The notes under the pieces were generated by a model that was not told the origin of the DNA, searched no databases, and saw only the letters and a list, made by a program, of their open reading frames with translations. Made by a program: the position numbers and the translations under genes. This document shows positions 1 through 64,000 of a stretch of DNA of 64,000 nucleotides, piece by piece; the first letter of the stretch is position 1; every line of letters starts with the position of its first letter. Source of the DNA: Planctomycetota bacterium (GTDB taxonomy: Bacteria; Planctomycetota; UBA1135; UBA2386); contig OZ245006.1 in NCBI GenBank assembly GCA_965223545.1, forward strand, positions 448,001 through 512,000, read 5' to 3'.

Positions 1-121
1 CCTCGCCCATCACCCGCTGGCGGCCGGTCGCGAACAGGATGCGCTCGGTCAGCGTCGTCTTGCCCGCGTTGATGTGGGCGACGATGCCGAAGTTGCGCAG
101 CTGGGACTCGGCCTTGGACAC
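1..121 (-). CDS. fusA: Elongation factor G (EF-G family GTPase), 5' end only; runs off the window
   Basis: Not in the ORF track. Manual translation from GTG at 121 gives [40 protein letters not shown], the EF-G G1 region. It lies directly downstream of rpsG as in the str operon. Confidence 0.85.
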
Positions 122-204
122 GCGCCCACCATAAGTCGTCCGGGCCGGCGGGCCACGCCTCGAGGGCGGCGCAAGCGATGGCGGCTACATCGACGCTCGC
201 GCCC

Positions 205-240
205 CGACGGCGAGCATCACGGCGGCGAGCATCACGACGG
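205..240. repeat. Short tandem repeat, about 2.4 copies of a 15-nt unit (CGRCGGCGAGCATCA), between rpsG and fusA
   Basis: Sequence cgacggcgagcatca-cggcggcgagcatca-cgacgg. Confidence 0.7.
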
Positions 241-246
241 GGCCTG

Positions 247-717
247 CTACCAGGCGAAGTGGCTGTAGGCGCTGTTGGCCTCGGCCATCTTGTGCACGTT
301 CTCTTTCTTGGTGACCGCCGCGCCCTGGTTGTTGAACGCGTCGAACATCTCGTCGGCGAGCCGCTTCGCCATCGGCTTGCCGCGCTTGGCGCGGGCGGCG
401 TCGACCAGCCAGCGGATCGCCAAGCTCTGCTGGCGACGCTTGCTGACCTCGCGCGGCACCTGATAGGTGGCGCCGCCGACCCGCTTGCTGCGCACCTCCA
501 CCTGCGGCTTCACGTTCTCGATGGCCTTGGTGAAGATCTCGTCCGGCTCGGCCTGGACGCGCTTGGCGACCGAGTCGACCGCCTCGTAGAAGATGCGCTG
601 GGCGGTGGTCTTCTTACCGCCCCACATGATCTTGTTGATGATCTTCGAGGCCAGCTTGGAACCGAACCTCGGGTCCGGCCGGAGATGGACTTCGGTCGAC
701 TTGTAGGAACGCGGCAT
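247..717 (-). CDS. rpsG: 30S ribosomal protein S7
   Basis: EVRSKRVGGATYQVP and HKMAEANSAYSHF motifs; 156 aa; follows rpsL. Confidence 0.99.
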   Translation of the reverse strand: MPRSYKSTEVHLRPDPRFGSKLASKIINKIMWGGKKTTAQRIFYEAVDSVAKRVQAEPDEIFTKAIENVKPQVEVRSKRVGGATYQVPREVSKRRQQSLAIRWLVDAARAKRGKPMAKRLADEMFDAFNNQGAAVTKKENVHKMAEANSAYSHFAW

Positions 718-756
718 GGGTCTGTTGCGGCTCGGTTGCCTGGACTCGCGGGCGCC

Positions 757-1131
757 TTACTGCTTGGGCCGTTTGGTGCCGTACTTGGAGCGCGAACGCC
801 GCCGCTCATCGACGCCGGAGGCGTCGAGGCAGCCGCGCAGCACGTGATAGCGCACGCCGGGCAGATCGCGCACGCGGCCACCGCGAATCAACACGATCGA
901 GTGCTCCTGCAGGTTGTGCCCCTCGCCCGGGATGTAGACCGTGACTTCCTTGTTGTTGCTCAGCCGGACGCGCGCGATCTTGCGCAGCGCCGAGTTCGGC
1001 TTCTTCGGCGTCATGGTCTTGACCTGCAAGCAGACGCCCCGCCGCTGCGGGCAGCGGTCGAGCACGGGCGCCTTGCTCTTGGCCTTGATCTTTTTGCGTC
1101 CGTTGCGGACGAGCTGATTGATCGTGGGCAT
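757..1131 (-). CDS. rpsL: 30S ribosomal protein S12
   Basis: MPTINQLVR start, [28 protein letters not shown]. Confidence 0.99.
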
Positions 1132-1265
1132 GCGTGTCTTGTCGACGCCGCAGAGCCGCCGCGGCGCAAATGGAGGGCGGGGAGTTTAGGCACGCGCAGG
1201 GCGAATGCAAGCCCGGCCCCGCCGCCAAATGCAAGAGATTGCCGCCGCCGGCGGCCGGCGCGCGG

Positions 1266-4200
1266 TCAGCGGTTCGACCACACCTGGTTCGGGCACGCGG
1301 TCCCGGCCGCGGCCGCGATCAACAGGTCCAGATCGCCATCGCGATCCAGGTCGCCCGCGGTCGGGTCGTCGAGGAAGCCCAAGCAGCTGAGCGTGAAGCG
1401 CTGCTGGCCGGCGCGGCTGGTCTCGATCAGGGTCAGCCCCGACAAGCGGACCGTCGCGGCGACGTCGGGGCGCCCATCCTGGTCGAAATCGCCGACCACC
1501 AGGCCGTCGAACGGCTCCGCGCTGAGCAGCGGCGCGCTCGGCGGAGTGAGCCCACCCAGCACGTCGCTGGTCCACACCTCGACCGACTGGGTGAAGGGAT
1601 GCGCCGCGACCACGTCGAGGCGGCCGTCGCGGTCGAAGTCGACCACCGCGACCGCGGCGGTGAGCTGGCCGGAATAGGAGCGCGGCAGCAGGCCGCTGCC
1701 GGTGCCATCGTTGATCCAAACCTGGAAGGATGCGCCGGTGCCCGCGACCACGTCGATGTCGCCATCGCCGTCGAGATCGCCGGTGGAGACGTCCAGGATG
1801 TTGTCCAGGCTGAGCTGCACCGCGGTGGAGTAGCTCGCCGGCTGGCCCGCCGCGGCGTCGTTGAGGGCGACCGCCAGGCCCTGGTCGGTGCCGAGGACCA
1901 CGTCGACCGCGCCGTCCGCGTCGAGGTCGGCCAACGCCAGCGCCACCGTCGCGCCGCTCAGGTTGGCGAAGCGGTACTCGGTCGGCGTCGACAGTGGCCC
2001 CAGCGGGCCCCGCCAAACCGCGAAGCCGGCGTCGACCGTCGGCGCTCCGGCGAGCGCGGTGACCGCGTCGAGCACTCCGTCCGGATCCAGATCCGCCAGC
2101 GACACGCTGGCCATGTCGGCGGGACCACTCAGGTCTTGGCCATTCGGGAAGGACCCCGGCACGGTGGGATCGTTGGCCCACAGCGTCAATGTGCCGAGTC
2201 CGACCGGCGGCCGGCGCAGGGCGACCGCGTCGAGCAGGCCGTCGGCGTTGATGTCGCCGATGGCGATCGCGTCCGATCCGGTCCCCGGGTTGTTGGGCGA
2301 CTCGACCAAGGCGAAGTCGCCGCGCACCGAGGCCACCGTGCCCTCGTAGAGGGCGTTGCCGCCGACCTGCGCGACGAAGACGTCGAGGTCGCCGTCGCGG
2401 TCGAAGTCGGCCGCCGCAGCGACACCACTGGCGAGCGCTTGGTCGCTGTCGAACATGACGCCGCCGAGGTTGAGCCACAGCCGTCCGGCACCGCCCTCGA
2501 CCCCCTCGACCACGTCGAGGTCGCCATCGAGATCGACGTCGCCGACAGCCATCGAAACCGTCGCCGCCGGCTCGCCGACGAAGCCGCGCGCCGACGGCAC
2601 TCCCGCGCCGTCGAACGCCCAGATGCGGTTGGCCTGGCCACGGTTGCCCTCGACCACGTCGGGGGCGCCATCGCCATCGACGTCGCCGATCGCGACCGAG
2701 ACCGTGTCGGCGTCGAGCGAGCCCAAACGCCCGCTGTCGACGAGTGCGACCGGACTGTAACCACCGGGGGCCGCCACCCAGACCCGACTCGGCCGACCCG
2801 GGCCGTTGCCGGCGATCACCTCGGGCCGCCCGTCGGCGTTGAGGTCGGCGATCACCAGCGCGGCGGTGGCATCGCCGACGCCGGTGCTGGCGGCATCGTC
2901 GAAGGGCACCGCGGAGGCGGCGAACGCGCCGCCGCCGCGGCTGGCCCACAGCAGGTTGGCAGTGCCGGCGCCGGTGCCCACCAGCACGTCCGGCCAACCA
3001 TCACCAGTGACGTCGCCGTGCGCCAGCGCGAGCACATCGGCGGTCGGCAACGACACGTCCGGCTGCGGGCCGAACCCGGCCAAGCCCTGCCACCAGATCT
3101 CGATCGCGCCCGTGCTCCGGTTCGCGGTCAACAGGTCGGGCCGCCCGTTGCGGTCGAGGTCGCCGACGGCGATCGCGACGATCTCGCCGGTGCCGATCTG
3201 CGCCCGCGCCGGCACCGGCGCGCCGAGGTCGAGGCTGAGCTCGACGCCGTCGGCGGCGGTCCCCGCCACCGCGTCGACGGCGCCGTCCAGGTTGATGTCC
3301 GCCAGCACGACCACGCGGCTGTCGGCCGTACTGGTGTCGGTGCCGACCAGTCCCAGGCCGGCGTGGATGTCGACCGACGCCGACGGCCGTGCCGTGCGCT
3401 GCCCGTTGATCGAGCGCACGCCAGTCTGGCCATCGCCGACATCGACCCCGGTGGCGGCGTTGGCGCCCCCGCCGGGCAGATGGTCCTGGCGTGCCACCAG
3501 TCGCGGGGCGACCCCCAGCACGACGCTGATCTCATCGACCCCGGGCCCCTCGACGACCGTCGCACCGGCGCCGAAGCTCGGTGCCGGACCCGTCGACGGC
3601 TGCGGCCACAGCAAGAAGTCACCGGCCACCACCCCGGGGTTGATCACCATCGGCCGGTCGAAGCGCACGACCAGGGTGTCGCCGGCGCCGATCGCCCCGT
3701 CGCCGTCGCGATCACGCAGTCGCGCGCGCTCGACCACGGCAGGCTCGGCCCGCGCGATGCGATACACCGTGAGCGTACGCCGATCGGTGGCGCCGCGGTC
3801 GTCGGTGACCACGATCTCCAGGGTCGTGTAGCGCCCGGGCGGAGCCTGCCGGTAGGGCACGCGCAGCCGCGCTCCACTCGCCTTGGCCGGCGGTACCAAG
3901 CCCGCCGCGGCGGCGATGTTGCGGCCGCCCGGGTTGGTCACCACCCAACTCAGGGGGTCGCCGTCGGGATCGTCGGCGACGATGTCGATGTTGCCGGAGC
4001 CGCCCGCGATCACCTCGAGCGACAGGTCCGGTTCGGTGCCGAACGCGCCGAACGGAGCGGCGATGGTCGGTGGGCGGTTGACGGCGCGCGGCGTCGCGAC
4101 CTCGACCACGTTGCTGTAGGCGGAGTTGCCGTTGCCGTTGAACGCCCGCACGCGGTAGCGATAGGTGGTGTCGTCGTTCAAGCCCGTGTCGGTGAGCCGG

Positions 4201-4466
4201 GTGCTGCCGGCCGCGAGCTGTCGGATCTGCCCGAACGCGCCGCCGACGACCGCCCGCTCGACCCGGTAGCCGTCCTCGTCGGCGGCGTTGTCGGCCCAGC
4301 GCAGCTCCACAGTGTCCGGTGCCGTCGCCTGCGCCGACAGACCACTGGGCCCCACCGGGGCAACGGGCGGCGGGCCGCCACCACCCCCACTGCTGCACGC
4401 GCCGACGATGAGGGCCACTGACGCCGCCACGGCGGCGCGCAAGACGGGGCTACTACGATGCTTCAC
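1266..4466 (-). CDS. Large lipoprotein with fibronectin type III domain and many FG-GAP/VCBS repeats
   Basis: Probable GTG start at 4466 with lipobox LIVGA-C; FN3 (LRWADNAADEDGYRVER...YRYRVRAFN); more than 10 DxDxDGxxD repeats. Confidence 0.85.
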   Translation of the reverse strand: MKHRSSPVLRAAVAASVALIVGACSSGGGGGPPPVAPVGPSGLSAQATAPDTVELRWADNAADEDGYRVERAVVGGAFGQIRQLAAGSTRLTDTGLNDDTTYRYRVRAFNGNGNSAYSNVVEVATPRAVNRPPTIAAPFGAFGTEPDLSLEVIAGGSGNIDIVADDPDGDPLSWVVTNPGGRNIAAAAGLVPPAKASGARLRVPYRQAPPGRYTTLEIVVTDDRGATDRRTLTVYRIARAEPAVVERARLRDRDGDGAIGAGDTLVVRFDRPMVINPGVVAGDFLLWPQPSTGPAPSFGAGATVVEGPGVDEISVVLGVAPRLVARQDHLPGGGANAATGVDVGDGQTGVRSINGQRTARPSASVDIHAGLGLVGTDTSTADSRVVVLADINLDGAVDAVAGTAADGVELSLDLGAPVPARAQIGTGEIVAIAVGDLDRNGRPDLLTANRSTGAIEIWWQGLAGFGPQPDVSLPTADVLALAHGDVTGDGWPDVLVGTGAGTANLLWASRGGGAFAASAVPFDDAASTGVGDATAALVIADLNADGRPEVIAGNGPGRPSRVWVAAPGGYSPVALVDSGRLGSLDADTVSVAIGDVDGDGAPDVVEGNRGQANRIWAFDGAGVPSARGFVGEPAATVSMAVGDVDLDGDLDVVEGVEGGAGRLWLNLGGVMFDSDQALASGVAAAADFDRDGDLDVFVAQVGGNALYEGTVASVRGDFALVESPNNPGTGSDAIAIGDINADGLLDAVALRRPPVGLGTLTLWANDPTVPGSFPNGQDLSGPADMASVSLADLDPDGVLDAVTALAGAPTVDAGFAVWRGPLGPLSTPTEYRFANLSGATVALALADLDADGAVDVVLGTDQGLAVALNDAAAGQPASYSTAVQLSLDNILDVSTGDLDGDGDIDVVAGTGASFQVWINDGTGSGLLPRSYSGQLTAAVAVVDFDRDGRLDVVAAHPFTQSVEVWTSDVLGGLTPPSAPLLSAEPFDGLVVGDFDQDGRPDVAATVRLSGLTLIETSRAGQQRFTLSCLGFLDDPTAGDLDRDGDLDLLIAAAAGTACPNQVWSNR

Positions 4467-4688
4467 TTTGGCCTGCTCCGGTCCATGACCAGGGCGCTCG
4501 AGCCGGATCCCCCCGGCGACGCCTGAACGAGTCTCGAGGCGCGAGCTGCAGCGACTCGGTCGCCGGATTGCCGCCCACACCGCCGGCGCCGATTCTCGGC
4601 GACGGAGGCCCTGCGGCGCCAGTCCGCATTTCACACCAGCTCGCACGGCGCCCTTTACCGAGGCCCCGTGTCCCCTTGACGGAGAAGC

Positions 4689-6074
4689 CTACCCCACCGC
4701 CGGGGCGGGCGCGGCGGCAGGCCGCCGAACGACCGCGGCAAAGAAGCCGTCGCTGCCGTGCACGTGCGGGAACATGGCCAAGTAGCGGCCGCTGCCATCG
4801 GCAACCGGCCGGCCACGGGTGCCGCCGAGCACCTCGACCACCGGCACCAGGCGCAGCTCGGGACGGCGCGCGAGCAGCTCCTCGACGACCTGCTCGTTCT
4901 CCTCGGCAAGCACGGTACAGGTGGCGTAGACCAGCCGGGCGCCGGGCCGCAGCGCGGCCGCGGCCCGGGCCAACAGGGCGCGCTGAATCTCCGCCAGGCG
5001 GCGCAGCTCGGCCTCGGTGGCGCGGGCCCGCATCTCCGGATGGCGGCGCAGTGCGCCGAAACCGCTGCACGGCACGTCGAGCAACAGCCGGTCGGCGCGG
5101 GCGGCGAACGCGGCCACCTCCGCCGGCCATTCGCCAGCTCCAACGGCCAGCGCGCGGACGTTGTGCGCGCCCGCCCGCCGGGCGCGGCGCCGCAGCTCGG
5201 CCAGTCGACCCGCATCGGCATCGACCGCCAGCACTTCACCGCGGTTGCCCAGCAGCGCCGACAGCGCCAGGGTCTTGCCGCCGGCTCCGGCACAGACGTC
5301 GAGCACGGTCCCGCCGGGCGGCGGCGCCACCAGCTCGGCGACCAGCTGGCTCGCCTCGTCCTGCATTTCGAACCAACCGTCGGCGAAGGCGGGATGGCGA
5401 AACAGCTGCGCCGGCGTCCGCACCACCAGCCCTGCCGCCGCGTGTGCGGTCGGGGTGGTCTCGATGCCATCGGCGAGCAGCCGCTGCGCCAGCGACGCGC
5501 GGCTCGCGCGGAGCGCGTTGGCGCGCAGGGTGACCGGCGCGCGCGCGGTCAGCGCTTCGACCAACGGCTCGGCCTCGTCGCCGTACTGCGCGACCAACCG
5601 CCGAGCCAACCAGGGTGGCAGCGCGCCGACGAGCGCGAGCCGCTCGACCGGATCGCCGTGCTGGCGCACCTCGGCCCGCAGCCCCGCCACCCGCGGCCAA
5701 TCGATCCACGGCACCGTGAAGGCCGCCTCGGCCGCCGCCAGGTCGCCGACCAGCACCCGCGCCATCAGCACGCGCACCGGGTCGCGCAGCGCCGGGACCA
5801 CGCTGCCCGCGGGCGTCGCGCAGCACACGGCGTGGTCGAGCAGGGCCGCGTTGGCGAGCACGTGGTGCAGGCGCTCGACGATCCGCTTCTGCTGGCGCGG
5901 CCGCAACCCTTCGCCGCGAAACAGGTCGCGCACCAACACCGACGGCGGCGCCGACGAGCGCCGCGTCCGCGCCAGCAGCTCGACCACGTAGCGGTCGGCC
6001 GTGTCCAGCGGCACCGGGCTCGCCGGCGCCACCCGCGCCGCCACTTGCCGGCGCCACCGCTTGCCACGCGCCAC
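4689..6074 (-). CDS. RsmB/NOP (Fmu/Sun) family SAM-dependent RNA m5C methyltransferase
   Basis: QDEASQL, VLDVCAGAGGKT, LLDVPCSG, LVYATCT..EENE motifs. Confidence 0.92.
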   Translation of the reverse strand: MARGKRWRRQVAARVAPASPVPLDTADRYVVELLARTRRSSAPPSVLVRDLFRGEGLRPRQQKRIVERLHHVLANAALLDHAVCCATPAGSVVPALRDPVRVLMARVLVGDLAAAEAAFTVPWIDWPRVAGLRAEVRQHGDPVERLALVGALPPWLARRLVAQYGDEAEPLVEALTARAPVTLRANALRASRASLAQRLLADGIETTPTAHAAAGLVVRTPAQLFRHPAFADGWFEMQDEASQLVAELVAPPPGGTVLDVCAGAGGKTLALSALLGNRGEVLAVDADAGRLAELRRRARRAGAHNVRALAVGAGEWPAEVAAFAARADRLLLDVPCSGFGALRRHPEMRARATEAELRRLAEIQRALLARAAAALRPGARLVYATCTVLAEENEQVVEELLARRPELRLVPVVEVLGGTRGRPVADGSGRYLAMFPHVHGSDGFFAAVVRRPAAAPAPAVG

Positions 6075-6090
6075 GATGACGCCCCTAGGC

Positions 6091-7311
6091 CTAGCGCGCC
6101 CGCACCCGCACGGTTTCGCCGACCCAGCTCATCGCGCCGCGCAGCTCGTCGTAGTCCGGCATCCGCAGCCGCATCCACGCATTCGCCATGTAGCCGCCGG
6201 AAACGGGCTGGGTGGCGGAGCCGGGCGGCGGCAAGTGCATGTCCAACAAGGCGCCACCGAGCCGCTGGCGGACCGCGTCGACTCCCTCGTAGCCGGTGAT
6301 CACGCCGTCGCACTCCGGCCGCAGCGCGATCATGCCGGCGGCGTAACGCCGCGACGCCACCGTCTCCGTCTGCTCGTGCACCAGCAGCCGTGCCCACTCG
6401 ACGTACAGATCCATGTCGTTGGCGGCACCGTACAGATCCCAGACCCGCACGCCCGGCGGCCGGCATCCGATCTCCGAGAACACCAAACCCTTGTCGCCGA
6501 AGAACCACTCCATGTGCGTCGCCGAAGTGTGCACGCCGAGCACGTCGATGACGCGCTTGCCGAGCTCCCGCACTTCGGCGTAGTGCTCGGCATCCAGGCG
6601 ATTGGTGATCGCGATCTGCGGCGAGATCCACCGCGCGCGCATGGCCTCCAGCACGCCGGGGTAGTAGTGGCTGATGAAGTCGAAGACCACCTCGCCCTTG
6701 CAGCACAGGGTGTCGTAGAACGCCTCGTGGCCCTCGATGAACTCCTCGATGGCAACACTCGCGCCGTGCGCCACGCCGCTCGCCTCGATCGCCGCCGCCA
6801 ACTGCTCGTCGTCGGCGACGCGGTAGGTGCCGGCGGCACCGGCGGCGTCCAGCGGCTTGATGATCAGTGGATAGCCGACCTCGTCGGCGAAGGCGCGCAC
6901 CGCCTCGGCGTCGTCGGCGCCGGTCGACCGCGCGCAGGGCACGCCGGCCTCGCGCAGGGCTTGCTTCATCGCCGGTTTGTCGCGACACAAGTAGGCAGTG
7001 CGCGACGTGGTGCCCGGGATACCGCACGCCTCGCGCACGTGGGCGGCCGCCATGACGTGGGCCTCGACGGTGGCCTCCAGGCGGTCGACCCACTCGCGCG
7101 CCTGCACCCGCCGCACCGCATCCAGCAGGGCCGGCTCGTCGACGACCGACGACACCTGCTCGTATCCGTGCAGGCAGCGCTTGACTTCGGCCGGCAACAC
7201 CGAGGCCGGCTTCTCGCCGATCGCCGTGACCCGGGCGCCCACCGCGGCGAGCGCGCGGACGAACTCGCGCTGGTTGGCGGGAAACGCCGGCTCCAAGAAA
7301 AGCACGTGCAT
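6091..7311 (-). CDS. ATP-grasp domain protein (paralog of 18600 and 19867)
   Basis: ATG at 7311 (MHVLFLEPAFP); RDKPAMK, GYPLIIKP, EEFIEG, THMEWF, EIGCRPPG. Confidence 0.9.
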   Translation of the reverse strand: MHVLFLEPAFPANQREFVRALAAVGARVTAIGEKPASVLPAEVKRCLHGYEQVSSVVDEPALLDAVRRVQAREWVDRLEATVEAHVMAAAHVREACGIPGTTSRTAYLCRDKPAMKQALREAGVPCARSTGADDAEAVRAFADEVGYPLIIKPLDAAGAAGTYRVADDEQLAAAIEASGVAHGASVAIEEFIEGHEAFYDTLCCKGEVVFDFISHYYPGVLEAMRARWISPQIAITNRLDAEHYAEVRELGKRVIDVLGVHTSATHMEWFFGDKGLVFSEIGCRPPGVRVWDLYGAANDMDLYVEWARLLVHEQTETVASRRYAAGMIALRPECDGVITGYEGVDAVRQRLGGALLDMHLPPPGSATQPVSGGYMANAWMRLRMPDYDELRGAMSWVGETVRVRAR

Positions 7312-7419
7312 GGTCGCGGTCGACGATACCGGTCCGCGGCGGCGGGGGGTCTCGCGCGGAGACAATTTCGCCGGCCGGCGCTGCAGGCGACGCCCGCGCG
7401 CTCCGATGAGGCGACGCAG

Positions 7420-7839
7420 ATGGCCGTCGACCGCCTGCGCCCGCGTCTGCCGCTCGCAACCCGCATCTATCTCGCCGGGATCGCCGTGCTGCTGCCGTCG
7501 AGCGCGTGGATGCTGCTGGTCGCCGACACCGAGCACGTCGCCCTTTGGCTGGTGCTGCCGTGCGCCTGGGTGTTCGGCTTCTTCTCGGTGGTGACGCCGC
7601 TGCTGACGGCCTACTGGATCTATCGCGCGCTGCGGCTGGCGCGCGATCCGTCGGCCTTGGTGGAACGTCTGCGCGGCGTTCCCGACGGTGCACTGCGCGA
7701 GCGCGCCATCGCCCTGCTGGCGGGCGAGATGCGCGTGCCGCGGATGCTGGTGCGCCGGCTCTACGAGCGCGCGGAGCCGCGGCTGCGCGCGGCTCTCCAG
7801 AGCCGGACCGAACCGATCGCCGACGCTACGGCACCGTGA
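7420..7839 (+). CDS. Small membrane protein, hypothetical
   Basis: ATG at 7420 (MAVDRLRPRL); two hydrophobic segments; fills the gap between flanking genes. Confidence 0.6.
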   Translation: MAVDRLRPRLPLATRIYLAGIAVLLPSSAWMLLVADTEHVALWLVLPCAWVFGFFSVVTPLLTAYWIYRALRLARDPSALVERLRGVPDGALRERAIALLAGEMRVPRMLVRRLYERAEPRLRAALQSRTEPIADATAP

Positions 7840-9169
7840 CGCGGACCGCGTTCGACAAGTTGCCGACGGCACCGGCGCCCGCCAGCGCCTGCAGGGTCAG
7901 CTCGAAGCCCGACGGCAATCCGGCCAGCGGCAGCTGGCTGTAGAGCGGCGCGGGGCCACTCGCCGCCACCAGCAGAGGCCCGCTCAGATCCAGCATCACC
8001 TGGCCATACGGCTCGAGCAGCGGCCCGTTGCCACCGATGCCGACGATCAAGAACGACGTCAGATTCCCGGGTGCGGAGGTGAGGACCCACGCGCTCGGCA
8101 CCGTGCCGGTCAACACACCGGCGTCGACGTGGGCGTTGCCGAACTCGTAGGCGCCCATGTCGACGCGCATGGCACCGTCGAGGTCACCGTCCAGGCAGCG
8201 CGGCTGGCCGCCGAGCGCGACGCCGCCGGGGCGGGCGCCCGCGTCACCGGCGTCGATGCACGGCGAGCTCGCCCGCAGCGAGAACCCGACCGCGCTGAAG
8301 CGCGGGTCGACGTCGATGTTGCCCGGACCGGCGGCGCCACCCTGCACGTTGCTGAAGGCCACGTCGGTGCCCGACCTGCTGTGGAACGAGTCCAGCTCGC
8401 CGTTGTTCCAGACGATGGAGTGGTGCAGCCGCAGGCCGGTGCCGAAGTTGACGATGACGCCGAACAGCGCCTTGTTTCCGGTGAAGGTGCAGTGCTCGAG
8501 GTCGAGCCCACCGCCGCCGAACTCGGCGACCGCGCCGCCGGAAGCCAACGCGGTGTTGCCGACGAACAGGCTGTTGCGGATCTCCGCCACACTGCCCAAC
8601 CAGCTGAAGAAGCCGCCGCCGTCGTCGGCGGTGTTGTTGTCGAACACGCACTGCTCGATCAGCGGGCTGCCGCCGCTGCCGGCGTAGACGCCGCCGCCCC
8701 AGCAGGCCGCGTTGTTGTCGCGGAACACGCAGCCGCGGATGGTCGGGCTGCAGTCGAGGATGCGGATGCCGCCCCCGTTGAACGGATCCGAGATCGCGCC
8801 CGGCGGGGTGTCGCCGTTGATGATGGTGAAGCCCTCGACCACCGCCTCGCGAGTCTCGCCGTTCTCGAACAAGAAGGCGCGGTACGGCGCACCGGGCGCC
8901 GAGCCGCAGTCGATCGTGCAGCGCTCGGCGCCGCCCGCGCTGCGCACGGTGATCGCCTTGCCGCCGAACGACAGGTCCCGGTTGCCGTCACCGGTGTAGA
9001 CGCCGTTGGCGACGACGACGACGTCGCCCGGCGCGGCCGCGTCGATGGCGGCCTGGATCGTGGCGAACTGCGATGGCACGTGCAGCTCGCCGCCGGCGCG
9101 TGCGACGGGCGCCAGGGTGGCCGCGGCGAGGCCGAGCGGGAGGATCAAGGAGCGAACAGATCGTTGCAT
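7826..9169 (-). CDS. Secreted right-handed parallel beta-helix repeat protein
   Basis: Signal peptide then HVPSQFATIQAAIDAA; repeated F.xN.A..GGG units; SSPCIDAG and DMGAYE motifs. Confidence 0.88.
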   Translation of the reverse strand: MQRSVRSLILPLGLAAATLAPVARAGGELHVPSQFATIQAAIDAAAPGDVVVVANGVYTGDGNRDLSFGGKAITVRSAGGAERCTIDCGSAPGAPYRAFLFENGETREAVVEGFTIINGDTPPGAISDPFNGGGIRILDCSPTIRGCVFRDNNAACWGGGVYAGSGGSPLIEQCVFDNNTADDGGGFFSWLGSVAEIRNSLFVGNTALASGGAVAEFGGGGLDLEHCTFTGNKALFGVIVNFGTGLRLHHSIVWNNGELDSFHSRSGTDVAFSNVQGGAAGPGNIDVDPRFSAVGFSLRASSPCIDAGDAGARPGGVALGGQPRCLDGDLDGAMRVDMGAYEFGNAHVDAGVLTGTVPSAWVLTSAPGNLTSFLIVGIGGNGPLLEPYGQVMLDLSGPLLVAASGPAPLYSQLPLAGLPSGFELTLQALAGAGAVGNLSNAVRVTVP

Positions 9170-9213
9170 GTGTTCTCGTTTTCGAATCGGGGAAGCGAAC
9201 GAGGCTCCGGATG

Positions 9214-9229
9214 AGCAACTCGCGGACCA
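9214..9229 (-). promoter_or_regulatory. Sigma54 (-24/-12) promoter upstream of the beta-helix gene
   Basis: Minus strand reads TGGTCCGCGAGTTGCT, i.e. GG-N10-GC with TTGC, 45 nt before the ATG at 9169 and next to a sigma54 activator gene. Confidence 0.7.
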
Positions 9230-9336
9230 ATCGCGCCGCGGGGCGCGGACGGCGGAAAACGGCGCCGATCGCGTGCGCCAAGCGCACGCGCCGCGCACGC
9301 ATCGCGGACGGCTCGGGGTTGTTCTCTCGCCGTCTC

Positions 9337-12300
9337 TCACTCCGCCGCGCGCGCGCGGCGCTTGAGCTTCTGGTAGAGCGCGGTGCGCGAGATGCCGAGC
9401 AGCTTGGCGGCCTTGGTCTTGTCGCCGTCGGTGTGCCGCAAGACGGCGTCGATCGTCCGCGCCTCGGCCTCTGCCAGCGGCATCACCGGCCACGACCTTC
9501 CAGCGCCGTCGGGCACGGCGATCGTCTGCAGCTCGACCGCCTCGATCCGGTCCCCGGTGGCGAACAGGAACGCGCGCTCGATCACGTGCGCCAGCTCGCG
9601 CACGTTGCCCGGCCAACCGTGCTCGATCAGCTGGGCCCGGGCGGTGTCGGCGAGCACGACCGCGCGGTCCTGCTGCCGATTCAGCCGGTCGAGAAACGCG
9701 TCGGCCAGCAACAGCACGTCGTCACCGCGCTGGCGCAGCGCCGGCACGCGCAGCTCCGCCGCCGCCAGCCGGAAGTAGAGGTCCTCGCGAAACTCGCCGG
9801 CCGCGATCATCGCCGGCAAATCGCGATGGGTGGCCGCCACCAGCCGGAAGTCGAGCGCGATCGGCGCATGGTCACCGACCCTGCGCGCGACGTTCTCCTG
9901 CAGCACGCGCAGCAGCTTCGCCTGCAGGGTGAGCGGCATGTCGCCGACCTCGTCCAAGAACAAGGTGCCGCCAGCGGCCAGCTCGAGCAAGCCCGCGCGG
10001 TCGCGGTCCGCGCCGGTGAAGGCACCCTTGCGGTGCCCGAACAGCTCGCTCTCCATCAACTCGGTGGGGATCGCCGAGCAGTTCTCCGACAAGAACGGGC
10101 CGCGCCGCCGCTCGCCCTGCTCGTGCAGCGCGCGCGCCGCCAGCTCCTTGCCGGTTCCGGTCTCGCCGAGCACCAGGATCGGCAAGTCGGCGTCGGCCAG
10201 CACCGCGATCTGCCGGCGCAGGGCCCGCATCGGCGGGCTGTCACCGAGCATTTCGGCGACCGGATCGCGCGGCGTGGCCCCTCTACCGCCGGGCTCCGGT
10301 GCAGGCGGCGGCACCGCCTCCTCGCGGCGCGCCGCACCGCGCGTCGCACCGCGCTCCGGCGAAACGACGCCCGCCGCGACGGCGATGGAGGCCTGGTCGG
10401 CCAGCACCTCGAGCCACTCCTTGTGCACCGCGGCGAACGCCTTGCCGCGAGTCGGGTGCTCGACGTACAGCGCACCGCCGCCACCCGCCGTGGTGAACGG
10501 GACGCAGAGCGCCGAGCGCTGCTCGAGATTGCGGACGCTGGTCATCTCGCTCAAGCTCGCATCGCCCACCAAGTCGTCGCCGGACAACGCGCGCTGGGAC
10601 TGCATGGCGCGGTTGGCCAAGGTGCGGCTGAACGCGTCGGCGCCGCCCGAGCCCGTGCCCCGGCTGAGGACCACCCGCAGGCCGCCGTCCTCGGCCAGCA
10701 GCAGATGGGCGAGCCGACCACCCAACAGCGTCACCGCGGCGTCGAGCAGAAACTCGAGCGCCGCGCGCGGGTCGCCGGCTGCCGCCAAGCGGCGGTTGAT
10801 CGCGGTGAACGTTTGGAACACGGTCGCCGGTACCGTCATCTCGCTACCTCTCTCACGCTCTCGCCCCTCATCCGTCCCCATCCGCGCCAGGCGCTGCTCG
10901 ACCTCTGCCGCCAGCCGGCGCACGCGGCCGTCGGCGTCGCCGCCGAGCCGCGCCAGCCACCGGCGCGCGCGCGAGACCTCGCCGAGAGCGGCGTGCGCGG
11001 CGGCGAGGTGGGCGTAGACCAGGGGCAGCGGTCCGTCGCAACCCACACTCTGCAGGCGCCGCGCCGCGCGCCGCATGCGGCGCACACCGACCTCGGGCCG
11101 GCCCGCGGCCAAGCTGACGATGCCGAGATTGGCATCCGCGCGCGCCACGCCGGCGACGTCGCCGACGTGGCGATACAAGGCGAGTGCACGGCGCAGGTGG
11201 CCGCGCGCTTCGTCGAGCTCGCCGCGATCTTTGGCCAGCACCCCGAGGTTGCTGTGCGCCACCGCGCAACCGCGCACGTGGCCGAGGCGGCGCAGCTCCG
11301 CCAGCGCCGCGGCGTGGTGGCGTTGTGCCGCCGCGCCGTCGCCACCGTCCCGTTCCGCCTCGGCCAGGTTGGTGAGCGCAGCGGCGCGCAGGAACGGCCG
11401 GCGCTCGTCGATGCGCGCCAGTGCCGCCTGCAACACGCCGACCGCCCGCGCAGCGTCTCCGGCGCGCGTCAGGACCAGACCGCGCAACACCGCGGCCTCC
11501 ACGCGCCGCGTTCGCACTCCATCGAGCAAGTCGAGCGCGCGCTGCCAATCGCCGCGCAATTCGGCCGCGCTGGCGGCCAGGAGCCGGCGTGCCGCGGAGC
11601 CGCCTTCCCTCGGGGGGTGCACCGCAAGGATCGCGTCCGCGGCCCGCACCTGGCCCAGGTCGAGCCGCGCGCGCGCCTCGAGCAGCGGCAGATCGTGCAC
11701 CAGGGGCAGCGCGCGGGCTGGCTCTCCGCCGCGGGTGAGCCCTTCGGCGAGGGCGGCGCGCAGCCGCCGCTCGCCGGGCGCGTCGAGCCCCGGCAGCTCT
11801 CTGCGATAGGCGGCGAACGCGGCCTCCACCTGGCCTTGCTGCGCGGCCCGCCGCAGCGCGGCCGGGGTGCCGGCGAGGATCGGCGGGGCCGCCAAGTCCA
11901 CGCGCCCGGCAGCCGCCGCCGGCCAGCTCCACCGCGCCCCGTCCGGCGCGATGCTGCCCGCCTCCACCAGCCGCGACAGTGCTGCACCGAGCGCAGCGGG
12001 AGTGCGCGCCCCGACACTCCACAGGGCCTGTGCCGCCGGTTCGGCCGGCTGCAGACCGACGCTGGCGCGCAGATGCGCGGCGACGGCGCCGGCGTCGATC
12101 TGACCGAGTTCGAGTTCGACCGCGGCCTCGCCTCCGCGCCGCACCACACTCGTGGCGTCGCGGTGCACGACCGCGCGCGCGCCGGTGAGAACGGTGGCGG
12201 TGTGCACCGCGACCGCGCGCCGGTCGTCCGCATCCCCGCCGCGCACCACCACGTCGCGACGAGCGCCGGCCCGGGCGAGCACCGCGTCGAGCGCCGGGGC

Positions 12301-13140
12301 GTAGCAGGCGATCGGGTCGGGCCGCAGCACGCCGAGCGCGGGGCGGCCGCTGCCGCCCACCAGCTCGTCGAGAGCCTCCTCGGCGTCGCCGAAGCGCCGG
12401 TGCGGCTGTCGCGCCAACAGCCGCGGCAACCATCGATCGAACGGCGCTGGCAAAGCGTTGCGGTCACGCCCGACCGCGGCGAGCAGCGGCCGCCGCGGGA
12501 AGTGACGGCGCCACGCCGCGAGCTCCGGCGCCGACGGCATGCCGCCCAGCAGCACGGCGATGGTCGCACCCAATGAGTAGAGGTCGCTGCGCGGCGTCGG
12601 CGCCAACCCCAGCCACCGCTCGGGCGCGGCGAAGAACGGCGTGCCGCCCCCGGCGCCATCGCCGGGCCGGGCCGCGGTGCCGAAGTCGAGCAACGCGTAG
12701 CGCGGCGCGTCGGCCGGCGGCGAACGCAGCACGTTCGCCGGCTTGACGTCCAAGTGGAGGACTCCACGCCAATGCACGAACGCCAGCACGGACAACAGCT
12801 GCACGGCAAGCTCGCGGACGGCGTCGGCAGGCATCGGCGCGTCCTGCTCCACGATGTCGCCAGCGAGGTAGTCGCGCACCAAGTAGGCGCGGCCGTCGGC
12901 GGTATGGCCGACCTCGTGCACCGCCGGAATCGACGGGTGCCGCAGCGACGCCAACACCGACGCCTCGCGCGGCGGCACCGCATCGGCCAGCACCTTCAGC
13001 AGCTGCAGGGATTCGCCGCTGGCGCCGACCGGCCGGACCGCCGCCGACCACCCCTCGCCACCGTGGTGCCGGCGGACCACCGTGAAGCGTCGCGCCAACG
13101 CCGGATCCAGGGCGGCGAGCTCGTGCGTTCGATCACGCAT
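9337..13140 (-). CDS. Sigma54-dependent enhancer-binding protein with N-terminal Ser/Thr kinase, TPR-like and GAF domains, AAA+ domain and Fis-type HTH
   Basis: Kinase HLDVKPANVL/DFG/APE; GETGTGKE, GAFTGA, LFLDEVG, WPGNVREL; C-terminal AAKLLGISRTALYQKL. Start uncertain (13140-13191). Confidence 0.93.
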   Translation of the reverse strand: MRDRTHELAALDPALARRFTVVRRHHGGEGWSAAVRPVGASGESLQLLKVLADAVPPREASVLASLRHPSIPAVHEVGHTADGRAYLVRDYLAGDIVEQDAPMPADAVRELAVQLLSVLAFVHWRGVLHLDVKPANVLRSPPADAPRYALLDFGTAARPGDGAGGGTPFFAAPERWLGLAPTPRSDLYSLGATIAVLLGGMPSAPELAAWRRHFPRRPLLAAVGRDRNALPAPFDRWLPRLLARQPHRRFGDAEEALDELVGGSGRPALGVLRPDPIACYAPALDAVLARAGARRDVVVRGGDADDRRAVAVHTATVLTGARAVVHRDATSVVRRGGEAAVELELGQIDAGAVAAHLRASVGLQPAEPAAQALWSVGARTPAALGAALSRLVEAGSIAPDGARWSWPAAAAGRVDLAAPPILAGTPAALRRAAQQGQVEAAFAAYRRELPGLDAPGERRLRAALAEGLTRGGEPARALPLVHDLPLLEARARLDLGQVRAADAILAVHPPREGGSAARRLLAASAAELRGDWQRALDLLDGVRTRRVEAAVLRGLVLTRAGDAARAVGVLQAALARIDERRPFLRAAALTNLAEAERDGGDGAAAQRHHAAALAELRRLGHVRGCAVAHSNLGVLAKDRGELDEARGHLRRALALYRHVGDVAGVARADANLGIVSLAAGRPEVGVRRMRRAARRLQSVGCDGPLPLVYAHLAAAHAALGEVSRARRWLARLGGDADGRVRRLAAEVEQRLARMGTDEGRERERGSEMTVPATVFQTFTAINRRLAAAGDPRAALEFLLDAAVTLLGGRLAHLLLAEDGGLRVVLSRGTGSGGADAFSRTLANRAMQSQRALSGDDLVGDASLSEMTSVRNLEQRSALCVPFTTAGGGGALYVEHPTRGKAFAAVHKEWLEVLADQASIAVAAGVVSPERGATRGAARREEAVPPPAPEPGGRGATPRDPVAEMLGDSPPMRALRRQIAVLADADLPILVLGETGTGKELAARALHEQGERRRGPFLSENCSAIPTELMESELFGHRKGAFTGADRDRAGLLELAAGGTLFLDEVGDMPLTLQAKLLRVLQENVARRVGDHAPIALDFRLVAATHRDLPAMIAAGEFREDLYFRLAAAELRVPALRQRGDDVLLLADAFLDRLNRQQDRAVVLADTARAQLIEHGWPGNVRELAHVIERAFLFATGDRIEAVELQTIAVPDGAGRSWPVMPLAEAEARTIDAVLRHTDGDKTKAAKLLGISRTALYQKLKRRARAAE

Positions 13141-13272
13141 GCGTCGCATCCGTCCGCGCCGCCGGGCGCACCGCCTCGCCTTCGTGCACAATACGCACAG
13201 TGCGCGTTCGCGATGCGCACGTCCAGACCCTGCTCACGCCCGGTATCCACACGCCCCGGTGGCACCGGTGGC

Positions 13273-13288
13273 GGGCACGGCGCTTGTA
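13273..13288 (+). promoter_or_regulatory. Probable sigma54-type promoter (variant -12) upstream of the 13323 gene
   Basis: GGGCACGGCGCTTGTA: good -24 element GGCAC, but -12 is TTGT rather than TTGC. Nearly identical to the site at 61124. Confidence 0.45.
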
Positions 13289-13322
13289 GCGCAGCAGCCC
13301 GGAGATTCCCCCGCCGTTTACC

Positions 13323-14978
13323 ATGGCACCCTTGATGAGACCCCTCTGGCTCCTGCTTCTGATCCTCCTGCCGGCCGCGGCGGGTCGATCCCAGCCTTCG
13401 CACCTCACGTGGCTCGAAGGAACGCCCGGCAACACCGCCGTCTTCACCGTCGACGAAGCGCGGCCGGGGACCCCGGCAGCTGCATGGCTGGCTGGCGTCG
13501 CGGTGCTCGACATCGAGCTCAGCAACCGCACAACGCAGGCCAGCCTGCGGCGCGATCGCGCGCGCCGCGCCGTCGAGCTCGGCGTGCCGCGCCTGGAGTT
13601 GCCCGACAACGGCCGCGTGCTGCGCTACGCGCGCGCCGCCACCGGCGAGCACGGCTTCGTGTGGATCGGCGCCGACGGCCGCCCGCACTTGTTGTTGGCG
13701 CTGACGGCGGGCGACACCGGCGGCGACCCGTTTGCCGACCGCTGCGCCGTGAGCGCCGACGGCCGCCACCTGGTGATCACCGACGCCGCGGGCCGGGCGT
13801 TCGCCGCCGATCTACGCGGTGCGGACCCGGCGGTCTGGCGGCTGGGCTTGCCCGCGCCGGTCGAACCGCGCAGCGTCTGCGTCGGCGGCGACCGCGCCCT
13901 GCTGCAGACCACCGACCAGCGGCTGTGGCACATCCCCCTGATCGGCGACCGCGCGGCGATCGACATCACCCCGCAGCCGGGACCCGGCGCGCAGCTGGTC
14001 GCCGAGATGGCACCGGCGGCGAGCGGCCACGCCGTCGTCCTGCTGCAGGACACGGCCAGTACCGCGCTCTACCTGGCCGCGCCGGACGGCACCGTGCGCG
14101 CCCTGCCGGTGCCGGTCGCGCGCTACACCGCGCCGGGCTACCTGCCGGAGGTGACCGACGGACCGCGCATGCTGCTGAGCGACGACGGCAGCCGTCTGTT
14201 CTTCACGCAGGAGACCATGAGCGGTGAGCTGTTCCTGCTCGACACCACCGGCGCCACCGGCCTCGTGCACTTGACCGACGACTCCGTCTTCGAGCCCTAC
14301 ATCGGCACCGGCATCCACCCGTCGTTCGTCGGTGACCGGCTCGTCGCCGCCGTCGGCGATCCGGCGTTCGGCTTCGACTGGATGACCGCGCGCACCACCG
14401 CGCCGGTGCAGAACCTCACGCTGAGCGGGCTGCCGGGGACTCCCTGGTGGCCGGGCACCCTGCGGCCGACCGCGGGCTACTCCACCACTGCGGGCGGCGT
14501 ACTCGCCGCCGAGCCCGACCCCAATGGCGGCACCCTCCTGCGCGCGATCGACGCCACTGCCGGTACCCACGTCGTGGTGGCCCGCGATCTGCGCGGCGCG
14601 CCGGGCGCCGGGCGCGCCGCTGCCGCGCCAAACCTGATCATCCCCAGCCAGCGCGGCGACCGCTTCTTGAACGCCGCGCTGCAGCCGCTGCTGCAGAGCC
14701 CCGCCGGCATGCAGCTGTCCGCCGACGCGCAGCTCCCCGGCACGGTGGCGACCCTGTTCACCCTGCACTACGCCAGCGGCGGCGGCAACGTCATGCTGCG
14801 CTTGCCCAACGGAGCCATCGTGACCTTGCCGTTCGACCCCGCGTTGCGCGGTTTGGCGGTGACCCCGGCCGGCGGGGTGATCATCGACGGCAGCGAGCTG
14901 CGCTACATCAAGAACGGCGTGCAGTACCGGCTGGCGAGCGGCTCCGCGCCGCGGACTCCACTCTCACACCTGCACTGA
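13323..14978 (+). CDS. Secreted hypothetical protein, possibly beta-propeller
   Basis: Signal peptide (LWLLLLILLPAAAG); beta-rich composition with SADGRHL and SDDGSRL repeats. Confidence 0.75.
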   Translation: MAPLMRPLWLLLLILLPAAAGRSQPSHLTWLEGTPGNTAVFTVDEARPGTPAAAWLAGVAVLDIELSNRTTQASLRRDRARRAVELGVPRLELPDNGRVLRYARAATGEHGFVWIGADGRPHLLLALTAGDTGGDPFADRCAVSADGRHLVITDAAGRAFAADLRGADPAVWRLGLPAPVEPRSVCVGGDRALLQTTDQRLWHIPLIGDRAAIDITPQPGPGAQLVAEMAPAASGHAVVLLQDTASTALYLAAPDGTVRALPVPVARYTAPGYLPEVTDGPRMLLSDDGSRLFFTQETMSGELFLLDTTGATGLVHLTDDSVFEPYIGTGIHPSFVGDRLVAAVGDPAFGFDWMTARTTAPVQNLTLSGLPGTPWWPGTLRPTAGYSTTAGGVLAAEPDPNGGTLLRAIDATAGTHVVVARDLRGAPGAGRAAAAPNLIIPSQRGDRFLNAALQPLLQSPAGMQLSADAQLPGTVATLFTLHYASGGGNVMLRLPNGAIVTLPFDPALRGLAVTPAGGVIIDGSELRYIKNGVQYRLASGSAPRTPLSHLH

Positions 14979-14986
14979 TCGGCAGA

Positions 14987-15586
14987 ATGGTCAGGGACAC
15001 CACCGTGGCCGACAAGGCGGCCCTGCGGCGGGACGCGCGCGCGGCGCTCGAGCGGCTCACCGCCGAACAACGAGCGCTCGCATCCACGCACGCCTGCGCG
15101 ATGCTGGCATCGACGGGTGAGTTCGCCGCCGCCACCCGGCTGATGCTGTTTCTGTCGATGCCGCACGAGGTCGACACCGCCGCGCTGCTGCGCGTCGCTT
15201 GGGCCGCGGGCAAGGCGGTCGCCGTGCCCCGCATCACCGCCGACGGCCAGCTCGAGGCGCTGCCACTCACCGAGCAGACACGGCTGCGCGCGGGCCCGCT
15301 CGACATCCGCGAGCCGGTGTCGGGCGACGACCCGATCGACCCGGCCTCGATCGAGATGATCGTCGCACCGGGCCTCGCGTTCGACCGCGGCGGCGGCCGG
15401 CTCGGACACGGTGGCGGCTACTACGACCGCTTCTTGCCGCGCGCACCCGGGGCGTGGGTGTGCGGGCTCGGCTTCGACTGTCAGCTGTGGACGGTGGTGC
15501 CCATGGCCGCCCACGACCGGCGCATTCACGCGGTCGCCACGCCGTCCGGCCTGTACCGCGCCGCCCACGATCCAAGGCCGCGCTGA
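14987..15586 (+). CDS. 5-formyltetrahydrofolate cyclo-ligase
   Basis: DKAALRR start; EVDT; PGLAFDRGGGRLGHGGGYYDRFL; HD motif. Confidence 0.95.
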   Translation: MVRDTTVADKAALRRDARAALERLTAEQRALASTHACAMLASTGEFAAATRLMLFLSMPHEVDTAALLRVAWAAGKAVAVPRITADGQLEALPLTEQTRLRAGPLDIREPVSGDDPIDPASIEMIVAPGLAFDRGGGRLGHGGGYYDRFLPRAPGAWVCGLGFDCQLWTVVPMAAHDRRIHAVATPSGLYRAAHDPRPR

Positions 15587-15650
15587 TCGCGCGCCGCGGC
15601 CGCGCCCCCAGGCTCAAGCAGAGGCCGGGCGGACGCCGATCAGCAATGCC

Positions 15651-16082
15651 ATGGGACGAAACCGGCGCGTGGTTCCGCTGTGGTGCACAGCAACGCTGAT
15701 GGCCTTGGCGGCGTGCTCCGCCGAACCCGCGCGCAAGCCCACCCCCGATCTGCGGCCGCACGCCGCTCAGGTGGAGTTGGCACCGGGCAGCGCGCCGGCG
15801 GCCCCGGCCATGTTCTCGCGGCTGGAGATCGAGCGCACCACCGAGGAGCTGCGCGACCTGATCCGCGCCGGTGAGCTGGACCGCGCCCTGCAGCACTACC
15901 ACGCGGTCGAGCCGTGCACGCGCGTCGCGCGCGACAGCGACGCCTACCCCGCCCGCCTCGAGCTCGAGAACCTGTTCGTCCGCTGCGTGATGGCGCGCGA
16001 GTTTCTCGCGCTCAAGGTCGAGTACCCGGGCCAGCCGGGCACGCCGCCGCTGCCGCCGCAGTGGCCGGTGGCGCCCTGGTAG
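15651..16082 (+). CDS. Hypothetical lipoprotein
   Basis: ATG at 15651; lipobox LAA-C (LMALAACSAEP). Confidence 0.6.
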   Translation: MGRNRRVVPLWCTATLMALAACSAEPARKPTPDLRPHAAQVELAPGSAPAAPAMFSRLEIERTTEELRDLIRAGELDRALQHYHAVEPCTRVARDSDAYPARLELENLFVRCVMAREFLALKVEYPGQPGTPPLPPQWPVAPW

Positions 16083-16192
16083 GAGACACGGCACGGCGCG
16101 TCGGTCGGGAAAACAGCCAACGGCAGCGCAAGAACGACACCTCCACCAGCGTCCCAGCACCAAATCGTGTGGTACGTCCCTAGGAGGGCAAC

Positions 16193-16945
16193 ATGAACTC
16201 ACGCTCCATCTTCTTCGTCGCTCTCAGCGGCGCGCTCGTGTCGTTGTCTCCAGCGACCGCTCAGGACGCTGCGGCGGAATCCGCGGCGCCACTCTTCGAG
16301 ATCGCCGCCGGCGAACACGAGATCGCGGACCTGATCCGGCGCTCGGGCGAGTTTCTCGGCCGGCACTACGTTCTGCACGAGCAGGACATGAGCAACTCAC
16401 ACCAGACCACCGTGCGGATCGACCGGCCGATGCACCTCGACCCGGCGGGCTGCGAGCGCGTCGTCGGTTTGCTGGCCTACTCGATCGGCTTCGCCATGAT
16501 GCCGCTCGACCCGACGCACGACCTGTGGGAATGGGCCTCGATGAGCGGCCCCCGGCGCAGCGAGCTGACGCAGCGCGCGCTGCCGATGACGGTCGAGGAG
16601 GTCCGACACAGCAACAACCGCACCTTGGTCGTGCAGACCACGGTGACGCTGAAACACCTCGATGCCAACGCGGCCAGCAACACCTTGCGCCCGTTCTTCA
16701 TGACGCGTGGCGGGAGTGCCGCGCTCACGATCGGCGCCGCTGGCGGCAGTCTGTTGTTGTCCGGCTTCGTGCACCAGGTCGACCGCGCCTTGCAGGTGCT
16801 CGACGCCGCTGACGTACCCCGCAAGGCCCCGGTGGTCGCGGCGGAGGAGAACGAAGATTGCGCGACCCGACTGAAGCGCCTCGAGCAGCGGATCGCGAAG
16901 CTCGAGGCTGCTGCGAGCAAGGGGACGGCGACCGCCGCGCGCTGA
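16193..16945 (+). CDS. Secreted protein with secretin N-domain-like region and C-terminal coiled coil
   Basis: RBS GGAGG; signal peptide; VTLKHLDANAASNTLRP...SLLLSG...LD resembles Secretin_N; ends RLKRLEQRIAKLE. Confidence 0.65.
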   Translation: MNSRSIFFVALSGALVSLSPATAQDAAAESAAPLFEIAAGEHEIADLIRRSGEFLGRHYVLHEQDMSNSHQTTVRIDRPMHLDPAGCERVVGLLAYSIGFAMMPLDPTHDLWEWASMSGPRRSELTQRALPMTVEEVRHSNNRTLVVQTTVTLKHLDANAASNTLRPFFMTRGGSAALTIGAAGGSLLLSGFVHQVDRALQVLDAADVPRKAPVVAAEENEDCATRLKRLEQRIAKLEAAASKGTATAAR

Positions 16946-16977
16946 AAGAGCGGGGCGAGCTCGGCGGGCGAGAGCCG

Positions 16978-18441
16978 TCAGCGACTGCCCAGCATGCGGC
17001 AGTAGAGCGCCTCGTACTCGAGAACCTGCCGCTGCCACGACCAATCGACGGCCATCGCGCGCTGCACCAGCGCAGCCCATGCCGCCCGGTCGTGGTACAG
17101 CTCGAGCGCGCGCACGAGCACATCGAACAGCGCCTGGGCGCGGAACTCGTCGAACAGAAACCCGGTGCCGGTGCCGGCGCGCGGATCGCAATCCTCGACC
17201 GTGTCCGCCAGACCGCCGGTGCGGCGCACCACCGGGATGGTGCCGTACTTCAAGCTGTACATCTGGTTGAGCCCGCACGGTTCGTAGCGCGAGGGCATCA
17301 GGAAGAGATCCGCCGCCGCTTCGATGCGGTGCGCCAGCTCGTTGCTGTAGCCACGGTAGTAGCCGACGGCATCCGGATAGAGGTCGCGCAGGTCCTGGAA
17401 CAGCTGCTCGTACTTGGGCTCGCCCGTGCCCAACGCCAGCAGCCGGCAGGCACCGCGCTGGAGCACCACCGGCAACACCTCGGCGGCCAGCTCGAACCCC
17501 TTCTGGTAGGTCAGCCGGGACACCACGCCCACCAGCGGCCGATCGTCGTCGTGCGGCAGGGAGAACTCGGCCAGCAGGGCCGCCTTGTTGGCGGCCTTGC
17601 CGCTGAGATCGCCGGCGGAGTAGCGGTGCGGTAGAAGGCGGTCGGTGGCCGGATCCCAGTCCTCGTAGTCGCAGCCGTTGACGATGCCGGTCAGCACCTC
17701 GCGGCGCGCGCGCAGCGACGCCTCGAGTCCCATGCCGAACTCGGCCGTCAGCAGCTCGCTGGCGTAGGTCCGGCTGACGGTCGACACCGCGTCGGCGTAA
17801 CGGATGCCGTTGCGCAGCGGGTTGAGCACGCCCGCTTCGAGGTCGTCCGCATCGAGCAGGTGCCGCTCCCCGTCGAGTCCCAACGCGGGGAGAGCATCGA
17901 CGCCGACGGTGCCCTGGTAGCCGATGTTGTGGATGGTGAGCAGGGTGCGGCTGGTGTCGAACAGGCGATCCCAGGCGTAGCGCGTCCGCAGGTAGAAGGG
18001 CAGCAGCGCCGTGTGCCAGTCGTTGCAGTGGAACACGTCCGCGGCAAAGCCCAGCCGCTGGCACAACTCGATCGCGGCACAGGAGAGGGCCGCGAAGCGC
18101 AGCGTCTCTTCGCCGCCGGCGGTGTAGATCTCGTCTCCGCCGAACAGCTCGGGAAGGTGCACGAACACCACCCGCACCGCGCTGCCCGGCAAGTCGGTGG
18201 CAAAGGCGGAGAACTCCCAAGTCCGTTCCCCCAGCGAGAACGACACTGCCTGGGCCTCGGCCACGGGGTCGAACCGATAGCCGCCGTCGCGCACCCGGCC
18301 GTACATCGGCATCACCACCAGCACGTCGTGCCCGCGCGCATGCAGAGCCGCCGACAGGCCCTTGCCGACGTCGGCCAGCCCCCCGGTCTTGGCGAACGGC
18401 GCCACCTCGCTCGCCACCAGACAGATGCGCAGCTTGGTCAT
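16978..18441 (-). CDS. glgA: Glycogen synthase (GT5)
   Basis: SEVAPFAKTGGLADV, HCNDWHTA, TIHNIGYQG, SRLTYQKG, PSRYEPCGLNQ, TGGLADTV. Confidence 0.97.
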   Translation of the reverse strand: MTKLRICLVASEVAPFAKTGGLADVGKGLSAALHARGHDVLVVMPMYGRVRDGGYRFDPVAEAQAVSFSLGERTWEFSAFATDLPGSAVRVVFVHLPELFGGDEIYTAGGEETLRFAALSCAAIELCQRLGFAADVFHCNDWHTALLPFYLRTRYAWDRLFDTSRTLLTIHNIGYQGTVGVDALPALGLDGERHLLDADDLEAGVLNPLRNGIRYADAVSTVSRTYASELLTAEFGMGLEASLRARREVLTGIVNGCDYEDWDPATDRLLPHRYSAGDLSGKAANKAALLAEFSLPHDDDRPLVGVVSRLTYQKGFELAAEVLPVVLQRGACRLLALGTGEPKYEQLFQDLRDLYPDAVGYYRGYSNELAHRIEAAADLFLMPSRYEPCGLNQMYSLKYGTIPVVRRTGGLADTVEDCDPRAGTGTGFLFDEFRAQALFDVLVRALELYHDRAAWAALVQRAMAVDWSWQRQVLEYEALYCRMLGSR

Positions 18442-18599
18442 TGGGCCTAGAAGCTACCGCGACCCGCGGCGAAAGCCCGGCAAACCCCCGCCCCGCGGTG
18501 TTGCCGCGCGCCCCTTCGCGCCGGCTACGTCTTGCCAACCCTCGCACCCGGGGTACGGTGGCGCTCAGCCCCTCGTCCGCTCGCCGCCCTCGACCCCAC

Positions 18600-19829
18600 A
18601 TGCGACACGCCGTCTTCGTGGTCCCGTTCGCCCTGGACGCCACCCTGCGCTTCGTGCGCGCCGCGGCGACCCTGGACGGCGTCCGCGTCGGACTCGTCAC
18701 CCAGCAGTCGATCGGCCAATTGCCCGAGGACGTGCTGCGCCACGTCGGCGCGGTGCACCAAGTCGGCGACGCCCTGGATGCGGATGCGCTCACCGCCGCC
18801 GTGCGCGAGCTCGCGCCGCGGCTCGAACACCGCGTCGACGCTCTGATCGGTATCCTCGAGCCGCTGCAGGAGTCCCTGGCGGCGGTGCGCGAGCGCCTCG
18901 GCATCCCCGGCATGGGCGTCGACGTGGCGCGCAACTTTCGCGACAAGGCGCGGATGAAGAGCGTGCTGCGCCACCACGAGCTGCCGTGCGCCCGCCACCA
19001 CCTGGCGACCAGCGCCCGCGACGCCCTCGACTTCGCCAAGGGCTGCGGCTACCCGCTGGTGTGCAAGCCGCCGGCCGGTGCCGGCGCCAAGAACACGTTC
19101 CGCGTCGAATCAGACGAGCAGCTCGACGCCGCGCTGCGGGGCATGCCGCCGACCGCGGCCAAGCCAATGCTGCTCGAAGAGTTCATCCGCGGCCGCGAGT
19201 TCTCCTTCGACAGCATCACCATCGACGGCCGCCACTGCTTCCACTCGATCTCCACCTACCACCCGACACCGCTCGAGGTGATGGAGAATCCGTGGATCCA
19301 GTGGTGCGTGCTGCTGCCGCGGCACATCGACGGCGACGAGTTCGCGCCGATCCGCGCCGCCGGCCCGAAGGCGCTCGACGCGCTCGGGCTGCACACCGGC
19401 ATGACCCACATGGAGTGGTTCGAGCGCCCCGACGGCAGCATCGCCATCTCCGAGGTCGCCGCCCGCCCACCGGGCGCGCAGTTCACCAGCCTGATCAGCC
19501 ACGCGCACGGGCACGACTTCTACCGCGCCTGGGCCGAGCTGATGTGCACCGGACACTTCACGCCGCCGGAGCGGCGCTTCGCCGTCGGCGCCGCGTTCCT
19601 GCGCGGGCAGGGCAACGGCCGGGTGATCGACGTGCACGGCCTCGAGGAAGCCAAGAAGAAGCTCGACGGACTCGTGGTCGAAGCGCGCCTGCCGCAGCGC
19701 GGGCAGGCCCGGGCCAGCAGCTACGAGGGCGAGGGCTACGTCATCCTCCGCCACCCGGAGACCGAGGTCGTCGCCGCCGGACTCGACACGGTCGTCAACA
19801 CCTTGCGCGTCGAGCTCGGTCAGCTGTGA
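18600..19829 (+). CDS. ATP-grasp domain protein
   Basis: ATG at 18600; RDKARMK, GYPLVCKP, EEFIRG, THMEWF, EVAARPPG. Confidence 0.92.
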   Translation: MRHAVFVVPFALDATLRFVRAAATLDGVRVGLVTQQSIGQLPEDVLRHVGAVHQVGDALDADALTAAVRELAPRLEHRVDALIGILEPLQESLAAVRERLGIPGMGVDVARNFRDKARMKSVLRHHELPCARHHLATSARDALDFAKGCGYPLVCKPPAGAGAKNTFRVESDEQLDAALRGMPPTAAKPMLLEEFIRGREFSFDSITIDGRHCFHSISTYHPTPLEVMENPWIQWCVLLPRHIDGDEFAPIRAAGPKALDALGLHTGMTHMEWFERPDGSIAISEVAARPPGAQFTSLISHAHGHDFYRAWAELMCTGHFTPPERRFAVGAAFLRGQGNGRVIDVHGLEEAKKKLDGLVVEARLPQRGQARASSYEGEGYVILRHPETEVVAAGLDTVVNTLRVELGQL

Positions 19830-19866
19830 GCGCCACCGAAAGTCCCGTCGCCTCCCCACCACCGCC

Positions 19867-21084
19867 ATGCACGTCGTTCTGATCTCCCCCGGGTTTCCCG
19901 CCGAGATGCCGCTGTTCACCCGCGGCCTCGCCGCCGTCGGCGCCCGCGTGTTGGGGGTCGGCGACCAACCCGCCGCGGCGCTCCCCGAGGTCGCGCGGCA
20001 CGCGCTCACCGGCTACCTCCAGGTCAAGAGCTTGTGGGAGGAGGAGGCGGCGATCGCCGAGATCCATCGCTGGCTGCGCGGCCGCGAGGTCGACCGCGTC
20101 GAGTGCCTGTGGGAGCCCGGCATGTATCTCGCAGCCCGACTGCGGGAGAGCATCGGCGTGCCCGGCATGAGCGTCGAGCAGACGGTGCCGTTCCGCGACA
20201 AGGAGGTGATGAAGCAGCGCCTCGACGCGGCCGGTGTCCGCACCCCGAAACACGCCCGCGCTGCCACCGAGGCCGAGGTGCGGGAGGCAGCCGAACGGAT
20301 CGGCTTCCCGCTCATCGTCAAGCCGATCGATGGCGCCGGTTCGAAGGACACCTACCTGCTGCACGAGGCCGCCGACATCGAGCAGGTCTTGGACTTGGTA
20401 CGGCACGTCCCCGAGGTGTCGGTCGAGGAGTACATCGACGGCGAGGAGTACACCTACGACACCGTCTGCGGCGACGGCGAGATCCTGTTCGAGAACCTGT
20501 CGTGGTACCGGCCGAAGCCGATGTTCATGGCCAAGTACGGCTGGGTCAGCCCGCAGTCGATCATCTACCGCGACCTGCAACACGAAGCCGTCGCGCCGGG
20601 CCGCGCGCTCGGCCGCGACGTGCTCCGCGCTCTCGACTTCCACAGCGGCTTCACCCATATGGAGTGGTTCAAGACGCCGGCCGGCGAGCCGGTGTTCGGC
20701 GAGATCGCCGCGCGGCCTCCGGGGGCGCGCCTGGTGCACGCGATGAACTACTCCTGCGACGTCGATCTGTTTGCCGGTTGGGCAGAGGCGGTGTGCAGCG
20801 CGCGCTTCTCGCAGAGCCGAGAGCGGCCGTACAACGCCGGCATGGTGTTCAAGCGCGCGCAGGGACAGGGTCGCATCCGCCATATCGACGGGCTGGAGCG
20901 GCTGCTGGCGCGCTTTGGCGAGCACATCTGCAACATCGATCTGCCGCGCATCGGCGCTGCGGTCGTCGACTACCGCAAGGTCGTCGTCGGCGACGGCTGG
21001 CTGGTGGCGCGACACCACGACCTCGAAAAGACCATCGAAATGGCCGACGCGATCGGCGCCGAGCTGACTCTCCATGCAGGCTGA
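19867..21084 (+). CDS. ATP-grasp domain protein
   Basis: RDKEVMK, GFPLIVKP, EEYIDG, THMEWF, EIAARPPG. Confidence 0.92.
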   Translation: MHVVLISPGFPAEMPLFTRGLAAVGARVLGVGDQPAAALPEVARHALTGYLQVKSLWEEEAAIAEIHRWLRGREVDRVECLWEPGMYLAARLRESIGVPGMSVEQTVPFRDKEVMKQRLDAAGVRTPKHARAATEAEVREAAERIGFPLIVKPIDGAGSKDTYLLHEAADIEQVLDLVRHVPEVSVEEYIDGEEYTYDTVCGDGEILFENLSWYRPKPMFMAKYGWVSPQSIIYRDLQHEAVAPGRALGRDVLRALDFHSGFTHMEWFKTPAGEPVFGEIAARPPGARLVHAMNYSCDVDLFAGWAEAVCSARFSQSRERPYNAGMVFKRAQGQGRIRHIDGLERLLARFGEHICNIDLPRIGAAVVDYRKVVVGDGWLVARHHDLEKTIEMADAIGAELTLHAG

Positions 21085-22018
21085 CACTTCCGTACCGGTC
21101 GCCCTCTTGGGCCCCCAGCGCCACGCGCCCGACCTGCGCGATGCGATCGACGCGGCCGGCATCAGTGGCAAGCTCGCGGTGGTGACCGCCGGCTGGGAAG
21201 AGCGCGAAGACGAGGACCTCGAGCTGGGTCAACATCTGGGCGGTCGCGCCGTCAACCTCGGCGTATTCGCCCGCGCCGAACGCATCTACGAGCGCGACCA
21301 CGAGCTGCGCGACGCGGTCATCGCGCGCCACGAGCAGCTCGACGCGCTGCAGCGCTTGTATCGGCTGCGCCTGGCGCACGCGCTGTCGGCGGCGCGCGAG
21401 CTGCTCGCGCTGCCGGGCGACGACGCGGCGCTCGAGGCCGAGCGCGACGACGCGATCGCCGCGGTTCGCCAGCTGGACCAGCGCCACGGCGCGCGCGTGG
21501 CCGAGGTGCACGACGAGTTCGAGCAGCGCCTGCGCACCGCCGAGCGGGACCACGTGATCGCCGCCCGCGCCGAGATCGCCGAGCGAATGGCCGGCACCGA
21601 AGCGCTGTGCATCGCCGGCGGTCACGTCGGGGTGCTGCACAACCGGATGCGACTGCTGGACGTCACCGGCCTCGCCGGCCACCGCCCGGTGTTCGCCTGG
21701 TCGGCGGGGGCGATGCTGCTCACCGAGCACATCGTGCTGTTCCACGACAGCCCGCCGCAGGGCGCCGGAGACGCCGAGGTGCTCACCGCGGGCTTCGGCA
21801 CGGCTCCCGGTGTCGTCGTCCTGCCACACGCACGCCACCGGCTGCGCGTCGAGGACCGCACCCGCGTCGCGTTGATGGCACGCCGGTTCGCGCCCGCCCT
21901 GTGCGTCGCGTTCGACGGCGGCGCGCGCCTGCAGCGCAGCGGCGATGGATGGCGGGCATCCACGGGAACCCGCCGACTGTGCGCCGACGGCACCCTGACC
22001 GAGGTCGAGGCCGCGTGA
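21074..22018 (+). CDS. Class I glutamine-amidotransferase-like Ser hydrolase (peptidase E/cyanophycinase, S51-like)
   Basis: CIAGGHVG, nucleophile elbow AWSAGAM, VLPH; overlaps the upstream stop. Confidence 0.75.
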   Translation: MQADTSVPVALLGPQRHAPDLRDAIDAAGISGKLAVVTAGWEEREDEDLELGQHLGGRAVNLGVFARAERIYERDHELRDAVIARHEQLDALQRLYRLRLAHALSAARELLALPGDDAALEAERDDAIAAVRQLDQRHGARVAEVHDEFEQRLRTAERDHVIAARAEIAERMAGTEALCIAGGHVGVLHNRMRLLDVTGLAGHRPVFAWSAGAMLLTEHIVLFHDSPPQGAGDAEVLTAGFGTAPGVVVLPHARHRLRVEDRTRVALMARRFAPALCVAFDGGARLQRSGDGWRASTGTRRLCADGTLTEVEAA

Positions 22019-23151
22019 TGCTGGCGATCCACGCCCTGGAGCAGAACGGCAGCGCCTCCCGCGAAGCCGTCGACGCGTTTCTCGCCGATCACCAGTTCCC
22101 GCTGGTCGAGGGCCGCCAGGCGACCTTCGTCTACCGCGGCGAAGCAGACGCGGTCTACCTGCAGCACTGGATCTACGGCTTGCCGCAGGAGCAGCCGTTC
22201 CAACGGCTGGCGGGCTCCGACCTCTGGTTCCACGTCATGGAGCTGCCCGAGCGCTCTCGCGTGGAGTACAAGCTGCGGGTCGAACGCGGGCCCCACCGCC
22301 AGCTGGTGCAGGACGCCCTCAATCCGCACCACGCCCGCGATCCGTACGGCGCCAACTCGGTGGTGCACGGCGCCGGCTACGAGATCCCGGACTGGGTCGA
22401 GCCGGCCGGCGATGTCCGCGAGGGCACGATCGAGCAGCGCCGCTTGATGAGCCGCGCGCTGGGCGAGGCCAGGCCGGTATCGGTCTACTTGCCGGCCCGC
22501 TTCCGGCAGACGCGGCACTACCCGCTGTTGGTAGTGCACGACGGCGACGACTTCCTGCGCTTCACCGGGTTGAAGACCGTGCTCGACAACCTGATCCATC
22601 GGCTGGAGATCCCGCCGATGGTGGTCGCCCTCACCCAATCCTCCAACCGACTGCACGAGTACGCGGCCGACGACCGGCATGCGGCGTTCTTGGTCGAGGA
22701 CCTGGTGCCGACGCTCGAAGAGCACTACCCGCTGCAGGCCCATCCCGCCGGGCGCGGGCTGCTCGGCGCCAGTTTCGGCGCGGTGGCTTCGCTGCACGCG
22801 GCGTGGCGCCACCAGGGCTTCTTCGGCAACCTGTTGCTGCAATCCGGCTCGTTCGCGTTCACCGACATCGGCGAGCACGACCGCGGCCCTGTGTTCGATC
22901 CGGTCGTCCGCTGGGTCAACGAGTTTCGCGAGAGCCCCGGCCGGCCCGCCGACCAGGCCTACCTGAGCTGCGGCACCTACGAGTCGCTGATCTACTACAA
23001 CCGCTCGCTGCTCCCCGTGCTGCAGGACACCGGAATGAACGTGCGCTACAACGAGTCGCGCGACGGGCACAACTGGGAGAACTGGCGCGATCGACTGCGA
23101 GAGGGGCTCTCGTGGTTGTTCCCCGGACCGCTTTGGATGGTCTACGAGTAG
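22018..23151 (+). CDS. Esterase (Fes/enterochelin-esterase-like alpha/beta hydrolase) with N-terminal CBM48/E-set-like domain
   Basis: TGATG coupling; N-terminal TFVYRG...EYKL...DALNP; GASFG nucleophile motif; GHNWENW. Confidence 0.85.
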   Translation: MLAIHALEQNGSASREAVDAFLADHQFPLVEGRQATFVYRGEADAVYLQHWIYGLPQEQPFQRLAGSDLWFHVMELPERSRVEYKLRVERGPHRQLVQDALNPHHARDPYGANSVVHGAGYEIPDWVEPAGDVREGTIEQRRLMSRALGEARPVSVYLPARFRQTRHYPLLVVHDGDDFLRFTGLKTVLDNLIHRLEIPPMVVALTQSSNRLHEYAADDRHAAFLVEDLVPTLEEHYPLQAHPAGRGLLGASFGAVASLHAAWRHQGFFGNLLLQSGSFAFTDIGEHDRGPVFDPVVRWVNEFRESPGRPADQAYLSCGTYESLIYYNRSLLPVLQDTGMNVRYNESRDGHNWENWRDRLREGLSWLFPGPLWMVYE

Positions 23152-23163
23152 AGGAGTCGCATC

Positions 23164-24402
23164 GTGGCCACCGTCACCCGCAGGATCGGACTGTCGCTGG
23201 GGGCCGACATCTGTTGGCCCATCTGCTACGAGGACATCGTCTCGGAGCTCGACCTGTCGCTGCCGATCGGCGGCGACACCGTGCGCTTCGAGGTCGAGCG
23301 CGTGCACATCGAGCCGTTCAGCTTGAGCGCACCGGCGCGCTACGACGTGGTTCTCGACCGCCTCACGCACTGGTACCACACCAGCCGCGAGTGGATCAAG
23401 AAGGCGGTGATCATGGACGACGTCTACGTCCTCAACAATCCGTGGTCGGTGCAGTCGATGGAGAAGCAAACCAGCTACTGCGCGATGATGCGGCTGGGCT
23501 TGCCGATCCCCGCCACTTGGCTGGTGCCGCCCAAGGAGTACGACGAGCGCCCCGACCTCAAGGCGACGCTGGACAGCTACGCGGTGCTGTTCGATCTCGA
23601 CCGGATCGGCGAGTCCGTCGGCTACCCGCTGTTCATGAAGCCCTACGACGGCGGCGGCTGGGTCGGCGTCAACAAGATCGATGACGCCGAAGAGCTGGCC
23701 CAACGCTACGACGAGAGCGGCAAGTTCGTCATGCACTTGCAGGCGGGAGTCGTGCCGTTCGAGCGCTTCGTCCGCTGCATCGGTCTGGGGCCTCAGGTCA
23801 AGATCGTCGACTACGACCCCTCCGCCGCGCTGCACGAGCGCTATCGAGCCGAGCTCGACCCGGTCGACGGCGAGGACCGCGCCGTGTTGGAGGACATGGT
23901 GCTGACCATCAACGCGTTCTTCGGCTGGGACTTCAACTCGTGCGAGTCCCTGCTGCGCGATGGCGTCTGGCATCCGATCGACTTCGCCAACCCGTGCCCG
24001 GACAGCCAGGTCAACTCGCTGCACATTCACTTCCCCTGGGTGGTCCTCGCCAACATCCGCTGGTCGCTGTTCTGCGCGGCCACCAAGCGGCCCATGCGGC
24101 AGAACCTGGACTGGCAGCCGTTCTACGACATCGCCGCCAAGGGGCTGCCCTATCGCGAGGCGTTGGCGGAGTACGCGGCGGTCGCGCGCCAGCGCTTCGA
24201 CGCCGATCGGTTCGCCGAGTTCTGCGCCGAGCACCTCTCCGACCTCGACCGCGTGGCGCACCAGTACTTCGGCGACGACCGCGCGCGCCAAGCGGTGGCG
24301 AAGAAGGTCGCCGCGGTGTTCCCCGAGCACGAGTGGGACGAGTACACCGAGCGCTTCTGGCAGTCGATCCAGCAGTGGCGGCGCACCGTCGCCGATTCCT
24401 GA
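23164..24402 (+). CDS. ATP-grasp ligase (RimK/glutathione-synthetase-like, a different subfamily from the other three)
   Basis: RBS GAGGAG; VLNNP, GYPLFMKPYDGGGW, IDFANPCPD. Confidence 0.88.
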   Translation: MATVTRRIGLSLGADICWPICYEDIVSELDLSLPIGGDTVRFEVERVHIEPFSLSAPARYDVVLDRLTHWYHTSREWIKKAVIMDDVYVLNNPWSVQSMEKQTSYCAMMRLGLPIPATWLVPPKEYDERPDLKATLDSYAVLFDLDRIGESVGYPLFMKPYDGGGWVGVNKIDDAEELAQRYDESGKFVMHLQAGVVPFERFVRCIGLGPQVKIVDYDPSAALHERYRAELDPVDGEDRAVLEDMVLTINAFFGWDFNSCESLLRDGVWHPIDFANPCPDSQVNSLHIHFPWVVLANIRWSLFCAATKRPMRQNLDWQPFYDIAAKGLPYREALAEYAAVARQRFDADRFAEFCAEHLSDLDRVAHQYFGDDRARQAVAKKVAAVFPEHEWDEYTERFWQSIQQWRRTVADS

Positions 24403-24427
24403 CCACGATCCCCGCACGCTTCACCCA

Positions 24428-25195
24428 ATGTCCAAGCAGTCCTCCACCTGGCACTCACCGCGCCTCAACCGCGAAATCCAGCTGGTGCGCTGGGGTGAGG
24501 TCGGCACGCCGGTGCTGATCTTCCCCACCGCCGGTGGAGATGCCGAGGAATGCGAGCGCATGCACATGATCGACGCGCTCGGCGACCTGCTCGCCGAGGG
24601 TCTGATCAAGGCCTACTCGGTGGACAGCATCGCCGGCCGCTCGTGGCTCGACGAAGACAACTCGACCGCTGGCGGGGCGCGCATGCAGGAGCGCTTCGAT
24701 GCGTGCATCTATCACGAGGTCCTGCCCGCGATTCGCCTGGACTGCAACGCCGACGACATCGAGGTCATCGCCACCGGAGCCTCGATCGGCGCCTACAACG
24801 CGCTGGCTGGGGCGACGCGGCATCCGGACGTGTTTCGCGGCGCGATCTGCATGAGCGGCACCTACACGCTGCAGAAGTTTCTCGACGGCCCGCTCACCGA
24901 CGCACTGCACGCGGTCTCGCCGCTGCACTTCGTGCCGGAGCTCGCCGAGGACAGCGATCAGCTGGCGCTGCTGCGCCAGCGGTGGTTCACCCTCGCGCAC
25001 GGCGAGGGGCGCTACGAGGAGCCGGCGCAGTCCTGGGCCGTCGCCAACGCGCTGGGCAACCGCGGCATCCCCAATCGCGTCGAGCCCTGGGGCGAAGACT
25101 GGCACCACGACTGGGTCACCTGGCGCGCCATGCTGCCGACCTTCCTCCGCGAGTTCCCCCTGTCGGCGGACACGCCGGACGCGAACGAGTCGTAG
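24428..25195 (+). CDS. Esterase family alpha/beta hydrolase
   Basis: ATG at 24428; WHSPRL...WGEVGTPVLIFPT; GASIG; MSGTY; HHDW. Confidence 0.88.
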   Translation: MSKQSSTWHSPRLNREIQLVRWGEVGTPVLIFPTAGGDAEECERMHMIDALGDLLAEGLIKAYSVDSIAGRSWLDEDNSTAGGARMQERFDACIYHEVLPAIRLDCNADDIEVIATGASIGAYNALAGATRHPDVFRGAICMSGTYTLQKFLDGPLTDALHAVSPLHFVPELAEDSDQLALLRQRWFTLAHGEGRYEEPAQSWAVANALGNRGIPNRVEPWGEDWHHDWVTWRAMLPTFLREFPLSADTPDANES

Positions 25196-25226
25196 CGACG
25201 CGCCGGCGGCGCGCTATGCTGCCGCG

Positions 25227-25574
25227 ATGGCCGCCAAGATCTCCTGGTACTACCACCGCAAGGGTTGAACGAGCTGCGGCCGCGCCGACGATTACCTCGC
25301 CGAGCGCGGCATCACCACCGGGACGGTGGTGAACGCAGCCAAAGAGCACATCTCGCCCGATGAGGCCGTCGAGCTCGTCCGCGAGCACCGCAAGCTCATC
25401 GTCGCCAAGGGCAAGAAGGTCCTGCACTTCGACGTCGCCGCCGAGGAAGAGGACACCGCCATCCTCAAGGCGATCATCGGCCCCTCGGGCCGCCTGCGCG
25501 CGCCGACGTTCAAGCGCGGCAAGACGCTCGTCGTCGGCTTCCACGCCGACGCCTACGACGAAGTTCTCGGCTGA
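25227..25574 (+). CDS. ArsC/Spx-like thioredoxin-fold selenoprotein (UxxC), 115 aa
   Basis: ATG at 25227 gives MAAKISWYYHRKG-TGA(25266-25268)-TSC, in frame with the ORF-track fragment ending LRAPTFKRGKTLVVGF. Confidence 0.88.
25279..25310 (+). promoter_or_regulatory. Putative bacterial SECIS hairpin of the ArsC-like gene
   Basis: GCCGCGC (starting 10 nt after the UGA) pairs with GCGCGGC, enclosing CGA...TCG and a short loop. Confidence 0.55.
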
Positions 25575-25658
25575 TCGGGCGGCACGTCCCCTCGACGATT
25601 ACTCACGCCAAAGCCGCGCTGGGTGCCAAGAACATCGTGGAGCTGAACGCCATTGCGC

Positions 25659-27311
25659 TCAGGGGTCGACCACTTGCACTTTGGCGTGGGTCACCTTGAA
25701 TCCAAGCCGGCGCAACGCACGGCAAGTCTTGCGCAAGTTTACCTTGCTGAAGAACGGCATGTCTCGGACTTGCCTTGCCCCCCACTCAGCAACGATCGCG
25801 AATACGACTTCGAAGTCGTTTGCGGCGAGATCATCGGAAAACAGGGCTCGGAACGCGGCGTTGGAGCTGCCAATCTTCTTTCTGACCGCCTTGCGGAACT
25901 CCAGGGAATCGACCATCAACTCCGAAGACACGTAGCCTTGAGAGAACAGGTGACTCAAGGATGAGGACGAGAGCTTGCGCTTGACGTGCACGAGAGCGCC
26001 TTGCACCGACAAGACATCGCAGATCTCGACGGGACTGGTCTTCCCGGGGATCGTCACGGTTTCCTTGTCGAGCAGCAGGTAGTCATCGCTCGAGTCAGCT
26101 GCCTGCGTGTTGTAGGCCCCCTCGTCAATCTCTTTGAGCTTCCCGTTCTTCATGACCCGCGCCGAATCGGGAAGAGCTACGCCCGAAGCAGCGATGCCGT
26201 CCATGAACTTGTCAAGAGCTTCGAGGTAGTCAGGCTCGATCACGAAGAACTCACCTCCCTCGAGAAGGTAGGTTTCTCCGTCGTGCTCGATCTCACCGTC
26301 TAGCACCTGTTGCAGTGACCAACTACCGACAACGTCGCCACTATCGTCACGACCCTGAATCTCGCCACGTGCAAGAATGTCTCGCGTGAGTTCGAGCCCC
26401 TCGTCGGCCAGTGCACTGAGGATCTCATCGATCGTGGGCTCTGAAGTCGCGAAGGACTCGACTCCAGGCAGCTGCACGCGGTAATCGGTGACCCTGTCGA
26501 AGTCGATCAGTCCTGGCGGTGCGAACCGCCACTGCCCCGGGTTGCCCTCGATGTCCTGCAGGATTCCGTCCGTAAGAGCATCCACCTGCGACGAACTAGT
26601 GATCGGTCGTATGTCATCGACGAACCCGAAGCGACGCTGATAGTCCTTCTTCTCGTGTGCGCTCGCGAGCAGTCGACACAGCTTGCCAACCTCGACAAAC
26701 GTCGAGCGGCGCATGATTCGGAGACTGCCGCCACCCTTGATCTGGCTCCCAAGAGCACTCTCGTCCGCCAGCTTCCCCACAATCGAACTCAACTGATCCG
26801 CCTCGGTGTCGTGACCAAAGGCGTCGAAGTCGGCACCGCGGTTGGCCTGTCGAAGCGTGCGAAAAGTGTTCGCCGCCACAGTCCGAGTCTCCACTTGCCG
26901 AACTCGGTCATTGGAGTCAGCGTCCGCGTAGATGCTGTTCAAGGCAGTTCGCAGAGCCCAACTCGAGTCCGTTGCTCCTCGCCGCAGTTGGAATCGGCCA
27001 GCTCCGAACGTCATCACGAAGAAGCGCTCCTTGCGGAAGAAGACGTTGATCGCGACCAAGGCTCGACTCTGAGCCGTATCTGGCACCGTCAGGTTGTCGC
27101 CGAAGCCATCCTGCAGGAACGCAAGCCACGACGGCGGACGTGCTACACCCGGCCAGAGATAGAGACGCGCTGACCAGTCCCTGCCGTCTTCATCGACTCC
27201 CTCGAAATCCACCATGTTTGCCGTGAGGATCTTCGTGGGATCAACGAGATCGTCAAAAGCCGCCACAGAGTCATTTGCCGCGTAAAGAGTAATCGCGCTG
27301 ATGTCGGACAT
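25659..27311 (-). CDS. TIGR04141/DUF6119-like sporadically distributed protein, lower GC
   Basis: 550 aa; PPSWLAFL, TFGAGR, EGAYN, VEICDVLS...LVHVKR...LSHLFSQG, PFFSKVNL; composition visibly less GC-rich than its neighbours; RBS GGAG. Confidence 0.8.
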   Translation of the reverse strand: MSDISAITLYAANDSVAAFDDLVDPTKILTANMVDFEGVDEDGRDWSARLYLWPGVARPPSWLAFLQDGFGDNLTVPDTAQSRALVAINVFFRKERFFVMTFGAGRFQLRRGATDSSWALRTALNSIYADADSNDRVRQVETRTVAANTFRTLRQANRGADFDAFGHDTEADQLSSIVGKLADESALGSQIKGGGSLRIMRRSTFVEVGKLCRLLASAHEKKDYQRRFGFVDDIRPITSSSQVDALTDGILQDIEGNPGQWRFAPPGLIDFDRVTDYRVQLPGVESFATSEPTIDEILSALADEGLELTRDILARGEIQGRDDSGDVVGSWSLQQVLDGEIEHDGETYLLEGGEFFVIEPDYLEALDKFMDGIAASGVALPDSARVMKNGKLKEIDEGAYNTQAADSSDDYLLLDKETVTIPGKTSPVEICDVLSVQGALVHVKRKLSSSSLSHLFSQGYVSSELMVDSLEFRKAVRKKIGSSNAAFRALFSDDLAANDFEVVFAIVAEWGARQVRDMPFFSKVNLRKTCRALRRLGFKVTHAKVQVVDP

Positions 27312-27357
27312 GGTTTCTCCTAACGGGCGAGTCTAACGTATGTGTCGGCTCGGCCGC

Positions 27358-28236
27358 TCATTTCGCGCCAAACAGCTCGAACGGCGCATCGCCCCCGGCG
27401 AACAGCAAGTCGGCGGCAGCGGCGACGTCCCGGGCAGTGTAGCCCGGGCGCACCGCGAGCTCCTCGCCGAGGACCAGACGCACCTCGGCGATCCGACCAC
27501 CACCGACCAGCAGCGCGCGACCCGTGCGCCCGGCCGAGAGGTCGCTGACCATGTAGACCAGGGCCGGCGACACCATCTCGGGAGCGAAGCGGCGGCGCAC
27601 GGCGGCGTCCTGCATCGGCGGCAAGTCCTCGCTCATCCGCGTCGTCGCCAGCGGCACCAGCGCCCACGCGCGGATGTCGTGCTTGGCGCCTTCCAACGCC
27701 AGACTCTTGACGAGCCCGTACAGGCCGGCCTTGGCCGCCCCGTACGCGGTCTGGCCGAAGTTGCCGAACAGGCCGGAGGTCGAGCTGGTGTGCACGATCA
27801 CCGCGCCACAGCCGCGCGCGCGCGCGTGCCGGACGAACGGTCCGCTGACGTTGAAGCCCCCCTCGAGATGGACCGCGAGCACTGCATTCCGGTCGGCCTC
27901 GTCGAGCTTGTGCAAAGTCCGATCGCGCAGGATGCCCGCGTTGTGCACGAGGATGTCCGCGGCACCGAACGCGGCCACGGCGGCGCCGACGATCGCCTCG
28001 CCGCCGTCCACCGAGGCGACCGAGTCACTGTTGGCGACCGCGCGACCGCCGCGCGCCTCGATCGCGGCGACCACCGCCCGCGCCGGCCCATCGTCGCGGC
28101 CGCGGCCGCTGCGATCACCGCCGACGTCGTTGACCACCACCGCAGCCCCCTCGCCGGCCAGCGCCAGTGCATGCGCGCGCCCCAGACCCCCGCCGGCCCC
28201 GGTGACCACCGCGACCTTGCCGTCGAGCAGACCCAT
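27358..28236 (-). CDS. Short-chain dehydrogenase/reductase (MFE-2/HSD4-like)
   Basis: TGAGGGLG, VVVND, HNAGILRD, GNFGQTAYGAAK. Confidence 0.93.
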   Translation of the reverse strand: MGLLDGKVAVVTGAGGGLGRAHALALAGEGAAVVVNDVGGDRSGRGRDDGPARAVVAAIEARGGRAVANSDSVASVDGGEAIVGAAVAAFGAADILVHNAGILRDRTLHKLDEADRNAVLAVHLEGGFNVSGPFVRHARARGCGAVIVHTSSTSGLFGNFGQTAYGAAKAGLYGLVKSLALEGAKHDIRAWALVPLATTRMSEDLPPMQDAAVRRRFAPEMVSPALVYMVSDLSAGRTGRALLVGGGRIAEVRLVLGEELAVRPGYTARDVAAAADLLFAGGDAPFELFGAK

Positions 28237-28283
28237 ACCGACACGTTAGCGCGCAAAGGCGGCACCGCTACACTGGGCGCCGC

Positions 28284-28973
28284 TTGCCATTGCACGTTCC
28301 CCAAGCTCCCGACCTGTCGATTTCGCCGTTCGGCGCCGACGTGGTCTACTGCGTGCGCACCGCGGCGCAACCCCTTGACTACGAGCTGCACCCGGCCGAA
28401 GCCGAGCTGCTCACGCCGCGCGCCGTCGACAAACGGCGCCTCGAGTTTCGCCTCGGCCGCGCCGCGGCGCACCACGCGCTGCGTGCCCTGCTGGGCACCA
28501 CGCCGGGGCCGGTGGGTCGCGGCGCGTCGCGCGAGCCGCTCTGGCCGCCCGACACGGTGGGTGCGATCACGCACACCGCCGACACCGCCGCCGCCGCGGT
28601 CGCGCATGAGCGCCACCACGCCGGCATCGGCCTCGATCTCGAGGAGCGCAGCCGTCACCTCGGCGACGAGCTCGTGCCGCACATCTGCACCGAATCCGAA
28701 ACGCGCTGGGTCGGCACCGACGACGATGCCGCGCTGCGGCTGATGCTCCTGTTCTCGGCGAAGGAATCGGTGTTCAAGCTGTTCTACCCCAGAGAACAGG
28801 TCTTCCTGGGGTTTCACGACGCCGAGCTGCGCTGGCGCGACGACGCGCAGGCGTTCGACGCCCGCCTGCGCACCGCCGCGGGCGCCGCCTACCCCGCGGG
28901 CACCACCGTCAGGGTCGGCTGCCGCGTCAACGACGCGCACGTCATGACCTGGGCGGCCCTGCCGGGCAAGTGA
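28284..28973 (+). CDS. 4'-phosphopantetheinyl transferase (EntD/Sfp-type)
   Basis: RRLEFRLGR, PLWP...GAITH, GLDLE, FSAKESVFK. Confidence 0.92.
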   Translation: MPLHVPQAPDLSISPFGADVVYCVRTAAQPLDYELHPAEAELLTPRAVDKRRLEFRLGRAAAHHALRALLGTTPGPVGRGASREPLWPPDTVGAITHTADTAAAAVAHERHHAGIGLDLEERSRHLGDELVPHICTESETRWVGTDDDAALRLMLLFSAKESVFKLFYPREQVFLGFHDAELRWRDDAQAFDARLRTAAGAAYPAGTTVRVGCRVNDAHVMTWAALPGK

Positions 28974-29027
28974 TCACCCGGCGGCTGCGGGTCCTCGCGC
29001 GGCGAAACCGTATGCTGCGCGCCTGCG

Positions 29028-30164
29028 ATGTGGATCTCGATGATCGCCGTGTGCGCGAGCACGCTCTTGCCACAGGATCCGCCGCGCCCGCGCGCGGCCG
29101 ACCTGGGCTTGTCGTTCGGCGACCTTCCGCGCGGGCCGCTGAACGCGATCACCGATGTCGCCGGCGTGCGGGTGGGCCACCACACGCTGCGCCGCGGCGA
29201 TGACGTCTGCACCGGCGTCACCGTCGTGCTGCCGCACGGCGACGACCCGTTCCAACACAAGGTGCCGGCCGCGATCGAGGTCTACAACGGCTACGGCAAG
29301 CTCACCGGCATCAGTCAGGTGCGCGAGCTCGGCGAGCTCGAGAGCCCGGTCGCGCTGACCAACACGCTCAACGTGCCCCGCGTCGCCGACGCGCTGCTCG
29401 GCTGGCTGCTCGAGCAGCCGGGCAACGAGCGGGTGCGCTCGGCCAACGTGGTGGTCGGCGAGACCAACGACGGCCGCCTCAACGACATCCGCGGCCGGCA
29501 CGTCGATGCGGTGCACGTGCGCGCGGCGCTCGACGCAGCCAGCGACGGACCGGTCGCCGAGGGGACGGTGGGCGCCGGCACCGGTACCGTCTGCTTCGGC
29601 TACAAGGGCGGCATCGGCACGGCGTCGCGCCGAGCCGCCGATTTCACGGTCGGCGTCCTCGTGCAGAGCAACTTCGGTGGAACCCTCACCATCGACGGTC
29701 GCGTCGTCGGCGCGGACGCCGCGGCCGACGACGACGCGGCACCCCGCGGCGAGGGAGCGCCCGACACGGGCGGCGACCGCGACGGCTCCTGCGTGATCGT
29801 GGTCGCCACCGACGCCCCGCTCGCCGCGCGCAACCTGGGCCGCTTGGCGCGCCGCGCGTTCGCCGGCATGGCCCGCACCGGCGCTTCGTTCAGCAACGGG
29901 AGCGGTGACTACGCCATCGCGTTCAGCACCGCCACAGCACTCCGCCGCACGCCGCGCGCCGCGCTCACCGGCGCCCCGGTGCTGAGCAACGCCGCGATGA
30001 CGCCGCTGTTCATCGCCGTCGCCGACGCCACCGAGGAAGCGATCGTGAATTCACTGCTGCAGGCGACGTCGGTGCGCACCCGCTACGGCAGCGCCGACGC
30101 GCTCGACCCCGCCGCGGTAGGAGCGCCACCCAGCGGCCCTGGGTTTCGCCGCCCCGGCCGATAA
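29028..30164 (+). CDS. DmpA/P1 family aminopeptidase (self-cleaving)
   Basis: NAITDVAGVRVGH, NGYGKLTG, GAGTG..CFGYKGGIG, DG|SCVIVVATDAP, ATEEAI. Confidence 0.93.
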   Translation: MWISMIAVCASTLLPQDPPRPRAADLGLSFGDLPRGPLNAITDVAGVRVGHHTLRRGDDVCTGVTVVLPHGDDPFQHKVPAAIEVYNGYGKLTGISQVRELGELESPVALTNTLNVPRVADALLGWLLEQPGNERVRSANVVVGETNDGRLNDIRGRHVDAVHVRAALDAASDGPVAEGTVGAGTGTVCFGYKGGIGTASRRAADFTVGVLVQSNFGGTLTIDGRVVGADAAADDDAAPRGEGAPDTGGDRDGSCVIVVATDAPLAARNLGRLARRAFAGMARTGASFSNGSGDYAIAFSTATALRRTPRAALTGAPVLSNAAMTPLFIAVADATEEAIVNSLLQATSVRTRYGSADALDPAAVGAPPSGPGFRRPGR

Positions 30165-30176
30165 GATCGGCGTTCG

Positions 30177-32420
30177 GTGTCCGTTGCAGCTTCGCCCACC
30201 GCAGACCGCCGTCCGCTGCAGGATGTCCGCGCCGACGCCGTCGCCGGCCTGACGATCGCGGTGATGGGCGTGCCGCAGGCGATGGCGTACGCGCTGATCG
30301 CCGGCTTGCCGCCGGTGTACGGGCTCTACACCGCCATGGTCACCTGCGTGGTCGCGGCGCTGATCGGCAGCTCCAACCACCTGGTCACCGGACCGACCAA
30401 CGCGCTGTGCATGGTGATCTTGAGCCTCACCGCGCACCTGCCCGCGAAGTACGGGGTCAGCCTGGTCGAGTGCGTGCTGTGGCTGACGTTTCTCACCGGC
30501 GCCATCCAGCTCGGCCTCGGCGCGCTGCGCCTGGGTGGCATCGTCCGCTACGTCAGCAACTCCGTCGTCGTCGGCTTCACCGCCGGAGCGGGGATTCTCA
30601 TCGCCCTCAACCAGCTGAAGAACCTGCTCGGCATCGACCTCACCGGGGCGCATGCCGAGCGCAGCTACGAGGTGCTGTGGGCCACGATCCGCCACGCCGG
30701 GGGCACCAACCCGTACGCGCTGGGGATCGGCGTCGTCACCATGGCGATCGTGCTGCTCGCGCCGCGCGTGCACCACAAGCTGCCGGGCGCGCTGTTGGGA
30801 GTGGTCATCACCGGCCTGCTCTGCTGGTGGCTCGGCTGGCACGACCAGGACATGGGGGCGTGGCGCGTGCAGATCGTGCGCGACATCCAGCCCATCGAGG
30901 GCAGCCTGGCGCTGTTCCACGTCCCGCAGCTGTTGACGGCGCCCGACTACGAGCTGACCCGCGAGCTCGGCACCGGCGCGCTCGCGCTGGCGCTGTTGGG
31001 CTTGGTGGAGGCGGCCTCGATCGCGCGCGCGGTGGCGGCCTCTTCGGGGCAGCGCATCGACTTCTCGCGCGAGTTCATCGGCCAGGGCGCGGGCAACCTG
31101 GTCGGCTCGTTCTTCTCGTGCTTCGCCGGTTCGGGCTCGTTCACCCGCACCGCGGTCTGCTACCAGGCCGGTGGCCGCACGCGGATGGCGGCGGTCTTCT
31201 CCGCGATCTGGACCGGGCTCGCCCTGGTGCTGCTCGGTGGGATCGCCAACCACATCCCCAAGCCGGCGCTGGCCGGCATCCTGGTCGTGGTCGCGTTCTC
31301 GATGATCGAGAAGCACCGCCTGATGCTGTCTTGGCGGTCGGGCCGGGGACCGCGGATGGTGCTGTGCGGCACCCTGGTTTCGACCCTGATCCTGCCGCTC
31401 GAGTTCGCCATCTTCGTCGGCGTGTTCCTGTCCTTGATGGTCGTGCTGCGGACGACCGGCAAGACCGATCTGACCCAGCTCGTGCCCCGGCACGACTCGG
31501 GCTTCGACGAGCTGCCGTTCAGCCGGGCCGCGCCCTCGCCAGTGGTCACGGTCAACCTCGAGGGCGACCTCTACTTCGCCGCGGCGGACGACCTCGACCA
31601 CGAGCTACTGCGCTGCATCACGCCACAGACCAAGGTCATCGTCCTGCGCATGAAACGGCTGCGCGCCGTCGGCAGCACCGCGATGGCGATGCTCGAGCAC
31701 TTCTGGCAGCTGCTCCGCGACCGGCACATCACCCTCGTCGTCTGCGGCATCGAGGACGAGCTCCAACAAGTTCTGACCGGCTCCGGACTGCGGAAGAGGA
31801 TCGGTGAACAGAACATCTTCTACGCCGACAACAAGCTGTTCCAGTCGACCGAGCTCGCGCTGGCGCGCGCCTGGAGCATCGTCGAGCGACAGCGGCAGCA
31901 CAGCGAGGTCGCCGAGACCCAACCGCCCGCAACCGGCATCACCGCCGCCGACCTGATGACGCGGCGCTGCATCCGGTTCGGCAACGAGCACCAGCTGCGC
32001 GAAGCCGTGTGGCTGATGTCCGAGCTGCACAAGCACACCGGGGCAATCGCACCGCAGCCGCTCTTCCTGCAGGACCGCGAGGCCCGCCTCGGCGGCGAGC
32101 TGTCGCCGTGGCGGCTGCTCGAAGCCCTCGCCGCCGGCGCGCGCGACGCCGACGCGGCCACCCTCGACGACGAGGCCCTCGGCGCCCGGCTGCGGCGCGA
32201 TTTCACCCGGCCGATCCGCGACATCGCGCGCCGCGACCTGCCGCAACTGCGCGGTGAGACGTCGCTCGCCGATCTGCTCGAGGTGACGCTGCGCGACCGC
32301 CTGCAGGTGCTGCCGATCTGCGACGCCGACGGTCGAATCCACGGCCTCGTCACCGCCGATCAGCTGCTCGCCGGCCTGCACCGCGCCCTGCGCGAACAAC
32401 GGGAGGCCAGCAATGCCTGA
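30177..32420 (+). CDS. SulP family anion transporter with STAS and C-terminal CBS domains
   Basis: PQAMAYALIAGLPPVYGLY, GPTN, GSFTRT; STAS GDLYFAA; CBS-like tail. Confidence 0.93.
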   Translation: MSVAASPTADRRPLQDVRADAVAGLTIAVMGVPQAMAYALIAGLPPVYGLYTAMVTCVVAALIGSSNHLVTGPTNALCMVILSLTAHLPAKYGVSLVECVLWLTFLTGAIQLGLGALRLGGIVRYVSNSVVVGFTAGAGILIALNQLKNLLGIDLTGAHAERSYEVLWATIRHAGGTNPYALGIGVVTMAIVLLAPRVHHKLPGALLGVVITGLLCWWLGWHDQDMGAWRVQIVRDIQPIEGSLALFHVPQLLTAPDYELTRELGTGALALALLGLVEAASIARAVAASSGQRIDFSREFIGQGAGNLVGSFFSCFAGSGSFTRTAVCYQAGGRTRMAAVFSAIWTGLALVLLGGIANHIPKPALAGILVVVAFSMIEKHRLMLSWRSGRGPRMVLCGTLVSTLILPLEFAIFVGVFLSLMVVLRTTGKTDLTQLVPRHDSGFDELPFSRAAPSPVVTVNLEGDLYFAAADDLDHELLRCITPQTKVIVLRMKRLRAVGSTAMAMLEHFWQLLRDRHITLVVCGIEDELQQVLTGSGLRKRIGEQNIFYADNKLFQSTELALARAWSIVERQRQHSEVAETQPPATGITAADLMTRRCIRFGNEHQLREAVWLMSELHKHTGAIAPQPLFLQDREARLGGELSPWRLLEALAAGARDADAATLDDEALGARLRRDFTRPIRDIARRDLPQLRGETSLADLLEVTLRDRLQVLPICDADGRIHGLVTADQLLAGLHRALREQREASNA

Positions 32421-32943
32421 GCCGTTGACTGCCGGCGATCTCATGCTCACCGATGTCGCGCACATCGAGGCCGACCGCACCTTGGGCGAAGCTCTCGACG
32501 CGCTGTTGGCGCTGCAGGAGCACCAAGGTCGCCCCGCCGCGCTGGCGGTGGTGACTGCCGATGGCGGCTTCGACGGCTTGGTCACCGCGCCGCTCCTGCT
32601 CCGCAGTCTGTTGACGCTGTGGCAACCCCACAAGAGCCTGCGGGAAGACCCCACCGCCCTGCAGCGCGAGCTGCTGAACGTCGTCTCCGACCGCTCGACC
32701 TGCCGGGTGCACGACACCCTGGTCCGCGGCTTGCCCACCGTGACTCGCGGGGCGCGCTTGCTGGAGCTGATCGATGCCGGCTGCGAGCACCGCCTGGCCT
32801 ACATCCCGGTGGTCGAGGCGGGCCGTCTCCTGGGTCTGGTGCCGATCTCCGCGGTGTTTCAAGCCACCGCCGGCGTCGCGCTGACGCCGGAACTGATGGG
32901 GTTTCGCACCGACCGCGACGCAGCCGGCGACGAGAGCACCTGA
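32413..32943 (+). CDS. CBS domain protein
   Basis: TAGDLM...GLVT, IPVVEAGRLLGLV; overlaps the SulP stop. Confidence 0.85.
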   Translation: MPEPLTAGDLMLTDVAHIEADRTLGEALDALLALQEHQGRPAALAVVTADGGFDGLVTAPLLLRSLLTLWQPHKSLREDPTALQRELLNVVSDRSTCRVHDTLVRGLPTVTRGARLLELIDAGCEHRLAYIPVVEAGRLLGLVPISAVFQATAGVALTPELMGFRTDRDAAGDEST

Positions 32944-32948
32944 TCCGG

Positions 32949-33380
32949 TCAGGCCTCGTGCCGCTGGCGCTCCGCCCGGCTGAGACGGCGCACCGCCGTC
33001 TCGAGCAGCAGGAGAGTGGTCTGCGGGCTGTCCATCAAGAATTGCCGGAACGCGTCGGCGTCGATGCGCAACAGCACCGCGGCGTCCGCGGCGACGACGC
33101 GCGCGCTGCGCACGCCGCCGGTGAACATCGCGTACTCACCGAATACCGCCCCCGCTTCGAACACGCTGATCAGATTGCCTTCGGCGCTCAAGCGCGCGCG
33201 CAGGGTCCCGTCGATCACGACGAACACTTCAGTCTGCGCATCGCCGGTGTCGAACACGACCTCTCCGGCGGCGAAGGAAACCGGCGTAGCGGCGGCGGCG
33301 AGCGCGGCCAACGCCGCATCGCTGCCGATGGCGAGCGCCGGGCTCTGCCGCAGCGCGTCCAAAATGGAATCGGTGTTCAT
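32949..33380 (-). CDS. Stand-alone cyclic-nucleotide-binding domain protein
   Basis: FAAGEVVFDTGD, FGEYAMF...RSARV. Confidence 0.85.
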   Translation of the reverse strand: MNTDSILDALRQSPALAIGSDAALAALAAAATPVSFAAGEVVFDTGDAQTEVFVVIDGTLRARLSAEGNLISVFEAGAVFGEYAMFTGGVRSARVVAADAAVLLRIDADAFRQFLMDSPQTTLLLLETAVRRLSRAERQRHEA

Positions 33381-33483
33381 CGGGCCCTCGACCGGGAGGC
33401 TGTGGGGCGCGCGATCGTAACGCCGGGCGACGTTCGATGCCGCGCGGCTGCGCGATTGTCCGACCACCCCGCCGCATGCGGCG

Positions 33484-33759
33484 TCACGGGCCGGTGCCGA
33501 AGCGGCGCGCGGAACGGGCCCGTGCCTTGGCGGCCTCGACGTCCCGATCGCGCGGCGAGGCCGAGGTCACCAAGCCACCGATCAGGGTCTTGGCAGCCGC
33601 GGTGACCTCGGCAACCGCGGCGTCGAACACCGGCTGATTGGCGGAAGAGGGCTTCTGGAAGCCGCTCAGCTTGCGCACGAACTGCAGGGCCGCGGCGGCG
33701 ACTTCGTCGTCGGTGGCAGGCGGCTCGAAGTTGAACAGAGTCTTGATGTTCCGGCACAC
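33484..33759 (-). CDS. DUF2277 family protein
   Basis: MCRNIKTLFNFEPPATDDEV...QFVRKLSG; GTG start at 33759. Confidence 0.88.
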   Translation of the reverse strand: MCRNIKTLFNFEPPATDDEVAAAALQFVRKLSGFQKPSSANQPVFDAAVAEVTAAAKTLIGGLVTSASPRDRDVEAAKARARSARRFGTGP

Positions 33760-35042
33760 GCTCCCATCGTAGCGAGGCCGGACGCGGGGCGCGGCGCGGC
33801 GAACGCGATCCGACCGCCGACGATCGTGCACAGCACGGCGGAGAACGCGCCGAGGTCCCGCCGTGGATCACCGCGCACGACGACCAGGTCGGCCAGCGCA
33901 CCCGGCGCGACCCGGCCGCGTTCCGGGGCGCCGAAGTGCGCGGCGGGGGCGGTGGTGAGCGAAGTCAGAATGGCGTCCGGCTCCATCCCCGCGGCCGCCA
34001 TCGCCGCCAGCTCGACCGCGGGGGTCACCGGCAACGCGCCGTGGTCGTTGCCGAACAGCACCCGGCCGCCGACCGCGCGCCAAGCGCGCACCTGCTCGGC
34101 CGCGTCGCGGCCGAGCGACCGCCCTCCGCCGACCCCGGGCAGCGCCCACATGCCGAGCGTGGGGATCAGCGCCACCTGCCCACGGCCGGCGGCTTCGAGC
34201 ACCGCCGGAGCGAGGGCTCCGCCGACCGGCGCGGTGTGCGCGACGACGGCGACGCCCGCCGCCACGGCCATCTGCACGTCGGCGGCAGTCTCCGGATGCG
34301 CGAACACGGGCACGCCACCGGCCCGCGCACGGCGCACCACCGCCGCGACCGCAGCGGGCGAGAACGGTACCTCTCGTGCGCGCAGGTGCACCTTGATGCC
34401 GTCGACACCGGCGTGCAACAGCCCGTCCGTCGCCCTCTCCGCATCACGAGGGCCACGGATCTCCGGGACGTCGAACACCATGAAGCCCCACGACCGCAGC
34501 TGGTCGGGCGCCGGCATTGCACCCGGCGCGACCAACGCTTCGCCCGTGGTGAGAATCCGCGGCCCGACGATCTCGCCGGCCTCGACGCGCTCCCGCAGCG
34601 CTCGCGTGTTGGCGCACATCGAGCCCAGGTCGAACACGGTCGTGAACCCGTGCCGGGTGGTGGCCGCCCGCAGGGTCTCCTCCAGCGCGGCCGCCGGCTG
34701 CCGTCCCGCCTCGGCCCATCGCTGGGAAAAGAAATGGACGTGGCTGTTCCAGAAGCCCGCCAACACGGTGGCGCCGCGGCAGTCGATACGGCGGGCATCC
34801 GGTGGGATCGGCACGGCGCTGGCGGGACCGACGGCTTCGATGCGGTCGCCGCGCACCAGCACGACCGCGTCTTGCACCACCCGTGCGCCGGGCGCGGGGA
34901 TCACCGCCCCGCCCACCAAGGCGATCCACTCCGTCTTGCCCGGCGGCACCGCTCCACACCCGCAACAACCGACCGCCAAGCCCCACCGAGCGAGCGCTCG
35001 CCAGCGCCCGGCAACCCCGCCACAAGCCGCGCCGGTCCGCAT
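33666..35042 (-). CDS. Metal-dependent amidohydrolase
   Basis: NSHVH, GFTTVFDLG, GPRILTTG, AH motifs, GRVAPGALADLVVV. Start uncertain; the 3' tail overlaps the DUF2277 gene. Confidence 0.85.
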   Translation of the reverse strand: MRTGAACGGVAGRWRALARWGLAVGCCGCGAVPPGKTEWIALVGGAVIPAPGARVVQDAVVLVRGDRIEAVGPASAVPIPPDARRIDCRGATVLAGFWNSHVHFFSQRWAEAGRQPAAALEETLRAATTRHGFTTVFDLGSMCANTRALRERVEAGEIVGPRILTTGEALVAPGAMPAPDQLRSWGFMVFDVPEIRGPRDAERATDGLLHAGVDGIKVHLRAREVPFSPAAVAAVVRRARAGGVPVFAHPETAADVQMAVAAGVAVVAHTAPVGGALAPAVLEAAGRGQVALIPTLGMWALPGVGGGRSLGRDAAEQVRAWRAVGGRVLFGNDHGALPVTPAVELAAMAAAGMEPDAILTSLTTAPAAHFGAPERGRVAPGALADLVVVRGDPRRDLGAFSAVLCTIVGGRIAFAAPRPASGLATMGACAGTSRLCSTSSRLPPTTKSPPRPCSSCAS

Positions 35043-35104
35043 ACCGCGCGCACGATAGGGCTGCCCGGGATCTCGGCAAAGAGCACGCTGTCGCGAGTTT
35101 CTCC

Positions 35105-35147
35105 GACAGCTGTAGGAATACGACGGCCACAACCTCTTACATCTGTA
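35105..35147. promoter_or_regulatory. Two BlaI/MecI/CopY-type operators in the divergent promoter region
   Basis: GACAGCTGTA (35105-35114) and TACATCTGTA (35138-35147), each followed by GGA; they match the TACA-N2-TGTA box (first has one mismatch). Confidence 0.8.
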
Positions 35148-35182
35148 GGACCAAACTCTCCTTTCGACCCCGAACCAGCAGC

Positions 35183-37990
35183 ATGAGAAGCACAGCCAAC
35201 ATCCTGGCGACCTGCACCGCCCTCGCCATCGCGGCCCGCGCACCGGCGCAAGCCATCGACTGGCAACTTACCGAGCTGCGGACCCGCTCCGGCGCAGCCG
35301 TCGACGGAGCGCAGCGCGGCCAGCTGCGCGTACCTCAGATGCACGGCGCGAGCGACGGACCGCAACTGCAGCTGGCGCTGTTGCGGCTACCGAGCACCTC
35401 GGCAAGCCCGGGCGCCCCCATCGTCTACCTCGCCGACGATGCCAGCGACTCGGCGATCGCGCAGGCATCGGGACCGCGGTTCGCCCTGCTCGACGCCCTG
35501 CGCGCCCACGGCGACGTGATCGCGCTGGACCACCGCGGCGCCGGCGAGTCGGAGCCCCACCTGCAAGCCGCGCCGGCGGACGCGATGCCGCTCGACCGGG
35601 CCCCCGACCGCGAGGCGATGCTGGACCACTACCGCGCCTGGTTGGCACGGGCGATCGACACCATGCCCGGCGACGTCGACCTGGCCCAGTTCCACGCCGA
35701 TGCGGCGGCGGACGATCTGCAGCAGCTGCGCCGCGCGCTCGGCGTCGAGCGGCTCAGGCTGCTCGGCATGGGCTACGGCGCCCACGTCGGCCTGGCGATG
35801 CTGCGGCGCCACCCCGACGCGATCGAGCGCATCGTGCTGGCCGGCCCGCGGGGGCCGGATCAGCTCATCGGACTGCCCTCCACGCTGGAGGCCGGGCTCG
35901 ACCACGCGGCGCGCCTGCTGGCCGCCGACCCGGCAACGGCACGGTTGCTGCCAGACCTGCGCCAGGACGTGGCGCGGCTGCGCGACCGGCTCGCGCAAAC
36001 CCCCGCCACCGCCCGCGCGGTCGACCCGCGGTCCGGCGACGCCGTCTCGATCCGCATCGGCGCCTTCGACCTGCAGATGGTGGTCGCCATGCTCGTCGGG
36101 CGTCGCGACGCGCTGCCGCACTTGCCCGCGCTGCTGCTGCCGATGCGCGACGGCGACTTCGACGGCATCGCTCCCCTCGTCCTACGCCTGCGGCGCCACA
36201 CGCCCGCACTGTTACAGCTGGTCGTCACCGCCGCGGCGCACGCCAGCCCAGCGCGGCTGCAGCAGTTGGCTGCGCAGCGGCCGGAGGCACTCCTCGGCGG
36301 CGTGCACGCGTTCCCCCATCCGGACCTGAACGCGTCGATCGGCGTCCCGGCGCTGCCCGCCGCGAGCCGCGCCGCCCCGCGCTCTCCAGTGCCGACGCTG
36401 TTCATCAGCGGCACGCTCGACCTGCGCGCCCCGCCGGCCGCCGTTGAGCAGCTGATGCGCGGCTTTCCCCGTAGTGAACACGTGATCGTCGAGGGCGCCG
36501 GTCACGACAACGCGCTCCTCGTCGGCGATCCAGCGATCGCGAACGCGATCGACGCGTTTCTGCGCGGCCAGCCACCCGCGCGACGCCGCATCGTGCTGCC
36601 GCCGCTCGAGTTCGTCCTGCCGCCGCCCAGCGCGATGCCCGCACAGCAACTGCTCATCGAGCACGCCCGCGTTCTCGAGCCGAGCGGCGGCCACTGGCGT
36701 GAGGATCACACGGTCGTCATGCGAGGCGAACGCATCGTGTGCATCGCGCCCAGCGGCACGGTGGCGGAGTCCGCCGAGGGCAGGCGCATCGACGCCGCCG
36801 GAAACTACGTGATCCCCGGCCTGATCGACTTGCACGTGCACTTGAGCAAGCTGCGCCGGCCGGCGCTGCCCCTGTTCGTCTACCACGGCGTCACCGGGGT
36901 TCGCGACCTGGGCGGTGAGCTGGACGAGGTGCGGCGTTGGCAGCGCGCGATCGCGGCGGGCTCGTTGACCGGGCCGCGCATCTGGACCGTTGGCGCCTAC
37001 CTCGAGCATCCCGCCAACATCGAGCGCATGCTGCGCGAAGACGTGGTCGAGCCAGTCGAACGCGCCCGGATCGGCGTGCGCGACCCCGGCCACGCCGCCG
37101 AGGTCGTGGCCGGCCTCGCCGCGCGCGGCGTCGACGGCATCAAGGTGCGCACCTTCGCGGACAAGGCGACCTACTTCGCGATCGCCGAAGCCGCGGCCGG
37201 GCACGGCTTGCCGCTGTACGGCCACGCCCAGCAGCTGTCCGCCGAGGACGTGCTCCGTGCAGGACAGCGCTCGATCGAGCACGGCTTCCTGCCGCCCCTG
37301 GCGGCGCGGTCCGCGGCCGACCGCGCCGCGCTCGCGCGCGCGCTGGCCGACGCAGGGGTCGCGCTGGTTCCGACGCTGGCGGCGTGGGAGCACTCGATCC
37401 TGGTGCCGCGAGACACCGTCGACGCGATCGTCGCCGGCACGGCGCCGGGGCGCCACGGCCTCCGCCCCCTGGTCGCCGCGTTCACGATCGCCGACTGGCG
37501 GGAGCAGGCCGCCGAACGCACCGACGGCGCCATGCGCGTCTACCGCTCGATGCTGCCGCACTACATGCAAGACGTCCGTCTTCTGCTCGCCGCCGGCGTG
37601 GCGGTGCTTCCGGGTTCCGATTGCGGCGTCCTGCTGATGCAGCCGGGTGCCAGCCTGCACGACGAGCTCGCCCTGTTCGTCCGCGACCTCGGCATGAGCC
37701 CCGGGACGGCGCTCCGCGCCGCGACGGCGGACGCGGCCGCGTTCCTCGGCGCCGGCCACCGCGGCGGCCGCCTGCTGCCCGGTGGCCGCGCCGACCTGGT
37801 CGTCCTCGGCGCCGATCCGCTGGCCGACATCGCGGCATTGGCGGACATCGAGGCGGTGGTGGTCGGCGGCCGCTGGCTGGGCCCGGACGAACGGGCCGCG
37901 CTGCTCGAGGAGGTGCGCGCGATGCCGGAGCTGACCGAGAACGACTGGCACAAGCCGGCGCGCGACGCTGCCAAGGGGCGCCGCCCTTGA
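35183..37990 (+). CDS. Secreted fusion: TAP-like alpha/beta-hydrolase domain (degenerate active site) plus amidohydrolase
   Basis: Signal peptide; DHRGAGES, GMGYG at the nucleophile elbow, SGTLD, GAGH; then PGLIDLHVH, GVTGVRDLG, SIEH, GSD, ADLVVL. Confidence 0.88.
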   Translation: MRSTANILATCTALAIAARAPAQAIDWQLTELRTRSGAAVDGAQRGQLRVPQMHGASDGPQLQLALLRLPSTSASPGAPIVYLADDASDSAIAQASGPRFALLDALRAHGDVIALDHRGAGESEPHLQAAPADAMPLDRAPDREAMLDHYRAWLARAIDTMPGDVDLAQFHADAAADDLQQLRRALGVERLRLLGMGYGAHVGLAMLRRHPDAIERIVLAGPRGPDQLIGLPSTLEAGLDHAARLLAADPATARLLPDLRQDVARLRDRLAQTPATARAVDPRSGDAVSIRIGAFDLQMVVAMLVGRRDALPHLPALLLPMRDGDFDGIAPLVLRLRRHTPALLQLVVTAAAHASPARLQQLAAQRPEALLGGVHAFPHPDLNASIGVPALPAASRAAPRSPVPTLFISGTLDLRAPPAAVEQLMRGFPRSEHVIVEGAGHDNALLVGDPAIANAIDAFLRGQPPARRRIVLPPLEFVLPPPSAMPAQQLLIEHARVLEPSGGHWREDHTVVMRGERIVCIAPSGTVAESAEGRRIDAAGNYVIPGLIDLHVHLSKLRRPALPLFVYHGVTGVRDLGGELDEVRRWQRAIAAGSLTGPRIWTVGAYLEHPANIERMLREDVVEPVERARIGVRDPGHAAEVVAGLAARGVDGIKVRTFADKATYFAIAEAAAGHGLPLYGHAQQLSAEDVLRAGQRSIEHGFLPPLAARSAADRAALARALADAGVALVPTLAAWEHSILVPRDTVDAIVAGTAPGRHGLRPLVAAFTIADWREQAAERTDGAMRVYRSMLPHYMQDVRLLLAAGVAVLPGSDCGVLLMQPGASLHDELALFVRDLGMSPGTALRAATADAAAFLGAGHRGGRLLPGGRADLVVLGADPLADIAALADIEAVVVGGRWLGPDERAALLEEVRAMPELTENDWHKPARDAAKGRRP

Positions 37991-38008
37991 CGCGGCCGAC
38001 GAGACCTC

Positions 38009-38018
38009 TACAAGTGTA
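38009..38018. promoter_or_regulatory. BlaI-type operator immediately upstream of the repressor gene
   Basis: TACAAGTGTA followed by GGA, 5 nt before the GTG start at 38024. Confidence 0.82.
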
Positions 38019-38023
38019 GGATC

Positions 38024-38419
38024 GTGCCCACGCAGCACCTGGCCGACGGCGAGCTCGCCGTACTGAAAGCGCTCTGGCAGCTCGGACCGTCGCCGGTGCG
38101 CACCGTGCAGGAGCTGCTCGCCGAGCAGGGCCAAGACCTGGCGTACACCACGGTGCAGACCGTGCTTTCGCGGCTGACGGCGAAAGAGTTGGTCGACTGC
38201 GACAAGAGCGAGACTCCGCACCGGTTTCGCGCCACGGTCAGCCGAGAGCGGTTTCGCAAGGACCGCGTGCGCGATGTTCTGCACAAGGTCTTCGACGGCG
38301 CAGCCGGCACTTTTGCGCTGCAGCTGGTGCAGCAGGGCAAGCTGACCGCGACCGAGATCGACGCGTTGCAGAACGTGTTGGACGAGCTCGTCAAGGGCAA
38401 GAAGCGCCGGCGGCGATGA
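38024..38419 (+). CDS. BlaI/MecI/CopY family transcriptional repressor
   Basis: ELAVLKALW, LAYTTVQTVLSRL..K, VFDG, LTATEI. Confidence 0.95.
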   Translation: MPTQHLADGELAVLKALWQLGPSPVRTVQELLAEQGQDLAYTTVQTVLSRLTAKELVDCDKSETPHRFRATVSRERFRKDRVRDVLHKVFDGAAGTFALQLVQQGKLTATEIDALQNVLDELVKGKKRRRR

Positions 38420-39792
38420 CCGTGGAGCCCATCCTCGACAGCACGGCCGCGACCCTCGACTTCGTCTGGTTCGCGCAGCTCGCACTGCTGCCGCCACTCG
38501 TCTTCGGCGCACTCGTCGTTCACTCCAGGCGCCCGCGGGCAGCGACCCGCGCGCAGCTCGCCACCGCACTGCTGGCGGCGACGATTCTGCCCTGGTGCTT
38601 TCCCGTGACCGCCGCGCCCGGTGCCGTCATGCTCGACGTGCGCGCGGACTTCGCCGCCAGTGTGCTCGCGCGCGCGCCCGGCGCGCCGGTCGCCGCCGCG
38701 TCAGGCCTGGCCGGCTGGCAGCTGGTCTGGCTGACGGGGATCGGCCTGCTGCTGGTCCGCTTCGCCATTGGCTTGTTCGCGGTCCGCCGCCGGCTGCGCG
38801 CGACGGACCGAGCCCCCTCCTCACTGGCGCGGTGCGTTGCCGCGCTGGCCGACGAGCTGCGCGTGTCGCCCCCCGCGGTGCGGGTCGCCACCACCCCGCT
38901 GGGCCCGGCGATCTACTGCGCACCGCGACCCGTGCTGGTCGTGCCCTGCACTCTGCTCGCGGAACTCGACGCACCGGGAACCGAGACGGTGTTGCTGCAC
39001 GAGCTCGCCCACCTGCGCCGCCGCGACCACTGGCTGCGCGCAATCGCGGGCACGGCGTGCACGCTGGCGTGGTGGAACCCGCTGCTCTGGGGTCTGCGCC
39101 GCGCGCTTCACCGCGCCGGCGAAGAGGGCGCCGACGCCTGGGTCGCGCAGCTCCGGCCCGCCCAGCGCGAAGCCTACGCGCGCTCCCTGCTGGCGTTGCA
39201 AGGCACGGCGGCCGGCGCCACCCCGCGGTTGGCCTTGCCCGCGCTGTCGAGACCCGCACGCGCACTCGCCGCCCGCATCCGCGCGCTGTTTGGCGTCCCC
39301 CGGCCGACCAGCTCGATCGCGGGCTTGGCCCTGACCGCCGTGTTCGTCTGGGCCACGACGACGGTCGGTTGGCTGGCGGTGCAGACCACGGCGCCCACGA
39401 CCAACACCCTCGACGGCGAGTACGCCCCGGTGATGGGCCTGCGGCCCTGGCTGGCGCGCACCTGGATCCGGCTCGAGGGCGAGACCCGCGACGAGCTGCT
39501 CGACACCTACATCGCCACCCTGCAGCACGGCGCCACGCCCCGGGTTCGGCGCGACGCCGCCGACGACCTCGGCAATCTGTTCGAGCGCGGCAGCCCGGCG
39601 CTGCCGGCGCTGCTGCACGCGCTGCGCGACGACCCCTCGCCATCCGTGCGCGGTCAGGCCATCGATGCGATCGGTCGCATCGGCCCACACGCGATTCAAC
39701 GAGCCCGGCCCGCGTTGCGCCGCGCGTTGCGCGCCGACCCCGCGCCGCGCGTCCGCCGCGCCGCCGAAGACGCGCTGCGCCGCGATCCCTGA
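38416..39792 (+). CDS. M56 (BlaR1/MecR1) membrane metallopeptidase with C-terminal HEAT repeats
   Basis: ATGA coupling; LLHELAHLRRRD, WWNPL, EEGAD; C-terminal VRRDAADDLG, VRGQAIDAIG, VRRAA repeats. Confidence 0.92.
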   Translation: MTVEPILDSTAATLDFVWFAQLALLPPLVFGALVVHSRRPRAATRAQLATALLAATILPWCFPVTAAPGAVMLDVRADFAASVLARAPGAPVAAASGLAGWQLVWLTGIGLLLVRFAIGLFAVRRRLRATDRAPSSLARCVAALADELRVSPPAVRVATTPLGPAIYCAPRPVLVVPCTLLAELDAPGTETVLLHELAHLRRRDHWLRAIAGTACTLAWWNPLLWGLRRALHRAGEEGADAWVAQLRPAQREAYARSLLALQGTAAGATPRLALPALSRPARALAARIRALFGVPRPTSSIAGLALTAVFVWATTTVGWLAVQTTAPTTNTLDGEYAPVMGLRPWLARTWIRLEGETRDELLDTYIATLQHGATPRVRRDAADDLGNLFERGSPALPALLHALRDDPSPSVRGQAIDAIGRIGPHAIQRARPALRRALRADPAPRVRRAAEDALRRDP

Positions 39793-39806
39793 TCGGCGCG
39801 ACGCCG

Positions 39807-40358
39807 TCATCCGCCGCGCCGCAGCTGCTGGCCGAGCGCCACCAGCGCGCGGCCGAGCAGCTTGCGCGTCGCCGCCTCGCTGCGGCCGAGCTGGGCGCCG
39901 ATCTCCGCGTGGCTGAGGCCGACGATCCGGTGCAGGGTGATCACCTCGCGGTGGTCCTCGCTCAGGGCGTCGAACGCGCGCTCCAGCCGATCGACATCCT
40001 CGCGCGCACCGGCGATGCGGCTCGGCGTGCCCAGATCGCAGTAGTCGGCGTGCGCCGCGGTGTCCAACGGCGCCCGCCGCGCCGCGTCGCGCTGCTCGCG
40101 GTGATGGAAGCGATGCCGGTTGCGGATCTTGGTCAGGGCGGCGCGGAACAGCCAGCTGACGAACTCACGCTCGCTGCGCACCTCGAAGGACGCGCCGCCC
40201 TCCAACAGCTCCCGACAAACCGACTGCGCCAAGTCCATCGACGACTCCAGCGCCCGCAGCTCGGGGCCGAGTCGCAGGCGCAAGAACGCCCGCAGGCGCG
40301 GCACATACTCGCCGAGGAGCTGTGCCACCTCCTCCGGACCGGGTTGCCGGGACACCAT
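39807..40358 (-). CDS. ECF sigma-70 factor
   Basis: DLAQSV, SWLFRAA..KIR, LSEDHREVITL...GLSHAEIG..LGRS. Confidence 0.92.
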   Translation of the reverse strand: MVSRQPGPEEVAQLLGEYVPRLRAFLRLRLGPELRALESSMDLAQSVCRELLEGGASFEVRSEREFVSWLFRAALTKIRNRHRFHHREQRDAARRAPLDTAAHADYCDLGTPSRIAGAREDVDRLERAFDALSEDHREVITLHRIVGLSHAEIGAQLGRSEAATRKLLGRALVALGQQLRRGG

Positions 40359-40379
40359 TGGAGGGTCCAGGATAGCCCG

Positions 40380-41210
40380 TCAGGCGCGCGCCGCGCGCAG
40401 CAGCACTTGGGCTAGCGCGAGCGGATGCGAGAAGAACGGTGAGTGGTCGGTGTCCAGGCGGAAGACACCAGCACAGGGCAGTGCCGCCTGCATCTGCGCC
40501 TGCAACGCCGGCGTGATCGCCTGGTCGTAGGTGGTCTCGACGTAGTAGCGCGGGACGCTGCCGTAGTTCGTGTCGGTCAGGTAGAGCGGGGTGACGATGG
40601 GCAGGAGCGGATTGACCGTCAGCGTGGCGCGCGCCAGCGCGATCGCCGGCGCGGGCGACCGGCCGTAGAACGCCGCGTCGATCACGGAGCGGTCGATGTC
40701 GAGCGTGCCCGGCCCGGGGATCAAGTTGCGCCCGACGAGGGACTGCGGGTCTTGCAGCGCCAGGTCCAACATCGAGCTGCCCGACGGAACCAAGAAGGCC
40801 GCGAGGTAGACCAGCCGCTCGACCATGGCGGGCCGCGCCTCGGCGACCGTGGAGATGACGATGCCTCCCATGCTGTGACCGACCAGAACGACAGGCTCGG
40901 TCAGGGTGTCGAGGTAGTCGACCACCGGCTGGGTGTAGTCGTTGAGCGTCACCGATGCGGGATCGCGCTTGTCGATTCCGTGCGACGCCAGGTCCATCAC
41001 CGAGACCCGCTGGCCGGCGGCCTCGAGCAACGCCTGCACTTGGTGCCAGCACCAGGCCCCGTGCCATGCGCCGTGGATCAGAACGAAATGGTCGCTCGAC
41101 GACGGCGCCGGGGCCGGGGCCGGCGCGGCTTGCGGCAGGGCGGGCAGCGGAGCGGTACCGGTAGCGGCGGCGACGACGAGGGCTGCGAGGGCGCGGCGAG
41201 AGAGATTCAT
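40380..41210 (-). CDS. Secreted alpha/beta hydrolase (methylesterase/SABP2-like)
   Basis: Signal peptide with SRR (possible Tat); FVLIHGAWHGAWCW, GHSMGG, DHSPF. Confidence 0.9.
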   Translation of the reverse strand: MNLSRRALAALVVAAATGTAPLPALPQAAPAPAPAPSSSDHFVLIHGAWHGAWCWHQVQALLEAAGQRVSVMDLASHGIDKRDPASVTLNDYTQPVVDYLDTLTEPVVLVGHSMGGIVISTVAEARPAMVERLVYLAAFLVPSGSSMLDLALQDPQSLVGRNLIPGPGTLDIDRSVIDAAFYGRSPAPAIALARATLTVNPLLPIVTPLYLTDTNYGSVPRYYVETTYDQAITPALQAQMQAALPCAGVFRLDTDHSPFFSHPLALAQVLLRAARA

Positions 41211-41334
41211 GATTGCGTTTCCTTTGCGTTGGGTTCTTGGCTTGGCGCACCGCTCGCGGCGCGCACCAGGGGAGGGCCGGCCGCCCGATCCGCGTGACGC
41301 ACCAAATCGGCGATTCGCGTATCGTTCCGCGGTC

Positions 41335-44300
41335 GTGCGCCCCCCGGACCGAACCGAGCCCGACGCCACGGGCCTGCCCGAGCCGCTCGAGCAACTCTGC
41401 TACGACACCCTGCTCGGCGCGGGCGAAGAAGCCGAGCGGCGCACCGAGCAGCTCTGCGCCGACCACCCCGAACACACCACCGCCATCCGCGCGCTGGCTG
41501 CCGAGCTCGGCTTCAGCGATCGCCTGCTGAACGGCATGCTGGCCGATGCCGGCGACGAAGCAGTGCCGGCGCGCATCGGCAACTACCGAATCGAAGAACG
41601 CATCGGCGCAGGCGGCTTCGGCACGGTGTACCGGGCCCGTCAGCAGGAGCCGGTCGAGCGCGAAGTCGCACTGAAGGTGCTCCGCAGCGGCGCGCTCAGC
41701 GAGCGCGCCATTCGCCGGTTCTCGGTGGAGCGGCAGGCCCTGGCCCGGATGCAGCACGCCAACATCGCGCGCGTGTTCGACGCCGGTGTGGCCCCGACTG
41801 GCCATCCCTTCCTGGCGATGGAGCTGGTCTGCGGCGAGCCGATCACCGATTACTGCGACGCGCACGGGCTCGGCGTCGATGCCCGCTTGGCGCTGGTCAT
41901 CTCCGTTTGCGCCGGCGTCGTGCACGCCCACCAGCGCGGCATCGTGCACCGCGACATCAAGCCCTCCAACGTGCTCGTCGTCGACGACCACGAAGGCCCG
42001 CGGCCGATGATCATCGACTTCGGCCTCGCCAAAGCCATGGCGCACGACCTCGGCTCGACGGCTACGCTGACGATCGACGGCGGCTTCGTCGGAACCCCCG
42101 CCTACACCAGCCCCGAGCAGGCCGCCGGGGCGCCGGTCGACACCCGCGCCGACGTGCACGCGCTCGGCCTGCTGTTGTTCGAGTTGCTCACCGGAGACCT
42201 TCCACACGGCAGTGAGCGCCTGCGCTCGAGCTCGTTGACCGAGGCGCTGCGCATCGTGCGAGAAGAAGAGCCGCGCAGCGCCAGCCGCGCGGTCACGCGC
42301 GAGGCGGCCAGCCGCCGCGGGACCACCGAGCAGCGGCTCGCACGCCGCCTGCGCGGCGATCTCGACGTGATCGTCCGGCACGCCTTGGAACGCGAGCCCG
42401 ACCGCCGCTACCCATCCGCGTCCGCGCTGCTCGAGGACGTCGATCGCCATCGCCGCGGCCTGCCGATCGCCGCCCGGCGGCCGACCTTCTCGTACGTGAT
42501 CGCCAAGCTCGCACGCCGCCATCGCACTGCCTGCACGCTCGCCGCGCTGCTGATCGCGGCCGTACTCCTCGGCGGCGCCGCCGTCGTGAGGGGCTCGCTC
42601 CGCCTCGCCGCGGCCCAGCGCGACGCGGACTGGAACAGCTACGCGGTCAACATCACCGCCGCGCGCCTCGCCCTCGACGCCGGCCACGGCAGCAACGCCA
42701 TCGATCTGTTGGCCGCGACCGATCCAGTCCTGCGCGGCTGGGAGCACGACCTCCTGCGCCGGGCGGCGGACGATGCACTGCGGCACTGGCCCGTTCCTCA
42801 TGAGGTGTGGGCAATCGACTGGGTCGACCCCGACACGCTGGTGGTTGCCTACCGCAACGGACGCGTCGAGCTGCGCGATGCCACGACCGGCGAAGCGACG
42901 GCGACGATCACCCCCGCCGCCGACCGCTTGACGGGGTTTGCCATGCTCGGGGACGGCTCTGCGCTGGCAGTCCGCCAAGAGGACGACGCGAACGCCGTGC
43001 AGTTGCTCGATCTTGGCGGAGTCGGTCGTCCGCGCACCTTGCTGCAGAGCTCACGGGCAATCGACGCCATCGCCGGCGACCAAAGGGGTCGCTTCGCCGC
43101 GGCGCGCACCGATGGCTTGTGGGTCGGTGCAGTGGACCCGGGCGTGTCGCCGACGCGATGGCCGAGCCCCGGCAACAAGGTGACCGCGCTCGTGTTCGAT
43201 CCGCACGGTGACAGCCTGCTGGCGGGCACGCAGCGCGGCGACCTCTTGACGATCTCCGCCAGCGGCCCGCAGCGGCTGGCCCCTGCCGGTGTGCTGAACA
43301 CCAAGGTCTCGCAGCTGGCGATCGACACCGATCGCCAGCTCTTGCTGGCCGCGGGTCGCCACCGCCTGGTCGCGCTCGATCTGGCGAGCGGCGCGTTGAG
43401 ATACGCGACGCCGACGCCGGGGCCGATCGTCGCCATGCAGGCCGATCCGCGCCGCGGCGTGCTGTTTGCCGCCGGCGGCTGGGGACGCGCGATGGTCGCG
43501 GCCTGGAAGATCGAGACTGGCGAGCGGCTGGGGCTGTTCGACGGGCATCGCTTCGGGGTCTACGCGATCGCCCTGTCGCCGGACGGGAAGCGGCTGGCGA
43601 CCGGCGGACTCGACGACTCGGTGCGGCTCTGGGATCCGATGCCCCGACCCGACGCACAAACGCACCCCCTGGGCCTCGACGTCCGCGACCTGGTCACGGA
43701 TCCGGACGTGCGCCACCTCGCGTACTGCAACATGGACGGCGAAACCGTGGTCCGCTCGCTGCCGGACCTCGAGGTCCGCATGGCCCGGGACTCCGTCGAC
43801 GAGAACACGTCGGGTGAGCGCTACGCCCTGACCGCGACCCACCTGTTCGTCGTCGGTTGGGACGGAGTGCTCCGCAAGATCGACCCCGCGGCCGGCACCA
43901 TCGACTCCCGGCGCCAGTTGGTGGACAAGGGCTTGCGCGTCAACGGCGTGGCCGCCAACTCCGACGGCTCTCGCCTGGTGGTCAGCAGCTATGAGACCAA
44001 CGCGCTGTACCTGCTGAAGAGCCAGGGGCTCGAGCTGCTGTGGCAGCACGACGTCCCCGAGGATCACGAGCGCCCGAAGGAGGCGTGGTTCGCCCCGGAC
44101 GGGGTCCACGTCGTGTGCAGCTACTACGGCGGCGAATTCGAAGTGTTCGCGCCGGACGGCCGCGTCCGCGCCCGCACGACCCTGCCCGACACCGTCCACG
44201 ACGTGGCGTGGTCGCGATCCGGCGAGGACCTCGTCCTCGCGGTCGGCGACGGCACCGTCCGCGTGCTGGCGTGGGACACCCTGTCGCCGCGGCGCCAGTT

Positions 44301-44559
44301 CACTCCGCACAACCTGGCCGCGTTCACCATTGCGGTATCGCACGACGGCCGAAGGCTCGCGAGCTGGGGTCCCGGCGACGGCGTGCGCGTTCACGACTAC
44401 GCCACCGGGACACCGCTGTTGACCCTGCCGACGGTCGAGCCCAACGGCCACGATCTGTGCTGGTCCGCCGACGATCGCCAGCTGTTCGGGCTCGCGCAGG
44501 CGTGGGACACGCCCTGCCACTTGATCCTGTGGGACGCCGGCGCCGCCGCCGCACGGTAG
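41335..44559 (+). CDS. Ser/Thr protein kinase with a hydrophobic segment and WD40 repeats
   Basis: IGAGGFG, VALK, HRDIKPSN, DFG, GTPAYTSPEQ; WD40 repeats (LATGGLDDSVRLWD). Start approximate. Confidence 0.93.
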   Translation: MRPPDRTEPDATGLPEPLEQLCYDTLLGAGEEAERRTEQLCADHPEHTTAIRALAAELGFSDRLLNGMLADAGDEAVPARIGNYRIEERIGAGGFGTVYRARQQEPVEREVALKVLRSGALSERAIRRFSVERQALARMQHANIARVFDAGVAPTGHPFLAMELVCGEPITDYCDAHGLGVDARLALVISVCAGVVHAHQRGIVHRDIKPSNVLVVDDHEGPRPMIIDFGLAKAMAHDLGSTATLTIDGGFVGTPAYTSPEQAAGAPVDTRADVHALGLLLFELLTGDLPHGSERLRSSSLTEALRIVREEEPRSASRAVTREAASRRGTTEQRLARRLRGDLDVIVRHALEREPDRRYPSASALLEDVDRHRRGLPIAARRPTFSYVIAKLARRHRTACTLAALLIAAVLLGGAAVVRGSLRLAAAQRDADWNSYAVNITAARLALDAGHGSNAIDLLAATDPVLRGWEHDLLRRAADDALRHWPVPHEVWAIDWVDPDTLVVAYRNGRVELRDATTGEATATITPAADRLTGFAMLGDGSALAVRQEDDANAVQLLDLGGVGRPRTLLQSSRAIDAIAGDQRGRFAAARTDGLWVGAVDPGVSPTRWPSPGNKVTALVFDPHGDSLLAGTQRGDLLTISASGPQRLAPAGVLNTKVSQLAIDTDRQLLLAAGRHRLVALDLASGALRYATPTPGPIVAMQADPRRGVLFAAGGWGRAMVAAWKIETGERLGLFDGHRFGVYAIALSPDGKRLATGGLDDSVRLWDPMPRPDAQTHPLGLDVRDLVTDPDVRHLAYCNMDGETVVRSLPDLEVRMARDSVDENTSGERYALTATHLFVVGWDGVLRKIDPAAGTIDSRRQLVDKGLRVNGVAANSDGSRLVVSSYETNALYLLKSQGLELLWQHDVPEDHERPKEAWFAPDGVHVVCSYYGGEFEVFAPDGRVRARTTLPDTVHDVAWSRSGEDLVLAVGDGTVRVLAWDTLSPRRQFTPHNLAAFTIAVSHDGRRLASWGPGDGVRVHDYATGTPLLTLPTVEPNGHDLCWSADDRQLFGLAQAWDTPCHLILWDAGAAAAR

Positions 44560-44589
44560 CTGCACCCGGGACCGTGCTACGATGCCCAC

Positions 44590-45984
44590 ATGATCCAGCT
44601 CGGCCTGACGACCTCCTTGCTCATCGCGGCCACGGCGCCACCACAGCAACCCACCGCGCCGCCAGTCGCGACGGCGGAGTTCGCCGCCCCACAACGCCTG
44701 CTCGCCGGCGAGGAGTTCGCCGGGGCCGGCCGCATGTATCCCTCCCCCGCGCTGCACGACGTCGACGGCGACGGCGACCTCGACCTGATCATCGGCGACC
44801 TGCCGGGCCGGGTCACCGTGGCGCTGCGCCAACCGGACGGCGACAACGGCCCCGTCTTCGGCGCCGAGCAACCCTTTGTCGACCGGCGCGGCGAGCAGCT
44901 CGTGTTCAACAATTGGTGATGCATCGGCATGGGTTCACAGTTCGTGGACCTCGACGCCGATGGCCACCTCGACTACTTGAGCGCCACCTTCGACGGCTCG
45001 CCCCACGTGGCCTACGGCAGCGACGAGGGGTTCAAGACCCCAGAGCACCTCCTCGACCGGGAAGGCCGGCGCATCATCATCGACTACCTCTGGGACTACG
45101 ACCTGGAGAAGCACCTCGTCGACGACCGGTCGATGGGTGCTGCCGGTGAGCGCAAGGAACGCTGCATCTCGGCGCTCGCCTTCGACTGGGACGGCGACGG
45201 CGATTTCGACCTGCTGCTGGGCAGCTACGAGAACGGGCGCCTCTACCTGCGCCGCAACGAGGGCACGCCCACCGCGCCCGCCTTCGCCGCGCTCAACGAG
45301 CCGGTCCTCGCCGGCGATTCACAATTCGCGATCCCCGGCAAGATGACCGCGCCGAAGCTGGTGGACTGGGACGGCGACGGAGATCTCGATCTACTCGCGG
45401 GCAGCTTCGGCGAAGCCGCCGACACCCCCCGCGCCGGCGCGATCTATCTCTCCCTCAATCGCGGTGCCCCCGGGGCGCCGCGCTTCGCCCCACCGTCGCC
45501 GCTGATTCCGGCCCCCACCGGCGTCGCTTCCGCCCCGGAGCGGCCGACCGACGGTTTGTACGTCGACACCGCCGACATCGATGGCGACGGCGATCTCGAC
45601 CTGGTCGTGGGCGCGTATGCCCGCTGGCAACCCCCGGGTCCGGAACTGAGCGCCGCCGACAAGGAGCGCGTCGCCGAGCTCACCGCCGAGTACGAGGCGC
45701 TGACGCTCGAGCTCCGCGCCAACGCCACCGAGATGATGCAGGACGTGGCACGCGCGACCGAAGGCCTCGAAGAGGGATCGGACGAATGGCGCGCTCGCTA
45801 CGCCGAGATCGCCAAGGCCCAGCGCGAGCTCGACAAGCCTCTGCACGCAAAGCTGCGCGCGGTGCGCGAACCGCTGCACGAGCTCGTGCCCCCGCCCAGC
45901 CGAAAGAGCTTCATCTGGTGGTTGGAGCGGATCGCTTCGGCCAACCCCGGCACGACCGCGAGCGCGGCCGCTCCTCGCCAGTAG
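44590..45984 (+). CDS. Secreted FG-GAP/VCBS repeat protein, probable selenoprotein (W-U-C), 464 aa
   Basis: ORFs 44590-44919 and 44929-45984 are in one frame, joined by TGA (44917-44919): VFNNW-U-CIGMGSQFVDLDADG. FG-GAP repeats lie on both sides. Confidence 0.8.
44922..44962 (+). promoter_or_regulatory. Putative bacterial SECIS hairpin of the FG-GAP gene
   Basis: Lower stem CATCGGC/GCCGATG, upper stem GGTTCAC/GTGGACC, apical loop AGTTC beginning 19 nt after the UGA. Confidence 0.7.
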
Positions 45985-45991
45985 TCGCCGG

Positions 45992-46456
45992 TCAGCTCTG
46001 CTGGCGCAAGCGCTGCGCCAGCGCGCGCGAGACGTCGACGAGAAACGCGCAGGCGACGTCGGGGTGCACGCTGCGCACCTGCTCGAAGCCACTGTCGGTC
46101 AGCCGGTGCGCGACCCCGTGGCTCTTGGCCGTCACCGTCGCCGTGCGCGGTCCGCCATCGATGAACGACTGCTCGCCGACCAGCGCGTAGGGCTCGATCG
46201 TCGCGACGCTCCGCGGTCCGCCGCCGTCGTCGACGGAAACTTCGAGCGTGCCCTCGACCAGGATGAACACGGCCGCGTGCGGCTCGCCCTGTCGGATCAG
46301 CACCTGACCCGGCTCGAACTCCAGCTTGTCGGTGAACCCCAGCAGCGTCGCGGAGTTGGTGTGGTCATCCACCAAGTGCTGCATCAGCTGCTCCAGCTCG
46401 CGCTCGGAGAGGAAGTAGTCGGACAGCAGCGATTCCGGTGTTTCCATGGGGCGCAA
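45992..46456 (-). CDS. Stand-alone cyclic-nucleotide-binding domain protein
   Basis: FEPGQVLIRQGE, VGEQSFIDGGPRTATV. Confidence 0.88.
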   Translation of the reverse strand: MRPMETPESLLSDYFLSERELEQLMQHLVDDHTNSATLLGFTDKLEFEPGQVLIRQGEPHAAVFILVEGTLEVSVDDGGGPRSVATIEPYALVGEQSFIDGGPRTATVTAKSHGVAHRLTDSGFEQVRSVHPDVACAFLVDVSRALAQRLRQQS

Positions 46457-46488
46457 TCTTAGGCGACACCGCTGAGAACCGGCACGTT

Positions 46489-48795
46489 TCAGCGCCGCTG
46501 CGCCGCCTCGATACGCGCCAGGACCGCCCGTGCCTCGTCACCGAACTCCGGCGCGAGTGCCGCCGCGGTGCGCAGCGTCGCCACCGCCTCGTCGGTCTTG
46601 CCCAGATCCATCAACACCCCGCTCAGCTCGATCGAGGCCACCGCCAACCGGCGCCGCACGCCGGGCCCCCTGGCACTGGCCTCGCGCAGGGCCGGCAACA
46701 CCCGGCGGTAGAGCATCTCCAACAACTCGAGCCGCCGCGTCTCGCGCAACGTCGCGAGCAACCGTTGGTCGAGCAGCCGGTGCGTTCCCGGTGGGTAGAG
46801 CACGTCGAGGGTGGCGCGCGCCTCCGCCAACCGGCCGTGCCGGGCCGCCAACGCGGCGTGGCGAAAACCGGACTCGCTGTCGTGCGGCGTGGGCGCGAAC
46901 GCCGCTGCCAGGCACTCGAGCGCGCGATCGACGTTCCCGAGCCCGGCGTAGGTGCGGCCGAGATAGCGCCAGACGATGGGTCGCCCCGGCGACCGCTGCC
47001 GCGCGTCCTCGAGCAGCACCAGCGCCTCGCGCTGCGCGTCGGCGGCCGCTTCGGGGTCGGCGAGCTCGTCGCGCAGCAACACCGCCCGCGCGTTGGCGAG
47101 CTGCGCGCTGACCAGGAGGACGCGCGCACTCGGCGGCGACGTGGCGCGCCGCTGTGACAGGGCGCGCTCGGCCAGCGTCAGCAGCTCATGCCGCGCGGCC
47201 ACCGGCAGCGCGCCGGCCTTGGCCTCGGTCAGCGCCACGTATGCCACCAGCTGCTGCGCTTCGCGCCGCGCGAACGACCGTCGACTCTCGGCCCGGCGCA
47301 GGGCCTCCATGTCCGGCTCTCCCGCCGGCCGGGCCAAGGCCGCGCCCAAGTCGCGCGCGGTGTGCCACGCCGGCAGCTGCAGCGCGTAGAACCCGCCGAT
47401 CGCGGCGACCGCCGCCGCTCCGGCCAGGGCGGCGCCGATGCGGCGGCTGAGGACACCGGCGACCGCGCACCGCCCATCGACCGCGGCCAACCACGCGGCG
47501 ATGGTGAGCTCCAGCGACCAAACGTCGGGGTTGAAGCACGAGAACACCGCGACCGCAGCGACGGCGCCCCAGAGCAGGCCGCGGCACGCACCGCTCCGCG
47601 CCTGGCCGAGCGCCGTGCGCAGGCCGAGCACCAGCGTGGTCAGCAGCGCCCCGCCGCCGAGGACGCCCGTCGCCACGAACCAGCCGAGCAAGACGTGGTG
47701 CGGATGGTCGAACCAGTGCGGCAAACGCACCAACGCCGCGCTGTAGTGCCGGTCGAACGGCAGGTAGAACGCCTCCTGGCCCCACCCCCACCACGGCCGC
47801 TCGGCGAATGCAGCGCCTCCGATGCGCCACAGCTCGCCGCGCAGGGCGAGCGCGTCGCCGACCCGCAACAAGCGGTGCAGACCGGGCACCCCTTCGATCG
47901 CTCCACCGGCCAGGGCGAAACCGACCAGAGCGAGCATGGCGGCGACCGCCCCACCGACGATCCATCGCGTTCGGGCTCGAGCGCCGGCTCCTCGCCAGCA
48001 GACATGTGCGCCCGCCAGCCCGACGCCGACCAACAGACCGAGCTGGGCCGATCGCGTGCCGCTCAACCACACCGAGAGCGCGAGCAACAGGGCCAGCCCC
48101 CGGCCGGCGTAGCGCGCCGGGCGGCCACCGGTGGTCGACAACCAGACCGCGACGAAGACGTGCACCATCGCGTAGACGCCGAGCTCCACCGGGCTGCCGA
48201 TCCACGCGTCGGCGCGAAACGCGCCGACGTGCGCCGGGCTGGCACCGGATGCCGCCAGCGGCCGCGGCAACGGCAAGTCGAACACCACCGCCGCTGCCTG
48301 AACCACCGCCGAGCCGGCGACGAGCGCGCACACACAGACCGAGGTCCACGCCAACCGCCGCCACCACCGCGGCGCATCGAGCAGCACGCGCGCCAGCAGG
48401 GCGAACACGAGCAGACCGAGCAAGCCGACGGTGCCTCCCATCCGCTCCAACGTGCTGTGCGTCGACAGCTGGGGATCGGGCCCCAGCGCGTTGGCGGCGC
48501 CCGCGATCACGACGAACGCGACGGCGCACCGCAGCGGCCATGCCAACCGCGGCACCGCGACAGCGCGCAGCCAGACGGCCGCGGCGGTGCCGACCAGCAG
48601 CACGACCAGCAACGCGCGGAAGGCGAAGTGCCGCGCGGTCACGAACGGGTAGGCGTGCGGGGGCCAGCCCCACTCGCCGGCGACGACGAGTGGCAAGAAC
48701 GCCACCGCGAACACACCGGCGCGCAGGGCAGCCACCAGAATACCCCCAGCACCCGCGGCCGGCCCGCGAGCTGAGATGACGGACGGTGTCGGCAC
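46489..48795 (-). CDS. O-antigen ligase (Wzy_C/WaaL-like) membrane protein with C-terminal TPR-like repeats
   Basis: Multiple TM segments; SGTRSA, R..LW...PWWGWG, DHPHH; helical C-terminal repeats. Start approximate. Confidence 0.8.
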   Translation of the reverse strand: MPTPSVISARGPAAGAGGILVAALRAGVFAVAFLPLVVAGEWGWPPHAYPFVTARHFAFRALLVVLLVGTAAAVWLRAVAVPRLAWPLRCAVAFVVIAGAANALGPDPQLSTHSTLERMGGTVGLLGLLVFALLARVLLDAPRWWRRLAWTSVCVCALVAGSAVVQAAAVVFDLPLPRPLAASGASPAHVGAFRADAWIGSPVELGVYAMVHVFVAVWLSTTGGRPARYAGRGLALLLALSVWLSGTRSAQLGLLVGVGLAGAHVCWRGAGARARTRWIVGGAVAAMLALVGFALAGGAIEGVPGLHRLLRVGDALALRGELWRIGGAAFAERPWWGWGQEAFYLPFDRHYSAALVRLPHWFDHPHHVLLGWFVATGVLGGGALLTTLVLGLRTALGQARSGACRGLLWGAVAAVAVFSCFNPDVWSLELTIAAWLAAVDGRCAVAGVLSRRIGAALAGAAAVAAIGGFYALQLPAWHTARDLGAALARPAGEPDMEALRRAESRRSFARREAQQLVAYVALTEAKAGALPVAARHELLTLAERALSQRRATSPPSARVLLVSAQLANARAVLLRDELADPEAAADAQREALVLLEDARQRSPGRPIVWRYLGRTYAGLGNVDRALECLAAAFAPTPHDSESGFRHAALAARHGRLAEARATLDVLYPPGTHRLLDQRLLATLRETRRLELLEMLYRRVLPALREASARGPGVRRRLAVASIELSGVLMDLGKTDEAVATLRTAAALAPEFGDEARAVLARIEAAQRR

Positions 48796-48985
48796 GCGGG
48801 CAGATTCTGTCGGTCCGGTGCGCGTGGGAAAAGCGGGGTCGACCGCCAAGCCAGCCCACGCACGGGTGGTGATGCTGGTCGGGAGCTGAGTCTCGGCGAG
48901 TTTCGTGGCCCACCGGGCGGCGCTCGGTCGTTGCCCAGACCGACGGCGAACAACCGCCGCCCCAACCCAACCCCCTACCGAGAAC

Positions 48986-50863
48986 ATGAAGGACCGCCGC
49001 CAGTCCGCCCTCCGCATCCGCCAAACCGCCGCCGAGCTCGCGCGCAGCCGCCCCCACGAGCCACAACAGGCCAACGACGAGGAGTACCGCTATCGCTTCG
49101 ACAGCGGCGACTCTCGCGAGGGTCAACCCAGCTTCATCGGCAGGTTCACCAAGGGGTTGCCGCACGACGACGACGGATTCTTGCTCGACCCGCGCGACTA
49201 CGACGACTTCAGCGAGGCGATCGAGTCCGGCAGCTACGAGGAGTTCCGGCGAGTACGCATCGGACCGCGCGACGCCGCCAACGGGGACCGGGACACCGAC
49301 ACGCTGCGCAATCCGCCGGCGGCGCCGACCTGGCACGCCAACCCGGACGGTGCGCCGGTGCGCAAGTGGGAGAGTCCCACCGCTGGCCATTGCTACGACC
49401 TCGAGGGACCGGACGCACAGGCCCTCGCGACCCCGCCCGCGCCGGAGCTCGACTCCGACGAGCTGATCGCCGAGGTCGCCGAGGTCTACGCGATGGCGCT
49501 GTTGCGCGACGTGCCGTTCGGCGCCTTCGGCAGCGATGCGCGGGCCGCCGAGGTCCTCGACGCGCTGGCACAGCTGCGCTGGTTCGGCCACGACCCGATG
49601 CCGGCGCTGTCCCCCGCCGAGGCCGCGCGGCGGCGGTGCCTGGTCGACGCCAAACCGACCGATCTGTTCCGCGGAATCACCGCTGGCGACCGGGTCGGTC
49701 CATATCTCTCGCAGTTTCTGCTGGTCGGCAGCGGACCGCGGGGCGCGGCGACGACCGACGCCGGCCTGCGTTCGGGCCAGCTGGACTACGGTGCGGTACG
49801 CGTCGACCTGCGCGTGCGCGAGGCCACCCCGGGGCTCGATTTCATGACCCTGTGGACGGCGTGGCTCGACGTGCAGAACGGCGTTGCGCCGCAGCTGCCA
49901 CCGGGGGCGTTCGTCACCCGCGACGACGGGACCGCGAGCTACAAGCACCTCAGCACACCGCGCGACATGGCGACCTACGTGCACTACGACCAGCTGTACG
50001 AGGCCTACCTCAACGCCGCGCTGCTGCTGCTGGAGATCGGCGCGCCGTTCGACCGCGGCCTACCGCTCAACGACGAGCCGACCCAGACAGGCTTCGCCAC
50101 GTTCGGCGGCCCGCATCTGTTGGCCCTACTGACCGAGGTGTCGTCGCGCGCCCTGAAGGCGGTGCGCTACCAGAAGTTCAACGTGCACCGGCGGCCGCGG
50201 CCGGAGGCGATCGGCGGCCTGCTCGACCTGTTCGACCGCAATCCGGCCGCGCCGCACGGCGTCGCCGTGATCGGCAAGCTGCACGCGGCGATGCAGGACA
50301 CCGGCCTGCTGGATGCGGTGCGGACGCTCAACCAGGGCCACAACGGGGCCCCGGAGTCGCCGCTCGACCGCGCCGCGGCGGTGCTTCTGCCGATGGCGTT
50401 CGCCGAGGGATCGCCGATGCACCCGGCGTACGGAGCGGGGCACGCCACGGTCGCCGGCGCCTGCACGACGATCCTGAAGGCGTGGTTCGACTGCGACCAC
50501 GAGCTCGGCTTCGCCTACCAGGCGAGCGACGACGGCGCGACGCTGGAGGACGTGAGCGCGCAAATGGACGGCCGCCTGACCGTCGGCGGCGAGCTCGACA
50601 AGCTGGCCGCCAACATCTCCATCGCCCGCAACATGGGAGGCGTGCACTACTTCACCGACTACTGGGAATCGCTGCTGCTGGGCGAGAAGATCGCGCTCGG
50701 CATCCTCGAGGAACAGAAGCTGACGTATCCGGAGTCGTTCCGCTTGACGGTACCGCGGTTTCGCCCCGCGCCGACCGAAAAGCCGGTCTTGCTCGCCCAG
50801 GAGGCGCGCCGCGTGACCGACGCCGGCAAACGGGGCAAGCGCAAGCCCCGCGTCGGCGCGTAG
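48986..50863 (+). CDS. Vanadium-dependent haloperoxidase (bromoperoxidase-like)
   Basis: FTKGLPHD; QKFNVHRRPRPE; HPAYGAGHATVAGAC; NISIARNMGGVHY vanadate-binding motifs. Confidence 0.93.
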   Translation: MKDRRQSALRIRQTAAELARSRPHEPQQANDEEYRYRFDSGDSREGQPSFIGRFTKGLPHDDDGFLLDPRDYDDFSEAIESGSYEEFRRVRIGPRDAANGDRDTDTLRNPPAAPTWHANPDGAPVRKWESPTAGHCYDLEGPDAQALATPPAPELDSDELIAEVAEVYAMALLRDVPFGAFGSDARAAEVLDALAQLRWFGHDPMPALSPAEAARRRCLVDAKPTDLFRGITAGDRVGPYLSQFLLVGSGPRGAATTDAGLRSGQLDYGAVRVDLRVREATPGLDFMTLWTAWLDVQNGVAPQLPPGAFVTRDDGTASYKHLSTPRDMATYVHYDQLYEAYLNAALLLLEIGAPFDRGLPLNDEPTQTGFATFGGPHLLALLTEVSSRALKAVRYQKFNVHRRPRPEAIGGLLDLFDRNPAAPHGVAVIGKLHAAMQDTGLLDAVRTLNQGHNGAPESPLDRAAAVLLPMAFAEGSPMHPAYGAGHATVAGACTTILKAWFDCDHELGFAYQASDDGATLEDVSAQMDGRLTVGGELDKLAANISIARNMGGVHYFTDYWESLLLGEKIALGILEEQKLTYPESFRLTVPRFRPAPTEKPVLLAQEARRVTDAGKRGKRKPRVGA

Positions 50864-51043
50864 CGGTCAGCTCGCCGGATCTCTCGATCGGCGCCGCAAG
50901 AAGGACGAGTCGCGGAACGCTGCGGCCTCGGGGCCGTAGATCAGGCCGCGCGACCCGCGGTCTCCGGTCGCCGGCTTTCGCTGGCCGACTGAGGAAGCCG
51001 CGCTTGCGCACTGGCACCGCGCATTCAAGACTCGTCCCTGCCC

Positions 51044-53512
51044 ATGAGCATCCTTCGCCGCTACACGCGTTGGCTCCACACTCGCTGGCCTGCCGGCGTG
51101 GTCGAGAAGCTGCCTCAGGTCGAGCCCGACGGCTCCACCAACGTCGCCGGCCTCTACGTGGTCGGCGACCTCACCGGGGTGCCGCTGCTCAAGTTCTCGG
51201 CCGACAGCGGCGCGCGCGCGGTGCGGACGATCGCGGACGACCCCGCGTTCCAGCGCGACCGCGACGCCGGCGGCGAAGGGGTGCGCGATCTGGTGATCAT
51301 CGGCGGCGGCGTGTCCGGGTTTGCCGCCGCGCTCGAAGCCGATGGGCGTGGCCTGGACTTCGTCCTCCTGGAAGCGACCGAGCCGTTCTCGACGATCGTC
51401 AACTTCCCCAAGGCCAAGCCGATCTACACCTATCCCACCGAGATGGTGCCGGAGGGTGATCTGCAGTTCCGCGCCGAGGTCAAGGAGCCACTGCTGGAGG
51501 AGCTGCGCGAGCAGACCACGGCGCGTGGGATCGAGCCCGTCCAAGCCCGCGCGGAGCAGGTGCGGCGGCACGGCGAGGTGCTCGAGGTCGCGCTGGCCGA
51601 CGACGCGCCACTGCGTGCGCGGCGCGTCATCGTCGCCATCGGGCGCTCCGGCAACTTCCGCAAGCTGGACGTGCCCGGCGAGGAGCTGGACAAGGTCAGC
51701 AATCGACTGCACGACCCCAAGGACTACGCCGGCATGGACGTGCTGGTGGTCGGCGGCGGCGACAGCGCGCTCGAGACGGCGATCGCCCTGGCGCAGTGCG
51801 GCGGCCGCGTCACGCTGTCCTACCGCGGCCGAGAGTTCTCTCGACCGAAGCCGGACAACATCGAGCGGATCGAGGCGTTGCAGCGCGATCCGGCGGCGGA
51901 CGTCGATCTGGAGGCGCCGAGCTCGGAGCGGATCTCGACCAGCTCCGGGGCGTTCCTGGGTCGCGGTCGGCAGCGCGGCAGCATCGATCTCGCGCTCGGC
52001 ACGACGCTGCAGCGCATCGGCGCAGACGAGGTCGTGCTGCGCTCGTCGGAAGGCGGCGAGCGCACGCTGGCCAACGACGCGGTGTTCGCCATGATCGGCC
52101 GCGAGGCCCCGCTCGACTTCTTCCGCCGCAGCGGCGTCAAGATCCGCGGCGAGACGCGCGGGCTCGAATGGGCGCCGATCGCGCTGTTCTTCGTCCTCAT
52201 CTGGCTGCTCTACGACTGGAAGAACGAGGGCTTCCTCTACCAGGCGCTGCCCGCACTGGCACAGCCCGACACGTTTCCGCAGAGTGTCCCCGACACGCTG
52301 GCGTCGCTCGGCAACTGGTGGCGTGCGCAGCTGGCGGACCGCACGACGGTGCTGGGGACGCTGTCGGTGTCGATGAGCGGCAAGGCGTTCTACTACACGC
52401 TGCTGTACTCGCTGGCGATCGTGTGGTTCGGGATCTTGCGCATTCGCCGCCGGCGCACGCCCTACGTCCGCCTGCAGACGCTGACGCTGATCGGCGTGCA
52501 GGTCATGCCGTTGTTCTTGCTGCCCGAGCTGATTCTGCCGTGGCTGGGCTACAACGGCTGGTTCGACGGCGGCATCGGCGCGTGGTTCGCGGATTCGTTC
52601 TTCGAGCTCTACATCTCGCAGCAGGACTGGGCCGCCGACCGCTGGCCGGACGGCTATCACCCGCGGGCCTACTGGCGGGCCTACGGCTTCGTGCTGGCCT
52701 GGCCGCTGATGGTCTACAACATCTTCACGCCACAGCCGATTTGGCCGTGGATCGTGCTCGGCTTCGCCCAGACGTTCGTATTGATCCCGCTCCTCGTGCG
52801 CAGGTGGGGCAAGGGCGCCTACTGCGGTTGGATCTGCTCGTGCGGCGGACTGGCGGAGACGATGGGCGACTCGCTGCGCTACAGGATGCCGCACGGTCCG
52901 CGCTGGAACCGGCTCAACATGGTCGGCCAGTGGATCCTCGGCATCGCGTTCGTGCTGCTGGGCCTGCGGATCTGGGGATGGCTCAACCCCGGCGGCGCCA
53001 TCGACGGCGTGTTCATGGCGTTGGTCGAGGGCGGCGTCAACGCGGACGGCAAGCTGGTCCAACCGGTGAGCTGGAAGTGGGGCGTCGACGTGCTGCTCGG
53101 TGGCATTCTGGGCGTCGGGCTCTACATCAAGTACTCGGGCCGCGTCTGGTGCCGCTTCGCCTGCCCACTGGCCGCGCTGATGCACATCTACGCGCGCTTC
53201 TCCAAGTTCCGCATCTTGTCCGACAAGAAGAAGTGCATCTCCTGCAACGTCTGCACCTCGGTCTGCCACATGGGCATCGATGTGATGGGCTTCGCCAACA
53301 AGGGCGTGCCGATGGAGGATCCGCAGTGCGTGCGCTGCAGCGCGTGCGTCCAATCCTGTCCGACCGGAGTGCTCGAGTTCGGCCGCGTCGACCCCGCTTC
53401 GGACGAGATCATCGGCCGCGATCGGCTGGCGGCGTCACCGGTGCGCAGCAGCGAGGGCAATCCCACCGCTGCGGACTGTGCGCTGGCGCAGCTGCGCGGG
53501 GGGCGGGGGTGA
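51044..53512 (+). CDS. FAD/NAD(P)H oxidoreductase (TrxB/YpdA-like) fused to a polytopic membrane 4Fe-4S domain (NapH/FixG-like)
   Basis: IIGGGVSG, VVGGGDSA; TM region; YCGWICSCG, WCRFACP; two CxxCxxCxxxC motifs. Confidence 0.88.
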   Translation: MSILRRYTRWLHTRWPAGVVEKLPQVEPDGSTNVAGLYVVGDLTGVPLLKFSADSGARAVRTIADDPAFQRDRDAGGEGVRDLVIIGGGVSGFAAALEADGRGLDFVLLEATEPFSTIVNFPKAKPIYTYPTEMVPEGDLQFRAEVKEPLLEELREQTTARGIEPVQARAEQVRRHGEVLEVALADDAPLRARRVIVAIGRSGNFRKLDVPGEELDKVSNRLHDPKDYAGMDVLVVGGGDSALETAIALAQCGGRVTLSYRGREFSRPKPDNIERIEALQRDPAADVDLEAPSSERISTSSGAFLGRGRQRGSIDLALGTTLQRIGADEVVLRSSEGGERTLANDAVFAMIGREAPLDFFRRSGVKIRGETRGLEWAPIALFFVLIWLLYDWKNEGFLYQALPALAQPDTFPQSVPDTLASLGNWWRAQLADRTTVLGTLSVSMSGKAFYYTLLYSLAIVWFGILRIRRRRTPYVRLQTLTLIGVQVMPLFLLPELILPWLGYNGWFDGGIGAWFADSFFELYISQQDWAADRWPDGYHPRAYWRAYGFVLAWPLMVYNIFTPQPIWPWIVLGFAQTFVLIPLLVRRWGKGAYCGWICSCGGLAETMGDSLRYRMPHGPRWNRLNMVGQWILGIAFVLLGLRIWGWLNPGGAIDGVFMALVEGGVNADGKLVQPVSWKWGVDVLLGGILGVGLYIKYSGRVWCRFACPLAALMHIYARFSKFRILSDKKKCISCNVCTSVCHMGIDVMGFANKGVPMEDPQCVRCSACVQSCPTGVLEFGRVDPASDEIIGRDRLAASPVRSSEGNPTAADCALAQLRGGRG

Positions 53513-53559
53513 AGCGAGGGTGAGGAAGTGATGAACGGGAGCCTGGCTCCGTACGTTCA

Positions 53560-56148
53560 CTAGAGGCCGATGGTGAGGTGGAGGGCGTTGGTGAGCGAGG
53601 CGACGCCGAACAGTGCGCCGCCGGGATCGGTGACGCCGAACTGGGTGAACAGGCGGGCGCCGAGCAGAGCGGGATTGGTGGGGATGGGCATCGGCGCGAC
53701 CGCCCGGCCCGCGGGGTCGGTCGACACCGCGGCGATCGGCATTGCCGGCGCGCGGAGCAGCAGTGCGCAGCCGGCGGTGCCCAGCCGGCGTCGGTCGGGC
53801 TGGGTCGAGATCAGCAGCGCGGCGGTGGTGTTGGGTGGCGCCGCCGCGAGCTCGAGGGCGAAGCCCGCGGTGCCGGGGCGGGGCAGGCCCAGCGCACGCG
53901 CGCTCGGCGCGGTCCCGCTGGATCCGGCGCAGCCGCTGCCGTAGGCCTGCGCCAGGGCGATGGTCGGTCCCGGGACCACGGCGAAGGACCAGACAGCCCC
54001 CTCGAGCCAGCGCACGCCGTCGGTCGTGTCGACCCGCCAGAACCAGCTGCCGTTGCCGAGCAGCGGGGTCGTCCACCAGTTGTTCGCAACGAGACCTTGG
54101 TCGGCCGCGGGCGCGCCATCGCGCACGTCGGCGTAGACTGACGAGAAGTAGACGCGGTGGTTGACCGCGGTTGGCGCCGGCCTCCACGTCAAGACCACGG
54201 CGGACGTGTTGCGCGTCGACAGGTGGTCCGGGATCGGGTTGGCCGTCGGGCCGAAACCGGCGGCGAGGGCGCGGACTTCCCCCACCGTCAGATCGCGGCG
54301 CCAGATCCGGATCTCGTCGAGCACACCGCCGAACGTCCGCGAAGCGCTGTGCGGGTCCCGACCGATGTTCAACTCATCGTCGAACGCCTCGACGGCGTGG
54401 GTCGCCGCGTTGGTAGCGGTGCGCAGCCCGCTGCCGTCGTCCATCATGAGGGTCGCCGCGGTCGGCGTCACCCGCAGCGCGACGAAGGTCCAACGCCCGT
54501 CGGGCACCACGAGGCCGGAGTTCCACTGCCAGTGGCCACCGCCCCAGTGGTAGCGCAGCTCGTTGGCGGTGCCGAAGTTGATCCCCGCGGTCGTGCTGCC
54601 CCCGCGGCAGAACACGATGCCCGCCCACCCGTTCTGCGCGCCGCTGCGCTTCACCCAGGCGGTGATCGTCACGCGGTCGATGCTCTGGTCGAGCGCGGCG
54701 GCCTGCAGACTGTCGTCGACGCCGTCCAGCGCGATGCCGCCGCCGATGCGGCCCGCGGCCCACACCGGGGCACCACTGGGTGCAGCGTGCCGCGCATAGG
54801 CCGACGAGTCTTTCGCCGGCGCCCCGGTGCCCTGGTCCAGGGTGTAGTGGGCCAACAGATCGTCCTCGCCAGTCAGCGCGGTGGCGACGTAACCCAAGCC
54901 CTCGCGGCCGGCGGTGTCGACGACCGAGTAGGAAAACCAATCGGACTGCGCGGTGGGCACTGCGGGGGGCGTGTAGAGCACCTCGTCGCGCCCACCGGGC
55001 CCGGTGCCCGGCGACACGGCAACCGCCCCGCCGAGCCGCGAGAAGCCGTCGACCGCGGCGATCGTCAACGCCTCGCCATTGGCATCGTGGTCGTTGTCGA
55101 GCACGTCGATGCGCAAAGGCCCGCTCTGCGGCGGATACGCCATCCGATCCAGACTGGCGCGCGGCGGGATCGGCGTGGGGTGTGGGCCGAGCCGGTCCAG
55201 CGACGCCGCGCGCGCACTGCGGTGCGCCAGCAACAGCGCCTGCTCGGGCCCGGACATCCGCGACAGGGCGTTGCCGGAGTTGATCGTCGGCCCCTCGGGC
55301 GTACCACCGTCGTAGTGGCCGAGCGACCAGTTGTGGCCGACCTCGTGCCGCCAGACGACCGTGAAGTCGCCCTCGACCGTCGCTCCGTTCGCCGAGTAGC
55401 CCGGGCTGCCGACCACGCCGACCGCCGCCAGCCCGCCGCCGGTCGCCGACGTCGCGACCAACGCGACGTCGTGGCTGCTGGACGGCAACACGCTGTTCCA
55501 TTGCCGGCCGATCTCACCCAACAGCGCATTCGTCGTCGTCATGCCCGCGTACGGATCGCGCTGCGACGCGGCGCGCACCACGACCCGGCCGAGGCGATGC
55601 AGCACGCTGGCGTCGCGGAGGTAGATCAGGTTCACGGTGTTGATCGAGTGCTCCACCATCTCCAGTGCCGCATCGACGTCGTTGTCGACCGAGAACTGGC
55701 TGTAGGGCAGATCGACGCCCACCTCGGCGGCCCACACGTCGCCGCCAGCGCCACCGGTGCCGGTGACGAAGGTCGGGTAGCGCGGCGTCCAACCATTCGA
55801 GGTGCGCAGGGTCGTCGACGTGCCGTTGTTGATCCACTCTGCACCGTCGGCAAACAGCACGTGATAGGGCGTCGAGCCATCCGCGCGCCGCACCGCCGAC
55901 GCCATCGCGCCGGGCAGCCCGGGCAGCGTGCCGATGTAAGTCCGTACCGGGCCCGGCTGGTGGGTGGCCAGCGAGCCGTCGGCCTGCTGTACGACGACAT
56001 TGAACGCTGGCCCTCGCGCGGTGTGCAGCGAGAACGACGCACGGTGCGACGTGGCCCCGTGCTGGACCGTCAGCTGAAACGAGGGGGGCGGCGACTGCGC
56101 GACCACCCCGGAGACGAGCAGCAGTGCCGTGTGCAGCGGTCGGAGCAT
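53560..56148 (-). CDS. Secreted reprolysin-like zinc metalloprotease with Ig/cadherin-like and LamG domains and a C-terminal extension
   Basis: Signal peptide; HEVGHNWSLGH; IDVLDNDHDANG; LamG (LDGVDD, TITAWVK, GVLDEIRIW). Confidence 0.87.
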   Translation of the reverse strand: MLRPLHTALLLVSGVVAQSPPPSFQLTVQHGATSHRASFSLHTARGPAFNVVVQQADGSLATHQPGPVRTYIGTLPGLPGAMASAVRRADGSTPYHVLFADGAEWINNGTSTTLRTSNGWTPRYPTFVTGTGGAGGDVWAAEVGVDLPYSQFSVDNDVDAALEMVEHSINTVNLIYLRDASVLHRLGRVVVRAASQRDPYAGMTTTNALLGEIGRQWNSVLPSSSHDVALVATSATGGGLAAVGVVGSPGYSANGATVEGDFTVVWRHEVGHNWSLGHYDGGTPEGPTINSGNALSRMSGPEQALLLAHRSARAASLDRLGPHPTPIPPRASLDRMAYPPQSGPLRIDVLDNDHDANGEALTIAAVDGFSRLGGAVAVSPGTGPGGRDEVLYTPPAVPTAQSDWFSYSVVDTAGREGLGYVATALTGEDDLLAHYTLDQGTGAPAKDSSAYARHAAPSGAPVWAAGRIGGGIALDGVDDSLQAAALDQSIDRVTITAWVKRSGAQNGWAGIVFCRGGSTTAGINFGTANELRYHWGGGHWQWNSGLVVPDGRWTFVALRVTPTAATLMMDDGSGLRTATNAATHAVEAFDDELNIGRDPHSASRTFGGVLDEIRIWRRDLTVGEVRALAAGFGPTANPIPDHLSTRNTSAVVLTWRPAPTAVNHRVYFSSVYADVRDGAPAADQGLVANNWWTTPLLGNGSWFWRVDTTDGVRWLEGAVWSFAVVPGPTIALAQAYGSGCAGSSGTAPSARALGLPRPGTAGFALELAAAPPNTTAALLISTQPDRRRLGTAGCALLLRAPAMPIAAVSTDPAGRAVAPMPIPTNPALLGARLFTQFGVTDPGGALFGVASLTNALHLTIGL

Positions 56149-56192
56149 CGCTCTGGAAGATAGCGTCCCGTGGCCGCCGCGGAGCCCCCCGC

Positions 56193-56208
56193 CGGAATCG
56201 CGGTTGCG
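56193..56208 (+). promoter_or_regulatory. Possible sigma54 promoter upstream of the phosphatase-VOC pair
   Basis: CGGAATCGCGGTTGCG = GG-N10-GC with TTGC; the -24 element is imperfect. Confidence 0.35.
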
Positions 56209-56241
56209 CGAACGCACCGCGTGGCGGATCCTGCGAGCGGC

Positions 56242-56919
56242 ATGCGCAGGACCCTCGTCATCGGTGATATCCACGGCTGCCTGGCGCCCCTCGAGCGCCT
56301 CTGGCAGGTCGTGGCGCCAACGCCGACCGACCACGTCGTGTTCCTCGGCGACTACATCGACCGCGGCCCGAACTCGAAGGGCGTGATCGATTTCATCCTG
56401 GCGCGCGAAGCCGAGTACGATCTGACCTGTCTCACCGGCAACCACGAGGAGAAGTTTTTCCTGGCGCGGATCGACGACAGCGAGCTCGCCCACTGGCTCG
56501 AGGCATGGGGCGGCGGCGCGACGCTGGCGTCGTACGGCGCAGGCGGCTTCGACGACGTGCCCGAGTCCCACTGGGAGTTCTTGCGCAGGGGTCGCCCCTA
56601 CTGCGAGACCGAGACCCACATCTTCGTGCACGCCAACCTGGAGCCGGATCTGCCGCTGCCCGCGCAACCGCCATTCACTCTCGTCCACAAGAAGTTCGGG
56701 CGCCCCGCCCCGCACTGCTCCGGCAAGACCATGATCTGCGGCCACACCGCGCAGAAGTCGCACCTCCCGCTCGACCTGGGGCACGCCGTGTGCATCGACA
56801 CGGACCCTGGACGCGGCGGATGGCTCACGTGCCTACACGCCGAGACAGGCCACTACTGGCAAACCGATGCCGGTGGCGCACACCGTACCGGCGCCCTCGC
56901 AACACGCGCGCAGTCCTGA
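56242..56919 (+). CDS. Metallophosphoesterase (PPP-type Ser/Thr protein phosphatase)
   Basis: GDIHG, GDYIDRGP, GNHE, GHT, IDT. Confidence 0.94.
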   Translation: MRRTLVIGDIHGCLAPLERLWQVVAPTPTDHVVFLGDYIDRGPNSKGVIDFILAREAEYDLTCLTGNHEEKFFLARIDDSELAHWLEAWGGGATLASYGAGGFDDVPESHWEFLRRGRPYCETETHIFVHANLEPDLPLPAQPPFTLVHKKFGRPAPHCSGKTMICGHTAQKSHLPLDLGHAVCIDTDPGRGGWLTCLHAETGHYWQTDAGGAHRTGALATRAQS

Positions 56920-56932
56920 AAGAAGACCTCGT

Positions 56933-57706
56933 ATGACCACGCACCGCCCGCCCGGAACGTTCTGTTGGTACGAGCTGGCAACCAGCGACGCCCACGCCGC
57001 CACCGAGTTCTACGGTCGCGTGTTCGGCTGGACCTTCGCCGAAGACGCCGCGCGGCCGGGGGGCACCGCAAAGAGAGTGCTGCTGGCGGGCGATGCGCTG
57101 GGCCGGCTCTTCGAGCTCGGGGCCGACGACGCGATCCCGCCGCACTGGATGTTCCACGTCGCGGTCGAGGACGTCGCGACCACGGTGCAGCGGGTGGAAG
57201 AGCTCGGCGGGCAGGTCTTGGCCGCGCCGGCCGAGGTCGCCGGAGTGGGCCGCGTGGCGCAGATCGCGGACGCGACCGGCGCGCGCTTGTCGCTCCTCGA
57301 GTGCGATGGCCGGCACGGAACGGCGATCGATCCCGCCGCAACGGGCGGCTTCGGATGGACCGAGCTGCAGACGCGGGACGCCGCGCGCGCCCGCGCGTTC
57401 TACGGCGATCTGTTCGGTTGGCAGGCGAAGGCCGATACCGGGGCCGTGCCGTACACCGAGTACTCCCTGCCGGGGCAGCCGCCCTTTGCCGGCATGATCG
57501 AGATGGACGACCGTTGGCACGGCGCGCCGCCGGCGTGGTTGGGCTACGTCATGGTGGAAGACTGCGACGCCACCTTCGAGCGGGCCACCGCGCACGGCGC
57601 ACGGCCCATCGTGCCACCGGCGGAGATCGATGGCGTCGGCCGCTTCGCCGTGATCACCGATCCGCAGGGCGCGGTGCTGGCGCTCATCAGGCTGGCGACA
57701 CACTGA
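56933..57706 (+). CDS. VOC/glyoxalase family protein (two domains)
   Basis: GTFCWYEL...FYGRVFGW, repeated; GRFAVITDPQGA. Confidence 0.93.
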   Translation: MTTHRPPGTFCWYELATSDAHAATEFYGRVFGWTFAEDAARPGGTAKRVLLAGDALGRLFELGADDAIPPHWMFHVAVEDVATTVQRVEELGGQVLAAPAEVAGVGRVAQIADATGARLSLLECDGRHGTAIDPAATGGFGWTELQTRDAARARAFYGDLFGWQAKADTGAVPYTEYSLPGQPPFAGMIEMDDRWHGAPPAWLGYVMVEDCDATFERATAHGARPIVPPAEIDGVGRFAVITDPQGAVLALIRLATH

Positions 57707-57793
57707 CCGGCGGCGGAACGCGGCCTTCCTGGCGCGAAATCCCACGATCGATAGAGTCTCGCGACGCGGATTGACGAAGCAACACCACCAACG

Positions 57794-59797
57794 ATGGACA
57801 CGCCTGCCAACGAGCACTCACCGACCTCACCCCCGGTCCCTCGCTTCTTCGCGCGGTTCTCGGCTGGCGCGCTGACTTGGGCCCTGCTCGCCGCTTGTCT
57901 CGATGCCGGGCTGACCCGGTGGCTGCACGCCGACCGGCCGTTCGGCTTCGACCTGTTGTGGCAGACGCTGGTCACGCACGCCGCGATCGCCGTGCTCCTC
58001 GCGCTCGTGGCAAGCGGCCTCTACCTCGTGCTGCCCGGGCGCGCGCGGGCGGCGTGGTGTGTGGGCGGCGGGTTCACCGCTGGCCTGGTCAGCACCGGGG
58101 TCGCCTACTTCGCCGTGCTCATGGCGTTCCACAACTACGTCGACCAGGTGCGCACGGCGGAGAGCATGGGCGAGTTGCTGACCTTCCCCAACATCTCCTA
58201 CGTCGCACTGCTCGCCTGCGTGGCGGGGCTGGTCGGCGGCTGGCTTCGACGCGCCCTCGGCACGCCCGGCCGGCTGACCGCTGCCGCCGTGCTGGTGGTC
58301 GCCGTCACCGTCGGCGCGTGGGTCTGGGCCACCGCCAGCCAGACCCGACAACCGCTCCGCGGCGAGTCCCCGGCGACGTTTCGCAATCTGCTGTTCCTGG
58401 TCATGGACACCACGCGGCGCGACCGGTTGTCGGCCTACGGCCATCCGCTGCCGACCTCGCCGACGCTGGAGCGACTCGCGCGGGAGGGCACTCTGTTCGC
58501 CCAGGCCACCGCCCAGGCCACCTACACGCTCACCTCGCACGCCTGCATGCTCACCGGTCTGCTGCCGTCGGAGCACAAGGCGACGATGCGCACCGAGCGG
58601 CTCAACGCGCGCTACGTCTCGCTACCCGAGCTGATGAACGACCACGGCATGCGGTCGGCGGCGTTCGTCGCCAACCGCGTGCTGCGCAACGAGACCGGCG
58701 TCGCCCGTGGCTTCGGCCACTACGACGATCTCGTCGACCCCGAGGTCTGCTACACGTCGGTTTGGGACGTGATCCACAACGCACAGTCCCTGGCCGCGAA
58801 GCTGGTGCCCGCGCTGCGCTTCAACAGCCAGCCGCACTGGTTCGAGGATCACCAGCGGCCGGCGGAGGACCAGAACGAGGCCATCCTGTCGTGGCTGGAC
58901 GACAACGTCGGCGACCCGTTCTTCCTGTTCGTGAACTACTACGACCCGCACTGGCCCTACCTGCCCAGCGAGGAGTTCCGCAAGAAGTTCGAGATCCCCT
59001 ACGACGGCCCGGTGACCGGCCACCTGTTCCGCGCCGACGACTTCCCGCCAGACTACGAGCTCACCGAAGAAGACAACCGCTATCTGCTCTCGCTGTACGA
59101 CGCCGAGATCGCCTATCTCGACCATCACATCGGCCAGCTGCTCGACCGCATGGCGGAGAAGGGCCTGCTCGAGGACACGCTCTTGGTGATCACTTCCGAC
59201 CACGGCGAGTACTTCGGCGAGCACGACTACTACAGCCACAAGGAGCTGTACGAGACCGTCGTCAACGTGCCGCTGCTGTTCCATTTGCCCGGCACGGTGC
59301 CCGCCGGTCGCGTCATCGAGACGCCGGTGCAGCTGATCGACATCCTGCCCACGATCGTCGAGCTGGGCGGCATCGAGCTCCCCGAGCCGGTGCGCGGCAC
59401 CTCGTTGATGCCGGCGTTCTCCGGCGAGGACGGCATCGCCCTGGATGCCGACCGCCTCATCCACGGCGAGGACTACGACCACTGGCAATCGGTCCGGCGG
59501 ATGGCGCGGGTCGGCGCGATGAAGCTGATCAAGTCGTACGACGGCCAGACCAACGAGGAGCTGTACGACTTGAACGCCGACCCCGGCGAGCTCCGCAACC
59601 TCCTCCAGCCGGAGCACGCAGCCGGTCCGCGCGGGCAGAACGTCGACGGCGATCTCGTCCTGCGCCTGTTCGAGGCGGTGCGCGCCCTCGGACCCGAGCC
59701 CGAAGTCGGCGGCCAGCAGGCCGGCGGCATCGAGGCGATCGAGGGCCTCGATCGCCGCGAGCTCGAGGCGTTGCGCTCGCTCGGCTACACCAAGTAG
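57794..59797 (+). CDS. Membrane-anchored sulfatase/alkaline-phosphatase-superfamily enzyme
   Basis: About 5 N-terminal TM helices; MDTTRRD, TLTSHACMLTG, DPHWPY, YDAEI, SDHGE, ELYDLNADPGE. Confidence 0.88.
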   Translation: MDTPANEHSPTSPPVPRFFARFSAGALTWALLAACLDAGLTRWLHADRPFGFDLLWQTLVTHAAIAVLLALVASGLYLVLPGRARAAWCVGGGFTAGLVSTGVAYFAVLMAFHNYVDQVRTAESMGELLTFPNISYVALLACVAGLVGGWLRRALGTPGRLTAAAVLVVAVTVGAWVWATASQTRQPLRGESPATFRNLLFLVMDTTRRDRLSAYGHPLPTSPTLERLAREGTLFAQATAQATYTLTSHACMLTGLLPSEHKATMRTERLNARYVSLPELMNDHGMRSAAFVANRVLRNETGVARGFGHYDDLVDPEVCYTSVWDVIHNAQSLAAKLVPALRFNSQPHWFEDHQRPAEDQNEAILSWLDDNVGDPFFLFVNYYDPHWPYLPSEEFRKKFEIPYDGPVTGHLFRADDFPPDYELTEEDNRYLLSLYDAEIAYLDHHIGQLLDRMAEKGLLEDTLLVITSDHGEYFGEHDYYSHKELYETVVNVPLLFHLPGTVPAGRVIETPVQLIDILPTIVELGGIELPEPVRGTSLMPAFSGEDGIALDADRLIHGEDYDHWQSVRRMARVGAMKLIKSYDGQTNEELYDLNADPGELRNLLQPEHAAGPRGQNVDGDLVLRLFEAVRALGPEPEVGGQQAGGIEAIEGLDRRELEALRSLGYTK

Positions 59798-59801
59798 CGC
59801 G

Positions 59802-61019
59802 TCAGCCCCGCAGCGCGAGCGCGGCCTCGGCGAAGGCGACGCCGATCTGCGCCAGGGTCTTGCCGCAGCCGAGGTAGTGGTAGGCGGCGTTCGACGCACC
59901 GCGCCGCCACAGCCGCTCGCGCTCTTCGCCGACGACCTCGGCGCGGTAATCGTCGATCCAAGCGCGCTGCTCCTCCTCGCTCATCGTGCCGTCTTCGTTC
60001 GGCGTGCCGGCCGCCTGCCGGCGCAGCTTGCGCGCCATGCCCCGCACCTGCTCGCGGCGATCCGCGATCTCCGCCAGCCGGGCATCCCAGAACGGCGCGG
60101 TCTGCACGGCGGCGACGTTGCCGGCGAACTCGGGCATCGCCGCCGGCGCCGCCATCGCCTCCCGGAAGTTGCCGTGCACCGCGGCGTAGGGCGCACCTTC
60201 GCGCAGAGCACCGCCGACCCCCATCACTCCGATCACGAACGGTAGCCCGGGCGCCTCGAGATCGCGGCGCACGTCGCGGATCAAGTGCGCCAAGCACTCG
60301 CTGTAGGCGTCGTAGCCGCCGGCGCGCTCGCGATCCGGATAGACCGCGCGATCGACCATGTCGTTCCAACCCTGGAACCAAACGAAACCGGCGAGCTCAT
60401 GGCCGGCTCCGGCGTCATAGGCGGGGCAAACGCGCGCGGGGTCTTCGAGCACCCGCCGCACGTGCGCGATCATCTTGGCGTAGTAGACGCCCGTCGCCTC
60501 GGCCTTGGCGGCGCGCAGGGCCGCGAGATCGGCGCCCTGCTGCCGCTGGCGCGCCACCCAATCGTCACCGAATCGAAACGGTCCCGCCGACGGCGGGCGA
60601 AAGTCGGTGTGCAACGACTTGCCGCCCCACGCCGTCTTGATCAGCAGGACCGGGCCGGACACGGCAGCCGCGACGGTGATGCCGAAGGTCAACTCCGGGC
60701 CGATCGCGTCGCCGCGCTCGTCGGCCCGCGGCCGGGCGCCGAACCCCGCGGTCAATGGACCAAAGGCCTCGCCCTCGCCGTCGCGGCCGGCGGTCAGATC
60801 GGAGATCCAAACCCGGTCGCAAACCCGCAGCCGCCCGTCGTCGTCCCGCATCTTTGCCAGCAGCGGCGCCGTCTCCGGATCGTCACCGATGTAGTCCAAG
60901 GTGGACACCTTGGCATGGCCCTGCATGTTGCTCTGGCCGGCGAGCACGAAGACCGAGAGCTTCTGTGGCGCCAGGGGACAGGCGAGAACGGCGACGACCG
61001 CGAAGTGGCAGCGCAACAC
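59802..61019 (-). CDS. Sialate O-acetylesterase (SASA/SGNH) domain protein
   Basis: VLAGQSNM, GPE..FG, KTAWGG, WFQGWND, YHY. Confidence 0.92.
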   Translation of the reverse strand: MLRCHFAVVAVLACPLAPQKLSVFVLAGQSNMQGHAKVSTLDYIGDDPETAPLLAKMRDDDGRLRVCDRVWISDLTAGRDGEGEAFGPLTAGFGARPRADERGDAIGPELTFGITVAAAVSGPVLLIKTAWGGKSLHTDFRPPSAGPFRFGDDWVARQRQQGADLAALRAAKAEATGVYYAKMIAHVRRVLEDPARVCPAYDAGAGHELAGFVWFQGWNDMVDRAVYPDRERAGGYDAYSECLAHLIRDVRRDLEAPGLPFVIGVMGVGGALREGAPYAAVHGNFREAMAAPAAMPEFAGNVAAVQTAPFWDARLAEIADRREQVRGMARKLRRQAAGTPNEDGTMSEEEQRAWIDDYRAEVVGEERERLWRRGASNAAYHYLGCGKTLAQIGVAFAEAALALRG

Positions 61020-61123
61020 GCCGACCCAACCTAGCGGGCCCGGCGCGCACCCTCAACCGGGCGGATCGCTATGCTGAGCGGACGGGAGACGGCACGTGCC
61101 GCCGGGCCGCATCGCCGATCGCC

Positions 61124-61139
61124 GGGCACGGCGGTTGCG
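61124..61139 (+). promoter_or_regulatory. Sigma54 (-24/-12) promoter upstream of the large surface protein gene
   Basis: GGGCACGGCGGTTGCG = GGCAC-N5-TTGC consensus. Confidence 0.65.
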
Positions 61140-61150
61140 CTCTGACCACC

Positions 61151-64000
61151 ATGAACATCCCCCCTGCCCTCCTGTCCGCGCTGCTCGTCGTGGTCGGGAC
61201 CATCGACCGGCCCACGCCCCGCGATCGCTTCGTCGCGATCGCGTCGCAGCCCGCCAGCGGCGGCACGGCGTTCCTCAACGACACCATCGGCATCGACTTC
61301 ACCAACCCGGTGGACCTGTCGACCGCGAATCTCAACACAGTGGTGTTCGACGTCTTCGACCTGCAAGGCAACCAACTCGCCGAAGTGCCGAGCGGCACCT
61401 TTCGACTGGGGCGCGCGCCGGGCGAGCCCTCGCCGGGTCGCCGGCTCCTGTTCGAGCCGACCCTACCGACCAACAACGGCTACACCAACGGCGGCTTCCG
61501 CCCCGACCGCCGCTATGTGGTGCGCCTGGCGGCCGCGGGGACCAGTGGCCCCACGCTGCGCGACGTCCACGGCCGGGCCCTGGCGGCACCGTTCTCGTTC
61601 GACTTCACCACTCCCGGCGGCACCTTCGCGCCCACCCTGTTTCGCAACCCCGCGCCCGGGGGCCCGGCCCGCGTCGGCTTTCACGTGACCTCGAGTACCC
61701 GCGACAACAGTGACGGCATCGCCTACCTCAACAAGGGCGCGCAGACGCCGGTGACGATCACCCTGGAGTTCGACCAGGCGCTCAACCCACAGACCACCAA
61801 CGTGCCCACCGCCATCGAGCTGGATCCGACCAAGCGGGGCATCGCCGGCCGTGGCCGGGTCTACCTCGAGTACGACGACCCCGATCCGCTGGTCGGCGCC
61901 AGCGCGTGGATTCCCGCGGCCGTCGAGCTGACCGAGAACAACGCACGCGGTGCGGTCCTGCAGCTCCGCCCACTGGGCGTGCTGCCCAACCGCGCCGAGA
62001 TTCGCGTGATCGTCGAAGCCACCCTGGAGGACATCTCCGGCGAGTCGAACATCATCTCGCCGGCCTACGACCGGGTGTTCGCTCGCTTCCCCACGTTGGA
62101 GACCACGGCACCGCAGTTCGACGCCATCCTCGACCAGTTCGACACCGCGGCGGCCGTCGATCCCGAGGCCGTGTTCCTCGAGCCACGCGCCGAGGTCCAG
62201 GGCGGCGCGCTGCGGGCCAGCTTCGACTTCGAGGGCACGGCGACCGTGCTCGACTACCGCCCCACGACCTCGGTCGTGCTCAACACCGACTTCACCCAGA
62301 TCACTCCGGTCGGCGCGCCGCCGATCAGCGTCGCCGGTGGCGTCTTCCAGTTCCGCAACGTGACGATCCCGGCCGGGGTCACCGTCCAAGGCACCGGCTC
62401 CAACCCCATGGTGTGGCTGGTGACCGGGGACTTCACCGTCGACGGCGTGCTGTCGGTCGACGGCGGAGACGGGGAGAGCGCCGTCGCGGTCGGCGCCGCC
62501 GGCTTTCCCACCGCCGGTGGCCGCGGCAACTGCGGCGGCGGCGACGGCGGCCGCGGCAGCCCGACCACGACCGGTCGCAGCTTCGCCGGCGAGACCGGCT
62601 ACGGCCCCGGGCAAGTGGTGGGCGGCGGCGGCGGAGGTGGCCTGTCCAGCACCGCCGCCTCCTGCGGACGCGCCTCGGGCGGCGCCGGCGGGTCCTTCGC
62701 CTCGAAGGGCGATCCGTGGTTTCCGGTGAAGGCCGCCGGCAACCGGTTCGCGCAGGTCACCGGTGACGGCGGTTGGGGCTGCACCGGCGTCAGCGGCGCC
62801 CCCAGCCGGACGCTGCCCCCCGGGCGCGCCGGTGCCCTCGGATTCGCCGATCCGCTGGGCGACAACGACTTCTGGGGCGCGGGCATCGATCTGCACGGCC
62901 ATCGCCGCATCGACGGCGAGCTCGCGGCCCCGCGCGGTGGCGCCGGCGGCGGCGGTGGCGGCGACTACGGACCCACGACCAGCTGGCAGAACGACCACCG
63001 TGGCGGCGGCGGTGGTGGCGGCGGCGGAGTGCTGATCGTCAAGGTCCTCGGCCGGCTGCAGATCGGCGCCTCCGGCCGCGTCACGGCCAACGGCGGCCAC
63101 GGCGGCGGCGGTGAAGACGGCGGCGGCAACACCAGGGGCGGCGGTGGCGGCGGCGGCGCCGGCGGCATGGTCGTGCTGATGGCCGGCGGTGGGATCCGCA
63201 TCGAAGTGCACGGCGAGACCTACGCCAACGGTGACTACGACTTCGTCGTCTCCGCCGACGGCGGCGTCGGCGTGCAGAGCGCGTTCGGCGGCGTGTCTTG
63301 GAGCGACAAGTATCCACCACCCGCGTCGCCGACCGCGTGGGACGACAATCCCGCGGGCGGCTTCGGCGGGCTCGGCGTGATCCAGCTGATGGCGCCGGCG
63401 GGCGACGACAGCGTCGACGGCACCGGCACGGCCTTGGACGACGGCATCGAGATCCTCCGCGCCGGCGTACCGCTGACCGGTGTCGAGAAGCAGCGCTACC
63501 TCGCCTGGCGCGGCTTCCCGAACGCGAGCGGCGTCTGGGTCGACGACAACGGCACGCCGACCTACAACAACGCGAGCTCCACGCCGGGGTACCCCGCGTG
63601 GGCACGCAGCGCCGACGACGAGGGTGACTTCCGCCCGGGGCCAGTGCTGCTGCCAGTGCCGTTCGGCCACAAGACGCGCCTGCGCTCGAAGTGGATCGAC
63701 GCCGGCATCGGCGCGGTGCGCCTCCCGGTTCGAATCGCAGGGACGGGGCCGCGGCGCATCACCGAGGACCCCGCCAACAATCTGCTCGCGGGACCGCGCT
63801 ACGAGTTCGCCGGCACCAACGCCGACACCACCGGCAGCAAGCGCAACTGGGTGGGCTACATCGACTACGACCAAGCCGGCATCCCCGTGCTCGTGGTGCC
63901 GATCCTCGCGGGCCCACTGCAAGTCGCACGGGCCGTGGCGAACGCGCGGTTCGAGGGCCAGCCTGCCTACCGCATCGAGCTGGAGGGCAGCCCCCTGGGA
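61151..64000 (+). CDS. Large secreted/surface protein with Ig-like domains and a glycine-rich region; runs off the window
   Basis: Absent from the ORF track because there is no stop in the window. MNIPPALLSALLVVVG...IDFTNPVDLST...; GGGGG-rich segment at about 62460-63200; still in frame at 64000. Confidence 0.85.
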   Translation, partial: MNIPPALLSALLVVVGTIDRPTPRDRFVAIASQPASGGTAFLNDTIGIDFTNPVDLSTANLNTVVFDVFDLQGNQLAEVPSGTFRLGRAPGEPSPGRRLLFEPTLPTNNGYTNGGFRPDRRYVVRLAAAGTSGPTLRDVHGRALAAPFSFDFTTPGGTFAPTLFRNPAPGGPARVGFHVTSSTRDNSDGIAYLNKGAQTPVTITLEFDQALNPQTTNVPTAIELDPTKRGIAGRGRVYLEYDDPDPLVGASAWIPAAVELTENNARGAVLQLRPLGVLPNRAEIRVIVEATLEDISGESNIISPAYDRVFARFPTLETTAPQFDAILDQFDTAAAVDPEAVFLEPRAEVQGGALRASFDFEGTATVLDYRPTTSVVLNTDFTQITPVGAPPISVAGGVFQFRNVTIPAGVTVQGTGSNPMVWLVTGDFTVDGVLSVDGGDGESAVAVGAAGFPTAGGRGNCGGGDGGRGSPTTTGRSFAGETGYGPGQVVGGGGGGGLSSTAASCGRASGGAGGSFASKGDPWFPVKAAGNRFAQVTGDGGWGCTGVSGAPSRTLPPGRAGALGFADPLGDNDFWGAGIDLHGHRRIDGELAAPRGGAGGGGGGDYGPTTSWQNDHRGGGGGGGGGVLIVKVLGRLQIGASGRVTANGGHGGGGEDGGGNTRGGGGGGGAGGMVVLMAGGGIRIEVHGETYANGDYDFVVSADGGVGVQSAFGGVSWSDKYPPPASPTAWDDNPAGGFGGLGVIQLMAPAGDDSVDGTGTALDDGIEILRAGVPLTGVEKQRYLAWRGFPNASGVWVDDNGTPTYNNASSTPGYPAWARSADDEGDFRPGPVLLPVPFGHKTRLRSKWIDAGIGAVRLPVRIAGTGPRRITEDPANNLLAGPRYEFAGTNADTTGSKRNWVGYIDYDQAGIPVLVVPILAGPLQVARAVANARFEGQPAYRIELEGSPLG

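Follow-up and report, generated by a model that had tools for sequence, protein, structure and literature searches.

Glycogen is the textbook carbon reserve of bacteria, with a metabolism generally regarded as completely charted (GlgC, GlgA, GlgB, GlgP and GlgX, plus the GlgE route). The systems closest to the locus described here come from other settings. Cyanophycin metabolism pairs building by ATP-grasp enzymes (CphA1/CphA2) with a serine hydrolase of the S51 fold (CphB). L-amino acid ligases (BacD/YwfE, RizA, BL00235) combine ATPgrasp_N and ATP-grasp domains and typically produce di- and oligopeptides, while other ATP-grasp enzymes can make esters, among them the VanA D-Ala-D-lactate ligase and the microviridin ligases. 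Fes and the CBM48-CE1 feruloyl esterases join a β-sandwich to a PF00756 α/β hydrolase, and RimK and LysX act on a C-terminal glutamate.

The window, a stretch of 64,000 nucleotides from a Planctomycetota bacterium, holds a glycogen synthase gene linked to genes of four ATP-dependent ligases and of three serine hydrolases, all without an assigned role. As the initial annotation described, six co-directional, tightly packed genes are divergent from glgA (16978–18441, minus strand), and all seven genes are present with the overlaps it gave. On the plus strand these are graspA (18600–19829, 409 aa) and graspB (19867–21084, 405 aa), both L-amino-acid-ligase-like ATP-grasp genes; the S51-like gene (21074–22018, 314 aa), whose product is cyanophycinase- or peptidase E-like in fold and carries AWSAGAM and LPHA motifs; est1 (22018–23151, 377 aa), encoding a Fes-like serine esterase with a GASFG motif; graspC (23164–24402, 412 aa), encoding an unnamed ATP-grasp ligase; and est2 (24428–25195, 255 aa), encoding a short serine esterase with a GASIG motif and no N-domain. 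graspB and the S51-like gene overlap by 11 bases (21074–21084), the S51-like gene meets est1 at TGATG (22016–22020), and the remaining gaps are 37 (graspA–graspB), 12 (est1–graspC) and 25 bases (graspC–est2). Since GC3 (0.90–0.94) lies far above GC2 (0.41–0.50), we read all seven genes, from glgA to est2, as coding. The graspA ORF as listed begins at 18441; its start was moved to MRHAV (18600), since alignments with homologues begin at residues 1–3. The 158-bp intergenic region between glgA and graspA (18442–18599) is, from its position, presumed to be a shared control region, and searches of it for a sigma-70-like site and for Rfam matches found none. Three ATP-grasp ligases had been recognised earlier and those three stand, but the full conserved set numbers four: graspD (6094–7311, minus strand, 406 aa), a paralogue of graspA and graspB, had been missed. 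The hunt for conserved ORFs covered lengths of at least 100 aa. Families and folds bear out both the ligases and the serine hydrolases that had been proposed, as detailed below.

The glgA product is an ADP-glucose-type glycogen synthase. It scores 520.3 bits against TIGR02095 (cut-off 328.45) and contains both the GT5 and the GT1 domain that, together with this cut-off, define GlgA (Glyco_transf_5, 3.4e-67; Glycos_transf_1, 1.6e-15). A whole-genome profile search identified it as the single ADP-glucose glycogen synthase in the genome, the runner-up reaching 57.7 bits, and glgC was found elsewhere in this genome.

Across related loci, glgA is divergent from graspA and less than 1 kb away in 31 of the 37 with enough flank, while 5 of the 37 have no glgA in reach. 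In relatives, graspB comes after graspA, and graspD lies directly downstream of glgA, from which it is separated in this genome by a 9.7-kb insertion. The latter two genes are on the same strand and less than 400 bp apart in 26 of the 31 loci holding both, and graspD is co-transcribed with glgA in relatives. The set is conserved as two blocks, graspD–glgA/graspA–graspB and S51–est1–graspC–est2, both repeatedly found near glycogen genes. Five genomes whose S51 locus lacks graspA were checked; graspA is located elsewhere in all five, and in four of them it sits within the first block. A graspC orthologue occurs in 31 of 201 genomes sampled evenly across the phylum; 28 of these 31 have a GlgA match, 17 of them within 15 kb, and three have none at 1e-60. 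Four genomes of one family keep graspC and have, on other contigs, a GlgA that is 41–43% identical. The 80 related loci contain glgC (19 loci), a GDE-type debranching enzyme (8), GH57 (5) and PPK2 (9). Since related genomes are not independent, all these counts overstate the number of separate events. The linkage to glycogen genes, though not universal, is not chance. A lack of enrichment of homologues near glg genes had been named as a refuting outcome, and the check clearly went the other way: glgA and glgC, as well as debranching-enzyme and GH57 genes, are strongly linked to the module, and the association survives rearrangement. The module likely adds and removes amino-acid units on, or beside, stored glycogen. 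We found no characterised pathway that matches it and no curated family, solved relative or paper that gives it a product, in keeping with the earlier remark that no product had been assigned; by exclusion, no described system having matched, we judge the module to be probably new, with a putative mechanism.

graspA has PF02222 at 36.3 bits (cut-off 27) and ATPgrasp_N (PF18130) at 26.9 bits, just under its cut-off of 27, and it matches solved L-amino acid ligases over most of its length (4wd3, 1.1e-14; 3vot, 5.5e-14; BacD, 7.5e-8). This domain pair and the kinship to characterised enzymes mark it as L-amino-acid-ligase-like. graspB matches ATP-grasp families; graspD matches Pfam ATP-grasp and CPSase_L_D2 and is 65% identical to the graspD of a related locus (L004, E 4e-183). 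The latter two share the build of L-amino acid ligases by paralogy with graspA, and the three form separate, anciently split orthologous groups (support 99 for the graspB and graspD groups). Unlike the known L-amino acid ligases, to which they are distantly similar, graspA, graspB and graspD travel with glycogen synthase and not in antibiotic gene clusters. Three anciently separated groups would fit successive, distinct ligation steps, and with the typical products of such ligases being di- and oligopeptides, the similarity seen for graspA could suggest a soluble tri- or tetrapeptide or depsipeptide, serving as a compatible solute, thiol or signal, that is built stepwise, recycled by the hydrolases and tied to carbon status. 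A GCS2-CBS carboxylate-amine ligase in 4 related loci, a GCS2 gene in one distant graspC-like locus and the lack of any exporter conserved among the neighbours of the 80 related loci are consistent with such a product. However, it leaves the co-transcription with glycogen synthase and the glgB, glgC and GH57 contexts unexplained, and three hydrolases are many for the turnover of a small solute; we consider it quite unlikely.

In direct searches at E<=0.01 the S51-like protein hits neither a Pfam nor an NCBIfam family, PF03575 included, and it has no sequence match to a solved chain; part of its homologues have precomputed PF03575 matches. Its structure model (pLDDT 90.5) contains a long inserted helical hairpin at about residues 64–172. 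In a fold search the best 14 chains among the matches listed, which are all those listed down to rank 20, are S51 members, and the matches include pseudo-CphB (7uqv, 1.4e-6), cyanophycinase (3en0, 7uqw) and PepE (1fy2, 6a4r). CphB and PepE are 11–14% identical to the S51-like protein and differ from it in lacking the roughly 110-residue hairpin. Ser210, which falls at the nucleophile position when aligned to a class-I amidotransferase, is conserved in 90% or more of 20 sequences, with Ala in one of them; His252, 42 residues past it, is invariant. The PF03575 matches of the homologues and the fold search support the S51 assignment, with a predicted serine nucleophile and a histidine.

The pairing of ATP-grasp building with an S51-fold serine hydrolase is shared with cyanophycin metabolism, and both systems would be of the reserve type, operating without NRPS or ribosomal templates. 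The locus differs in its four separate ligases, two esterases and glycogen synthase, and it has no CphA architecture and no Mur-ligase domain. A CphA-type system was ruled out, as the single large synthetase with N, ATP-grasp G and Mur-ligase-like M parts is lacking. Genome-wide, the best TIGR02068 score is 112 bits against a cut-off of 850, in the Mur-ligase part of a protein from another locus, and graspA and graspB score 34.7 and 39.3 bits over only about 90 residues. The absence of cyanophycin synthetase from the genome leaves the niche free for a separate cyanophycin-like amino-acid reserve or oligomer, which would be assembled in trans from amino acids by the four ligases and broken down again by the S51-like enzyme, with glycogen and polyphosphate genes nearby only through joint regulation of carbon, nitrogen and phosphorus reserves. 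The kinship of three ligases to L-amino acid ligases and the cyanophycinase/peptidase E fold, with Ser conserved at the nucleophile position, argue for such a compound, as does PPK2, which lies inside the operon in nine relatives and, with the nearby glgC and debranching-enzyme genes, looks like part of a reserve island. However, a pure polyamide offers no task for the two conserved carboxyl-esterases, and glgA is co-transcribed with graspD and moves with the relocated ligases, a link tighter than co-regulation requires. Distant graspC-like ligases also accompany an est2-like esterase at glycogen loci from which L-amino-acid-ligase-like genes are absent. The initial annotation had put forward both a cyanophycin-like store and an acyl- or aminoacyl-decorated glucan as candidate products. 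On balance we regard a separate reserve, the main rival to glycogen decoration, as unlikely; if it exists, it would be a new reserve or metabolite made by a template-free, multi-ligase route.

est1 joins an N-terminal β-sandwich to a PF00756 catalytic domain (7.9e-22) and has the two-domain Fes fold of Enterochelin_N plus PF00756. Enterochelin_N is matched by the N-domain in 29 of 38 family members (best 1.3e-7) and CBM_48 (PF02922) in none of the 38 at E<=0.01; est1 from the window scores 22 bits for Enterochelin_N, below the cut-off of 27.1. By fold it is globally closest to Fes (TM 0.71–0.75; 2b20, 3c8h, 3mga), and CBM48-CE1 esterases are also matched (E 1e-25, TM 0.59). Because the CBM_48 signature is absent and the fold is closest to Fes, glucan binding by est1 is not indicated, and the CBM48-like label of the initial annotation has no sequence support, although the fold also resembles that of CBM48-CE1 esterases. 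Ser252 and His351 are invariant. An enterochelin esterase proper was rejected: est1 scores 99.7 bits against model NF007758 (cut-off 222), and none of the window genes scanned, nor any recurrent neighbour across 80 loci, belongs to siderophore synthesis or uptake. est2 has a PF00756 match (4.4e-9), with the G-x-S119-x-G motif and His227-Asp228 invariant in 21 sequences, and is found at 33 of the 48 loci that have 7 kb or more of downstream sequence.

The presence of two PF00756 esterases, both with conserved Ser and His, suggests that the product contains an ester bond, and the fold of est1 is comparable to those of Fes and the polysaccharide-deacylating CBM48-CE1 esterases. Our preferred reading, held tentatively, is that the module may attach amino-acid or short-peptide units to α-glucan via ester bonds in a reversible manner. 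graspC, which of the four ligases has the farthest-reaching association with glycogen genes, would convert a carboxylate to an acyl-phosphate and transfer it onto a hydroxyl group of the glucan, and graspA, graspB and graspD would attach further residues or lengthen the chain through amide linkages. Trimming of the peptide portion would fall to the S51-like enzyme, hydrolysis of the ester by est1 and est2 would set the glucan free, and the divergent glgA/graspA promoter region together with the glgA–graspD operon would tie decoration to glucan synthesis. Decoration gives every enzyme class a role, whereas a separate polymer leaves the esterases unexplained. However, we know of no precedent for aminoacylated glycogen, the L-amino-acid-ligase kinship of three ligases and the peptidase fold point to an amide and not an ester, the est1 N-domain has no CBM48 signature in its sequence, and co-regulation of two reserves would also account for the linkage. 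If glycogen is indeed decorated, a major biopolymer would prove to carry a new covalent modification, and carbon and nitrogen storage to be coupled in a new way.

graspC shows the highest conservation in the set, with a mean column identity of 70%. It has more than 5,000 homologues at 63–73% identity across phyla, none with a functional name. Its only Pfam match is a weak one to Dala_Dala_lig_C, and its family profile reaches D-Ala-D-Ala ligase (6e-6, residues 111–229). Among the neighbourhoods of six distant graspC-like genes (about 30–37% identity), two are glycogen loci: the first holds glgB and glgC together with an est2-like esterase gene, the second glgA together with a gene for a GH57 branching enzyme; no glycogen gene was present beside the remaining four. 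Membership of the RimK/LysX families (TIGR00768, TIGR02144, PF08443) was ruled out, with LysX_arch at 16.3 bits (cut-off 275.6) and no RimK match. Whether the product is decorated glycogen or a separate compound, two very large protein families, those of graspC and of the hairpin-bearing S51 protein, each with more than 4,800 members among the matches listed at the thresholds used, gain a testable context.

The est1 protein ends in an invariant ...GPLWMVYE, with ...YE-stop at every locus with a full match among the first 80, and the C-termini of the other seven proteins of the module vary; the relative at locus L104 is an exception, ending in ...RVYP. This tail sets est1 apart from Fes and the CBM48-CE1 esterases. 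It is conserved but not packed, its final five residues being the sole part of the model with pLDDT <50. The adjoining graspC gene and the C-terminal Glu recall RimK and LysX, and graspC might act on the Tyr-Glu end of est1 by RimK-like addition or by using it as a LysX/LysW-like Glu carrier, thereby switching the esterase or tethering a substrate, a chemistry that could coexist with the other readings. The invariance of the tail, its unpacked state, the start of graspC 12 bases past est1 and the high conservation of graspC are in its favour. However, WMVYE is hydrophobic, unlike known ligase-targeted tails, the L104 sequence departs from it, est1 is missing where distant graspC-like ligases are found with est2-like esterases, and graspC has no useful score for, or specific sequence kinship to, RimK or LysX. 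The partner, moreover, is a 377-aa enzyme and not a small carrier or ribosomal protein, and we consider tail chemistry very unlikely.

Returning to decoration of glycogen, a broader and more doubtful conjecture is that storage glycogen in Planctomycetota, Acidobacteriota, Myxococcota and other phyla might carry ester-linked amino acids or short peptides, loaded by the ATP-grasp ligases and stripped by the esterases and the S51 peptidase, and so serve as a carbon-nitrogen reserve (‘peptido-glycogen’); here the Tyr-Glu tail of est1 may act as a protein handle, linked by graspC to glucan or loaded by it with the first residue. The module, which is small enough for heterologous expression, is spread over hundreds of species in several phyla, with 455 species genomes counted by one marker protein alone.

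In a window of 71% G+C, where long spurious ORFs are abundant, the seven genes of 16978-25195 stand out by their codon-position G+C (GC3 0.90-0.94 versus GC2 0.41-0.50). On the minus strand, glgA (16978-18441) scored 520 bits against TIGR02095 (cut-off 328), and a 158-bp gap separates it from the divergent graspA (18600-19829), the first of six plus-strand genes. Both graspA and graspB (19867-21084) matched generic ATP-grasp families; the third gene (21074-22018) encodes a 314-aa protein recognised as S51-like by fold search; est1 (22018-23151) and est2 (24428-25195) matched PF00756; and graspC (23164-24402), lying between the two esterase genes, gave a weak D-Ala-D-Ala-ligase match. The gaps from graspA to est2 are 37, -11, -1, 12 and 25 bases, and both gene overlaps claimed in the initial annotation proved correct when checked letter by letter. 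The glycogen synthase is a single copy in this genome, with glgC 6.6 Mb distant from glgA. An Rfam search of the whole window gave zero RNA family matches, and a scan of 16000-26000 for promoters and terminators found no signal over shuffled expectation and no promoter consensus.

Relatives of the 314-aa protein turned up in 455 stretches when 185,579 species, each represented by a single genome, were searched by pattern scan. The 80 best loci came mostly from Planctomycetota, and also from Acidobacteriota (Thermoanaerobaculia), Myxococcota and Eisenbacteria. Counting neighbours by tblastn (minimum 44% identity and 50% coverage), we found est1 after the S51-like gene in 73 of the 75 loci whose downstream sequence extends for 1.3 kb or more; where at least 7 kb was available (n=48), 43 loci contained graspC, 33 est2 and 18 a glgC-type gene. 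The proposed linkage to glycogen genes was borne out: glgA is divergent from graspA and within 1 kb of it in 31 of the 37 loci in which graspA has 1.7 kb or more of upstream sequence, and glgC recurs in 19 of the 80 loci, a GDE-type debranching enzyme in 8 and GH57 in 5. A GCS2-CBS ligase recurs in 4. Among the remaining graspA loci, one has glgA at 1.2 kb and five are without it (L016, L028, L045, L069 and L073). Clustering of flanking ORFs of at least 100 aa across the 80 loci also revealed a 406-aa ATP-grasp gene, graspD, in many cases immediately downstream of glgA; it shares the strand of glgA and lies less than 400 bp from it in 26 of the 31 loci containing both. Its orthologue in the window (65% identity) is at 6094-7311 on the minus strand. 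The three ATP-grasp genes first annotated are real, and a fourth had been overlooked. The precursor gene of a ribosomal-peptide (microviridin-like) system, another reading of the locus, could be shorter than 100 aa and would then escape this clustering.

The module acts as two blocks: glgA-graspA-graspB is found on the opposite side of S51-est1-graspC in L052 and L072. Five genomes with no graspA within 10 kb of the S51 locus were checked, and each carries a graspA orthologue elsewhere. The relocated block keeps the order graspD-glgA/graspA-graspB in four of these five. In the remaining one, graspA and graspD diverge and glgA is not between them. A fifth ATP-grasp gene, an additional graspB-like copy (50-56% identity), was observed in the glgA block of two of the four, L098 (G003:C16) and L100 (G005:C22), and the graspA match of the latter genome contains one in-frame TGA. 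The second block can also take in a PPK2 gene (PF03976, 6e-68 in L079), which was found in nine relatives, between est1 and graspC in eight (L017, L025, L027, L033, L037, L038, L039 and L079) and nearby in L064; it is absent between est1 and graspC in the window. PPK2 may supply the ligases with regenerated ATP, or it may mark a reserve-polymer island. The latter would suit a separate peptide-like reserve under joint regulation with glycogen and polyphosphate, a reading to which we give a limited chance. A cyanophycin system, or an accessory to one, was rejected because no protein in the genome approaches the CphA model.

In an independent sample of 201 genomes, spread evenly over the phylum and each with a completeness of 90% or more, 31 genomes besides this one had a graspC orthologue (E≤1e-160, 55-69% identity). 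A GlgA match at E≤1e-60 was found in 28 of these 31, compared with 109 of the other 169 genomes. By hand cross-tabulation, the GlgA gene and graspC share a contig and are no more than 15 kb apart in 17 of the 31. Like all our linkage counts, these include related, non-independent genomes. Linked GlgA copies are 46-56% identical to the GlgA of the window and unlinked copies mostly 35-47%, a comparison confounded by phylogeny. Against the link, four graspC genomes of one family have a GlgA just 41-43% identical and on other contigs, and 3 of the 31 are without a GlgA match at E≤1e-60.

The best matches of graspA and graspB among solved structures are L-amino acid ligases (4wd3 at 1.1e-14, 3vot at 5.5e-14, and BacD). 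In a tree of 68 ligases (22-23 per group, a random subsample of 130, by a quick method), graspA, graspB and graspD formed three groups, each set off by a branch with support of 99-100 and each spanning several phyla; they are therefore old, distinct paralogues. The single-sequence search with graspC returned nothing beyond its weak match, and a profile built from 30 family members reached D-Ala-D-Ala ligase at 6e-6 over residues 111-229. Its homologues are labelled 'hypothetical' or plain 'ATP-grasp domain' in every source, and the closest large cluster in the protein atlas (8,601 members, most often from Actinomycetota) is likewise unnamed. Ligases of the L-amino acid type could also make a soluble oligopeptide, a product we consider rather unlikely here.

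The 314-aa protein matched no Pfam family, NCBIfam family or PDB sequence at E≤0.01. A database search gave at least 4,812 homologues at E≤0.001, and among the 120 listed some carry a precomputed PF03575 match and the name 'Type 1 glutamine amidotransferase-like'. Its structure was modelled from 20 sequences (pLDDT 90.5), and in a Foldseek search against the PDB the top 14 matches listed (through rank 20) were all S51 members, at 11-14% sequence identity: they include pseudo-CphB 7uqv (1.4e-6), the acI-B1 peptidase 6nqc, cyanophycinase 3en0/7uqw and peptidase E 1fy2/6a4r. Ser210 of the AWSAGAM motif is kept in 90% or more of the 20 sequences, and a weak profile match aligns it with the nucleophile position of a class-I amidotransferase; His252 of LPHA, 42 residues C-terminal of Ser210, is invariant. 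We sought an acidic third catalytic residue and did not identify one. An inserted hairpin of two helices (~37 residues each) within residues 64-172 of the model explains the extra length of the protein over the matched S51 chains (194-266 residues). The 314-aa protein is S51-like, as predicted initially. A canonical S51 peptidase is encoded at another locus of this genome.

The est1 model (pLDDT 92.3) matches two groups of structures over its full length: CBM48-CE1 feruloyl esterases (E 1e-25, TM 0.59) and the enterobactin esterase Fes (E about 1e-23, TM 0.71-0.75). By sequence est1 is Fes-like, with Enterochelin_N in 29 of 38 family members. CBM_48 was found in 0 of the 38, and the label was dropped: 'CBM48-like plus esterase', as est1 had been described, is fair as an architecture given the fold matches, and the label itself has no sequence support and does not indicate glucan binding. 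We also rejected a siderophore esterase because no siderophore or uptake genes lie nearby and est1 falls well below the Fes cut-off. Ser252 (GASFG) and His351 are invariant in est1, as are Ser119 (GASIG) and His227 in est2.

In the first 80 loci, est1 ends in ...GPLWMVYE-stop wherever the match is full, and the C-termini of the other seven module proteins vary freely. The last five est1 residues are invariant yet form the sole stretch of the model with pLDDT below 50, so the tail is conserved but not packed. In one member of a variant lineage (L104, G101:C77, est1 at 4823-5944) the tail reads ...RVYP instead of ...VYE. A strictly conserved free C-terminal Glu beside an ATP-grasp gene resembles S6 with RimK and LysW with LysX, and by this analogy the ligase chemistry might take place on the est1 tail. 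We regard this as improbable, although it is compatible with any other reading: graspC has no specific kinship to RimK or LysX, the tail is hydrophobic, and distant graspC-like genes are found without est1.

We tentatively prefer, at rather less than an even chance, a reading in which the module carries out reversible ester-linked decoration of alpha-glucan with amino acids or peptides, because it is the sole reading with a role for every enzyme class, because both gene blocks independently track glycogen genes, and because the partner hydrolases are carboxyl-esterases with a fold used in polysaccharide deacylation. In this as in every other reading, the substrates are those that we infer. Glucan phosphorylation by an ATP-grasp kinase was rejected by reasoning, since the paired hydrolases are carboxyl-esterases and not phosphatases. 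The survey of Iyer et al. 2009, reportedly a comparative-genomics treatment of ATP-grasp amidoligases, may hold a contextual prediction. That amidoligase survey lay outside our full-text literature search, which within the sources it covered found no description of the gene set and none joining glycogen synthase, ATP-grasp and esterase; among the matches listed, none had glgA with an ATP-grasp.

Three genomes (L102, L103 and L104) have the variant order S51-est1-est2-graspC, with graspC 39-43% identical. We also inspected the neighbourhoods of six graspC-like genes at a greater distance (about 29-37% identity). The first has a glgB/est2-like pair on one side and glgC on the other. Another, a short ligase in L110 (G179:C135), is divergent from a GlgA with C-terminal DUF4912 (7891-9798), which is followed by a GH57 branching enzyme, with a GCS2 carboxylate-amine ligase 3 kb off. 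The third is near an est2-like gene, the fourth has a more remote PF00756 esterase gene close by, and tblastn found no glycogen gene in either stretch checked; the last two are accompanied by S9 peptidases, and again glycogen genes were not found. The association of graspC-type ligases with est2-type esterases and glycogen genes thus reaches deeper than the eight-gene set.

In the window, graspD and glgA, which adjoin in most relatives, are separated by a 9.7-kb stretch (7312-16977) that looks like an insertion into an ancestral glgA-graspD operon. It carries a 1,298-aa protein kinase-TPR-GAF-sigma-54 activator fusion (9337-13233, minus strand) and several further ORFs without a family match, one of which (16193-16945) encodes a 250-aa protein that matches Secretin_N weakly. 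On the other side of the module, a DUF6119/TIGR04141 'sporadically distributed' gene (25659-27311, minus strand) has a GC3 of only 0.70 in surroundings of 63% G+C, versus about 71% elsewhere, and is probably a recent acquisition. Further downstream are a short-chain dehydrogenase (27358-28236, minus strand), a 4'-phosphopantetheinyl transferase (28284-28973) and an S58 (DmpA-type) aminopeptidase (28974-30164), none of which is kept with the module across the 80 loci.

Directly 3' of est2, and not kept beside the module in relatives, is a 115-codon ORF (25227-25574, plus strand; GC3 0.92) that reads MAAKISWYYHRKG-TGA-TSCGRADDYLAERGI... and has a weak ArsC-family match below cut-off (E 0.0065, 17 bits). 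Its in-frame TGA falls where a CxxC-like motif would have its first Cys (UxxC), and a hairpin begins 13 nt past the UGA (-30.4 kcal/mol, z -2.1). Judged from these features the ORF is a candidate selenoprotein, and the genome encodes selB (318 bits versus a cut-off of 242).
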